This document shows positions 1 to 64,000 of a DNA stretch of 64,000 nt, piece by piece. Under the pieces are notes generated by a model. That model did not search any database and was not told where the DNA came from. It saw nothing but the letters and a program-made list of their open reading frames with translations. The first letter of the stretch is position 1. The number at the start of each line of letters is the position of its first letter. The translations under genes and the position numbers were made by a program. Source of the DNA: Selaginella moellendorffii (Eukaryota > Plantae > Lycopodiophyta); assembly GCF_000143415.4 (NCBI RefSeq), contig NW_003314264.1, positions 1,566,733-1,630,732 of the forward strand, written 5' to 3'.

Positions 1-1308
1 TGGAATCATCTTCGTGTCCAAGCCTTCCACTACAATAGCACTATCAAGACACTGTTGATGCCAAGGTCTTCACCTAGGAAATAGAGGTCACTAATCTAGA
101 AAATGTTGAAAACACCAATAAGTGTGAGTAATTTCATCACATGCTCAGTAGCGGACATCACGACCATAACCACGTCCTCACCTTTATCCTTGAACTTGGG
201 TAGTAATAGCATCAACCTCCATTGGAACAAAACTATCTCCTATAGGAAGTAGAGTTGAAGAACATGTAACGAGAAGTAGAAGAGGCAATGTCGCATAACA
301 TTGTGCCAAGTGAAGACCATCATCAAGGATGTTTTCAAATACACATTTGGACATGTTAATGATTATGATGATGTTTTTCAACAATTTCATCATCTTTGTC
401 AAGGCTAGAGCAAGTGCATATATAAGTCTTATAAGATCTTGATGAAGTGTTGGCTACAACATTCCCAACTTGATCTATTCCAATATATTTAGCTCTGCAT
501 GAAGCAAGAGGCTTCGGAAATGAATACTAAATTGCATCATAGATTTAGATAGCCCTTGACAAAGATGATGAAATTGTTGAAAAGCATCATCATAATCATT
601 GACGTGTCCAAATGTGTGTTTGAAAACGTCATGGAGAATGCCCTAATCCTCATAAATGGCTGTAGTCAAACCATTGTACCATTGCAACACTATCCCTTGG
701 AAATATGTGGGAAACTCACATAAGTGCCAAACATTATCCCAAGAATGATATGTGGCAATCATCGTAAAGTGATGAAATCAATAATATACACCATCTCTAA
801 GAATCCCATAGAAGAACTTCAACCGGATGTGAGGATTGGTAGCAAAAGCAAGAGTGTGTCATGCGTGTGCCGTGAGTGTCACCATCAACTGAGTTTGATT
901 GTTCAACTATAACAACATGGCATCGAGCAAATGCACCAACTATTGCTCTAGAGTCCAAGGAAGAGGCTATTGCTCTACCATGAAGATGAATGAAAAAAAA
1001 AAAGCAAAAGAGAAGAAATTGAAAAATTTATAAAGAAAGGGAGATTTAGACAATGCAAAAGTTAGATTTAAACCAAAATCCCAAATCCAAACACTCTTTA
1101 GGGACAATCAAAATTGCCCCTCACCTCCACCAATATGAGTGCATGGAATATGGAAATATAATATAAAAATATGTATATTAATTAACCCAAAAATTATAGT
1201 TTATATATAGAAGTGAGTGGTTCAGATTGAAACCAATTGGATAGCTATTAAAATCCCACTACGCTAATATTAATATACAACATCGTAGCTGTACACTTGA
1301 ACCTCACA
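1..1308 (-). mobile_element. Decayed Ty3/gypsy family A copy (5' LTR, leader, gag)
   Basis: ORF 184-402 ends VPMEVDAITTQVQG versus VPMEVDAAATRVQG in the intact gag (56817-57749). About 1133-1308 is the reverse complement of the family A LTR. Many C>T/G>A changes. Confidence 0.85.
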
Positions 1309-1344
1309 ACATCTATTTATGAATGATCTCCTTACATCTTTTGC

Positions 1345-2415
1345 ATGGTATGACTTCAATCTTACAGTTATGAAAAATATGCATTTCTTCTTTGTATACA
1401 TATGCCATACATTGCAAGTCAAACAAAATATTGTCATTGATAAAATTTTATACATCATTTCAAGAAAAATACATTAGAATGACTTCACCCTCAAGGACCA
1501 CCTTCATCTTAAAAGTAAGTTTTGTTAGAACATTAACATTTAATATATAGTTATGATCTTAGAATACATCATTTCAAGATAAATAAAAATGTCATGTGGC
1601 CACATGCTCTCACTCCTCACTATTATCAATTTCTTGTTCATCTTAAAAATGAGATTTATTAAGAACAACCAATTATTTATACTTGCTATTTTGAAAATTC
1701 ACCTTGAAAATGAGATAACCTTGGAGGATCTTGTTGCATCTTTTCTTTCTCATCCAACAATGCAAATGGTGGCTCACACAATCATCAGGAGATTGTTATT
1801 ATTCACCTTGAAAATGAGATTTATCAGAACACCCATATTTATACTTGGTATTTATATTCTCATCTTAAATTATATTATATTCTTTTGATAAACTATATTC
1901 TCATGTCAGACATATACTATGAATAGTATATATCTTGCAAAATTAAAAATACACTTCAAAACTAACTATAGTTTATATTAGATAAAAGTATAAAATATTA
2001 TTAATATAATAAAAGAGTGATCTCTATCAAGAATTTCTTTGTAGCTTGTATAACTACATCTAATAATGTTCCCAAGCTTTGTGATTGTTATCTAAATGTG
2101 ATCTAAAGTGTTTGCTATCTATAATAAGGATTGTGTGGGGAGATTGACTGCTAAATCCAAGGGATCCCAACATAACAATTTTTTTGGATAATGTTGTGCA
2201 TGGCTGGATAAAAAAGTAGAGTGCCGCCATCACCCTTCCTGACCATGCAAAGAATGCAGCAAAAGCCTTCATAAACAAGGTCTAAGATGATAATTATAAT
2301 ACTATATTAGATCATTATTCTAATAAATCAAGGTGAATAAGAGCATTTTTATTATGACGCACAGTCTATTGATGAATGTGAAGACTGATTGCATGCCACC
2401 ACACATATTATTTTA
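1345..2415. repeat. AT-rich dispersed repeat with internal subrepeats
   Basis: Motif TTCACCTTGAAAATGAGATTTAT recurs. 2278-2415 matches 7971-8090 directly; about 1590-1880 matches 8090-8430 inverted; about 1345-1560 matches 9390-9700 inverted. Element class not determined. Confidence 0.6.
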
Positions 2416-4384
2416 TTAAACCAAATAAATCTGTAATCCCAATACATTACATATTTTAGAAATATAGTGTTATTAAATTATCTATTTTACTCAAATTGAT
2501 TCCAAATTTATATGTTGAAAGGTTTAATTACAATTCTTTGATTTAAAATGTAACTTTCAAGATTTTTGGTTTGCTTAAGCAAACCTGTAAGGGGACTGAG
2601 ATGGTAGTGAATATACCTAAAATATGCTTAAATATTCTAGAATGTTTTACTATCTAACAGTTGTTATTCATTTAAATTAATCTTGTATTTATAATTTATA
2701 AACTTTCTTAAACCCTTTCTAGTATATTCTTTTTTATTCTATCATCTAATGGTTAATATTCAATAAGATTAACCTTGTGTTTAGAAACTACAAACATACT
2801 TATAATAATAAACTTTATTTGATCAATTGGATTAATTGATAATAATAAAATTAATATTAAGAAAACCAAGCATTCAATGCATAACAATTTCTTTTAGATA
2901 TAAAATTTTAGCAGACTAGTTACAATATAAAATCAAAACAATATGCTCCAAAAGTGCTCTATAGAATCCCCGGATTGCTTGTCTCCATCACTGCACGTTC
3001 CAGCCATGTGTTGTGCTGGGTTCTCCCAGTGCCACTGCAAGGATGCATCCAGTCGATGGATGCTCTAGCAGAGGATGAGGCTATCTGGAGTGGTCATGCG
3101 TTGGGGAATTGTAGGACTTCGCGATTGATTGGCTGGAGCCTCTGCAAGACATCACTCTCACCCTATCTAGTTCCAAAACATCCAGCAGCAGATCCATGCT
3201 CTGTTCTTTGAAGTTAAACTCAGATAGGTGCCATAGCCAGCTACTGAAGTTCACAAAGTTTTTTACTGATAGGACTTGGAGTATTTCAATCTCTACACTC
3301 ATTCTCATCACGTCCGTGTATCCTTCCAGGTATGGCGGCCATCAGCCACTTCCAAATCTTGACACTGCACTTCCAGGAGCTTGAGAAGACGAGAGATCTG
3401 TCAGCCACATTGATGGTAGAGCGGAAAAGGAAAAGATTTAATCTCTTGTGAGCAGTTTGGCAGTGAGAATGGTCACTTGAGTTGGAAGCAGTGAACCATC
3501 CAAGTCGCAGCTTTCCTCATGATCTTTTTCAGCTTGTTCGGTAAGAACTTCTTGGGACTTTGATGATCTAACGAAGAGAATTTCCAGAGAAGTTTGGTGG
3601 TATCTTTCATTGATCCCCATGGCAATGGTGGCTGCGTGCGCTTCGCAGTCTTGGGTGAGTTTTCTTTCCCTAACTCACGTTAATGTAATGTCGATCCAAC
3701 CTCAGCTGCGAGTGGTTTCTTGTATCTCCAGTTCACAAACCTCAATCTGCCTTCATGTTTATGGCTTTCTTGGTCCCGAAATACATTCGAGAGTTTGTAA
3801 TCTTGGCCAAGTTCACACGACAAGACAAAATTCAAGCGTGTCCATCCGACTGTTTTGCTTCTCACCTCTTAAAATTTCAGGGGAAGCTCATCACTGACTT
3901 AGGCTGTAGGACGAGTACCCTCTTCTTGACTGGATCCTAGGCAGTGGACTTCCGAGCTCAACTGAACCACCTCCAGGCCTTGCTGTCATCAGCCTCAAGC
4001 CTCCACCCAAAAGATTCCTCAAATCTGCTTACGACGCACATCGGATTAAACCACCACCTTTTTTAAGGCTCAATTTAGCCACGTGGCTATGGCACGGTAC
4101 TCCTAGAACATGAATAAAACAAGAATGAGAAAAGAATCTTTTTGCAGTGTCGCAGATCCCATAAGAGCTTGAAGAGAAACCGGCCTTGGAGTTCCGGACC
4201 GTTTCAACTCGAATATATAACAGCGGCAGAACATTCGGATAAAATGGAATCGGAAAGCAATACCCCGATCCTAGGAAGTTCCACACGCTGACGAGCGCAA
4301 CAAATGCCCCCATACTCTTGGAATTCAGAGACTCGGCCATCTGGAAGTATCAGAAAGTTTTAGTAGTGTTCTGCGAGCAAAACT

Positions 4385-4480
4385 TTGTGGTTTTCAAGTT
4401 GGCGCGATAGTACTTGACGATGTACTCGCTGTCACGGAGATAATCGGGCAATGCCTGATACTCGACAAGCTCGTACCTTG
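4385..4480 (-). pseudogene. Fragment of a heptahelical PAQR/HHP (haemolysin-III-like) gene
   Basis: RYELVEYQALPDYLRDSEYIVKYYRAN matches the conserved HHP/AdipoR N-terminal LPxYLRDNEYIxxYYR motif. No transmembrane exons follow. Confidence 0.7.
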
Positions 4481-4699
4481 ATGGTAACCCAGATCTTCTT
4501 ATTCTTGCCATCCAGGGCTTGCGCAGATAACTCGTCATACACACCTGGTAGCGATTATCCCTGACTCAAGACTTCTGGTACGTAACTCTCTCCTTTGTTT
4601 ATTTTCTCTAGACTCACGTAGTGTTTTTGAGCTCATTTCTTTCGTAGGCTTTTTGTTCTTTGCAATGGGATGTGGCACTGGCAGTGGTCTCACTGCAAC

Positions 4700-5715
4700 C
4701 AACAACTTAGCGCAAGACGGAGCTTGGACTTTGAAGGAGAGCCGGGCAAGCCGCCTTTAATCCAACTTCTACAGTTACCGAATTTCTCATCGAGTTCTTC
4801 AATGTCTTGATGAACAGACTATCAGCGTCAGGATGAACCTTCTGTCTCCCATCCGCAGTATGAAACTGGAAGAACGCAGAGTTTAACAAACTTAGAAAAC
4901 AGCAAGAATTGTACGCTTACAGAGATGACACCAGGAACCAAAAGAATGAGAAGCATGATAAACATGAAGGCTGGCTGCCTTCCTCACGGCAAAGCAATCC
5001 TGGAAGAAGAAGAGAAAGAAAGCTCTATATACTAGTACCTGGAGCAATATGATGCACATAAGATAGAATGCAAATACGAGACTGGTGATCTGGGATAAAC
5101 AAGAAAAGCATAAGAATCGATCCAGACAAACCGTAGCTTACCACTGGCCTAAAGTTACGTACAGCATTGTAAATTTGGGATCGTCACGGCTCGATAGGAC
5201 GAATGAAAAGCATGGAAACGAGTGCCACCATTGGTGGAAACATCGCACAGACAAGAAGGGATGGGCGTGTGTGGTGCATACACCGCAGTATAGACCTGAG
5301 TTTTAGAAAACAACGAAGAACGAAAACAGAAAGTTAAGAATGAGAATACCTCGAGTGAAGATGGCACAAATCCTTGGAGAAGGCCTACAACCACGCCTCT
5401 ATCCGAAGGAAAGTTTCTCATGCTGCCACCAAGTTTTTAGAAAAACGCTCTCGCTATGATCAATCAATCTTATGGAAGATCCAACCAAGAGAAAAAAAAC
5501 TTACAAAAAAAAGTGAGACAAACACGAAGAACACAAAGAAAAATAAAAGCATCGTGTGGAAACTTAACTGCATCAAGCCACCGACGAGGAGCACGAAAGA
5601 CGCAGAGCAGAAACAATGCCTACACCCCCTCCTGCTTCAAATCGCCCAAGCAGAGCGAGAAGGCGTACGAGATCCCGCCGCAAGCTTGCATCCACATTCC
5701 CAGTGACGCAAAATC
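4700..5715 (-). pseudogene. Nodulin-like MFS transporter (NFD4-like) pseudogene
   Basis: Recognisable pieces in different frames with deletions: LGMWMQACGGISYAFSL, FVLLVGGLMQLSF, MRNFPSDRGVVVGLL, TQVYTAVYAPHT. Confidence 0.7.
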
Positions 5716-5780
5716 GGCTGCGGTGGATCCCAAGTAACTTCGAGAAAATCCATCTAGTTCCCGAGAGACCTGCGCGTTTC

Positions 5781-5786
5781 GGCCCA
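5781..5786. promoter_or_regulatory. Site II motif (TGGGCY) upstream of RAD1
   Basis: GGCCCA about 95 nt upstream of the RAD1 ATG. A short motif that could occur by chance. Confidence 0.3.
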
Positions 5787-5878
5787 TAGAGTTGCGAAAG
5801 AAATCTCTAGGAAAACATTTGTAAAGAAAGAATAAATCTCTTCTGTTTTGGACAAGCTTCTGCCCTAGGAACTTAGCG

Positions 5879-7086
5879 ATGGAGCTGCGGTGCGTGCTAG
5901 ACAACGTCCAGGGGCTCGTGGATTCGCTCAGCGCTGTGCGATGGAAGAAACAACAGGTGATCGATAGTTTCCTCTTCTTCTTATGGCTATCTAGAAAGCT
6001 TTCTTCTTTTCACTCCACAGGACGCCATTTGCGAGGTCTCGGAGCATGGACTGGTGATCATCGTAGAAGAATGGGGATGCCTCCAAGCTCGAGTTTATTA
6101 CAGGAAAGAAGTAAGCGCCCCTCAAAGTTCATTGTTTCTCATTGTTGCATCAATGTTCTTCTGGGTTTTACAAGCTCTTTGTTTCATACGAGTATTCGGC
6201 AGAGTCGAGGCCGAGATTTGGCGTCAGCCTTGGCTTGCTCGTTGACACCTTGAGCACATTTTCTTCGACTGGTACCACTGGGCTTGAGCTCTCGTATCCC
6301 GGATCGGACATGCAGCTTCTCCTCAAGTAAGTTAACTGGTTCGATCGAGTGAAAGGCTTTTTGATCCATTCTCAGGCTCACGGACGCTGATAATACGTGC
6401 ATCTACGCTGAAATTCGAACCAAAGTCACGGACACTGTCCCGAAAGAGTACAGTGTAGACGGCGATGGTGGTCGCCGAGCAGTCTTTGCAGTGAAGGTTA
6501 TCACTGATCGCACCTCCTTTTTGTTTTTGATTGTAGAGTTAACTTCCTTGTTGTGTAGTCGGCGGCGTTGAAAGAAGCCATTGACGATCTCGAGTGGCCG
6601 GGCTCGAGCATTTCCATCACCATATCTCCCGATCCAGCCGGGGTGATTCTCAGAGGGGAAGGCCATCATGGAGACCTGCAGGTCGATCTCCTATCCTCAC
6701 TTTCAGTTCCCCGCTAAGACTTCTTTGTACTTGTTTAAGATCGACTTCCCGTATGATGCTCACAACGAGCTCTTTGCCGCGTTCCAGTGCCAAAGCGAAG
6801 TAAGCTACAGGTATGCTTTCCGGATTTCAGTAGATCTCACAAAGTTGCTACGATGTTGCCCAGCTACAAGTATAAGTTTCTGCGAGCAACCACAGCCAAC
6901 GTTCCAAACAGCGTGACGAAAGACAACAGGGGCAGCAAGCTAACCATTGGAGCCGGGGGCCTCCTCAAAGTCCAGCATTTAATCTCCCTCCGCCAGGCGC
7001 AGCAGCACAATATCGATCCAAATCCCACACAGCAGGGCCGCGTTTCTTACGTCGAGTTCTACCTAATGCCAGACCAAGAAGCGTGA
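5879..7086 (+). CDS. RAD1: Cell-cycle checkpoint clamp subunit RAD1 (9-1-1 complex), 7 exons
   Basis: Exons 5879-5956, 6021-6110, 6175-6326, 6376-6496, 6559-6681, 6740-6810, 6865-7086 with GT-AG introns of 49-64 nt. They splice to LDNVQGLVDSLSAVRWKKQQ..RPRFGVSLGLLVD..SAALKEAIDDLEWPGSS..YKYKFLRATTAN..RGSKLTIGAGGLLKVQHL, matching plant RAD1. Confidence 0.93.
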
Positions 7087-7436
7087 GTACAGCACTTGAT
7101 TAATAAGATCATAAAGGAAAATATTTTGTTTTTAAGGGTAAAGTACTACTTAGTAAAGGTTTAATAACTATAAATGAACACTAAAGTGTAGGCTTAGAGT
7201 CAAGGCTCCACTTTCTCACATCGCTGTACCTGCAGGATTCCAAAAAGGCTCGTCTTGCGGAGCGCATGGATGAGCTGAGAGCATTAACTCGCACCACCAA
7301 AGACACCAAAGATAAGATCCATGGAGCACCCATTGATTATATAATTTAATTTTTTTACATTCATTACTAATGACATATTTCTAAAACTATGTCCATTGTA
7401 CAAATACATACGGAGCAAATTCAATAAGATTGTTGT

Positions 7437-7708
7437 TCTGCGAGCAAAACTTTGTGGCGGTGTGATAGTACTTCGGATGTAATCGTTGTCACGCAGATAC
7501 TCGGGCATGGTACTCGTCCTGATACTTCCAGATGGCCGAGTGTCTCAAGGGTTAGCGCGTGGAACTTCCTATGATCGGGGTATTACTTTTCGATTCCATT
7601 TTCTCCGAATGTTCTGCCACAGTTATATATTCGAGTTCTTCATGAAACGGTCCAGAACTTCAAGGCCGATTTTTCTTCTGATTGTTCAAGCTCTTATGGG
7701 ATCTGCAT
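7437..7708. repeat. Rearranged duplicate of 4150-4480 (second HHP fragment plus an inverted block)
   Basis: 7437-7515 repeats about 4371-4460 directly (minus strand PEYLRDNDYI). 7519-7708 is the reverse complement of about 4150-4353. Confidence 0.8.
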
Positions 7709-10700
7709 GTTTGCTTTATTTATGATTATGCAGATCTATGGAACGTTCCTCAAATTCACTGTCAGTACCATGCTCTAGCGACGTGGCTAGATATACCACC
7801 CACTGCTGGACTGGGGGTAACACTAGCAGACTCTCCAACTTGCGCTAACGAGATTCCACGGACAGCTCAATGAGTTTGCTTCTAAACACTTCTACTATGT
7901 GAACATTGGAAGTGTGGTTTAATCCACATGGCAGTTGATGTGGAGTGTAGCAAAAGATCTTTATAAAGTGGGTCTAAGATGAGAATTATAATACTATATT
8001 AAATTTGTTCTAACAAATCAAGGTGAATAAGAACATTTTTATTGTGCCATGAGAACTGATTGCATGCAGCCACACACCATTCCTATTTAGGGTGAGAATA
8101 TAAATACATGTGGTTGTTCTAATAAATCTCATTTTCAAGGCGAATAAGAACAATCTGCTAATGATTGTGTGAGCACTGAGAGCATGTGGCCACACACCAT
8201 TTACATTGTTGGATGAGAAAGAAAAGATGCAGCAAGAGTCTTTATAACGCAAGTCTAATGTTATTTTATAACTTTCATTTTTAAGGTGAACAAGAAGAAT
8301 ATAAAGAGTGATGGCATATAGCCATATGTCATTCCTATCTAAGGTCAGAATTATAAATACCAAGTTCTTAATATATTTTATTTTTAAAGTGAACAAGAAT
8401 AATTTATTGATGATAGTGAGGAGTGAGAGATAGCAACAAATATGTGATTGAACATGGAAATATTATATATTTACACATGTGTGGTTTTTTTTTAAATTTT
8501 GAGTTGCATGCAAAAGTATTATACACACAAACACTTTTTGATTATTATATAAGCAATCAAAATATAATTGTGTGTATAATATTTTTAATTAGGGTATAAC
8601 ATCTTAGACCATACAAGACAAATATCACATCATCTTAGATAACATGATGTCACCACAAATATAGTAAGGATATTTTATTTATCTCATTCTTATATCATTG
8701 AGTACAAATTTATGATCTCCCGATTGTGATCATCTCTCTCCTCCTTTGTGTGCATTCCATTTGCCTCTCATTTCATGCGTCTATGCTTTATTTCTCATAA
8801 CTTGGAAGCATATTTCAATTGTAATATAGACTAATGTAAGCATGGTGGTTCAATTGGCAAGTATTTCTTATTTCTCACAGCTTGTTTACATTGCAACACC
8901 TTAATCCAGGTAATATTTGATTGACCTAGAAGTGAGCGCAATCAATTGAAATGTAGAGGTGAGTGCAAAACGATTTTATGAATGTTTAGGGTGTTGAGTG
9001 TTGTGACTTTCTGTGAGCAAGTGGATCTTACTGTAGCCACAGTAATTTCTTGCATTCCTAGTTTGTTGTTCTTGGCCTTCATTTGCAAACACACCTAATA
9101 GTAATGCCAAAAATATATATGTATGATAAGTGTTTTCAATTACCCTTACCAAGGAGAATGCCTCAAGTACACAACGGTGGTAAACTCAACTTGCAACATC
9201 TAAAAAACATGTAAAATCCAGTTTGTGCACACATATATGTTTTTTTTTTCATATATTTTGCAAGCTTACACATTTTTTTATCAGATCACCCACCCCAGGT
9301 ACACCTCTCTCCCCCCAAAACTACCATCACAAATTGCTTGCTATAGTGGCTTTGGACTATTTTTATTTAATCTTGAAATAATATAGTCTAAGTTGAGAAC
9401 TATATATTAAGTGTTAATTTTCTAACAAAACTTATTTTTAAGATGAAGAAAGCACTAATAGTCCTTAAGGATCATAATATATAACCTAAAGAAGTGAAAC
9501 CACTTAGGCACACTAGTGTATTTTTCTTGAATTGATGTATGAAATCTAAATTTTATCAATGACAATATGGTGTTTGGCCATATGCAATATGTGGCATGTG
9601 TCTATAAAGAAGAAATACATATTTTCATAATTGTTTGTGTCATGAAAATTGAAGTCATGCCATACAAAAAATGCAGGGAGATCATTCATAAACAGACATG
9701 AGAACTATATATTTACTAGGACCTGATTGTTTTGAAACAATTCATTAGAAAAAAGAACAAAAAAATGCTAGTGGGCATACACCAGCCTAACTAGTGAACA
9801 CTTCTTTCATTGTGCTCTCAGTAGTAATTTCGAGTCAAATGTCTTACTTTGGAGTGTGGCTACTTGGCAAATGCCAACATCACACAGTGGAAAAGGGGGG
9901 AGAGGGAAGTGATCACAGGAGTTAGTAGATGATAAAAAAACTTTATATTGGCTTGCTGTGCCACACATTGGTAAGTTGTATCCTTAGCATTTGAACAACT
10001 TATTGGGAGCCAAAAGCTCTTCTAGCCACCTTTTCAGTGCTTCTGTCCCTGTGTTCTCCACTTTCTGCCTCTAATCAAATAAGTAGAAAGGATCTCAAGG
10101 CATTCATTTTCTTAAGTAATGGCCACACAAAGAGATAGAAAAGCTTGTGAAGAATCCATGATTGCAAATAATCCAACTTTGCACCAAAGAGAAAGAAGGA
10201 ATGGGGCCAGGGAAGACAATATTGATATCTCTGAAGTGCTATGTAATAATTTGTTGTGTGATGCATGTAGCAATGTTTGGTTTGTTTAATATAAGTGTTA
10301 TTCTTATTTAATATTTTAAAATAATCTAATTGATCAATAATTATAAACATGTTTTCAGTTTATAGATCAATGGTAGAATATACTAGGAAGTGTTTAAAAA
10401 ATTTTAAAAATTATAAATATAATATTAATATAAATGAATAATAGCAGTTAGATGATATAATATCCTAGAATATCTAAGCATATTCTAAGTATAATGGTAA
10501 TTACACATATGAAATTCATAAACACATAGTGTGACATTATTTCACCTCATAACACAATTATTACATCTTACATAGTATTGATTTAGATATTTACATAAAC
10601 ATGAATTCCATCTTATGTGTATATCCAAAGGTTCTATTTTGATGATAAATTTTATGTAAATAAGATGGCCATGCCAGAAAAAAATGAAGTTACAAAAGTC

Positions 10701-10839
10701 CTGGTGTTATGCAATGACTTCATAATGAGGTGTGATGCTTGCAAATCCTGTGGTATAAGATTGGTAATGAAATAAAAAAATCAAAATATTAACACCAATA
10801 TTGAGTTCATTAAGGCATGGAAGTGTGCACACATGCTAT

Positions 10840-11690
10840 CAAGCCACTGACCTGGCACTTCTGGCTCTGATCCTTTGCACCATCTTCCAGACCATCGAAT
10901 ACACAGGCTTCCCGGTTCCATGGATGACTAATTGCATCATTCCAATCCATAAGGATGTTCCTGACAACTACTGCTGCATTATGGTCAGCAGCGTTTTCTC
11001 GAAACTCTATGCACACATGCTGGAGAGAAGACTCTCCCAGTGAGCAGAAGAACTCCAAATGCATACTTGGGGGCAAGCTGGATTTTGGCCCAGATGCGGT
11101 GTCGATCATCTGGTCATGTTGCGGACAATTATGGACTGAAGGTGGACAAGGCAAGGCCTACTAATCTGTTGTTTGTGGACTTCACCAAAGCTTTTGATAC
11201 AGTCCCCTGCAATCTTCTATTTGAGCACCTCCGGGATCTGAACACACCTCCGTCTCTCATCACAGCTATCTGCCACCTCTACACCAAGATTCAAGCTGAA
11301 TTGGTAGGATGAGCAGCGATCAATTCCTGGAAAAGTGCCTCAATGGTAAATTCCGAACAAAGTCGGAGACAAGGGGCAGCCCTGTAACCCTGTTTGATAT
11401 CCAGATGGCGTGACTGTTTCTCCAATTACTTCTCTACACCAATGACTTGCTCTTGCTCGCCAACTCCCACGGGCAAATGCAAAGACAGCTTGATGCTCTC
11501 GCAAGATTTTGCACACCAACACAGCTCTCCATAAAACTCAGTAAGACACAGCTGCTGGCTTCGGGAAGGGATGGAAGACCCTCCCCCCTCTGTTCTATTC
11601 AGGCCACAAGGTCATGAGAGCAATATAGTACAAGTACCTTGGCATCACCCTGCATCAGCAACATCCTTGGAAGGTACCATTTGATCTCTC
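10840..11690 (+). mobile_element. Non-LTR retrotransposon (LINE) reverse transcriptase relic
   Basis: FPVPWMTNCIIPIHK..SKLYAHMLERRL, LFVDFTKAFDTV, LLYTNDLLLLA (decayed YADD) and YKYLG. QGCPLSPTLF lies on an inverted segment. Confidence 0.85.
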
Positions 11691-11694
11691 GGGG

Positions 11695-13570
11695 CAGTTA
11701 AAGGTGGCTCATCACCTAACACGTGGGCATAGCCTTCTTGGGTCACACTGGCCGACAATATATCAAAGTGAAAAAGATTAGCATATTGCTTCTTGAGTTG
11801 GTCAATTGTTATGATGCAAAGATTGTTGAAAGGATTTAGAGAGGGAATAGAGGAGTAAAATGAAAACACAGTAAAAAGTAATAGGGAGACAAAAGTGATG
11901 AAAGTAAAAGTAAAAACAAAGGGACAAAATGGAACAAAAGTAGAAGGAAAGAAAAAAATATGTAAAAGTATGAAATAAAAGGGAGAAGCTTCAAAATCAC
12001 ATTGCATTGCAATTAATTTATACCAAAGATGATGTCAAAAGTTTGACTTAGCACCACCTACAATAATTAAAGTTCAAGTTTGAGTCGACCACATGCATAG
12101 TTAAGTTTGCCTCATCTCGCGCATATGCATGTGTACGGCCATTGCTATAAAGAATGAAGATTAGCTCTGCCATATAATGCAATTGTAAATAGCAATATTT
12201 GACAATAGGCCGAGCAATAGATGATAAATTTGAGCTCATATCAACCAATATTAAGAAAATAATAGGAGACCTTTTATTATAAGAACAAGCTTGGAAAGTA
12301 AACACTAGTGCCAAGTGAACCTTTTGATAGTACTCCTGAAAGACAGATAGAAGAGCCACTAATTTATGTGTGCAAAAGTTCTCTATGACTCACACAACTC
12401 CTCATTAGTTTTTTGGAAGAATCTCTATGTCAAGAACAAAAACACCAACAAAATGTTATTGATGTCAAGCCCCCCACTCAAGAAATGGAGGACATCAATC
12501 TGGAAAACATTGATAACACTAATATGTATAGCCAACCTCATCACATGCCCAACAATGGACATCATGGCCACGACTACATCTTTACTCTTGTCCTTGAATA
12601 TATGCAGTAACAACATCAACCTTTATCAGAATAGAATCATTTACTATAAAAAGTGGAGTTGAAAGACATGCAACAATAAGTGAAAGAGGTGATGGTTTAT
12701 AACATTGTGCCAATCAAAGAATATTGTTAAGGGGGAGCAAGTGCATGCACAAATCCCATAAGATCTTAACAAAGTGAAAGCCACAATATTCTTAACTTGA
12801 TTTGTTCTAATATATTTGGCTCCACATGAAACAAAAAGCTCCAGAAACAAACACTAAATTGCATCATTGACTTAGATGCTTTTTGATGAAGACAGTGCAA
12901 TTGTTGGAAGGCATCATCATAATTATTAATATGTCCAAATGCATGCTTGAAAATGTCTAAAAGAATGTTTTAATCTATGAAAGTGGTTGCACTCAAATCA
13001 TTGTACCATTGTAACGTTATCCCTTGGAGATGTGTGAGAAACCCACATAGATGCCAAGCATCATCCTAAAGATCACCATAAAGTGATCAAAATAGTGGTA
13101 CAAATCATCCCTAGAATTCCCATGAAAGAACTCCAACCAAACACGAGAATTAGCAGTAATAGTAGGAAGAGTTATACTATACACCATAAATACCATCATT
13201 AATTGAGTTTGATTGTTTAATTACAATTGCACCAACTATTGTTCTAGAGTCAAAGGAGGAGGAGGCTACTACTCTGTTATGAAGATGAATGAAAAGGAAA
13301 AAAACAATAAAGAAGAAACTAATAAAAAATTATAAGGAAAGTGAGATTTAAATAATGTAAAAGTTAGGTCTAAACCAAAATCCTAAATCCAAGCACTCCT
13401 TAGGGATAATCAAAGCTACTTCTCACCTTCACCAATGTGAGTGTATAGAATATAAAAAAATGCATATCAATTAGCCAAAAAACTTTAGTTTATATAAAAG
13501 AGGAAGTGGTCTAGATTGAAACCAATCTAATAGTTATAAAAATCCTGCTACACTAATATTAGTATGAACT
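11695..13570 (-). mobile_element. Heavily decayed Ty3/gypsy family A copy (LTR, gag, protease)
   Basis: YNKRSPIIFLILVDMSSNLSSIARP..FILYSNGRTHAYARDEA matches the intact pol (YNKRSPILLSVLVDTGSSLSSIARP). LTR remnant at about 13435-13570. Confidence 0.85.
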
Positions 13571-15356
13571 TCACAAAAGCTATCAAGATATCTAAAATTA
13601 GTGACTAATAATCTGTGCTTGCAACAAATGTTTAGTTTACTTATTTTCTCTTATTTATTTTAGTTTATTATATTAATTAAGTGCAGGCTGGGTGATAGTG
13701 AATATACCTAGAATAACTTTGGATATTCTTGGATATCTACCATCTATTGGTTGATATGCAAAAATATTGTGCTTATCAATTATAAATAATTATAATAACA
13801 ACTTAACCACGACAAGGCATATTTTTGGGCTTAAGATGGAGTTTTTATGACACTCTAATACTCTAAAATATGAGAGAGTAGAGTTGGACTATTGATATTC
13901 ACAACATAATTACTATAAGAAAGTTATTTAGTTAAAGCTTGTTTCAGTATATAATCGTTTAAAAAAGATAATTTTATTCTGGTATATGATTATTGAATAA
14001 AAATGTGACTTACATTTTTACACATAAACATGTGATTCCTAACAAATATTTAATAATTATAAATGTAATTACATTTTAATTAATAATAAATAAGAAAGAA
14101 CTACTATTGCATGCAATACACAAAAAACATTTTATGCATGTTTTATGCAGCAATAATAATAGTGTCATTCTTATTAAGTATTTTTGAATAATCCAATTGA
14201 TCAATAATTATAAACATATATATAATCTATAAATAAATATTAATCTTATTCCATATTGACCATTAGATGGTAGAATATTCTAGAATATTTAGGTACAGTC
14301 CCCTACAGGTTTTGCTTAAACAAACCAAAACTTATCTAATTACCCTTTTGTATTATGAGTGCATGGAATACATAAATATGCATATTTAATTAACCCAAAA
14401 ACCCTAGATCATATATAAGAGCAAATGGTCTAATGTAACACATTTCAATTGGGGTTGAGTTCTAAGCTCATGAAATGAGAGTTTGGTACACACTTAAATC
14501 CCTTATAAGCACCTAACTCCCTATACTTAGCTCTTATATGAAAAATGGTGTTAAATAAAGTGTGATATAATTTTAATATACTAGTGATCTAATGTGAGGA
14601 GATGGGTACCCCATCAATTAACACAACATAGATTCAGATCAAAGCCAGATGTAGAATAAAGAGTGACACATCTTAATAAAAGCTAAATGAATGTCTTAAA
14701 TTGTCAATTATGCTTCTAACTACTATCCTTACTATACATTTAGAATTGTATATATCCCCTTCCCTACATGGAATATAAAAATGTGCAAATTTGATTAACC
14801 CAAAAATCTTGGTCTATATTGAAGCCAATTCAATAGCTACCAAAATTATACTATCTTAATAATAGTATATGGCATTTTATCCATACACTTTGACCTCACA
14901 TAACAAATATATTCTTATTTATTATTAATTAACATAAAATATATATTGTTAAATATCTCTTAATTTGTATAATTAAAAAGTATATTAAATTTATATAGCT
15001 TAAGTAAAGAATAGGTATACATTTGGCTTAATTATAAAAACAAAGAATATGTGGATGCATATATTTCATTTATAGATCAACATATCTACCAATGCTATTT
15101 ATGCTATGTTTCTTTAAAAATTACATTTTTTATTCAAAATATAGAGATCTACAATGTATAGATATTATATTAGTTAGTTTTTTTTATATTAGTACATCTG
15201 GAGGAGTAAATTAATAATGACAATAAGTAATAACAATAAAAATATGTTATAAATATATATTATCATTAGTATATTACTAAATAGTATTTATAATTAAGTA
15301 AAAAAGTGGAAAATATTTTAAAACGTTCAAGGAATTTAGGAAAAATAGTTTTGTGA

Positions 15357-16329
15357 AAATTTCTTATACTGTGGAATTTAGTACTAACAATACTAACATA
15401 TTTAATATTTGATTGTCAATCTCAAAAAATCAATATAGCAGTCATGCCACTTCATTTTTCAGATGCACATATAGATTTAATTATAAGATCAATGAGGTAT
15501 TTACCTACTATGGCAGGTATTCATAACACAAGTAGATATGAACTTGGAATTTCTTGGGGATATCCTACCACTGTTTCTCTTACTTATATGAGATTTAAAA
15601 CATTTAAACAAAGTGATAGAGAATCTCCACAATGTAGTGTAGAATCTTTAGAAAATGAAAGAATATTTGTTTCAGGTAGACTTCTATTAGAAGCATATAA
15701 AAGAATGGTTGACTTGGTTGAATTTGCAGCACAATCTAGAGCTTATGGACATGTTCAAGTTGTTATGCCATATTTTCTTGTAGATTATTTCACAATTTCA
15801 AGTCCAACAAGAAATCCTAATCAACCACCACAACCAAAACTACCACCTATACTTCTCTCAAATAAATTATTTTTTGCAAAAGTTAGAATTAAAAACAAAT
15901 GAAACTAGTAATATTATTGATTTTGATTTGGTTAATTGCTGGCCATATAGTTATATAGTAGAAGCTGGAAATTTAAAGATGATAGGATCTTATATAACCT
16001 CAAGAAACAGTATTGTTTCAGCTAATTATAAGTATAGACTCACATTATATGAAAATTGCAATCTTGTGCTTCACAATATCAAGAAAGATTTTAATTATTG
16101 GTCAACAAAAACTGAAAATAAAGACAAAAATTGTTATTTACAAGTGCTAATCAATGGTAAAGTTGGGATATGGGGTGATAATGGTCTAGTTTGGTTGATA
16201 GAATTGGATTGTAATAAAATAAATTGCATTATGGTTGGTCTTGTTTTATATGTGACTAATTCAGGTATACTTATATTAAAAGATACAACTACTGGAAAAA
16301 TATTTTCAATCTCAAATCAAAATTCTTAA
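15357..16329 (+). pseudogene. Intronless putative secreted protein: unknown N-terminal domain, Pro-rich linker, bulb-type (GNA/B) lectin domain; one frameshift
   Basis: ORFs 15444-15902 and 15874-16329 join if one T is removed from the T6 run at about 15870-15875. C-terminal SANYKYRLTLYENCNLVLH..YWSTKT..CYLQVLINGKVGIW..LVW is B-lectin-like. In-frame upstream KFLILWNLVLTILTYLIFDCQS resembles a signal peptide. Confidence 0.6.
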
Positions 16330-16865
16330 TTTAAAATATTTGAAATCTATTATCATAAAGGAGAGAATTTTAAAATTATTTCACTCCATAAAAGGCTATA
16401 GAGGGTGGTAAATTTTTTCACCATTTGGGATCTTAATCTTGGAAAAGAGCTTGAAAATGTTAGCCAACTTATAATATATTTTTCTAGGAGCATGATTGAG
16501 GTGAGGTAGTAACAACATGAGAAGCAGAGGAAATAGAGCTCGTCCCTGGTGTACTTTTCTCCCTTTTTCTTTACCTTTGATCCCTTTAAACAATTTTTCT
16601 TCTTGCAAACAACACACACGACACCACTGACTCAACACATTAACACACTAACACTCCGAAAAACATAAGAATCGATCCAAGTGTAGCTTACCAAACTAAA
16701 GTACAGCATTGTAAGTTTGTGACAACAAAGCAGATGAAGCTTGCTCAAGGAAGCATTTACTTTCTGGTACTGATTAGTAAAGGTTTACGTAAGTTATTGT
16801 AAACCATTATCCTAGAATATATTTGAATTTTTCTAAATGACTCATCTTTACATACTCTTCTTTCT

Positions 16866-18058
16866 TTACTCCGTCCTGGCTTCTTCAAACAAATCCAGCA
16901 GCTTCAAAGTCTGGAAGAACCAAGTTCCAAAGTTTGAATCTTTTTTTTCACTCCAAGGCTAGATTTTAGTCTACCTCTGGCACCGAGAGCTGCAAGCGAA
17001 ACTTTGGGCCGTCGTAGTGATGGAGTATGGGCCGAAACGCATCCTCCTCCAGAGCTTTACAGGCCTTTCGCACTCTCGTTCTTACCTGTATGGGATCACG
17101 ATGGGTTTTCCTTTGTAGCTCTTGCAGCTCAAGAACAAGAAAAAGCTTTCTATTCTCCTAGAAAACGAGAGACAAACCTGAGCTGGGAATCTCGACTCTC
17201 CGCGGCACTTCTTGTCCTCCCACGCAGTTGCATCGATGTTGGAGCCTCCAAAACTTGTTGCCTGGATTGGATTGATAGATTCTTTAGAGTTTCAAAGAGG
17301 ACAACGGCAAAGAAGCACTTAAGTGTAATACGTACCTCGTAAATCCCATGAAGCTGATGCGTGGAGTAATTGTATAGAAACAATGGCAGCCCCGGCTGGA
17401 TTGCTCTCACCGAGTCACGGTATCTTTGGGGAAGGCCTGCGAAGTTCTTCTAGGTGAGAAACGAGATAAAGGAAAGAAAAAAATTAAAAAAACAAGAGAA
17501 GAAAAAAAAACTTACGAGCGTTTTATGGCCGAGAGCAAGAGAAAAAATGGAGATGGTGGAGTTTTGTTTCAACGGGATGTAAGGTTTACCGAAGAGTTGG
17601 CGCTTGAGATCTTCTTGCATGGTATCGTTGTTGCACACGAAGATATACCCACCGAGGACCTCGCTCCGGGGAAGCGTCTCGGATGGAGGAAGCGTCTTGA
17701 AGCGTTTGTCCTGACTGTTTTGCGAGCCTTGCTGCTGCTGGATCGAGGCAGCCTCCCCGGTCTTGGCCGACTCCACCGCGCTGCTGCTGCTTTGCTTGTG
17801 GTGATCTTCGTGGCTGCCGCTCGCGTTCTTGGATCTTGCCGATCGCTTGGAACTGGAAGTGGAACCAGAGCTCCTGGTGGCTGCTGCATTGTCCGAAGCG
17901 CCGCTAGCGCTGGTGGGCTGTGGCTGCTGCGACTGATTTGGATGGCTTGGAGGATGGTTTTGCTGGATCGGAGGATTCGGAGGATGGCGATGGTGGTGGT
18001 GGTGATTTTGCTGCTGCGTCACAAATTGCTGGAAGTTCCACTTGCCCTCCTCGTCCAT
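16866..18058 (-). CDS. DCD (development and cell death) domain protein, NRP2/B2-like, 5 exons
   Basis: Exons 18058-17590, 17436-17336, 17261-17178, 17085-16975, 16910-16866 give KRFKTLPPSETLPRSEVLGGYIFVCNNDTMQEDLKRQLFGLPQRYRDSVRAIQPGLPLFLYNYSTHQLHGIYEATSFGGSNIDATAWEDKKCRGESRFPAQV..HHYDGPKFRLQLSVPE. The start codon is inferred. Confidence 0.92.
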
Positions 18059-18314
18059 GCACCAGATCGGGCTCCCCCAAATCGCCAGCGTTGCTATGTG
18101 ATAAACGCTCAACATTTAAGGAGGAAATCTCCCAGCTGATGGCCCCAAGCTTGCTACCACTCGATCGCTTGCAAAGAGCTCGAGCGTAGGAATCACTTGA
18201 GAGACGAAGTCGAGAAAAATCACTCTCCGCGCCACAAACCCTGTTTTAGCCTCTTTTTTATGACCTAATCCCATCGAATAATGGCCCCGCGAATTTCAAC
18301 GGCTGGACGCTGGT

Positions 18315-18390
18315 CCACGTCAGCGGCAGTTTAAAGTGGTCTTATCCACGAAAGCTGGGATATTATCGAGATGGAATATACCGGCACGTG
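18315..18390. promoter_or_regulatory. bZIP sites in the divergent promoter: UPRE-like TGACGTGG (minus, 18315-18322) and G-box CACGTG (18385-18390)
   Basis: Exact motifs in the roughly 450-bp gap between two head-to-head genes. Confidence 0.45.
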
Positions 18391-18506
18391 AACACGTATT
18401 GACGAGATTTGAACTCACGCCCTTTCGCAAAGCCGTCATTATGCGTGCTAACTTAATCTAATCTGTTAGGTCTTTGTGCTTGTATCGTTATGCGCGGGCA
18501 AACGAA

Positions 18507-19876
18507 ATGGGGGAGCTCATCTCGCGATCGCTGCTCCTCGGCGTCGCAATGCTGCTCTTGCTGCTCGCATTTGAATGGAATCTTGACTGGAAGCACCTCG
18601 GACCCCCGGCGTCGTGGGCCAGCGAGCGCTACTGCGTGAGGAAGATCGACGGCGCAGGCGGGCACTCCTCTGATTTCGGCCTCCTGGGCGTGCCCTGGTG
18701 CAAGTAAGTGCCGAAATATCGATCGACCGATCGGCATTGAGTGTTCCATTGCACGGTCTTGAAAATTTCTCTTCCAGGTCCAAGATCCCGGTGGAATGGA
18801 GCAAGAGCGAGCTCCTCTTCGGGCTCTACGACTTCTTGCCCGTCTACGCGACGCGGCCGGTCCAGCACAACCAGTGGGGGACGAGGCTGGATCACTCTTT
18901 CGGGCTGTGGTTCTTGGCGCGGCGGCTCCAGCCGGAGATTATCATCGAGAGCGGCGTGCACAGGGGTCACTCGACGTGGATCTTGCGGCAGGCAATGCCG
19001 AATGCGTCGATCATCACGCTCAGCCCCGAGCACCCCCGATCGCACGAGAGCGAGGGACCCTTCTACGTTGATGCGAAGGCATTCTACTTCACCGAGGAGA
19101 ACTTTACCGATTTTGCGAGCATGGACTGGGACCAAGTCCTGGGCGACGTAGTGAGGCACCGATTTCGCGTCGACAAGGCCAAGGTGTTGGTGTTCTTTGA
19201 CGATCACCAGAGCCATCTCAAGAGGTGAGAGCCCAAAATTTTCTCTTCTCTATCACTCTGTGCTCTTTGAAAGGGTGCAGCAGGCGCAGCAAGCGGGCTT
19301 CAAGCACCTAGTCTTCGACGATAACTATGACACTGGGTCTGGAGATGAGTACTCGCTCCGGCAAATATGTGATCAGCTTACCACCGGTGAGAGATCTAGA
19401 GATCACCGATCCTTTTTCCAAGAACCAGTTATCATCTTTGGTGAAATTTATGTTTCGCTTTGTCAGGAGGTGGCCACTCTTGCTCCCTGAGCAGCAGGGA
19501 GGCGGAGGTCCGATCCCAGCGAAAGAGAGCATGGGAGCGAGCAGTGGACATGACGGAGCTGTGCAGCATGAGCGGAGCATGGTGGGGGATCCGGGGCGAG
19601 ATGCGCGACAACTTCGACAAGATCAAAGTCCCCATCTCCCATCAGGATCACATCGAAAACTACAAGCTCGTCCAATCCATGCTGCAAATCTACTGGGAGG
19701 TGCCGCCGCTGGCCAGCCCGAGCTTGAGCTACCAGAGGGCTTACGACCCCGCAAGAACGGTGGGTCCACTCCTGGGGGAGGATGAACGGGAGGTTTACAA
19801 CAGGCTCGGGCTCGACAAGCTCGACGAGTGGGAGTTTAGCGAGTATATTCAAATGGCTTACGCGCGACTCAAATGA
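18507..19876 (+). CDS. Conserved plant protein of unknown function; N-terminal membrane anchor and SAM-methyltransferase-like motif, 4 exons
   Basis: Exons 18507-18703, 18778-19224, 19274-19387, 19467-19876 with GT-AG introns. Motifs DHSFGLWFLAR.LQPEIIIESGVHRGHSTW, VFFDDHQ, HLVFDDNYDTGSGD. N-terminal hydrophobic LLLGVAMLLLLLAF. Confidence 0.85.
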
Positions 19877-21029
19877 TCTTCTAAACACCAATCAGATTTT
19901 TAAAATATTCCTTCACAGAAAGCAGATGCTTGAAATATTTTTCTGAATTCCACTGCTCTTTTGCCAGTCAAAGCCCGCGTGGCAAAGGGGGAAAGATCCT
20001 GGCCGTACATGGTAATCCGCACGTGGTGCAAAAGTTTTCTGCATGGCCACTTTTGAAAGTGAGCAATAAACATGAAAATTTGGAATCTGATTCTACAAGA
20101 TTCCAAGATTCCAAGGTTAGTTTCATTGGGAGCAGCAAGAGACAAAGGTTAAAATTTTGTATATATTATTGTATGTAATTTTTATTTAATGAATACTTCT
20201 GGTTGTTTTTGCCTATAAATGGTTGTAATTATGAATGTATCATTCAGAATGATCTTTCCATACTTGTATTAACCTTCACATGAATCATATCTATATGAAA
20301 GGTGGTAAGATCAAGATATGTCCATAACAACACCAGGTGACAACTATGAGAGTTACTGAAAAGTGTGATGAAGTTTACTGTATATTTGTTTAGTATATAT
20401 ACAAGTTGGGACAAAGGTGATATAAATACATTAGCTAGGCACATAATTAACTTTCTTTGGTTTACATAAGTTAGTATTCCATAGCTATTGACTGCATTAG
20501 GTTGCAACCTCCTTGATCAAGTTACCATGGAGGGAGATCACAAACTAGGAAGAGAGGAGCAATTAATGCATATACACAAGGAACTTACTAATCTTCAAAA
20601 TAATGGTGCATACAAGGTGTAGATATATATCATTCATTCAGTCATTAACTGTTTACAGGGTCTTGTGGCACCCACCAAGAAGCATAAGACTGATGGATTA
20701 TAGTAAGCTGTTTTGATGATTTCATGAGCCATTTGTTTGTTGAACTCCTCTAAATCTTCTACCACCATGCCTTCTGTCCCCACCTTTGGCTTCACTGACT
20801 TGCCTGTTGCCCCTCTTGATGCCTCTTGGGTTGGAACCTCCACACAATTCTCACCTAGCCATTGGTGTTTGCAATGAGAAGTGTTGTCACCTTTGTTTCA
20901 CTTCTGACTCAATTGTGGTGTGATTGCAAGCATGTTGTCAATGACTAAGGATTGGCACTTGATCTCCATTTCTCATAGAAATTCACAAATGTCCTTAGTC
21001 CAGTGTTCACTTGTAAGAATTACATGTAG

Positions 21030-22130
21030 ATCTGCACCCCAAGGGACCTGTGGTTGATGTAGTGGAGTGTAGGTTGAGCACATGCTCCATGTCTTCAACT
21101 TCTTCATAACATGTGGGGCAGAGGCAAATATCTCACAGCAGCAGGTGTCTCAAACAATGTCCAAGTTCTATTATCAATTTGTGACACCTTGTTCTGTAGT
21201 TGGCTAGGATTCTCCTATTGCGGGGGGTGAGCTTATTATAGATTGTGAAATTGGATTGGCACCTCAGGTTGATGGTGTTCACATAAATTCCAAAGAGGAC
21301 ACTATCTTTCATCTAAGCGTCACAATATTGTTGGAGAGATTGCCTATTCCAAAACTCTAATTGTTTGATCAGTTCTGTCATCAGTGTGGAAAGGTCATGG
21401 CCAAGGGTGGCTGTCCATACCTCGAGAGTGTGCCACCAACCTTTTCTAAGAGCTTGTGCCATGTGTTGTGATTTAGCAATTGCCACGCCTGCAACTTTCT
21501 GCTTGAAGAAAAAGTATGCACTCTATACATATATGATGTAACGTCTCCAAGTGAGAATCTCCATTGGGAGTAAGCTTGTCTCCAGAACCATGATTGGGTA
21601 TGGAGCCTTATACACCCCAAATTCTCCTGAGATGAAATATTTATTGATTGCCTCAAGCTTGTCCCACATAGTCTTGCTTAATCTTGACCCCCAACTTTCT
21701 ACTCCATACAAGGCCACCATCATTACCTTGCCACTTATGTGATGTGCCTTTCTACTCTAGTTTTACACAGAATGTTTATCGATGGTGTATCCTAATTACT
21801 TTATATTCTCCATGTCCTCAATCCATTCCCCCTTGTAGTGCAATTTTCTGTGTCTGGGTCAAAAACCATCATCTCTATCTTACTTATAGAGTCACGGAAT
21901 TGTGCTAAGGCATCTACTTGGTGTTGAAGTTCCAGTTGCGAGGGGGCCAATAGAATGAGGTTGTCCACATATATGGACAATAACAGAATTATCTTGGCAA
22001 ACATGATCAAGGAGGGAGTGCACCTTGCCATAAGCATTTCCAGCCTATTAATGAATACGCCAAAAAGAGTGGGTGACAGGTAATCTTGTTAGACATCCAA
22101 TATCAAATTTAGCTTTCCATGCTAAGTTTG
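21030..22130 (-). mobile_element. LINE relic (RT C-terminal half and C-terminal Cys/His region)
   Basis: LSPTLFGVFINRLE, IYVDNLILLA, LYGVESWG and RRILANYRTRCHKLIIELG..CPTCYEEVEDMEHVL across frameshifts. Confidence 0.8.
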
Positions 22131-22397
22131 CATTTCACATAAAGAGAATGTAGAGAAACTAGATAAAGCCTATGCTTAAATCTTTATATATGGTATTCAA
22201 ATATATATTATATTACATTTTATGTTATTATGTTGTTGGAGTGGTGTGGAGTCATAAATGTCACTCCAAATCCACTCCATTATGACTCCCACTTGTCCTA
22301 TAATCTCCTTTATTAGTGCTATATCTTCCATTTTTTTCTTGGTGGAATGTCAGGCTTAGCATGCTACTACCTTGCTTTAATGGGGTAGTGAGTTTGT

Positions 22398-23922
22398 TGT
22401 AAGCAACTAAATTTTCCATTTTACTTTAGTCAATTAACCACACCTCTGACCACTTGGAAAAGTCTCACTCACAACCTTCATAAGTTCTATTCTAGACTTG
22501 GGGATTTGATAGCCCCATGCCATTCAACTTTTGCACTTGGTCCAAATACTCTATGTGTCTGATCCCATGATCAACACCCAAAGGTACCACTAACATATCA
22601 GCCCATTATGCTAAAGTCATGCCTATCCACTTTTATCACACCGATGATCTAACACCACCTATATCATAGTCCCGTTTTTCAAAAACTAGGCCATCTGTCC
22701 AGGAGTGGTTGTCCTAAATCCATTTTTTAATATCCTTAAGATGCCCACAAACATGGGGAACAACCTTCCCCAATATCCCTTTTTTGGTCCCCACCAAATC
22801 CCTTTCTATCTATAGCCGTGTTCACCAACATTGACATTAGGTCAAGGCCCAAAGACCCGACCACTATATCTCAACCTCTAGGACTTCCTCACCATATGAC
22901 TGTATTCTTGGTCTCTACACTAGAGGATTGCTCCTCTTCTTTTTCACAGTTTGGGACTTTAGGATAACATTTTGAAACACTATAGCCCTATATGAGCCTT
23001 GTGGGTACTCTCCCCACCTTTTACCTTTGGGTGCCCTATCCATATGGCTAGAGCAAGGTTCTGATGAGCTATGCTAGATATTCAAGTAGGTAGTGCCATC
23101 CATATTTGGATTGGGAGCATCGACCATTTGTTCTCCTGGAGGAGTTAAAGCTGGCTCTTGAACACTTCAAGCTACCCCTCTTGTCTATCTGTATTCACTT
23201 TAACTTTGGACTCCTTAGTGATTATATCATCATCTAACACGTGGGTATAACCTTATTTGGTCACACTGGCCTTTCCTAGCCAAACTAACACCATTGGAGT
23301 CCTCCCCCTACTATACTTTTAGAGCTCACCAAACACCCTAAGGTCTGGGAGACAAATGCTTTGGGCTTTCACCCTCAAACTCAAACTCAGACTTGGACTC
23401 GGACTTGGATTTGGACTCAACCTTGGACTCCATCTCAGTCTCGGTCTCAGTCTCGGTCTCGGTCTCGGTCTTGGTCTCAGTCTCTTTCTCGATGTCGACA
23501 TCAGACTTTATCTCAGATCCATCTTAGACTTGACCTCAGACTCCATTTCGAACTCCATCTCGGATCCATCTTGGACTCCATCTCAAGCCCATCTCGAACT
23601 CCATTTCAAATCCATCTCAAACTCCATCTCAGGTCCATCTTGGACTCTATCTCGGGTTCATCTCAAACTCCATCTTGGGTCTATCTCATGTCCATATTAA
23701 ACTCCATCTTGGACTCCATCTCAGGTCTATCTCGGGTCCATATCGCACTCTATCTTAGACTCCATTTAGACACTTCTATGTGTCATATATTAGTCCTCTT
23801 GTGTCCCTTTTCTAGAGACTCACTTACTGCTTGTTTCGTGCTTATTTCTTGAACACTTTATTGGGAGTTCCACTCCTACTCTTGACTATCCAAATCAAAG
23901 CTTTTAGTCTAAACGTGTTACA
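22398..23922 (-). mobile_element. Old solo LTR related to gypsy family B, with decayed 12-mer satellite (23370-23770)
   Basis: TGTAAG..TTACA termini; flanks TTTGT/CTTGT (5-bp TSD with one C>T). Shares ATGCTTTGGGCTTTCACC and the GACTCGATCTCG-type repeat with family B LTRs. Confidence 0.7.
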
Positions 23923-24534
23923 CTTGTTTGGCTTTTGCTTCAACCACTACCATGTGGTCCCCTTTTGGCTCCACTTTAGGGTTTAGGGATTTGTGTCTCA
24001 CATTTGTCCCTTGAAACCCTCAAGCTAGAGATAGAGTTGGCTAGGATCCCCTTATACTTTATTAGTAGATTTAGCCTATAGGTAATATGGTGTGGACCTT
24101 TTGTAAATTCTTGTATAAGAGGGAAAGTGACGAATGGTAAGCTCTCACATATTGGTCTCTGTGGTATAGCAAACATAGAGAAGTGTGTGCCTACCTCAAA
24201 ATTGCAAAATTAGAGGGGGATTGTGCTTGCTTCAAAATCATAGGACATAGACACATACACATAGAGCCCTTAGTTAATCAAATGAGTTCATCTTAGCTAC
24301 TTACACCTTAAACCTTTAGGCTAAGCAAGACATCCAAGCTCAGCCACTCCACAAGAGCCACAACCTAGCCTAGATGTAATATAAGTTTGATACAAGCTTT
24401 GTTTAAATGCAAGATTGATGTTATAGCCAATGGCTCTACACTTCAAACACGACAGCCATGGCATTAACTCAGTGCCATATAATACCTTAGACAACCTACC
24501 ACATCAACTAGAGTGTCCTCTTTGGTTGCCAAAT

Positions 24535-25098
24535 TATAAGGAACTAAAAAGAACAATTCAAGAGACAATTCATTAGAGTTCAAATATAAAGGGAAGGGGC
24601 TTATGAATAAAAAGACACATTTTTTTCCAAGTAGATAAGAGTTTTAGGATATTTAGGGCTAAGTGTCCTTAGGTTTGAATAGTATTGGGTTTCGAGAAGT
24701 TTAAATTTAAAAGCTTACATTTGGTGTTTGAAAGGTCTTGGGTCCGAGGTTAGTTGGTTAGAAGAATCATACCATATGTTGAAATTGACATTTGATAGAT
24801 CCAATTTGCCTCTGGTTGGGCTTAACTCAAGGGGCAGGGTGTCAAGAGAGTGGGGCTCTCAGCTCTCGTTCACAAGGGCATGAACTTGCAAGGATGTGTG
24901 ATGAATTGTAAGTAACCAAAAAGAACAACTTGAAAGACATTTTATTAGGGTTCAAATATAGAGGGAAATGGCCCATAAATAAGAGTGCACCTCTTTTTCC
25001 AATTAGTTAAGTCTTAGGATATTTGGGGTCTATCCTTGGGTTTAAATAGTACTAAGTTGGATGACCTACTGGGAAGTCCAAATTCAAGAGAACTTACA
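24535..25098 (+). mobile_element. Cassandra-like TRIM (non-autonomous LTR retrotransposon with 5S rRNA-derived LTR segment)
   Basis: Two direct LTRs (24535-24719, 24907-25098; T(G/A)TAAG..CTTACA), a non-coding interior of about 187 bp and a perfect 5-bp TSD CAAAT. The 3' LTR has CCTTGGGTTTAAATAGTACTAAGTTGGATGACCTACTGGGAAGTCC, similar to the 5S internal control region. Confidence 0.85.
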
Positions 25099-28000
25099 CA
25101 AATTGGCATTATTAATTTCTTGCCTTTCACATTGTTTATATGACACTAGTTGCCTTTGGCTCAAAACAACTCCCACATACAAGTATCTTGGAGCAATCTC
25201 TTTCCACCAAGAGCTCCCTAAAAACATCCATGAAAGGGGAGAAGGCTGCCACTCATAACTTTGTTGCCATCAGTACCCAACCAATGCCCATCAATGCAAG
25301 CCATCCCATAAAGCTACTCCCCACAACCCAATTCATACTCAACTTTGGCAAAGTTACTAAATGCAAACCACTTTGATGGCACACAATGCCTTTCCTATCA
25401 AAACCACCATATCCACCTTCTTAACCCTTGCCCTAGCAATAACAGCTAACCCTACTTTATATGGATTGCCTACTCACGCAAAGGAGCCACCAATTTAGCA
25501 ATCATGAGGATGAGTGGTAACACTGCATAGTGAGCAGCATGCCCATCCAAACCAATCCTTCCCAAGGTAAGAATTTGAGAGAGTGTTATGGCAATCTCTA
25601 CCCACCAAAAACTCCTTTTATAACAACTTGTGGTCTCACCCATTATGTATGCTCCTCATGACTCTAGTGGATGCTCAGCCTATGGCAATCTGCCACAACC
25701 ACTGCTGCCCCTATTGCCACTGCCAACATTGCCAGGACCTTCGCTACAATGACTAGACATAGCCACCATGCTATGTGCAATAGTAGAAGTAGTGATCTTA
25801 GCAATAGCTACTAGCACCCACATACTCAATGATGAGATTGTTTTAATTGTGACCTAGACAATTGTGCCAACTTGGGGAGCCACATAAGGAATCACCAACT
25901 CAAGTGTAGTAGTGGCCCTACAATAGAGCCATGACCTCCTCACCAGCACAATCACACACTAACCATCTCTAGAGGAGCCACATATGCTACCACCACCCAA
26001 CACCAACATTTGTACCACCCTTTTTTGCAAAGTGAATAACAAATCTAATTGGGAATAGAGGATGATGAGATGACCACCCTCGGCTTTGGGGACATCTTGT
26101 GCTATCCCTTCGGAAAATGGCAAGGCCCATCCCAATGGCAACTCCTTATCTATGTTGACCATGAGAATTTTTAATTTGCCCAAGTGTAGTGCACCCTATC
26201 TCTCTCCACTAAAAAAGGGGCAATTGTTTAATGAGAGAGCCTTTAATAATTATTTTATCTCTATTTATCCCCTAAAATTCCAAGGATCCACAGTGACAGT
26301 ATATCCAAATTTTATCCCATGATTATATACACTACACCAAGCTTTACCATGTTTAGGAAACCTTGTACATGGGTATCAAAACTTCTACCTTTAACTAATG
26401 GAACAACTAGACATTTGCCACATCCCATTCAGCTAAGGGTGCTTCCAATATAAAAACTTTCTTGCATATATATAGAACACCTTAGCTACAGATAAGACAT
26501 GCCTCTACCAGTTCCCCACCTATTGTGCTCTGATACACCTCAATATAATCAGATGGACCAATGTTGCTATATAGGAGATCTTCTACCCAATCAGCAACTC
26601 CATCCATATTGATTGCAAAATATGGCAAGCAATAATTAGAATCAAACAGCCATTAATCTTGGAAGTCCCAATAGGTGAACCTAACTAGCCAATTCCAAAA
26701 TTTCAACATTCCTCAAGTCGAGGACATCACCTATATAATGGTGCAACTTTGGGTCTTCATATGGATGTACCACAATGTTGCCATCCAAATGACCACACCA
26801 CCCCTACTAGCTGGCCAACAGCAATTTATAGCATTAACCAGGAGCTCCCCCCTTTGGCCCAACCTCACGATGAAGAAACATAAGGCTAGCTCCCCACTTA
26901 TGTAGGAGGGCCTTATGGAGACATCACTTCAAGAACTGATAGAGCTAGTTGAGTGTTAGAAGACTAAATAATAATGCCCAAGAACCAGGTAACTACTAGT
27001 GGCTCCTGCCCAGGGCTTCTTGGGGTTGCTTCCACACCCACAAGTGAAGCAATGGCTTCAATTGACACAATAGCCATAAACTTGCCTAATGAAGGCTATG
27101 TAGCAGAATGCAGCTACGAAAGGCCTCTTGGAAGTAAAAACAAGACAAAAGTGGCACCATTGGCCTCAAACAATGAAATTGTTGAGCAACCCCCACCCAA
27201 ACAGTAGTATAAAGCATGTAAGAAGAAGGGTGAAGACTTGGCAACCAACCAGCTGATGCTACTAGAGGACTCTAAGACCTAAAACCCACTACATTGAGCA
27301 TAAGGCTTTATTAAAACTACAAGAATGAGTCCATGGGAATAAACACTAGGAACAACAACCTCAATGAACATTCCCTCAATGAACATTCCCACCACTAGAA
27401 ATGCAAGATACAATTGATGAGATCCAAGCAGAAATCTGGCTAGGACAACCAAATCATATCATGCCCTTCACAAGAATCCCAAATTAGCCACGCTAGGCCC
27501 TTTAACACCAAACCACCCTTTTGGCATCACACAAAGATTTTACCAATGGCCTTGTGAGCACTGTGTTGGCACTTGAATGCATCACTATGCATTTTGATAG
27601 CTGGAAGACCACAAACCCCCATCATCAAGGTGACCCCCATAATTAACCATAAGAATTCATGGGGAACATGAGTAATAACCACTCTTTATCTCCATGCCAT
27701 GGAAGACCAAAGGGCACTACTCATCGAAAAAACATGCTTTCATTTCCCAGATGGAAACATCTAGCAGGTACCTGAATGACAACTCCCTTCTCTCCTCCTT
27801 CTACTCAAAAGTCCCATATAATGGCAATTATAAACACAGCTCTCTATCTATCTATCTAGACTCATATTTAACTCCAAATTACATCTAAATCAGCTCATGA
27901 CTCATGCAATATAAAAGAAATTTAAGTTCAAGGGTGATGGCAGGTTTGGTCAGTCCCACACATGACCCAGTGATGTTGCCGAGCCCCATGCAAACCCTTC

Positions 28001-28584
28001 AAATAGCCATGTCATGGATATCAATTTTCAATATCTATGGCAATTGAAGATGTCTGTGTCTTTGTAAATGTTAAAAACGTGTTAACTCTTCTTCAAGGTT
28101 TGGGTTCTGGACCTCCATATCAAGTTAGCATCAACCAATTAGAAATAATTTCAAATAAATATATGTTATATCAAAGAGTGTTATTGAAAGTGTAATAAAT
28201 TATTCTCCTTTCTACTATGAGCTATAAAACCACCAGACATATATTTTTCAATTAACCTTCCACATTTATTGTATATACTATAATAAATATAAGGAATATG
28301 TGAGTGCATATAATTCATTTTCAGATATGCATATCTAACAATGTCATTATTGTCTAATATTGTATATATTAACTTTGTTTATAAAACAATACCTATTTTA
28401 TTGAAATAAATATTATATATCACATGAGTATATCTGAGAAAAATTAATAAATAAAATATGCTATAATAATAAAAAACACAAAAACTATTTAAAATAAATT
28501 TTCTTATATTTAATTATAAGTAGTATGTTAGTAATATACTATATTCTATATTTACAGCATAAATTTCATATACTACTTCGTATT

Positions 28585-30380
28585 TTATGTGAAATTTAGT
28601 ACTAACAATGTTAACATCTTTAATATTTGGTTGTCAATCTCAAGAAATCAATATAGTATACATACCACTTCATTTGCACATATAGATTTAATCATAGCAT
28701 CAATAAGATATTTACTTTCATTTCTTAGATGTATATATACATTTAATCATAGCTTTTTATGAAACGTATTCATAATGCCAGTAGGTATGAATGTAATATA
28801 AGTCAAAGAAACAGTGGTAGGATACCCCAATTAGCAATTCCAAGTTCAAAAGAATAGAGAATTTCCATAATGTAGTGTAGAGTGTTTAGAAGACAGAAGA
28901 ATAAAGCATATAAAAGAATGATTGATTTAGTTGAATTTGCTAGAGATTTTGCACATGTTCAAGTTGTGGCATATTTTCTTGAAGATTTTTTTAATTTCAA
29001 ATCTAACAGGAAATCCTAATTAGCCATCATGAACAAAACTACCACCTACACTTCTCTCAAATAAAATGTTTTTCCAAAGTTAGGATTAAAAACAAATGAA
29101 ACTAATAATATTGATTTGGAGTTGATTAAGTGTTGGTCTTATATTTGTATAATAGAGGCTGAAATTTTAAAGGTGGTAGGATCTTATATAACCTCAAGTA
29201 ACACTATTGATTCAGCTAATTATAAATATAGAGTCACATTATGTGAAAATTGTATCTTGTGCTTCATAGTATCAAGAAATTTTTTAATATTTAATAAAAA
29301 ACTGAAAATAAAAATAAAGTTGTTATTTACAAGTGCTAATCAATGGTAAAGTTAATGGTCTAGTTTGGTTGATAGATCTAGATTGTAATAAACTAAATTT
29401 ATAATGGTTTATCTAGTTTTATGTGTACTTATATTTAAATATACAACTATTGGAAAAGTATTTTTAATATCAAATTAAACATTAAATAAGGTGAAATAAT
29501 TGAAAGAGTTATTCAGAAAGTGGTTGGAGAGGATTTCTAAAGTATTCCACAGTTGTTGGTAATCTTTTTCACAATTTAGAATCTCAATCTTGGAAAAGAA
29601 CTAGAAAATATAGACAAATCCATAGAAAGAGGTTAAGCCAAGCCTAAATTTATAATTTACTTAGGAGAATCATTATGGCAAGGCGATAGCAACTTGGTCG
29701 AACTCCAGAATTTCATAACGTTGATGAGAAGAGGAAATAGAGCTTTGGTCTTAGAGGTAGTTTATGAGGTTTTGCTGTATTTTTCTCCCCTTTTCTTTAC
29801 CTTTTATCCCTTTAAACAATAATATATATTTTACTTATGAACATACACTGACTCAACACATCAATTGATCCAAGTGTAACTTACCAAACATTGTAAGTTT
29901 GTGACCATTGGAAACAATGCAATAAATTTGGATTCCAAAAGAATTAGAAAAGGTTTACCAAAGTTTATTATAAAATTAGATTGGCTCATCTTCTCCATAC
30001 CCTGTCCTGGCTTCTTCAAACAAATCCAGCAACCAAGTTCTAAAGTTCGATTTTTTTTTCCACTCCAAAGCTAGATATTAGTCTACCTCTGGCACCCAGA
30101 ACTGCATGGGCCATCGTAGTGATGGAGAATGGGCTGAAACACGGCCTTTTGCACTCTCGTTCTTACCTGTATGAGATCATGATGGGTTTTCCTTTGTAGC
30201 TCTTGCAGCTCAAGAACAAGAGAAAGCTTTCTACTCTCCTAGGAAGTGAGAGACAAACCTGAGCTGGGAATCTCGACTCTCCACGGCACTTGGAGGCTTC
30301 AAAGCTTTTTGGGTGGATTGGATCTCCAAAGCCTGTTGCCTGGTAGATTCTTTAGAATTCTAGCGAAGAACAGCAAAGAA
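28585..30380. pseudogene. Decayed duplicate of about 15360-17310 (lectin-fusion gene and 3' exons of the DCD gene)
   Basis: GSYITSSNTIDSANYKYRVTLCENC parallels 15874-16329. 30000-30350 repeats DCD exons 3-5 with their introns and with deletions. Confidence 0.85.
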
Positions 30381-30879
30381 ATGGAATATTGGAAGTTATT
30401 TTTACTGCCAAGTTCTAGGTAAGAAACGTAGGCTAATCACCTGAGTGAAAAGTTTTTTGAGAAACTAGAACAAGAGAAAAAAAAACCCAGAAGCTTACAT
30501 CAAAGAGAGACACTAAATCGTGGTAGCCATCAGGTCTCTTGCTCGTGATTCCCAAGAAAACATTGATCTGGTTATAAAGTTCTTTAGCTCTATCCAAGAA
30601 GAAAACTTGGGAAAACTATACATATCTTGGATGGCAAAAACAAAGTAAGATTTCAAGCAAAATCACTCAAGCTTTGGAGCTCCTTGGTGAGCTCTTCATA
30701 CCTCCTGACGGGATCATAGACAATCTAAAACTCCAAAAACTCTAGAACTCAAAGAATTCTATCTCTCTCTCAAGACCTTTACCTCGAGTTTTCTAAAGCT
30801 TGACAATGCTATAGCTCTCAAACAGCTCCTCTCCTGCATTTAGGCCCTTGAAACGAAGCAAAACTGCCCATTAAATTGC

Positions 30880-31887
30880 TTGCTAGATTGGCGAAATGGA
30901 GTGATGGACTCGCTATGGATTCTCTCCCCAACTTCCAGCTTGATTTTTATCTAGGAGCTGCAATGGGCATGATGAGGAAGAAACAAGATGAAGGAGAAGA
31001 AAAAAGATACACTCATATGGACCTATCGAGTGTGTTTTTGAGATGGAAGCTACACAGTTAGTGGTATATCAACTTCTCTTTTCTTTTCTTTGGTTATGCT
31101 AGTATACTAAATATTTTCTATACAGCTGAGTTATGATGACAAGACAATACCCATTCCTTTTAATAAGATGCATTCTCGAGTGAATAAGTCCTGCCGTCTA
31201 TGGTTCTTTTCAAAACTTCCAAAAGATTTAAATTCTACAACATCTATGGCACTTCATGCAAAACTGTGTTCTTCATTCTTGATAGCCAACTTTCATTAGT
31301 GACTTTTTTCCATTGTTTCCAGCTATGGGGGTGAAAAATGCCTCATAGTTGAGCTCAAGGAAATTCTCCATAGTGTGGTAATGTGGAGTTGTTTCTTCAT
31401 GCTTACTCAAAGAAACCTTTGCAGGCCAAATATATGGACGGAGATGGCACGGTACCATCCAAGTCTTCTAAGGTAGCCCTTTGTTTCAACTCTGCTTTCT
31501 TCATAGGACTGAGACTAGGAGGCACAGGCCATTGCAAATCAAACAAGGTGTTCCTCCTCCTCAAAGACATCCTGGAGATCAAAGATGAAGCTTGTGGTTC
31601 ACATTGCCCTACACAAGTCCGAGGAAGTGATCGAGAAACAAGCACACTTTTGTCTCAGCAACACTGCCATCTCCCACAAGAACAGCACATGGGATGCAAA
31701 CTCCGAGGACAGCCAAGACTACAACAGTGGTAGCAAGAGCGAGGACAACACTGAAAACTCAGTAGTGTTTACCAAGGATGCTAGAGCTCAAACTCATGCT
31801 AGAGACACACCTCATCAGCCACATGAAGGATTCGAGCTCCATCACCTCAACATTTCTACCACTGGTGTTGCAGAAGGAAGAGATTGA
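30880..31887 (+). pseudogene. LCAT3/LCAT4-like phospholipase A / acyltransferase 3' fragment
   Basis: SYDDKTIPIPFN, KFYNIYGTS, DGDGTVP and KVFLLLKDIL match the C-terminal half of plant LCAT-like proteins; frameshifted. Confidence 0.65.
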
Positions 31888-33379
31888 GAAAAGGCCACTA
31901 TCACAGTGGAGAAAGTTATAGCTTCCACCACTACCAAACTCATAACATTGTACAATATGTAAAAATATGGAAAAATACCATTTAAATTCTGTCAAAGTGA
32001 TGTTCATGTCTTCTTTCCCAAGGTTTAGGAAGCTTCTAGGTTGAGATAATTTTCTCTAATTGGGAATAGGTATCATGCTTTTATTTTGTGGAAGAAAAAA
32101 ATATCTCACCAAAAGTTTTTTCTTTGTTATCCAGTGGGAAAAGAAAAACAAATGCAAACTAAACATCACATAACACAATGATTAGTATGGTGCATTGCAT
32201 CAGTTTTAGCACTATATTTACCCTTGATAACCATGTAGCTTTTGTTAGGCATCTTCTTCTTGAACACTTCAACTCTTGGCATCTTTTCTTCTTGTTTTCA
32301 TTCTTTTCCTGATTTGATTTTTGCTGATACTTTGTGGTGTCTTTGCTCCTAAGAATCCCATTGAAAGTTTTTCACTTTCTTATGTTTTGAACTTAACAAT
32401 TTTCTTTTCTTTTCTTCTGCAGGAGAAATATTGGCAATAAAACCATGATGCTCAAATCTTGAAGCTATTCTAATCTGGTACTCGCCTCACACACACAGGC
32501 AGTTAAGGCAAGATCTTTCTTTCACACTTTCTTCACGCTAAAACTTTCAACTTATCCAAGTCTCTGTGACATAAAACTCTAGGCCAATATATTTGTCTTT
32601 TGGCTCAGATTTAAAGTTTTTTGAAAACTTCACTTTGCCAACCCACTAGCTTTTTGCTGGGCAATTTCTAGTCTATAATAATAAAAACAAAGGGCCTAGA
32701 CCCCTGCAGCCATCCAATCCCAGGCCCACGGCAGGCTCGGAAGCCATGGTTCTCAGGAAGGGGAGGCCACCCAGGCTCGGGCTAGGACCAATGGCCATGG
32801 TTAGCGGGAATATCGACTCAATGTTGTGGTGGCCAATGGGCAGGATGCACGTGTGGCCAGGAAGGGAAGAGGGCATGGTGACAGGTGTTACACCATATGC
32901 TTCTAGGGCTCCATGGCTGCTCTACTCGGATGTAGTTGTGTGGGCATTCCTGTGAAAATCTGTGCATCTGTAAGCTCCTAGAGGAGGTGCTTACGGGGAT
33001 AACAGGGGCAAGTAGAATGGTAGTCGGGCACACAATCCAGGCTCCTTTCGGGATCAACTTGTTTGCGAGTGGTTCATAAGCAGCACCACAGGCAGGGCTG
33101 GTGAGGGAGTGCGCCAGAAATGAAGAGCTAGGCTATGCTCAAATCCTGGAGCTGACTGGCACCATGGCAGTGGGTGTGGGTGATGCAAGGTATGCAAGTG
33201 ACCAGATGGTGTGTGTGACCCGACGCATCAATCACATTTTCCTTCTTTGACAGCACACAGGTAAGCTAAGCATTCTAGAATTTCTCTCGATCGTTGCTTT
33301 GGTTTAAACTGGTGCTATATAGAAGAGAAAGGCTGAAGGCATCAAAGGAGTTCTTTGAGCTGTCAAAGGAGGGGAAGCT

Positions 33380-33853
33380 GAAGTACACTGCCAGTGATCC
33401 TCCAGCATCCACTCGAAGAGCCTGAGAGCCGATGCTACATCTCCCTGGTGGCAGTAGCCAGCAATGATCGCATTCCAAGTTATGGCGTCAGTGTCCTGTG
33501 CTGGCTGCCGAGTCGAAAACTTTGCGAGCTTTTGCCATGCAGCCATACCATCCATAGAAGCCCAGCAGAGAATTCATGACAACCACCTCGGCTTCCATCT
33601 CGGCATGACAGATCTGTTGGTGGATGGCCCTTCCAGTCACTAGAGCCCTGGAGCTCCTGCAAGCCCAGAGCACCATAGCGTAAGTTGGAGCATCAGGTAT
33701 TAGGCCTTGGACTTGCTGCATTTGCGAGAAGAGATCCAGCACAGCCGGTGCTTGCTCCGCCTGGATGTATCCAAGCATCAGTGTTGTCCACGACACAACG
33801 TCGTGCCTCTCCATCTGGTTGAAGACTCTCCATGTGTCCACCTCACCTAGCAT
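33380..33853 (-). pseudogene. PLS-class PPR gene fragment
   Basis: VFNQMERHDVVSWTTLMLGYIQ..PDAPTYAMVLWAC..GRAIHQQI..NSLLGFYGWYGCMAKARKVFD, then after a frameshift DAITWNAIIAGYCHQG. Confidence 0.85.
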
Positions 33854-34299
33854 TTGCTAGGCAAGTACTCATTCAAATATGCTTGGAGATTCTAGGATAT
33901 TTTAATAGCTAATAGTTGTTGTTCATTTAGATTAATCTTTCTATTTATAATTTATAATCTTTCCTAAACACTTTCTAGTATATTCTTGTTTATTCTACTA
34001 ATTGAATAATATTAATCTTGACTCATAAATTATAAATATGTTTATAACCATTGATCAATTAAAATACTCAATGAATGATACTAAGTATTGTCTCTCATAT
34101 TTTTTATCCTTCACCATGGTGTGCCAGCTAAGATCCTTTTGCATCCTTTCAGGTACCATCTTTGTTTGGGTTTCATGGACGGCTCCGTTAACCTTGCATC
34201 ACACTCTTTCCTTGCAAAGTTTACCAACCTCCCGAGAAAAGCTTTTCTCTCATTGAGCAAGCATGCTGAGTAGTGGATTCCATCCAGATTTCTCTCCCA

Positions 34300-34560
34300 G
34301 ATCTGTGAGTGGAGCCTCTTCTCTGCTAAGTTGCTGTGTGCCTTGAGCGCCACCATGAAAGTCTGAGCGTTTGGCTGCTGGCTTGCTCATAGCACTCAAG
34401 AGCAAAGGTTGTTCTCAGCATATCCCAGGAAACAATGTTTTGCTACTCCATGCAAAGTCTCAGCGTTTGGAGGCAGGCCAGCTTCTCATTGCATCTGATA
34501 GAAGACGTGCTGTCCCATGATGATCGTGTTCCAGGCAACCAACGTCATGTTTATTTGTCC
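34300..34560 (-). pseudogene. Degenerate PPR remnant (duplicated at about 46230-46490)
   Basis: LVAWNTIIMG, VFYQMQ..GLPPNAET and QPNAQTFMVALKA are PLS-PPR-like pieces. Confidence 0.5.
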
Positions 34561-35144
34561 TCCTGAACACTTCTGATGCTTCCATGAGGCTGCTTGCAAC
34601 GAATTTGAATTTGCGAGGTAGACCAACCTATCCTGTTCTTCGTCCCATCCTGTTGAAAAACCTGTGTTGCAAGCCGCAGTGTAGACTTCGACCATACTTT
34701 CACAATTGCACTTGCTTGAATGATGCTCTTGACTCTGGAGAAACTTATCTGGCCGCTATGCCCTGCACTGCTTCTTCTCATCGAAGTTGAGCTTTGAGCG
34801 CCTGCAAGAACACAGAGCAAAAGTAGTACGTTACCTTTTCTCAAACCTTTCGTCTCAAGAAACTTCTCTGGCCTTTGGAGGTGCACTAACGTCTGCTCCC
34901 CCGTCACTCTAGAGGATAGCTCAGTCAAATCGAAACTTGGCAGTTTCTTGCTCTATTTTCCAGTCCATGTTCCAAGCCACCTGTGCAATAACTTCCAAGT
35001 CTGGTGACTTCCACCAGTTGACCCTTGTATGTGATCTTCACTGTCCGTGAGCAAGAGCCTGCTGTCTTCTTGCTCTGCAACTTCATCTCCTTGAAGATTG
35101 TTTGTACACAATCTTCCATGTGACAACGCATGCACTGTGCTGAC

Positions 35145-35903
35145 TTACGCGTCACTGCCAGTGTTGGCAGGACACTTTGAGGAGAATCCTAGAGTGCCAT
35201 TGCTGTGCGAACCACGAGTGTGAGCTTCCAGCTGTTTCTTCTCAGTCGGAGAATCGTCCACCACAACTTCGATCTGCCACCCGGGATCCTGAAAGATCAC
35301 ATTACTGCGCTGCTTCCTTCGAGATAACATCCATCGCCCGAGCAAAAAGCATGCGAGCAGCACCAAGATCGCAACCAAAACCCAGAGAAGAAGCTGGAGC
35401 AGCGACCACGGCGTCCTCCGAACCACTGTAACTACTGCTGCGGGTGTTGGTGTGGCCACTGCTGCGTCGTGACCGTCACGACGACGACGGTGGTGGTGGT
35501 GGTGGTGGTGGTTGTGGCGTCCTCCATGGTGGTGACCATGGTGATGGTGGTGAACAACCAGAGGAGCTCCATCACCGTGATGATGATGGTACACTGCTGC
35601 TGCTGGAGCTGGATGGTGGTGGCGAGCATGATCGAGGATAGCAGGCGCTGGAGCTAGATGAGCAGGGTGGCCGTGAGCAGGGTGAACGAAAGCAGCTGGC
35701 GCTGGGGCTCGATCTGGAGCGTCACCTTGAAGAACTGGAGCTAAAGCTGGCGCTGGCTCGTGGCCTTGGTGTCCATGGTGGTGTGTTGGATGTGCTGGAG
35801 CTAGAGCTGGAGCTCGCGGGTGTGAAGCTCGGTGATGGCTGCCATGCCATGGCGCTTGAGCTCGGCGGGCAAGCATTGGGGCGGCGTGAGCGCCAGAGAC
35901 CAT
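35145..35903 (-). CDS. His/Pro/Ala-rich (AGP-like) single-pass membrane protein
   Basis: 252-aa ORF with repeated PAPA motifs, poly-His tracts, a hydrophobic helix WSLLQLLLWVLVAILVLLACFLL and a basic RRKQR stop-transfer. The frame is kept in the paralog. 5' structure uncertain. Confidence 0.65.
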   Translation of the reverse strand: MVSGAHAAPMLARRAQAPWHGSHHRASHPRAPALAPAHPTHHHGHQGHEPAPALAPVLQGDAPDRAPAPAAFVHPAHGHPAHLAPAPAILDHARHHHPAPAAAVYHHHHGDGAPLVVHHHHHGHHHGGRHNHHHHHHHRRRRDGHDAAVATPTPAAVVTVVRRTPWSLLQLLLWVLVAILVLLACFLLGRWMLSRRKQRSNVIFQDPGWQIEVVVDDSPTEKKQLEAHTRGSHSNGTLGFSSKCPANTGSDA

Positions 35904-36437
35904 GGCTTACCTGACGAGAGCTTGGACAATAGAAAAATCCAAGCAAGAAAGATTATAACCTAACCCTTGACTTAGAAAAACTTTTGGCTTTGTGAAAAAA
36001 AAAACGAGTACTGGTGACGCTGTGGATTGTCAGCAAGGGTGCCATCGGGCTTGAGCATGCCAAAGAGCCAAAACCTAGATGTGAACAGCGATTTAATCTC
36101 ACAATCACGAAATGCTCTAGGTACAAATATTTCAAAAAGAGAAAACAACTTTAATTTGATGGCAACTCCTTTTTAGGCTCAATCCTAATGTAGTGAACGA
36201 AACTTTTTTACTCACTTTTCAAACCTCTGGAAACTTGGCACTCATTGAATGCAAGTCATGGTGGAGACACAAGCCATCAGCATGCACAAACTACTTCCTT
36301 TTGAAAAAAAGTGGGAAAAAGAAACACAAGATAAATGTCTATCCATTGCTGTTTATAGTGCAACATCCATCCATAGCTCCCTCAACACCAGTAAAATCGG
36401 TCAAAACACCTGGAACAAACCAATAATTGAACATATT

Positions 36438-36510
36438 TGGAGATACTGGGTATCGATCCCGGTGCCTCTCGCATGCTAAGCGAGCGCTCTACCATCTGAG
36501 CTACATCCCC
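36438..36510 (-). tRNA. tRNA-Ala(AGC), possibly decaying
   Basis: GGGGATGTAGCTCAGATGGTAGAGCGCTCGCTTAGCATGCGAGAGGCACCGGGATCGATACCCAGTATCTCCA; C-A mismatch in the T stem and an extra G-T pair in the acceptor stem. Confidence 0.85.
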
Positions 36511-37324
36511 TTAGCAAAGAAAGGGGAATGCTAATCTTTTCTCTTCACCATTCTAATACTCATCCTTGGAGATTCTGGCATCTTTTGTTGCATTTCAAGA
36601 GCCTTTTGAGTGATGAGCTTTGGAAAGACCACTATGTCCAGCAGGTTTCTATAGGCAAGCAGTTGCATCTGCAGGCAACCATAAAGAATGTTACTAATGT
36701 TTATAATAATAATACATAATATAGTAATAGTATTCACAAGAGGAGGACGAAAAGAGTGTTATTCAAGAGGATGAGTAAAGCAATACAATAAACACTAATA
36801 TTATTTGGTATTTTGGTTTGCTAGTAAACATATTTAGGTATAGCTAAAAGTCTTTTAAAATGAGTAACTTTTTTTCCTTACAAAATTTCAAAATCTTTCA
36901 AAGTTTAAATGCATTTTCTTTTGGTGTCTCATAGCCTCTGAACAAACAAATAGAGATATTGGGCACGCTTGATCAATTCAAAGAAACTAATTATTAAAAG
37001 CTTACTAGGTGATGGATTTTGTTTCAAGGTGGCCTCTCTCCATTCCTTGTATTCTAAGCATGTTGTCCTACCTGGATCTTGTATAAAAACCAAACTAATG
37101 CCTTTAAAACTTGTAAGTTGTAACAAGGAAATCAATGCGTTCCTATTGACCTCAAAACTTAATGTACTTCTAAGCATATCTGCTAATAAAGAGAGCCAGC
37201 TCAACAAAAGGAGTCATTAAGAAAATTTTAAAAATATTTTGGTACACTAAAGAATATTTTCGTAATTTTTTAGTGGGAAACATGTATTTTAAACAAAATA
37301 GTAATTGAAATAATATCTAGATCT

Positions 37325-37854
37325 TGTGAGGTCCAAGTGTATGACTACAATGCCGTATACTAATATTAGCGTAGTGGGACCACTCGCTCCTGTATATAAA
37401 TTAGGGTTTTTGGGCTAATTAATATGCATATTTTTTGTATCCCTTTTCATATTCCATACATTCACATTAGTGGAGATATAAGGCACTTTTAATTGTTTTT
37501 GATGAGTGCTTGAATTTGGGATTTTTGGTTTAGATCTAACTTTTGCATCATCTAAATCTAGTTTTTTCCATTTCCTTTCTTTTGTTTTTTCCTTTCAAGA
37601 TTTAATTTTTTGCATTGTCTAGATCTCTCTTTCCTTTTAACCTTTTTTCATCTCTCTTCTTTTTCTCTTTTATTTTCATTCATCTTGATGGTAGATCAGC
37701 AATCTTCTTCTCCTTTGACTCTAAAGTAACAATTGGTACAATTGTTTGATGTTATGCAATTGTAATTGAATAACCAAACTTAATCGATGGTAGCATTCAT
37801 AGCACGTAGTACAACTCCTCTTGTTCTTGGTGCCAATCCTTGCGTTCAGCCGGA
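37325..37854 (+). mobile_element. Decayed family A 5' LTR, leader and gag start, interrupted by family B
   Basis: TGTGAGGTCCAAGTGTA.. LTR, PBS remnant and a decayed MADPQSPPLTLEQQL-like start. Confidence 0.85.
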
Positions 37855-37934
37855 TGTAAGGAACCAACTCCCCGAGGTGTCATAGGCTAAAGGATCCCCA
37901 AAAGCATGACTGAAATGACAAAGAGTTCATCGGA

Positions 37935-38222
37935 TCGGACTGAGTCGAAGATTAAGTCTAAGACTGACAATGAGACTGAGTTCGGGATAGAGTCCAGGAT
38001 CGAGACAGAGTCCGAGATCCGAATTGGATCCAAGACCGAGTCCGAGGTTGAGTCGAAAGTCGAGTCCGAGATCCGAATTGGATCCAAGACCGAGTCCGAG
38101 GTTGAGTCGAAAGTCGAGTCCGAGATCGGGTCTGAGATTGAGTCCGAGATCGAGTCCAAGACCGAGTCCGAAGTCAGGTCCGAGATCGAGTCCAAGATCA
38201 AGTCCGAGATCGAGTCCGAGTA
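37935..38222 (+). repeat. Degenerate 12-bp tandem satellite (GTCCGAGATCGA) inside the family B LTR
   Basis: Visible periodicity; accounts for the low-complexity ESEI/SPRS/DSIS ORFs. Confidence 0.9.
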
Positions 38223-39991
38223 CTAATACGGGTCAAGAGGTGAAAGCCCAAAGCATGCATCTCCCGGGGGGGGGGTTGCAGAGGGTTCCAAAAGTATAGT
38301 AGGGATAGTGAGGTTCAGGAACCAGTCTTGAAGGAACTCTCCAGTGGTGCTTCCAAACTGACTTGAGGTTGAGACTAGGGCCAAAGGGCCTTGGGTGGGA
38401 GTGAGCATGGACTCCAGTGGTGCCGGAGGGGCCACCCAAGGAAGTGCTCAAGAGCAGCTCCCACTCTTGAAAAGGAAACCGACTGCGATGCTCCTGGCTC
38501 ATGTGGAGTGGTGCCCCATTTGAGTACCTTGTGGCTCATTGGTCCTTGCCCTTCCTAGGGGCTTGGGCCTTCTCTTTAGGATAAAAGTGGGGAGAGGTAC
38601 CCATACTGGGCCGTTAAGCCATGGTGTTTCGCCTCGGCATCCCGAAGCAAGTGTTGCACCCAAGGCTTGGGATTTAGAGGGTCCCATGATCAAATCTTGT
38701 TGTACCAAGGGGTGTTAGGAACCTGGAGGCTTGGTGTGCTTGGCTGCTTGTGCCTGTGGGGAGTGTAGCCGAACCTTAAGTCCAATCTAACCCGGGGAGG
38801 GGGATTGGGAGAGATTTGGGAATCCATAGATGGATGGCTAACACTCTATTGCTCGTGCAGTGAGTAGCTGAAACCAAGTAGGACCAAGTAGGAGTTGGTA
38901 CAATAGGTGGGAACTTTAGCGAGGGAACTTAGCAAAAGCCAAGGCTGTGTCAGTTGGATAGACGAGCTAGCTAGCAAATTGGAAAGGAAAAATTTGTGGC
39001 TTACAATTTGGTATCAGAGCCTTTTCCTTAGTTCTAGTGAAAGATAGAGGTGGATTGCTGAGAGATGGCAAAGGCAGGGCAGAAACAAACCAAGGCGGAG
39101 ATAGAACCTCTGCCAAAGCTGGAGCCTTTGGTTGAACAAGAGGCTATGGATGAGGAATCATTGCATGAGGAGGACTCCAATGAGGAAACTTCTAAACAGG
39201 AGTCCGGTGGCGAGGTTCGATCGTTCAAGGCTCGATTGGACGTTCTAGAAGGACAATTGGCACAGACCAATGCCCTGCTGGAGACTCTTGTATGCAAGCT
39301 AAAGCATGATGAGAAGTGGAAGAAAAAGTAATAGACTGCAGATGCTGGTAGCGCAGAAAGTGCGGACCCTTCAGTAGGGATTGAGGCAGAACCAAACAAG
39401 GTTGAACAGACCGAAGTGGAATCAATCCCTCAGGCCATTCCCAAGTACAAACCAAAGCCCCCACCGGTCTTCAAGGGAGTGAACAACTATAAGGTGGTGG
39501 AGGATTGGTTTTAAGATATGGAGGACTACTTTCGAGTGTTGTGGTTACCAAGCTCGGAGAAGGTCTTATATGCAAAACCATACTAATGCCAAGTCTTGGT
39601 GGAGAACGATGGAGGCCAACGAAGGACCGGTTGCCACTTGGGAAATGATGAAGGCGAGGATCTATGCAACATACGTTCCTCTGAATGCTACTTTGCACCT
39701 AAGGGATAAGCTGAGTAGGCTGAAGCAGACCGAAACCATTCAAGAGTATGTGAATGGATTTATGGCAAAGAGGATACTAGTCACATATATGGGTGATATG
39801 GATGCGTTCCATGCCTTCATATCAAGCTTGCAAACCTGGGCTTGCGGCGAGGTGATGCGTTGGAACCCGACCAATTATAAAGAAGCGTTAGATGCGGCTA
39901 TCAAGGTGCATTTTAACGATAACCTGTGAAAGGGGAACACGATGGGGTCAGAGTCCACCTTTAGCAAGGGGCCAAACCAAGGGGAACATAT

Positions 39992-40185
39992 TGTAAGTAA
40001 CCAAAGGGAACGACTCGAGAGACGGTCCATGGGGTTCAAATATAGAGGGAAAGGGCCCATGAATAAGAGTGCACCCCCTTTTCCAATTGATTAAGGGTCT
40101 TGGGATACTTGGGGTTAAGCGTCCTTGGGTTTGAATAGTATTGGGCTAGGTGACCTCCCGGGAAGTCCAAATTCAGGAGTTTACA
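39992..40185 (+). mobile_element. Solo LTR of the Cassandra-like TRIM inserted in family B gag
   Basis: 194 bp, TGTAA..TTACA, TSD CATAT. The empty site is seen in the second B copy near 53070. 5S-like segment at 40114-40168. Confidence 0.9.
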
Positions 40186-43100
40186 CATATAGCAAAGGGA
40201 AATTCAAGAAGAGTTTCTCTCAAAAATGAGTCCTCGAGATTCTGGAAAAGCAGATCCAGTGGCCAGCGACTGAGTACATGGGGGAGTCAAGCAAAAAGAG
40301 ACAAACCCACGGATAAGAAGGTCAAGTCATTTAGCAGTGTGGGAAACAATGTATGCTACAGCTGCGGTGAAGCGGGACACTTTTCAAGGGAATGTCCCTA
40401 CCCGAAGAAGGCCGGGTGAAATCCAAACTGAGGTATGTGATCCAATCCCTAGCTCAAAGTTACTCATTACATGAGCAACTTTGGTAGAGAGTCGTTTGCG
40501 ACATCTACTAGCCCTTCGAGGGAAGCTTGGAGGTAGCTTTGTTAAGATCCTTATTGACACGGGTGCTTTAGATAATTTTATAGCTGTAGACATAGTTCAG
40601 CAAGCCGGACTAACGGTGTAGCGGTTGGGTGAACCAAGGATGATAGAGTTTGTTCAAAGTAGCCAAAGCACCGATGAGATACTTTGACAAGTGAAAGTTA
40701 AAGTAGGGATATGGAAAGTAGACATGGATTTCACTGTGTTGGACATAGTAGGATTTGACCTAATCTTCAAGATGGATTGGTTCAATCGGTTCGTAATGGC
40801 CCTGCATGGACAAGGGAGGAACCTTGTGGTACTGGCGAATGCTCGGGGAAAACGATCCAAGGTGGAGGCTTAGAATCTAAAGGTAGGACAATGTAAGGCC
40901 AAAGACTCCTGCTTAAACATGGTGTCCATGAGAGGACAACTCACTAAAGGAACCAAGGTAGCATTTTTGTGATTACTCTCAGTGAAAAATGACAAAAAGA
41001 CGGGAATGGAAGAAGTACCTTTAGTGATCTAGGGGGTGTTGGACCAATTCCAGGATACCATGCTAGAGGAGCTACCGGCAGGGTTGCCCCCCGCACGACC
41101 GATAGAACATAAAATTGAGCTAGTCGAGGGTGCTGAGGCGGTGGTTCATCCACCCTATTGTTTGAATGTAAAGGAACTCAAGAAGCTCAAGCGCCAACTA
41201 GAGGAGTTGATGGACAAAGGGTATGTTAGGTTGAGCAAGTTGCCATATGGGGCACCAGTGTTATTTGTGAAAAAGAAAAATAGATCTATGCGCATGTGCA
41301 TAGATTACCGATTGCTCAACAAGTATACAAAGAAGAACAAGTACCCTTTGCTAAGGATTGAGGACCTGTTTGATAGGTTGGGAAAATCAAAATACTTCTC
41401 AAGGATTAACCTAAGGTCAGGATACTAGTAAATCAGGGTAGTAGAGGAAGATGTCGAGAAGACAACCTGTCAAATAAGATATGGGAGCTTTGAGTTTCTG
41501 GTGATGTCCTTCGGGCTATGCAATGCATTGGCAACGTTTTTAGCATTGATGAACCACATCTTTGTACTCTATCTAGATCAGTTTGTAGTCGTTTATATTG
41601 ACGACATCCTGATCTATAGCAAAACACTAGAGGAGCATGCCAAACACTTGATGAAGGTGTTTGAGAAACTAAGGGAATACTAGCTGTATGCTAAAGAGGG
41701 AAAATGTGACTTTGCTCAATAAGAGGTAAAATTTCTTGGGCATGTGGTGGGCAAGGATGGGCTCAAGGTGGACCCTGAGAAGGTCCAAGCGATCCAGGAT
41801 TGGGAGCCACCATTGAATGTACACGACTTAAGGGCATTCTTGGGGCTATGCAACTACTATCGAAAGTTTATCAAACACTATTCGAGAGTAACCCTACTCT
41901 TAACGGACCAAACGGGAAAAAAGAAGATGGTATGGACAGTAGAATGTGAGGCTGCATTTGTCCACCTCAAAAGGAAGTTGAAGAAGGCTCCCGTGTTGGC
42001 GTTACCAGACTTTAGTAAGGACTTTGAGGTACAAATGGATGCTTCGGACTTTGCATTGGGTGCAGTTTTGAAGCAAGACAACCATCTAGTAGCGGTCTTC
42101 TCGAAAAAGTTGGAAAAAGCTCAACGAAAGTGGCCTACCCATGAGAAGGAATTGTTTGCGGTGGTCAAAGCACTCAAAGAGTGGCAGCACTACCTTGGGA
42201 GACACTGTGGACACGGACAATGTGGCAACGGACAATGTGGCAACGAAACACTTCTTGTCACAGCCCGATCTGAGAGGGAAACAGGGTCGGTGGGCCAATG
42301 CTTTGGCCGAGTTTGATTGCGAGATTCTGTACAAGCCTGGGAAGAGTAACATCGTGACGGATGCGCTAAGTTGAAAAGCAAGCTTGAAGTTAGCGATATC
42401 TAGCGCGACATCAAGCTTTTGGGATGATGTGCGGACAGCATATGAGAACGATGGTCTAGCACAAGAAGTGTTGCTGAGGAATCTAGAGGCACGGGAAGCT
42501 CACTAAAGAGGTGAGCTGCCAATAGAAGAGAAAATGGGCCATGCGGAATGCAATGGACTCATATATTACAAACAAACGAGGGTGTACATTTCAGAAGGGG
42601 AACTAAGGAAGGTAGCCTTAGAAGAGTGTCATGATGGACCTTTTGCGGGACATGGTGGAGTGCCCAAGACGATGGGCTTACTCAAGAGGAAGTATCACTG
42701 GCCAGATATGGCTAAGGATGTCCAAGACTATGTAAAGACATGCCCAACATGTCAGTAGGTCAAAGCTGTGACTAAGGCGAGTGGGGGCTTGTTACAAAGC
42801 ATCCCAATTCTAGATCATCCGTGGAAATGTCTTACAATGGACTTCATCACGGGACTCCCCCTAAGCGAAGGGTTTGATGCGATATTTGTGGTGGTGGACC
42901 GATTTTCGAAGATGGCACATTTCATACCGACCACAACGGAATTGGATGCGGAAGGTGTGGCAAAGCTATTCTTCGAACAAGTGGTTCGAGTGCGGGGAAG
43001 GCTAGAAGAGATTATCTTAGATCGAGATAAAATCTTCACTAGTAGGTTCTGGAGAACTCTCCTAGAATAGTATTGCACCAAGTTGAAATTCAGCACAGCC

Positions 43101-43469
43101 TATCACCCACAGACAGGTATTGGGTATTGATGGCACTAACACTTCTTGACAGATAGACAAACAGAAAGGGTGAATAGGCAGTCGGAGGATTATTTGCGAT
43201 GCTATGTCTTAGGAGACCAGATCGATTGGGTAAGTCATTTGGGACTTACGGAAATGTGTTATAACAACTCACCATATTCGAGTATCGGGGTGAGTCCATG
43301 GGAAGTCATCAATAGGTGAGCTATTGAAGGTCCTGTGGAACTCGGCGTGGCCGAGTATTATGGAGAGTTACCCGCAGTGGAGGCATTCACGGCAGAAAGA
43401 CTTAACATTTGGAATCTAGTGAATTTATATATTAATATTTATTTATAAATATATCAAATTCAAATACAA

Positions 43470-44975
43470 TACTAATAACTAGTTATTTTCCAATATCTTT
43501 GATTCCTCTATGCATTTGAATGTTAAACATTAATTTCTTGAGAAAAGTGAGATTGTTATTATAGTTGTAAAGTGTTCATTTCAAATTTAAAGCCTATTTC
43601 AACTAAAGCATAAAGCTCCAAATTCATCAATTTCACCTAAATAACCAAATATATAGTTTATTTTTTGGTGTTTGGATTATTGATATTGCACAGCCCATGT
43701 GTGCAGAACTTTAGTAGGACATAACCATATGAATTGATCACATTGTTTTGGAGGATTGCCATATTGTTTTCATCTACAAAAACAATCAGCTAGAGTGTGT
43801 AAAGTTCATATAATAATTTGCTTACCACATAATATTCCTCTAATTCAAACAAAATATTTGACTGTAGAACTTGCTCTAGGTTGACATATAGCTCACTAAA
43901 TCTTATGAATATTTTGTTCTTTGACCTAGAAGTAGCTAAACTTTTAATTGCTCAAAAACATTGGTCCTCTATGTTCTATAGTTACATACTCATACCTGGG
44001 ACGGTGGAAGTTTCTTGATTGCATAGGCTCACTTACTCATTGTTTTCTTCTGATAGTTTTTAAGGTTCTCAATTGGTTTTATTGTAAATTAAATTCCAAT
44101 AGCATTTAAAGGTGATCCCATCACTTTGTGAGGTTGTAACCAAGAGGTTGTGTCAATGTTATAATAAATAAACATCTCACCAAATCTTTAAAATTATATA
44201 TATTTTATTATAACTTAGCCTTTTATATAAGAGTGCATAAAGGTCTATTGTAAGGTAGAGATACCAAATCATTCTAGAAAGTTTTATATTAAAATATGCA
44301 TTTAGAGCAACTTGTTTTCAATAGTGGGTAGCAAGTATTTTAAAACTCATTTAATAAAGAAAGAGAATTAATAAAGAAATCAATGCCTGTAGTTCTTTAT
44401 CTGAGAAATAATTAAAGTCTTTAAATGTAGAAAACAATTAAACCACTGTGCTAACTAAGTCTGTAATTCTAAACTTGTATTCCATGTAAACATTACCTTC
44501 AACCCACTAAAATGTATAAACTTGTATTACTTATTTAAATCTTCTAAAGTGTTTATACTTTTTAAACTCTAGCACAACCAATTGTGATTATCATGGCATT
44601 CACCTCAAATGCATTTCTCTATGTGTTTATGTAACTCTACTCTTAATAGAGAAAGCAACTCCTCTTTCAAATAATTAAAACTTTATTTTTGCCACCATTA
44701 TAGATAATTTTAATACTTCCTCAATTTTTTTGTGCTTCATTACTCATGAAACTGTAAAGCATTTGTGGTGTTGAAAATTTTATTTCAACTTGATATTTGT
44801 TGTTCAAAAAAGAACTTAAAATGACATTTCTTTCAAATAACTATCACCATTAAAGATTATACTCTATATAAAAGGATTTTCTAATAAAGAAAGCTTAAAT
44901 AAAGGAGTTCACAAAAATATTTTATACACTGAAGAATATTCTATTAAGGTTTTAGCTGTAATATTTTTATTAAAC
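43470..44975 (+). repeat. AT-rich segment duplicated at about 61450-62954
   Basis: Collinear high identity over about 1.5 kb; no identifiable protein. Confidence 0.9.
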
Positions 44976-47059
44976 AGGTATTTAAAAATTAGTAATTTAA
45001 GCATCTAATCTTTATGGGTAATAATTGCTATTTGATAGATTTTTTCATTATCACCTAATTTAGAATTTAAATTATTATTTTAATATCTAATAATTAGTAC
45101 TTATACTAAATATTAAACTTATATATCTATATTATGTTTTCATTACATTTTTAGTGTAATTATTAAAAAATTCCCTATATTGTTTTCTCATAGATAAAAT
45201 TTATTTTAATTTTAAATACAATATCAATATCTTTTTTTTCACCTCATATTCAGATGTTATAATGAATCCAGAAATTAAAATTTGGATCCATCCTATGCAA
45301 ATGATAAAATATTCTAGAATTTTAACATTTAAAGAATTATGTTTAATTGCAACTTTGTTGTAAAGCTTTCTATTTACAGTATCACTTCCATAACTGAGAA
45401 TTATATACTCGTGCTGATGGTATTGCTGTTTGATGTTGATCTTTTACTTTTAATTATAATGCTTTTGAGTATGTTGTCTTTGCTTTCTTTGACCAAGTAT
45501 TTGTAATCTCATACATTTGTTGTTTCTTGTCTACTAATATGAAATTAAGAAATATTTAAAGAACTTGAATTGTAATTATAAAGTTTGTATATATGTACAA
45601 GGCATGGTTGAAAGAAGAATATAACATCTAAGCTACAATAAAATCTTGGAGAAAATTAAGTCCCATATATACTAATGAAAAAATTCTATATACTAACATA
45701 AATACGTTTGTGAATAGGCTTATGTAGATTTAAACTCACCAAAAACTATAAATCTATAATTTGTTTGCATAAGCAAACCTGTAGCAGTATTGACTATATT
45801 TAAATATGCTTGGAGATTCTAGGATATTTTAATAGCTAATAGTTGTTGTTCATTTAGATTAATCTTTCTATTTATAATTTATAATCTTTCCTAAACACTT
45901 TCTAGTATATTCTTGTTTATTCTACTAATTGAATAATATTAATCTTGACTCATAAATTATAAATATGTTTATAACCATTGATCAATTAAAATACTCAATG
46001 AATGATACTAAGTATTGTCTCTCATATTTTTTATCCTTCACCATGGTGTGCCAGCTAAGATCCTTTTGCGTCTTTTCAGGTACCATCTTTGTTTGGGTTT
46101 CATGGACGGCTCCGTCAACCTTGCATCACACTCTTTCCTTGCAAAGTTTACCAACCTCCCGAGAAAAGCTTTTCTCTCGTTGAGCAAGCATGCTGAGTAG
46201 TGGATTCCATCCAAATTTCTCTCCCAGATCTGTGAGTGGAGCCTCTTCTCTGCTAAGTCACTGTGTGCCTTGAGCGCCACCATGAAAGTCTGAGCGTTTG
46301 GCTGCTGGCTTGCTCATAGCACTCAAGAGCAAAGGTTGTTCTCAGCATATCCCAGGAAACAATGTTTTGCTACACCATGCAAAGTCTCAGCGTTTGGAGG
46401 CAGGCCAGCTTCTCGTTGCATCTGATAGAAGACGTGCTGTCCCATGATGATCGTGTTCCAGGCAACCAACGTCATGTTTATTTGTCCTCCTGAACACTTC
46501 TGATGCTTCCACGAGGCTGCTTACAACGAATTTGAATTTGCGAGGTAGACCAACCTATCCTGTTCTTCGTCCCATCCTGTTGAACAACCTGTGTTGCAAG
46601 CCGCAGTGTAGACTTCGACCATACTTTCACAATTGCACTTGCTTGAATGATGCTCTTGACTCTGGAGAAACTTATCTGGCCGCTATGCCCTGCACTGCTT
46701 CTTCTCATCGGAGCGCCTGCAAGAACACAGAGCAAAAGTAGTACGTTACCTTTTCTCAAACCTTTCGTCTCAAGAAACTTCTCTGGCCTTTGGAGGTGCA
46801 CTAACGTCTGCTCCCCCGTCACTCTAGAGGATAGCTCAGTCAAATCGAAACTTGGTAGTTTCTTGCTCTATTTTCCAGTCCATGTTCCAAGCCACCTGTG
46901 CAATAACTTCCAAGTCTGGTGACTTCCACCAGTTGACCCTTGTATGTGATCTTCACTGTCCGTGAGCAAGAGCCTGCTGTCTTCTTGCTCTGCAACTTCA
47001 TCTCCTTGAAGATTGTTTGTACACAATCTTCCATGTGACAACGCATGCACTGTGCTGAC

Positions 47060-47797
47060 TTACGCGTCACTGCCAGTGTTGGCAGGACACTTTGAGGAGA
47101 ATCCTAGAGTGCCATTGCTGTGTGAACCACGAGTGTGAGCTTCCAGCTGTTTCTTCTCAGTCGGAGGATCGTCCACCACAACTTCGATCTGCCACCCGGG
47201 ATCCTGAAAGATCACATTACTGCGCTGCTTCCTTCGAGATAACATCCATCGCACGAGCAAAAAGCACGCGAGCAGCACCAAGATCGCAACCAAAACCCAG
47301 AGAAGAAGCTGGAGCAGCGACCACGGCGTCCTCCGAACCACTGTAACTACTGCTGCGGGTGTTGGTGTGGCCACTGCTGCGTCGTGACTGTCGCGACGAC
47401 GGTGGTGGTGGTGGTGGTGGTGGTGGTGGTTGTGGCGTCCTCCATGGTGGTGACCATGGTGATGGTGGTGAACAACCAGAGGAGCTCCATCACTGTGATG
47501 ATGATGGTACACTGCTGCTGCTGGAGCTGGATGGTGGTGGCGAGCATGATCGAGGATAGCAGGCGCTGGAGCTAGGTGAGCAGGGTGGCCGTGAGCAGGG
47601 TGAACGAAAGCAGCTGGCGCTGGGGCTCGATCTTGAAGAACTGGAGCTAAAGCTGGCGCTGGCTCGTGGCCTTGGTGTCCATGGTGGTGTGCTGGATGTG
47701 CTGGAGCTCGTGGGTGTGAAGCTCGGTGATGGCCGCCATGCCAGGGCGCTTGAGCTCGGCGGGCAAGCATTGGGGCGGCGTGAGTGCCAGAGACCAT
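47060..47797 (-). CDS. Paralog of the His/Pro/Ala-rich membrane protein
   Basis: 245-aa ORF; differs from 35145-35903 by in-frame indels and a few substitutions. Confidence 0.65.
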   Translation of the reverse strand: MVSGTHAAPMLARRAQAPWHGGHHRASHPRAPAHPAHHHGHQGHEPAPALAPVLQDRAPAPAAFVHPAHGHPAHLAPAPAILDHARHHHPAPAAAVYHHHHSDGAPLVVHHHHHGHHHGGRHNHHHHHHHHHRRRDSHDAAVATPTPAAVVTVVRRTPWSLLQLLLWVLVAILVLLACFLLVRWMLSRRKQRSNVIFQDPGWQIEVVVDDPPTEKKQLEAHTRGSHSNGTLGFSSKCPANTGSDA

Positions 47798-48860
47798 GGC
47801 TTACCTGACGAGAGCTTCGACAATAAAAAAATCCAAGCAAGAAAGATTATAACCTAACCCTTGACTTAGAAAAACTTTTGGCTTTGTGAAAAAAAAAAAC
47901 GCACTAACATAACCTTAACCTAGTTAAAAACAATTTTAGGTAATTGATATAAAATTACAGTTAAAACCAGATAAAAATGCCATTAAAAACTATCATAGTG
48001 AGGGAAAATTCAAGCTTCCCTCAATAAACTCATAATAAAAAGATATATGTATGATCAAAATACATAAAATCAAGGAGTTAGGATGTCATCTGATATATTT
48101 ATCTACCTCTAATTTACCTCTAGAAATGTGATATCTAAGAATAAAAAATTAAAAAAAAACAAGGGAAACACCAAGTTTTAAATATAAGTTTCAATGTGGC
48201 TTTTAACTTCAATGTAGAAGATCATATTGACTAGTGTATAACATCAATTCTCTAAGAACCAAAAATATAAAACATAACGAAAACTATATAATTTTAATGT
48301 ATCTAGATTATTTAGATCTACAATCATTGCATTTATAAATCTTTTCAAGATGTAGTCATTCACACAATATCCTTTATAAGAATTCTATCTTTATACTTAT
48401 TCGGTTTAAGTACACTAGAGATAGTAAACTCGAGAGCTAGTGACGCTGTGGATTGTCAGCAAGGGTGCCATCGGGCTTGAGCATGCCAAAGAGCCAAAAC
48501 CTAGATGTGAACAGCGATTTAATCTCACAATCACGAAATGCTCTAGGTACAAATATTTCAAAAAGAGAAAACAACTTTAATTTGATGGCAACTCCTTTTT
48601 AGGCTCAATCCTAATGTAGTGAACAAAACTTTTTTACTCGCTTTTCAAACCTCTGGAAACTTGGCACTCATTGAATGCAAGTCATGGTGGAGACACAAGC
48701 CATCAGCGTGCACAAACTACTTCCTTTTGAAAAAAAGTGGGAAAAAGAAACACAAGATAAATGTCTATCCATTGCTGTTAACTGTGCAACATCCATCCAT
48801 AGCTCCCTCAACACCAGTAAAATCGGTCAAAACAGGAATGAACCAATAATCAAACATATT

Positions 48861-48933
48861 TGGAGATACTGGGTATTGATCCCGGTGCCTCTCGCATGCT
48901 AAGCGAGTGCTCTACCATCTGAGCTACATCCCC
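48861..48933 (-). pseudogene. tRNA-Ala(AGC) duplicate, likely pseudogene
   Basis: As 36438-36510 plus two further G>A changes, one in the T loop/B box (GATCAATA). Confidence 0.7.
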
Positions 48934-49790
48934 TTAGCAAAGAAAGGGGAATGCTAATCTTTTCTCTTTACCATTCTAATACTCATCCTTGGAGATTCTG
49001 GCATCTTTTGTTGCATTTCAAGAGCCTTTTGAGTGATGAGCTTTGGAAAGACCACCATGTCCAGCAGGTTTCTATAGGCAAGCAGCTGCATCTGCAGGCA
49101 ACCATAAAGAATGTTACTAATGTTTATAATAATAATACATAATATAGTAATAGTTTTCACAAGAGGAGGACGAAAAGAGAGTGTTATTCAAGAGGATGAG
49201 TAAAGCAATACAAATCAATTGGTTAAACACTAATATTATTTGGTATTTTGGTTTGCTAGTAAACATATTTAGCTACATAATTGTATAGCTAAAAGTTTTT
49301 TAAAATGAGTAACTTTTTTTTCTTACAAAATTTCAAAATTGGAAACGTCACCTTTACATTCTTTCAAAGTTTAAATGCATTTGCTTTTGGTGTCTCATAG
49401 CCTCTGAACAAACAAATAGAGATATTGGGCACGCTTGATCAATTCAAAGAAACTATATATTAAAAGCTTACTAGGTGATGGATTTTGATTCAAGGTGGCC
49501 TCTCTCCATTCCTTGTATTCTAAGCATGTTGTCCTACCTGGATCTTGTATAAAAACCAAACTAATGCCTTTAAAACTTGTAAGTTGTAACAAGGAAATCA
49601 ATGCCTTCCTATTGACCTCAAAACTTAATGTACTTCTAAGCATGTCTGCTAATAAAGAGAGCCAGCTCAACAAAAGAAGTCATTGAGAAAATTTTAAAAA
49701 TATTTTGGTACGCTAAAGAATATTTTCGTAATGTTTTAGTGGCAAACATGTATTTTAAACAAAATAGTAATTTAAATAATATCTAGATCT

Positions 49791-50520
49791 TGTGAGGTCC
49801 AAGTGTACGACTACAATGCCGTATACTAATATTAGTGTAATGGGACCACTCGCTCCTATATATAAATTAGGGTTTTTGGGTTAATTAATATGCATATTTT
49901 CTATATCCCTTTCCATATTCCACACATTCACATTGGTGGAGATATAAGGCACTTTTAATTATTTTTGAAAAGTGCTTGAATTTGGGATTTTGGTCTAAAT
50001 GTAACTTTTACATTATCCAAATCTAGCTTTTTTCATTTCCTTTCTTTTGTTTTTTCTTTTCAAGATTTAGTTTTTTGCATTGTCTAGATCTCCCTTTCCT
50101 TTTAGCCTTTTTTCATCTCTCTTCTTTTTCTCTTTTCTTTTCATTCATCTTGATGGCAGATCAGCAATCTCTTCCTCCTTTGACTCTAGAGTAGCAATTG
50201 GTACAATTGCTTGATGCTATGTGATTGTAATTGAACAACCAAACTTATAGCACGTAGTACAACTCCTCCTGTTCTTGGTGCCAATCCTTGCATTTAGCCG
50301 GAGTTCTTTCACGGGAATCCTAGGGATGATGTGTACTATTGATTTGATCACTTCACGGTGATTGCCATATATCATTCTTGGGATAATGCTTCACGTTTGC
50401 GTGAGTTTCCCACATATCTTCAAGGGACGGCATTAGAATGGTACAATGGTTTAAGCACAGCCACTTGTAGGGATTGGAGTGTTCTTTTGGACGTCTTTAA
50501 ACATGGATTTGGACATGTTG
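49791..50520 (+). mobile_element. Decayed family A 5' LTR and gag
   Basis: IAIYHSWDNASRLREFPTYLQGTALEWYNGLS matches the intact gag. Confidence 0.9.
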
Positions 50521-50521
50521 A

Positions 50522-53500
50522 CATAACACATTTCCGCAAGTCCCAAATGACTTACCCAATCGGTCTGGTCTCTCAAGATATAGCATCGCAAATAATCCTC
50601 CAGTTGCCTATTTACCCTTTCCGTTTGTCCGTCTGTCAAGAAATGTTAGTGCCATCAAACTTGACTTACATCCTCATTTGCTTGTAATAAATGAGTCTGT
50701 TGCGTTCTGCATAGCCCGTTTTCTCTTCCGTTGGCAGCTCACCTCTCTAATGAGCTTCCCGTGCCTCTAGATTCCTCAGCAACACTTCTTGTGCTAGACC
50801 ATCGTTCTCATATGCTGTCCGTACATCATCCCAAAAGGTTGCTGTCGCACTGGATATCACTAACTTCAAGCTTGCTTTTCGACTTAGCGCATCTGCCACA
50901 ATGTTGCTCTTCCCAGGCTTGTACAAAATCTCGCAATCAAACTCAACCAAAGCATTGGCCCACTGACCCTATTTCCCTCTCAGGTCGTGCTGTGTCAAGA
51001 AGTGTTTTGTTGCCACATTGTCCGTGTAAACCTTGAAGTGTCTCTCAAGGTAGTGTTGCCACTCCTTAAGCGCCTTGACCACCACAAACAATTCCTTCTC
51101 ATGGGCAGGCCACTTTCGTTGAGCTTTGTCCAACTTCTTCGAGAAGAACGCTACTGGATGGTTGTTTTGCTTTAAAACTGCGCCTAACACAAAATCTGAA
51201 GCATTCATTTCTACCTCAAAGTCCTTACCAAAGTTTGGTAATGCCAACATGGGAGCTTTCTTCAACTTCCCTTTGAGGTGGATAAATGCCACCTCGCATT
51301 CTGCTGTCCATACTATCTTCCCTTTTCCTGTTTGGTCCGTTAAGGTCAGGGTTACTCTCAAATAGTGTTTGATAAACTTTCAATAGTAGTTGTATAGCCC
51401 CAAGAATGCCCTTAACTCATTCGATGGTCGCTCCTAATCCTAGATTGCTTAGACCTTCTCAGGGTCCACCTTGAGCCCGTCTTTGCCCACCACATGCCCA
51501 AAAAACTTTACTTGTTGTTGAGCAAAGTCACATTTGCTCTGTTTAGCATACAGCTGGTGTTCCCTTAGTTTCTCAAACACCTTCGTCAAGTGTTCAGTAT
51601 GCTCCTTTAGCGTTTCGCTATAGATTAGGATGTCGTCAATATAGATGATGACAAAGTGATCTAGATAGGGTACAAAGATGTGGTTCATCAACGCCAAAAA
51701 CGTTACCGGTGCATTGCATAGCCTGAAGGGCATCACCAGAAACTCAAAGCTCCCATACCTTGTTTGACAGGTTGTCTTCTCAACATCTTCCTCTGCTACC
51801 CTGATCTAGTAGTATCCTGACTTTAGGTCAATCCTCGAGAAGTATTTTGCCTTTCCTAACCTATCGAACAGGTCCTCAATCCTTAGCAAAGGGTACTTGT
51901 TCTTCTTGGTATACTTGTTGAGCAACCGGTAGTCTATGCACATGCGCATAGATCCATCTTTCTTTTTCACAAATAACACTAGCGCCCCATACGACGACTT
52001 GCTCAAGCTAATATACCCTTTGTCCACCAACTCCTATAGTTGGCATTTGAGCTCTTCGAGTTCCTTTTCATTCAAACGATAGGGTGGATGAACCACCGCC
52101 TCAGCACCCTCGACCAGCTCAATTTTATGTTCTATCAGTCGTGCGGGGGGCAACCCTACCGATAGCTCCTCTAGCATGGTATCCTAGAATTGGTCCAACA
52201 CCCGCTGGATCATTAAAGGTACTTCTTCCATTCCTGTCTTTTTGTCATTTTTCACTGAGAGTAAGGATAGAAATGCTGCCTTGGTTCCTTTAGTGAGTTG
52301 TCCTCTCGTGAACATTAGGTTTAAGCAGGAATCTTTGGCCTTGCATTGCCTTACCTTTAGATCCTGGTCCTCCACCTTAGATCTCCTTCCTTGGGCATTC
52401 ACTAGTACCACAAGGTTCCTACCTTGTCCATGCAGGGCTACCACAAACCGATTGAACCAATCCATCCCGAAGATCACATTAAATCCTGCCATGTCCAACA
52501 CGGTGAAATCCATATTTACTTTCCATGTCCCTATTTTAACTCTCGTTTGTCAAAGTACCTCATTGGTGCTTTAGCTACCTTGAACAAACTCTATAGTCCT
52601 TGATTCGCCCAGCCGCTGCATTGTTAGTCTGGCTTGCCGGACTATGTCTGCAGCCACAAAATTATCCGAAGCACCCGTGTCAATAAGGATTTTAACAAAG
52701 CTACCTTCAATCTTCCCTCGAAGGGCTAGTAGACATCGCAAACGACTCTCTACCAAAGTTGCTCGTGTAATGAGTAACTTTGAGCTAGGGACTGGATCAT
52801 ATACCTCAATTTGGATTTCACTCGACTTAATGGCCATATTGGCTTTGGCTTTTTTCGGGTAGGGACATTCTCTCGAAAAGTGTCCCGCTTCACCACAGGT
52901 GTAGCATATGTTATTTCCCACATTGCTAAACAACTTGACCTTCTTATCCGTGGGTTTGTCTCTTTTTTCTTGACTCCCCCACGTACTCGCTCGCTGGCCA
53001 CCGGATCTGCCTTTCCGGAACCCCAAGGACTCATTCTTAGAGAAACTCTTCTTGAATTTCCCTTTGATATATGTTCCCCTTGGTTTGGCCCCTTTGCTAA
53101 ACGTGGACCCTGACACCGTCATGTTCCCCTTTCGCAGGTTATCGTTGAAATGCACCTTGATAGCTGCATCCAACGCTTCTTTGTAATTAGTCGGGTTCCA
53201 ACGCATTAACCTCGCCGCAAGCCCAGGTTTGCAAGCCTGATATGAAGGTATGGAAAACATCCATATCACCCATATCTGTGACTAGTATCCTCTTTGCTAT
53301 AAATCCATTCACATACTCTTGAATGGTTCCGGTCTGCTTCAACCTACTCAGCCCATCCCTTAAGTGCAGAGAAGCATTCAGAGGAACGTATGTTGCGCGG
53401 ATCCTTGCCTTCATCATTTCCCAAGTGGCCATCGGTCCTTCGTTGGCCTCCATCGTTCTCCACCAAGACTTGGCATTATCTGCCAAGTATGGTTTTGCAC

Positions 53501-54483
53501 ATGGGACCTTCTCCGAGCTCGGTAACCGCAACGCTCGGAAGTAGTCCTCTATATCGTAAAACCAATCCTCCACCACCTTATAGTCGTTCACTCCTTTGAA
53601 GACCGGTGGGGGCTTTGGTTTGTACTTGGGAACTGCCTAAGGGACTGATTCCACTTCGGTCTGTTCAACCTTGTATGGTTTTGCCTCAATCCCTATTGAA
53701 GGGTCTGCACCTTCTGCGCTACCAGCATCCGCAGTCTTTTGCTTTTTCTTCCGCTTCTCGTCATGCTTTAGCTTGCACACGAGAGTCTCCAACAGGGCAT
53801 TGGTCTATGCCAATTGTCCTTCTAGAACGTCCAATCAAGCCTTAGACGATTGAACCTCGCCATCGAACTCCTGTTTGGAAGTTTCCTCACTGGAGTCCTC
53901 CTCATGCAAGGATTCCTCATCCATAGCCTTTTGTTCGACTGGAGGCTCCAGCTCTGGTGGAGGTTTTATCTCCGCCTTGGTTCGTTTCTGCTCTGCCTTT
54001 GCCATCTCCCAGCAATCCGCCTCTATCCTTTGCTAGAATTGAGGAAAAGGCTCCAATACCAAATTGTAAGCCACAAAATTTTCCTTTCCAATTTGCCAGC
54101 TTACCTCGTCTATCCGACTGACACTGCCTTGGCTTTTGCTAAATTTCTTCGCGAAGGTTCCCGCTTATTGTACCAGCTCCTACTTGGTCCTACTTGGTTT
54201 CAACTACTCACTACATGAGCAACAAAGTGTTAGCCATCCATCCACGGATTCCCAAATCTCTCCCAATCCCCCTCCTCGGGTTAGAATGGACTTAAGGTTC
54301 GGCTATACTCCCCGCAGGCATAAGTAGCCAAGCACACCAAGCTTCCAGGTTCTTAACATCCCTTGGTACAACAAGATCTGATCATGGGACCCTCTAAATC
54401 CCAAGCCTTAGGTGCAACACTTGCTTCGGGACGCCGGGGCGAAACACCGTGGCCTAACCCCCCGGTTTGGGTTTTTTAAACTT

Positions 54484-54514
<31 letters not shown>

Positions 54515-55020
54515 CACTTCTATCCCAAAGGGAAGGCCCAAGCCCCTAGGAAGGGCGAGGACCAATGAGCCACAAGGTACTCAAGTGGGGCACCACTCCA
54601 CATGAGCCAGGAGCACTGCAATTGGTTTCCCTTTCGGGAGTGGGAGCTATTCTTGAGCACTTCCTTGGGTGGCCCCTCCGGCACCACCCAAGTCCATGCT
54701 CACTCCCACCCAAGGCCCCTCGGCCCCAATCTCAACCTCAAGTCAGTTTGGAAGCACCACTGGAGAGTTCCTTCAAGACTGGTTCCTAGACCTCACTATC
54801 CCTACTATACTTTTGGAACCCCCTGTAGCCTCCCCCCCCTACGCTTTGGGCTTTCACCCTTTGACCTGTATTAGTACTCGAACTCGGTCTTGAACTCGAT
54901 CTCAGACCCGACTTCGGACTCGGTCTCGGACCCGATTCGGATCTCGGACTCTGTCTCGAACTCGGTCTCAAACTCGGTCTTGAACTCAGTCTCTGATTCG
55001 GCCTCGGAATTGATCTCGGA
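50522..55020 (-). mobile_element. Second family B copy, inverted and truncated at both ends
   Basis: Partial LTR 54065-55020, PBS remnant 54049-54061; gag, PR (ILIDTGAS), RT (YIDD), RNase H and partial integrase on the minus strand. Confidence 0.92.
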
Positions 55021-56353
55021 TATGTACCCTCTTCCTCACATTGCTGATATCTTGAATTGTCTCGGGTGAAGTCGTTGGTTCACCAAGCTAGATCTTGCTT
55101 TTGGTTATTGACAAGTATTAATGGCCAAAGAAGATATTCCTAAGACTGCTTTTTGTACACTATTTGGTTTGTATGAGTTCTTGGTGATGCCATTTGGTTT
55201 GAACAATGCTACTGCAACTTTTCAGTGGATGATGGATGAGGTTCTTTATGATATTGCTGACTTCATTAATGATGTTTTGATCCACTCGGAGGGGATGTAG
55301 GAGGAGCATATTTATAATGTTTGTAAAGTGTTGGATCAACTACGGGAAATCATTGGTTTAAAGCTGAAGCGGTCCAAGTGCGTGTTTGGGTTCAAGGACA
55401 TGACTTATCTTGGGTATTGTATTTCTCGTGAGGGTTTGCAAGTTGATCCTAACAAACTTATGGCTATTCTAAAGTTCCCTACTCCAAAGTGTGTGAATGA
55501 TATGTAGCATTTTTTGGGCAAGGTGCAGTATTCTGGTCGTTTTGTGGATCATCTTTTTGATCGCATTGCACCATTGCAAGTGTTGTTGAACTCATCAACG
55601 TCATCTTCCATCTGGTCTCCGGATTGTGAGCGACCGTTCGTGGATCTCAAAGAGTTATTGACAACTCCTTCGGTTTTGACATATCTTGACTATACTCAAC
55701 ATTTTATTTTACACGTGGATGTTTTTAATATTGGTCTTGGAAGTGTGTTGATGCAAGAGAGCCTAATTATGCCTAGTAAGTGCCATCCCATTGCATATAT
55801 AAGCCATACATTACAATTAGCAGAGGTGAATTACTCCATGATAGAGAAGGAGTGTTTAATAGCAGTTTGGGGTTTTAAAAAACTTCATGCATATCTACAT
55901 GGTCTCCAGATTCTAAAGGTGATCATGCTGTTATTACTTCATTATTGAAGTGAAAGAACTTGGTTGGTTGTATTGCTCAATGGGGTTTGAAGCTTTAAAT
56001 ATATGATTTTGATGTTGTTTATCACCCAAGGAGTTTTATGGCTAATGCTGATGCCTTTTCTCAAGATTCATACAAAAGGATAAAAAACAGTTAATACCAC
56101 CTACAAATCCACCAATGCTTCCTCCTGATGTTCCTTTAGATCCTGGCCCATCTACAAAAGAACTCTAATGGTCTTCCATTATTCTAAGAGAAGGGGATGA
56201 TGTGAGGTCCAAATGTACGGTTATGATGCCATATATAGTGGGATTTTAGCAGCCATCGGATTGGTTTCAATTTAGACCACTCACTTCTGTATATAAATTA
56301 GGGTTTTTGGGCTAATTAATATACATATTTTTTGTATTTTCCATACACTCACA
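55021..56353 (+). mobile_element. Decayed family A RT-RNase H, internally deleted, with PPT and 3' LTR (about 56200-56353)
   Basis: GKVQYSGRFVDHL..HPIAYISHTLQLAEVNYS matches the intact pol; probably the 3' part of the copy that starts at 49791. Confidence 0.88.
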
Positions 56354-56816
56354 ATCTAAAATTTTAGAGGTTTTTATTTCTGACCTAATTTAAATAATAA
56401 ATTCACTATGTGAGGGCCAAGTGTACGGCTACGATACCGTATACTAATATTAGCGTAGTGGATTTTGGTAGCCGTCGGATTGGTTTCAATCCGGACCACT
56501 CGCTCCTGTATATAAGCTAGGGTTTTTGGGCTAATTGATATGCACATTTCTGTATTCCCTTTCCATATTCCATGCACTCACATTGGTGGAGGTGATGGGC
56601 ACCTTTGATTGTCCCTGGGGAGTGCTTGGATTTGGAGATTTTGGTTTAGATCTAGCTTTTCCATTGTCTAGATCTAGCTTTTTCCATTTCCTTTCTTTTG
56701 TTCTTTCCTTTCAGGATTTTGGTTTAGATCTAGCTTTTTGCATTGTCTAGATCTACCATTTCTTTCCAGCTTTTTGTCATTTCTCTTCTTTTGCTCTTTC
56801 TTTCTCATTCATTTTC

Positions 56817-57749
56817 ATGGCCGATCCGCAATCTCCTCCTTTGACTCTAGAGCAGCAGTTGGTTCAATTGCTTGATGCTATGCGCCTGCAATTGAACAAC
56901 CAAACTCAGTTGATGGCGGCGTTCACGGCACATGGTACAACTCCTCCTGCTTTTGGTGCCAATCCTCGCGTTCGGCCGGAGTTCTTTCGTGGGAATCCTG
57001 GGGATGATGTGTACCATTGGTTCGATCACTTCACGGTGATTGCCACATATAATTCTTGGGATGATGCTCGACGTTTGCGGGAGTTCCCCACATGTCTTCA
57101 AGGGACGGCATTGCAGTGGTACAATGGATTGAGCGCAGCTACTCGTGGCGATTGGAGTGTTCTTCCGGACGTCTTCAAACGCGCCTTTGGACACGCCGAC
57201 GATTGTGATGATGCCTTCCAACAATTGCATCGTCTTCGCCAAGGGCTATCTGAGTCGGTGATGCAATTTGGCGTTCGTTTCCGAAGTCTTTTGCTTCGTG
57301 TGGAGCCAAATATGTTGGAGCGGATCAAGCTAGGAATGCTGTGGCCAACACTTCGTCAAGATCTTGTCGGACTTGTGCATGCACTTGCTCCTGCCACTCT
57401 TGACGATGCTCTTCGCTTGGCACAACGTTATGAGACGTCGCCTCTTCCACTTCTTGCTACACGTCCTTCAGCTCCACTTCCTATGAGTGATGGTCCTGTT
57501 CCCATGGAGGTTGATGCTGCTGCTACTCGAGTCCAAGGACAAGGGCGAGGACGTGGTCGTGGCCGTGACATTCGTTGCTGGGCGTGTGATGAAGTTGGTC
57601 ATACTTATCGGCGTTGTCGGCGCTTTCCAGATTGGCGACCTCCATTTCCTGGGTGGAGACCTTGGCGTCAGCAACGTCCCGTTGGTGCTGCTGCGGTGGA
57701 AGGTTTGGATACCGAGGTGCATTTGGGAAACGAGGAGTCGCGCGAGTAA
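56817..57749 (+). CDS. gag: Gag with CCHC zinc knuckle
   Basis: 310-aa ORF; LQGTALQWY, LRQGLSESVMQF, PVPMEVD, CWACDEVGHTYRRC. Confidence 0.95.
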   Translation: MADPQSPPLTLEQQLVQLLDAMRLQLNNQTQLMAAFTAHGTTPPAFGANPRVRPEFFRGNPGDDVYHWFDHFTVIATYNSWDDARRLREFPTCLQGTALQWYNGLSAATRGDWSVLPDVFKRAFGHADDCDDAFQQLHRLRQGLSESVMQFGVRFRSLLLRVEPNMLERIKLGMLWPTLRQDLVGLVHALAPATLDDALRLAQRYETSPLPLLATRPSAPLPMSDGPVPMEVDAAATRVQGQGRGRGRGRDIRCWACDEVGHTYRRCRRFPDWRPPFPGWRPWRQQRPVGAAAVEGLDTEVHLGNEESRE

Positions 57750-57788
57750 TGGAGGGACCTTGTGCGAATAAGTTAGTGACCCCTCCAT
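57725..57788 (+). promoter_or_regulatory. -1 programmed ribosomal frameshift signal (G GGA AAC plus H-type pseudoknot)
   Basis: In-phase heptamer 57725-57731, 6-nt spacer, stem 1 57738-57746/57759-57767, stem 2 57749-57756/57781-57788. Confidence 0.85.
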
Positions 57789-60700
57789 CTTTCTTTCGGG
57801 AGTATCATCAAGGGGTTCACTCGGCACCGGTTCATCCAGTGTTTACTTTCCAAGCTCGTTTTTATAACAAGAGGTCTCCTATTCTTCTCTCCGTGTTGGT
57901 TGATACAGGTTCGAGTTTATCTTCTATTGCTCGACCTGTTGCCACACGTTGTCGTCTACACTTGCGTCGTGCGGCGGATCCAATTTTCATTCTTTATGGC
58001 AACGGCCGTACACATGCATGTGCACGAGATGAGGCGGACCTGGTTGTGCGTGTGGGCAATCTCGAGCTTGAGTTGCAGTCGTTGCGGGTGGTGCCGAGTC
58101 AAGCTTTTGACCTCATTCTTGGTATGGATTGGTTGCAGCACAATCATGCCAAGTGTGACTTTGAGGTTTTTCCCCCTTGTCTCATACTTCCTTATGTTTC
58201 ATCCATTCCTCTCACTTCCGTACCTCTTCGTCCCTCTACTTCTACCTCTGCTTCCATTACTTTTGTTCCCCCATTATTTCCTCTTGTGTTTCCATCTTGT
58301 TCTGCTCTTCCCTTTTCCGATCTCTCCGACGATCTTTGTGTTGCAGCTGTTGACCAGCTCATGAAGGAGTATTTTGATCTCTTTGAATTTGACCTATCGT
58401 CTGGGGCCAAGATTGCCACACGTCATCCCATTCCAACCGGGGATGCTCGTCCAATCAAGGTTCCTGTTCGTCGTCGGTCACCCAAGGAGATCAAGATTTT
58501 ACGTGCAAACGTCAAGGAGATGTTGGAGAAGGGTGTTATTCGGAAGTCGCGGAGTCCTTGGGCATGTGAACCTCATCTTGTGACGAAGCCTGATGGGAGT
58601 ATTCGTTTCTGCATCGACTATCGTCCGTTAAATGACATGACGATCCCGGACGTGTACCCTCTTCCTCACACTGCTGATCTCTTGGATCGTCTGGGGCAAA
58701 GTCGTTGGTTCACCAAGCTAGATTTTGCTTCTGGGTATTGGCAAGTACCGATGGCTGAGGACAATATTCCTAAGACTGCTTTTCGTACACCATTTGGTTT
58801 GTACGAGTTTTTGGTGATGCCGTTTGGTTTGAACAATGCTCCAGCAACTTTTCAGCGAATGATGGACGAGGTTCTTTGCGATATGCCGGTGACAGCTGAC
58901 TTCATTGATGATGTCTTGATCCACTCGGAGGGGACGTGGGAGGAGCATGTTCGTGATGTTTGTAAAGTGTTGGATCGGCTACGTGACGTTGGTTTAAAGC
59001 TGAAGCGGTTGAAATGCGTGTTTGGGTCCAAGGACACAACTTATCTTGGGTACCGTATTTCTCGTGAGGGTTTGCAAGTTGATCCTGACAAACTTGTGGC
59101 TGTTCTAAAGTTCCCTACTCCGAAGTGTGTGAATGATGTGCAGCGCTTTTTGGGTAAGGTGCAGTATCTCGGTCGTTTTGTGGATCATCTTTCCGATCGC
59201 ACTTTACCATTGCGAGTGTTGCTGAAGTCATCAACGTCATCTTTCATCTGGTCTCCCGATTGTGAGGGGGCGTTCGTGAATCTCAAAGAGCTATTGACGA
59301 CTCCTCCGGTTTTGGCATATCCTGACTACACTCGACCTTTTATTTTGCGCGTGGATGCTTCTGACATTGGTCTTGGAGGTGTGTTGATGCAAGAGAGCTC
59401 GAGTGTGCCTGGTCAGCGCCATCCCATTGCATACATAAGCCGTACATTACAACCAGCGGAGATGAACTACTCCACGACGGAGAAGGAGTGTTTAGCAGCA
59501 GTCTGGGGTTTCGAGAAACTTCATGCCTATCTACATGGTTCTCGGACGTTACTTGAAGGTGACCATGCTGCTGTTACTTCATTATTGAAGCGGAAGAACC
59601 TGGTTGGTCGTACGGCTCGATGGGCTTTGAAGCTTCAGATATATGATTTCGATGTTGTTCATCGCCCAGGGAGTTCTATGGCTGATGCTGATGCCCTTTC
59701 TCGAGCTCCTCTTCCTTCTCCACTCACTTCTCATGTTTCTGACGAACCTGTTGTTCCAGCATCTGTGGATTTTCTAGATGAGGATTCTGTGCTGTCGGCG
59801 GTTGCTGTCCTTGACGTTCAATGTCCACAGGGCGTAGAGCAAGATCTACCTTCTCTGGATGAGGTTCACGAGGCTCAAAAGATTGAGCCGTGGATTCGAA
59901 GGCTTCGAGATGGGTTTGAGAATCCTGCATCACTTGCTGATGACTTGCCTTTTCGGCATTTACATTCTCAATATCGCCTTGAAGATGGCCTTCTTTATTT
60001 TGTGGGGACGGATCCTGATGCTCATTTACGGCTGGTGGTGCCTTCGGTGTTTATTCCGCGGTTTCTCCATGCCTACCATGATTCTCCTATTCTAGGTGGG
60101 CATATGGGACACCGTCGTGTCACCGAGAAGTTGCGCAGATCTTTCTATTGGCCAGAGATGCGACGTGATATTATCCGGTATGTGCGTAGCTGCGTTTGGT
60201 GCCAAGCTCGTAATACTCCCCCTTGTGCTGCGGAAGGACGGTTGGAGTCAATTGCAGTTTCTCGTCCGTTTGAGTTGGTGGCGTTTGATCTTATGGGACC
60301 TTTTCCGCGATCGACTGCTGGCAATGAGTATGTTATTATTGCTTCTGACTACTTGACTCGTTGGGTGGAAGTTGGTGCTCTTGCTAGTGCCTCTGCAACT
60401 GCTGTTGGATACTTCCTCCTCAATCGAGTGGTGTTCCAGCATTCTTGTCCAGAACGGATTCTTTCGGATAATGGTCCTGCATTTATGGCTGAGGTATTTC
60501 ATGTTTTGACATCTCGGTTGGGGATACGCCACACTTTTACGAGTGCTTATCATCCACAATCAGACGGTCTGGTGGAACGGCTCGTTCAGACGTTCAAAGG
60601 GATGATTGCGAAGTATGTGAACTTTCAACATTCGGATTGGGATGGTTATTTGCCGTCTCTTCGGTATGCTTATGTCACAGGGGTGCAGAGTTCTGTTGGT

Positions 60701-61210
60701 GCTTCACCATATAAACTTTTATATGGTCATGATCCAATATTACCAACAGAGCTAGGTTTACCTTCGCGATTGCCACGAGCTCCTGATGCTAGGTCATGGG
60801 ATCAATATTTGACAAGCATTCTTCCACTTGTCCGAGCAGAGTCTGCTGAACACTTAGGCCGCGTACAAGTGGGACAACAACGGCGCTACAATTCCCATCA
60901 TCGTCCACCAGCGGAGTACAAAGTGGATGATTTGGTGTTAGTCCGTTTTCCCCATCTTACGGTACGTGGTTTATCTAAGGGGCTCCTTGCGCAGTGGAAA
61001 GGACCGTATCGGGTGTTGCGGCAAGTTGGACCACAAGTTTATAAGGTTCGGCATGACGTTCAGCAGGCCGATCCTCCGGAGATTGTGCATGTGCAGCGGT
61101 TAAAACGCTTCATACAGAGGGATCAGGAGCAGTTAATACCGTCTACAGATCCACCGATGCCTCCTCCTGACGTTCCTCCAGATCCCGGCCCATCTACAAG
61201 AGAACCCTGA
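57725..61210 (+). CDS. pol: Pol (protease, RT, RNase H, integrase), reached by -1 frameshift
   Basis: LVDTGSS; RFCIDYRPLN..FIDD; DASDIGLGGVL; GGHMGH..CVWCQ; FDLMGP/SDNGPAF/DGLVER; WKGPYRV. Overlaps gag in the -1 frame. Confidence 0.95.
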   Translation, partial: GKRGVARVMEGPCANKLVTPPSFFREYHQGVHSAPVHPVFTFQARFYNKRSPILLSVLVDTGSSLSSIARPVATRCRLHLRRAADPIFILYGNGRTHACARDEADLVVRVGNLELELQSLRVVPSQAFDLILGMDWLQHNHAKCDFEVFPPCLILPYVSSIPLTSVPLRPSTSTSASITFVPPLFPLVFPSCSALPFSDLSDDLCVAAVDQLMKEYFDLFEFDLSSGAKIATRHPIPTGDARPIKVPVRRRSPKEIKILRANVKEMLEKGVIRKSRSPWACEPHLVTKPDGSIRFCIDYRPLNDMTIPDVYPLPHTADLLDRLGQSRWFTKLDFASGYWQVPMAEDNIPKTAFRTPFGLYEFLVMPFGLNNAPATFQRMMDEVLCDMPVTADFIDDVLIHSEGTWEEHVRDVCKVLDRLRDVGLKLKRLKCVFGSKDTTYLGYRISREGLQVDPDKLVAVLKFPTPKCVNDVQRFLGKVQYLGRFVDHLSDRTLPLRVLLKSSTSSFIWSPDCEGAFVNLKELLTTPPVLAYPDYTRPFILRVDASDIGLGGVLMQESSSVPGQRHPIAYISRTLQPAEMNYSTTEKECLAAVWGFEKLHAYLHGSRTLLEGDHAAVTSLLKRKNLVGRTARWALKLQIYDFDVVHRPGSSMADADALSRAPLPSPLTSHVSDEPVVPASVDFLDEDSVLSAVAVLDVQCPQGVEQDLPSLDEVHEAQKIEPWIRRLRDGFENPASLADDLPFRHLHSQYRLEDGLLYFVGTDPDAHLRLVVPSVFIPRFLHAYHDSPILGGHMGHRRVTEKLRRSFYWPEMRRDIIRYVRSCVWCQARNTPPCAAEGRLESIAVSRPFELVAFDLMGPFPRSTAGNEYVIIASDYLTRWVEVGALASASATAVGYFLLNRVVFQHSCPERILSDNGPAFMAEVFHVLTSRLGIRHTFTSAYHPQSDGLVERLVQTFKGMIAKYVNFQHSDWDGYLPSLRYAYVTGVQSSVGASPYKLLYGHDPILPTELGLPSRLPRAPDARSWDQYLTSILPLVRAESAEHLGRVQVGQQRRYNSHHRPPAEYKVDDLVLVRFPHLTVRGLSKGLLAQWKGPYRVLRQVGPQVYKVRHDVQQADPPEIVHVQRLKRFIQRDQEQLIPSTDPPMPPPDVPPDPGPSTREP

Positions 61211-62954
61211 CGGCCTTCCATTATTCCGAGAGGAGGGGATGATGTGAGGGCCAAGTGTACGGCTACGATGCCGTATACTAATATTAGCGTAGTGGATTTT
61301 GGTAGCCGTCGGATTGGTTTCAATCCGGACCACTCGCTCCTGTATATAAGCTAGGGTTTTTGGGCTAGTTGATATGCACATTTCTGTATTCCCTTTCCAT
61401 ATTCCATGCACTCACAACTATATTTAGTATTAATAAATATATACTATAAAATCCTTATTTTCCAATGTCTTTGATTCCTCTAACCATGCATTTGAATGTT
61501 AAACATTGATTTCTTGAGAAAAGTGAGATTGTTATTATAGTTGTAAAGTGTTCATTTCAAATTTAAAGCCTATTTCAACTAAAGCATAAAGCTCCAAATT
61601 CATCAATTTCACTCAAATAACCAAATATATAGTTTATTTTTTGGTGTTTGGATTATTGATATTGCACAGCCCATGTGTCCAAAACTTTAGTAGGACATAA
61701 CCATATGAATTGATCACATTGTTTTGGAGGATTGCCATATTGTTTTCATCTACAAAATCAATCAGCTGGAGTGTGTAAAGTTCATATAATAATTTTCTTA
61801 CCACAAAATATTCCTCTAATCCAAACAAAATATTTGACTGTAGAACTTGCTCTAGGTTGACATATAGCTCACTAAATCTTATGAATATTTTGTTCTTTGA
61901 CTTAGAAGTAGCTAAACTTTTAATTGCTCAAAAGCATTGGTCCTCTATGTTCTATAGTTACATACTCATGCCTAGGACGGTCCAAGTTTCTTGATCGCAT
62001 AGGCTCACTTACTCATTGTTTTCTTCTGATAGTTTTTAAGGTTCTCAATTGGTTTTATTGTAAATTAAATTCCAATAGCATTTAAAGGTGATCCCATCAC
62101 TTTGTGAGGTTGTAACCAAGAGGTTATGTCAATGTTATAATAAATAAACATCTCACCAAATCTTTAAAATTATATGTATTTTATCATAACTTAGCCTTTT
62201 ATATAAGAGTGCATAAAGGTCTATTGTAAGGTAGAGATGACCAAATCATTCTAGAAAGTTTTATATTAAAATATGCATTTAGAGCAACTTGTTTTCAATA
62301 GTGGGTAGCAAGTATTTTAAAACTCATTTAATAAAGAAAGAGAATTAATAAAGAAATCAATGCCTGTAGTTCTTTATCTGAGAAATAATTGAAGTCTGTA
62401 AATGTAGAAAACAACTAAACCACCGTGCTAGCTAAGTCTGTAGTTCTAAACTTGTATTCCCTATAAACATTACCTTCAACCCACTAAAATGTATAAACTT
62501 GTATTACTTATTTAAATCTTCTAAAGTGTTTGTACTTTTTAAACTCTAGCACAACCAATTGTGATTATCATGGCATTCACCTCAAATGCATTTCTCTATG
62601 TGTTTATGTAACTCTACTCTTAATAGAGAAAACAACTCCTCTTTCAGATAATTAAAACTTTATTTTTGCCACCATTATAGATAATTTTAATGCTTTTTCA
62701 ATTGTTTTGTGCTTCATTACTCATGAAATTGTAAAGCATTTGTGATGTTGAAAATTTTATTTCAACTTGATATGTGTTGTTCAAAAAAGAACTTAAAATG
62801 ACATTTCTTTCAAATAACTATCACCATCAAGGATTATACTCTATATAAAAGGATTTTCTAATAAAGAGAACTTAAATAAAGAAGTTCACAAAAATATTTT
62901 ATACACTAAAGAATATTCTATTAAGGTTTTAGTTGTAATATTTTTATTAAATAG

Positions 62955-64000
62955 TGTGAGTGCTAGAATATAGAAAGGGAATATGGAAAATATGCATATC
63001 AATTAGCCCAACAACCCTAGCTTATATACAGGAGCGAGTGGTCCGGATTGAAACCAATCCGACAGCTACCAAAATCCCACTACGCTAATATTAGTATATG
63101 GCATCGTAGCTGTACACTTAGCCCTCACATCATCCCTCCTCTCGGAATAATGGAAGGCTGTCAAGGTTCTCTTGTAGACGGGCTAGGATCTAGAGGAACA
63201 TTAGGAGGAGGCATTAGTGGATTTGTAGGTGGTATTAACTACTCCTGATCCCTTTGTATGAAGCGTTTCAACTACTGCACATGCACAATCTTCAGAGGAT
63301 CGGCCTGTTGGACGTCATGCCGAACCTCATAAACTTGTGGGCCAACTTGCCACAACACCCGATACGGTCCTTTCCATTGTGCAAGGAGCCCCTTAGATAA
63401 ACCATGTACCGTAAGATGGGGAAAATGGACTAACACCAAATCATCCACTTTATATTTTGCAGGTGGACGATGATGGGAGTTGTAGCACCGTTGTCCCACT
63501 TGTACGTGGCCTAAATGTTTGGCAGACTTCGCTTGGACAAGTGGAAGAATGCTTGTCAAATATTGATCCCACAACCTAGCATCGGGAACTCGTGGCAGTC
63601 GCGAAGGTAAACCCAACTCTGTTGGTAATATTAGATCATGACTATATAGGAGTTTATATGGTGAAGCACCAATAGAACTTTGCACCCCTGTGACATAGGC
63701 ATACCAAAGAGACTGCAAATAACCATCCCAATCTGAATGTTAAAAGTTCACATACTTCACAATCATCCCTTTGAATGTCCGAACGAGCCGTTCCACCAGA
63801 CTGTCTGATTGTGGATGATAAGCACTCGTGAAAGTGTGGCGTATCCCCAACCGAGATGTTAAAATATGAAATGCCTCAGCTATAAATGCAGGACCATTAT
63901 CCAAAAGAATCCGCTCTGGACAAGAATGCGGGAATACCACTCGATTGAGGAGGAAGTATCCAATAGCAGTTGCCAAGGCACTAGCAAAAGCACCAATTTC
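62955..64000 (-). mobile_element. Another family A copy (3' LTR and integrase), running off the window
   Basis: LTR 62955-63129 in reverse complement; SAYHPQSDSLVERLV and WKGPYRV with frameshifts. Confidence 0.92.

Follow-up and report, generated by a model that had tools for sequence, protein, structure and literature searches.

The DNA analysed here, a stretch of 64 kb (the window), corresponds to GL377568.1:1566733-1630732 of the Selaginella moellendorffii assembly GCA_000143415.2. The locus L003 (GL377568.1:1573598-1594790) and window positions 6866-28058 are 100% identical over 21,193 bases, which turns the probable lycophyte host of the original prediction, made from the sequence alone, into a definite one. 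At positions 24535-25098 (GL377568.1:1591267-1591830 on the scaffold) the window harbors a 564-bp element built of two LTRs and a short interior. The 5' LTR occupies 24535-24719 on the plus strand (185 bp; alignments, nhmmer E = 8e-51), the interior 24720-24906 (187 bp, plus strand) and the 3' LTR 24907-25098 (192 bp, plus strand; TGTAAG...CTTACA by alignments). The borders of the LTRs follow from alignment of the arms; the repeat search gave two direct repeats (24532-24639 with 24904-25011 and 24640-24658 with 25010-25028), which are collinear and spaced by 370-372 bp. The element is flanked by a target-site duplication, CAAAT, read on the plus strand at 24530-24534 (left copy) and, identically, at 25099-25103 (right copy). 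The repeats and alignments show that the dimensions predicted for it (564 bp with LTRs of about 190 bp and a 187-bp interior) were exact, and the perfect CAAAT duplication is present where it was expected.

The 5' LTR finishes with CTTACA and starts with TATAAG, its initial TG having been changed to TA by a G>A change. Ends of the TG...CA type are found in three of the four LTRs of the family described below, and the TA...CA type in this decayed 5' LTR. The interior is non-coding by sequence reading and ORF scan. No ORF longer than 51 aa exists within 24535-25098, and the longest one has exactly this length, in line with the non-coding character proposed earlier. A PBS-like sequence, TGGTGTTTGAAA, is located at 24722-24733, 2 nt past the 5' LTR. 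It agrees with the initiator-Met PBS TGGTATCAGAGC at 7 of 12 positions, so that the description of the PBS as decayed is fair; G>A or C>T, the types that dominate the decay of the element, explain just two of the five mismatches. By analogy with Cassandra, the family may be primed by initiator-Met tRNA, the agreement being 7/12 in the sole complete copy read. At the other end of the interior a weak purine-rich PPT-like sequence, AAGGATGTGTGAT, lies at 24890-24902, 4 nt ahead of the 3' LTR, and the final 35 nt of the interior are 66% purine. The interior (24720-24906) contains no run of four or more T.

The window around the element carries a host gene and several mobile or duplicated segments. 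A gene for a DCD-domain 'B2 protein' (XP_002963637.2) lies on the minus strand at 16870-18115; its exon 1 (17453-18115, minus strand), rich in Gln, His and Ser, is identical to XP_002963637.2 at 158 of 159 positions. A segment of ~4 kb occurs twice, at 33871-37854 and 45798-50302, with 93-97% identity. Each copy of it includes a tRNA-Ala(AGC) gene (36438-36510 and 48861-48933), a PPR pseudogene fragment and a His/Pro-rich ORF of 245-252 aa with one membrane helix, and each adjoins one copy of a gypsy family (see below) in opposite relative orientation. The 252-aa His-rich ORF has no database record. For the PPR pseudogene fragment, the ten matches of highest identity among the 150 listed all come from lycophytes, S. 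moellendorffii contributing seven and Diphasiastrum three. The tRNA-Ala was considered as a primer of the TRIM and rejected, as the PBS-like site is mismatched to the tRNA-Ala of the window. A compact, young-looking gypsy element of ~5 kb lies at 56408-61416; its 175-bp LTRs share 98.9% identity, and it has a gag ORF (56817-57749) as well as an intact pol ORF of 1198 aa (57614-61210). Its nearest protein in the searched collection shows 48% identity; no close Selaginella proteins were found for the 1198-aa pol ORF or for a 190-aa RNase H ORF.

The LTR of the 564-bp element belongs to a family. An nhmmer profile of the LTR detects the LTR copies with E of ~1e-51 to 1e-65, i.e. the repeat is far above chance, and in the window it gives no match beyond the two LTRs of the element and positions 39992-40185. 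The latter is a solo LTR of 194 bp on the plus strand with TG...CA ends (BLAST, nhmmer and Rfam 5S), flanked by CATAT at 39987-39991 and 40186-40190, so that with its duplications it spans 39987-40190. It interrupts the gag of a gypsy element, and the minus-strand copy of this gag, 86-90% identical, is uninterrupted at the corresponding point: the empty site at 53065-53080 (minus strand; BLAST joins 53069/53074, alignment) holds CATAT once. Sampling was extended to five independent loci of the same genome, 115 kb in total, reached via PPR proteins. One of the five, L006, contains a family LTR (L006:17302-17496, GL377620.1) with a GTGAG duplication on both sides; the gene-dense loci L001, L002, L004 and L005 contain no copy. 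In L008 (GL377616.1), a sister segment with an identical order of genes, the solo LTR of L006 is missing and the site shows a single GTAAG.

The three insertions are accordingly marked by perfect 5-bp duplications (CAAAT, CATAT and GTGAG), two of them with a matching empty site. As each of the two solo LTRs has both its own perfect duplication and its own empty site, the family has transposed. Spread of the LTR copies via segmental duplication was also considered and is made unlikely by the duplications at the three insertions together with the two empty sites. In the window and the loci sampled, the search for further copies with target-site duplications that had been proposed from the sequence added the two solo LTRs with perfect 5-bp duplications; no second copy of the interior exists in the window or in six other loci. 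All comparisons within the family therefore concern four LTRs, two in the element and two solo. Two metagenome scans for LTR patterns gave no match. As to the segments that differ in the presence of the solo LTR (L006:17302-17496 versus L008:17419-17440), they are 84-88% identical between genes. The divergence usually quoted between the two haplotypes of S. moellendorffii is ~2%, and the divergence between L006 and L008 (GL377620.1 and GL377616.1) is far above this figure.

The 3' half of the LTR contains a block of 5S rRNA origin. Rfam 5S_rRNA is the top match in three of the four family LTRs, namely the solo LTR 39992-40185 (29.4 bits, E = 7e-4), the L006 solo LTR (26.6 bits, E = 4e-3) and the 3' LTR of the element (17.2 bits, E = 1.4), where it is the sole RNA-gene family found; the 5' LTR (24535-24719) has no Rfam 5S match. 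The scores are higher in the less decayed members of the family than in the 3' LTR. All three are lower than the curated threshold of 38 bits, as is expected because the 5S block is a fragment. In the Infernal check suggested by the original prediction, 5S is thus the best family in three of four LTRs, with every score below the curated threshold.

Further evidence comes from the published search pattern for Cassandra, which consists of box A RGTTAAGYRHGY, a spacer of 15-25 nt (18 in practice), box C RRRATRGGTRACY and the PBS TGGTATCAGAGC (Kalendar et al. 2020, PMC7215508). The two-box pattern RGTTAAGYRHGY-N18-RRRATRGGTRACY fits the two solo LTRs at one and the same LTR position, each time with 2 mismatches and a spacing of exactly 18 nt between box A and box C; its chance expectation is 0.01 per 64-kb window and 0.00 per locus. 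With the pattern fitting the solo LTRs and 5S as top Rfam match in three of four LTRs, the resemblance to 5S noted at the outset is real. The best-preserved block belongs to the solo LTR 39992-40185, where box A (40113-40124) is followed by the 18-nt spacer and box C (40143-40155). In the element itself each LTR has one box lost or damaged. The 5' LTR retains a box-A-like GGCTAAGTGTCC at 24657-24668, and LTR alignments reveal a 10-bp deletion between 24691 and 24692 exactly covering box C, just as the earlier reading had it. The 5S-like block of the 3' LTR (25011-25093) has box C AAGTTGGATGACC at 25054-25066 and a remnant of box A with a 3-bp deletion at ~25026-25035. Box C of the family reads GRGCTAGGTGAC, versus AGGATGGGTG in the canonical form.

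The extent of the block was delimited by fitting alignment of 5S gene oligonucleotides published by Kalendar et al. 2020. Oligo 82-103 matches LTR positions 149-175 with 18/22, 15/22 and 18/22 identities (0-3 of 300 shuffles equal); on the 3' LTR the match is 18/22 with none of 300 shuffles equal, and in the 5' LTR there is no match. Oligo 97-116 matches the LTR through GGGAAGTCC only, and oligo 3-22 has no match in the family LTRs. For the latter reason the Rfam alignment was rejected where it places the 5' end of 5S on LTR positions 104-121. The recognisable 5S piece comprises ~57 nt (gene positions ~50-106), i.e. the internal control region and slightly more. By the Rfam match the block of the solo LTR covers LTR positions 104-191 of 194 (54-98%); the recognisable 5S sequence fills the final 40% of the LTR, where box A is found at position 122 and box C at 152, the LTR itself ending at 194.

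Other features of the LTR are as follows. LTR positions 48-54 hold a conserved TATA-like AAATATA. Each LTR has a single T-run (T4-T9, positions 88-95) located ~12 nt upstream of the 5S-like block, and none after the block; it is T7 in the 5' LTR (24620-24626), T5 in the 3' LTR (24994-24998) and T4 in the solo LTR 39992-40185 (40079-40082). Folding of the 5S-like block against shuffled sequences gave no signal (z = +0.93), and the whole element behaved similarly (z = +0.52), with no sign of the conserved Cassandra 'super-hairpin'; this result has little weight because the LTRs of this copy are 23% diverged. The tail of the LTR (positions 166-189, e.g. 40157-40180), GGAAGTCCAAATTCAGGAG, resembles the box-A region of the Silene Cassandra oligo AGAACTCCAAAGTTAAGCG in 15-16 of 22-24 columns (5-33 of 300 shuffles equal). 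Judging by this resemblance, the tail may be what is left of another partial 5S unit.

Taken as a whole, the element at 24535-25098 is very probably an old inactive TRIM copy, in which the 3' half of the LTR derives from a 5S rRNA gene and holds its internal Pol III control region, made up of box A, the intermediate element and box C. Its two LTRs are 77% identical over 180 aligned positions (K2P distance 0.29) and differ by 34 transitions and 7 transversions. Decay was polarised against the solo LTR 39992-40185 as the reference: of the 46 changes that the 5' LTR shows, 37 are G>A or C>T, and so are 24 of the 32 found in the 3' LTR. These two types occur in similar numbers on both strands, and GC content, 47% in the solo LTR, is down to 35% and 30% in the LTRs of the element. 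Such a pattern, as is typical of silenced and methylated DNA, indicates deamination of methylated cytosines after insertion rather than editing during reverse transcription, and the sequences point to heavy decay of the TRIM family through methylation. Across the family copies the transition bias is extreme (25:1 to 34:7), and GC content ranges from 47% to 30%. Rates commonly used for dating of plant LTRs, 0.7-1.3e-8 per site per year and not calibrated for Selaginella, give the insertion an age in the order of 10-20 million years, probably an overestimate in view of the hypermutable sites. As one promoter box is lost from each LTR, the copy cannot be active. Together with the degraded PBS, the loss of box C (5' LTR) and the damage to box A (3' LTR) make it a dead fossil.

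For intact copies, a scheme can be proposed by analogy with Cassandra. They would be transcribed by Pol III from the LTR, with TFIIIA and TFIIIC acting on the boxes (PMC10886601, PMC7215508). The RNA would then be reverse-transcribed from a tRNA primer annealed just past the 5' LTR, and the DNA copy would be integrated in trans by the integrase of an autonomous gypsy element, giving rise to the 5-bp duplications. The position of the T-runs is not easily reconciled with this scheme: a transcript started from the block of the 5' LTR would stop at the T-run of the 3' LTR and would lack a terminal repeat, and a start ~50 nt upstream of box A would precede the T-run at LTR positions 88-95.

A possible source of the integrase is found in the same window. 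A gypsy family is represented by two decayed copies, at 37855-42586 on the plus strand and 54945-50667 on the minus strand. The 5' LTR of the former (37855-39005, 1151 bp), which is the element that received the solo LTR 39992-40185, starts with TGTAAGGAACCAA and the TRIM with TGTAAGTAACCAA, the first 13 bases being common; the gypsy LTR ends with GGCTTACA and the TRIM with AGCTTACA, the last 8 bases being common. According to shuffle tests, likeness of the tips to this degree has a probability of ~3-4% per end. The gypsy LTR is followed by ATT and then by an exact initiator-Met PBS, TGGTATCAGAGC, at 39009-39020. The likeness is suggestive only, and on its basis the family of 37855-42586 may be regarded as a candidate autonomous helper of the TRIM.

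Cassandra elements are defined by a 5S-related stretch in the LTR (Maiwald et al. 2024, PMC10853983). The 81 reference elements of that work range from ferns to Asteraceae, without a lycophyte; they measure 563-968 bp in total (Table S2A), with an LTR-LTR identity of at least 74%. The Selaginella element, at 564 bp, falls within this size range, and its LTR identity of 77% is just above the bound, which again indicates an old copy. In the comparison with published Cassandra sets advised by the original prediction, the search pattern matches members of the family, and no lycophyte is present in the set of 81.

The Cassandras of ferns are close in structure. Those of Nephrolepis exaltata (AY860313), Didymochlaena (AY860311) and Sphaeropteris (AY860310) measure ~565-606 bp, their LTRs of ~187-208 bp enclosing ~190 bp of interior, and the Selaginella element is alike; the Nephrolepis element has a length of 565 bp, LTRs of 187/187 bp, an interior of 191 bp, the PBS TGGTATCAAAGC and the PPT AAGGGGGCGAT (Maiwald et al. 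2024, Table S2A). Common to the fern and Selaginella elements are also the non-coding character, the presence of 5S boxes A and C in each LTR and the 5-bp target duplication. The PPT-like AAGGATGTGTGAT weakly resembles the fern AAGGGGGCGAT. In fern Cassandras 8 nt separate the 5S sequence from the PBS (PMC7215508); likewise, the Rfam 5S match in Selaginella stops 3 nt short of the LTR end, 2 nt beyond which the PBS-like site begins. What sets the Selaginella family apart from fern Cassandra is its lycophyte host, the PBS with 7/12 agreement in the 24535-25098 copy and the box C GRGCTAGGTGAC. The direct sequence comparison with ferns covered two Nephrolepis primers, 51 nt. The 26-nt LTR primer 68-93 fits each of the four LTRs, 19-20 of 27-28 columns being identical, at LTR positions 101-128 (109-132 in the 3' LTR), 5' of box A and into it; 1, 6, 12 and 36 of 300 shuffles were equal across the four LTRs. 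The primer 43-69 does not fit any of the four. The genuine 5S sequence 5' of box A in Silene Cassandra does not fit at that place of the LTR.

Angiosperm Cassandras (barley, pear, sugar beet, Asteraceae) share with the Selaginella family the 5S-derived promoter, the 18-nt spacing, the TG...CA ends, the 5-bp duplication and the occurrence of solo LTRs. They are mostly larger (563-968 bp, with LTRs of 234-439 bp). In these plants the 5S block is found at 25-75% of the LTR length and never at an LTR end, whereas the Selaginella block lies at 54-98%. They also keep the 5S sequence AGAACTCC.AAG 5' of box A, which is absent in the Selaginella LTRs.

Several other systems deserve comparison. Ajax, a TRIMp3 (Kojima 2024), retains in its LTR, as does the Selaginella family, no more of 5S than the promoter part, and is known only from nemerteans. 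Helenus, also a TRIMp3, carries in its LTRs a tRNA with a Pol III promoter and not 5S; Helenus-1_SMo of S. moellendorffii, with an LTR of 120 bp and an interior of 85 bp, is much smaller than the TRIM described here. In an account drawn from Repbase, Cassandra is traced back to the ancestor of ferns and angiosperms, and S. moellendorffii appears only with the tRNA-bearing Helenus (Kojima 2024, PMC10886601). Among the TRIM subfamilies of the same genome, SmoRetroS1-8, none was called Cassandra, and other TRIM families were reported to have no 5S (Gao et al. 2016). SmoRetroS4 (393 bp, LTR 104 bp; Gao et al. 2016) is excluded as the 5S TRIM family by its size. The Selaginella 5S TRIM family may be another SmoRetroS subfamily under a different name. 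No report of Cassandra in a lycophyte was found in the literature searched by full text, a scope outside which Repbase itself and the 2008 PNAS paper lie.

The resemblance to 5S might in principle be a chance match in an ordinary TRIM driven by Pol II. The sub-threshold values of all Rfam scores, the lack of a stable fold of the 5S block and the conserved TATA-like AAATATA at LTR positions 48-54 are in accord with that. This explanation is nevertheless extremely improbable and close to refuted: the two-box pattern, expected 0.01 times per 64 kb, is found in both solo LTRs at the same position, the match of the 5S oligo at 18/22 is equalled in none of 300 shuffles, and 5S is the best Rfam family in three independent copies. 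The remaining question is whether the 5S sequence was captured once or repeatedly. For Cassandra a single origin 'in early vascular plants' versus several origins is explicitly debated (PMC10853983). The Selaginella family may belong to the true Cassandra lineage and go back, with the fern and angiosperm Cassandras, to the same 5S capture before the split of lycophytes and euphyllophytes, a reading to which we assign almost an even chance. Its dimensions are almost equal to those of fern Cassandras, its 5S block adjoins the 3' end of the LTR with the PBS a few nt on, as in ferns, the box A-box C spacing is exactly 18 nt, and the PPT-like AAGGATGTGTGAT is similar to the fern AAGGGGGCGAT. Furthermore, the Nephrolepis 68-93 sequence fits collinearly in all four LTRs while its Silene equivalent does not. 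On the other hand, the fern match comes from 51 nt and is partly box A itself, the fern oligo 43-69 has no match, the PBS-like site of the 24535-25098 copy agrees with the initiator-Met PBS at only 7/12 positions, the likeness in size could stem from a length limit of Pol III, and in angiosperm Cassandras the block is never at the LTR end.

The same evidence can be read differently if a TRIM of Selaginella, perhaps a derivative of the local gypsy family, acquired a 5S fragment or a 5S-derived SINE of its own and became, like Ajax, a convergent TRIMp3. TRIMs of this kind are documented to have arisen independently (PMC10886601), and for Cassandra itself more than one origin is under open discussion (PMC10853983). 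An independent capture is also favored by the resemblance of the LTR tips to the gypsy family of the same window, by the position of the 5S block at the LTR end and its length, shorter than the ~120 bp of many Cassandras, and by box C being GRGCTAGGTGAC and not the canonical AGGATGGGTG. It is harder to reconcile with the fern-like architecture and the collinear fern match, and we consider it a serious possibility, though one with somewhat less than an even chance of being correct. The fern-like dimensions and the weak fern-specific match suggest, but do not show, shared ancestry. The narrower proposal, that the Selaginella family and fern Cassandra are homologous and descend from one ancient capture with the same truncated end block, size and primer site, is put forward tentatively, the odds being slightly against it.

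To our knowledge, Cassandra is the sole experimentally validated lineage of LTR retrotransposons driven by a captured Pol III promoter. The data support the conclusion that a 5S-bearing TRIM family of Cassandra type is present in S. moellendorffii, which extends the known host range to lycophytes. The copy at 24535-25098 itself contributes no more than a fossil, and it is the family that is of value. A 5S TRIM of a lycophyte with a compact, fully sequenced genome makes the question of origin testable by sequence comparison with ferns and with the 5S of the host. In addition, the same genome may hold the long-sought autonomous helper, a candidate for which is the gypsy element with matching LTR tips and PBS located 13 kb away. 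If the homology with fern Cassandra is true, Cassandra would be more than 400 million years old, predating the split of lycophytes and euphyllophytes, and the single-origin question of Maiwald et al. 2024 would be settled. Cassandra would then be one of the oldest continuously propagating lineages of non-autonomous retrotransposons known.
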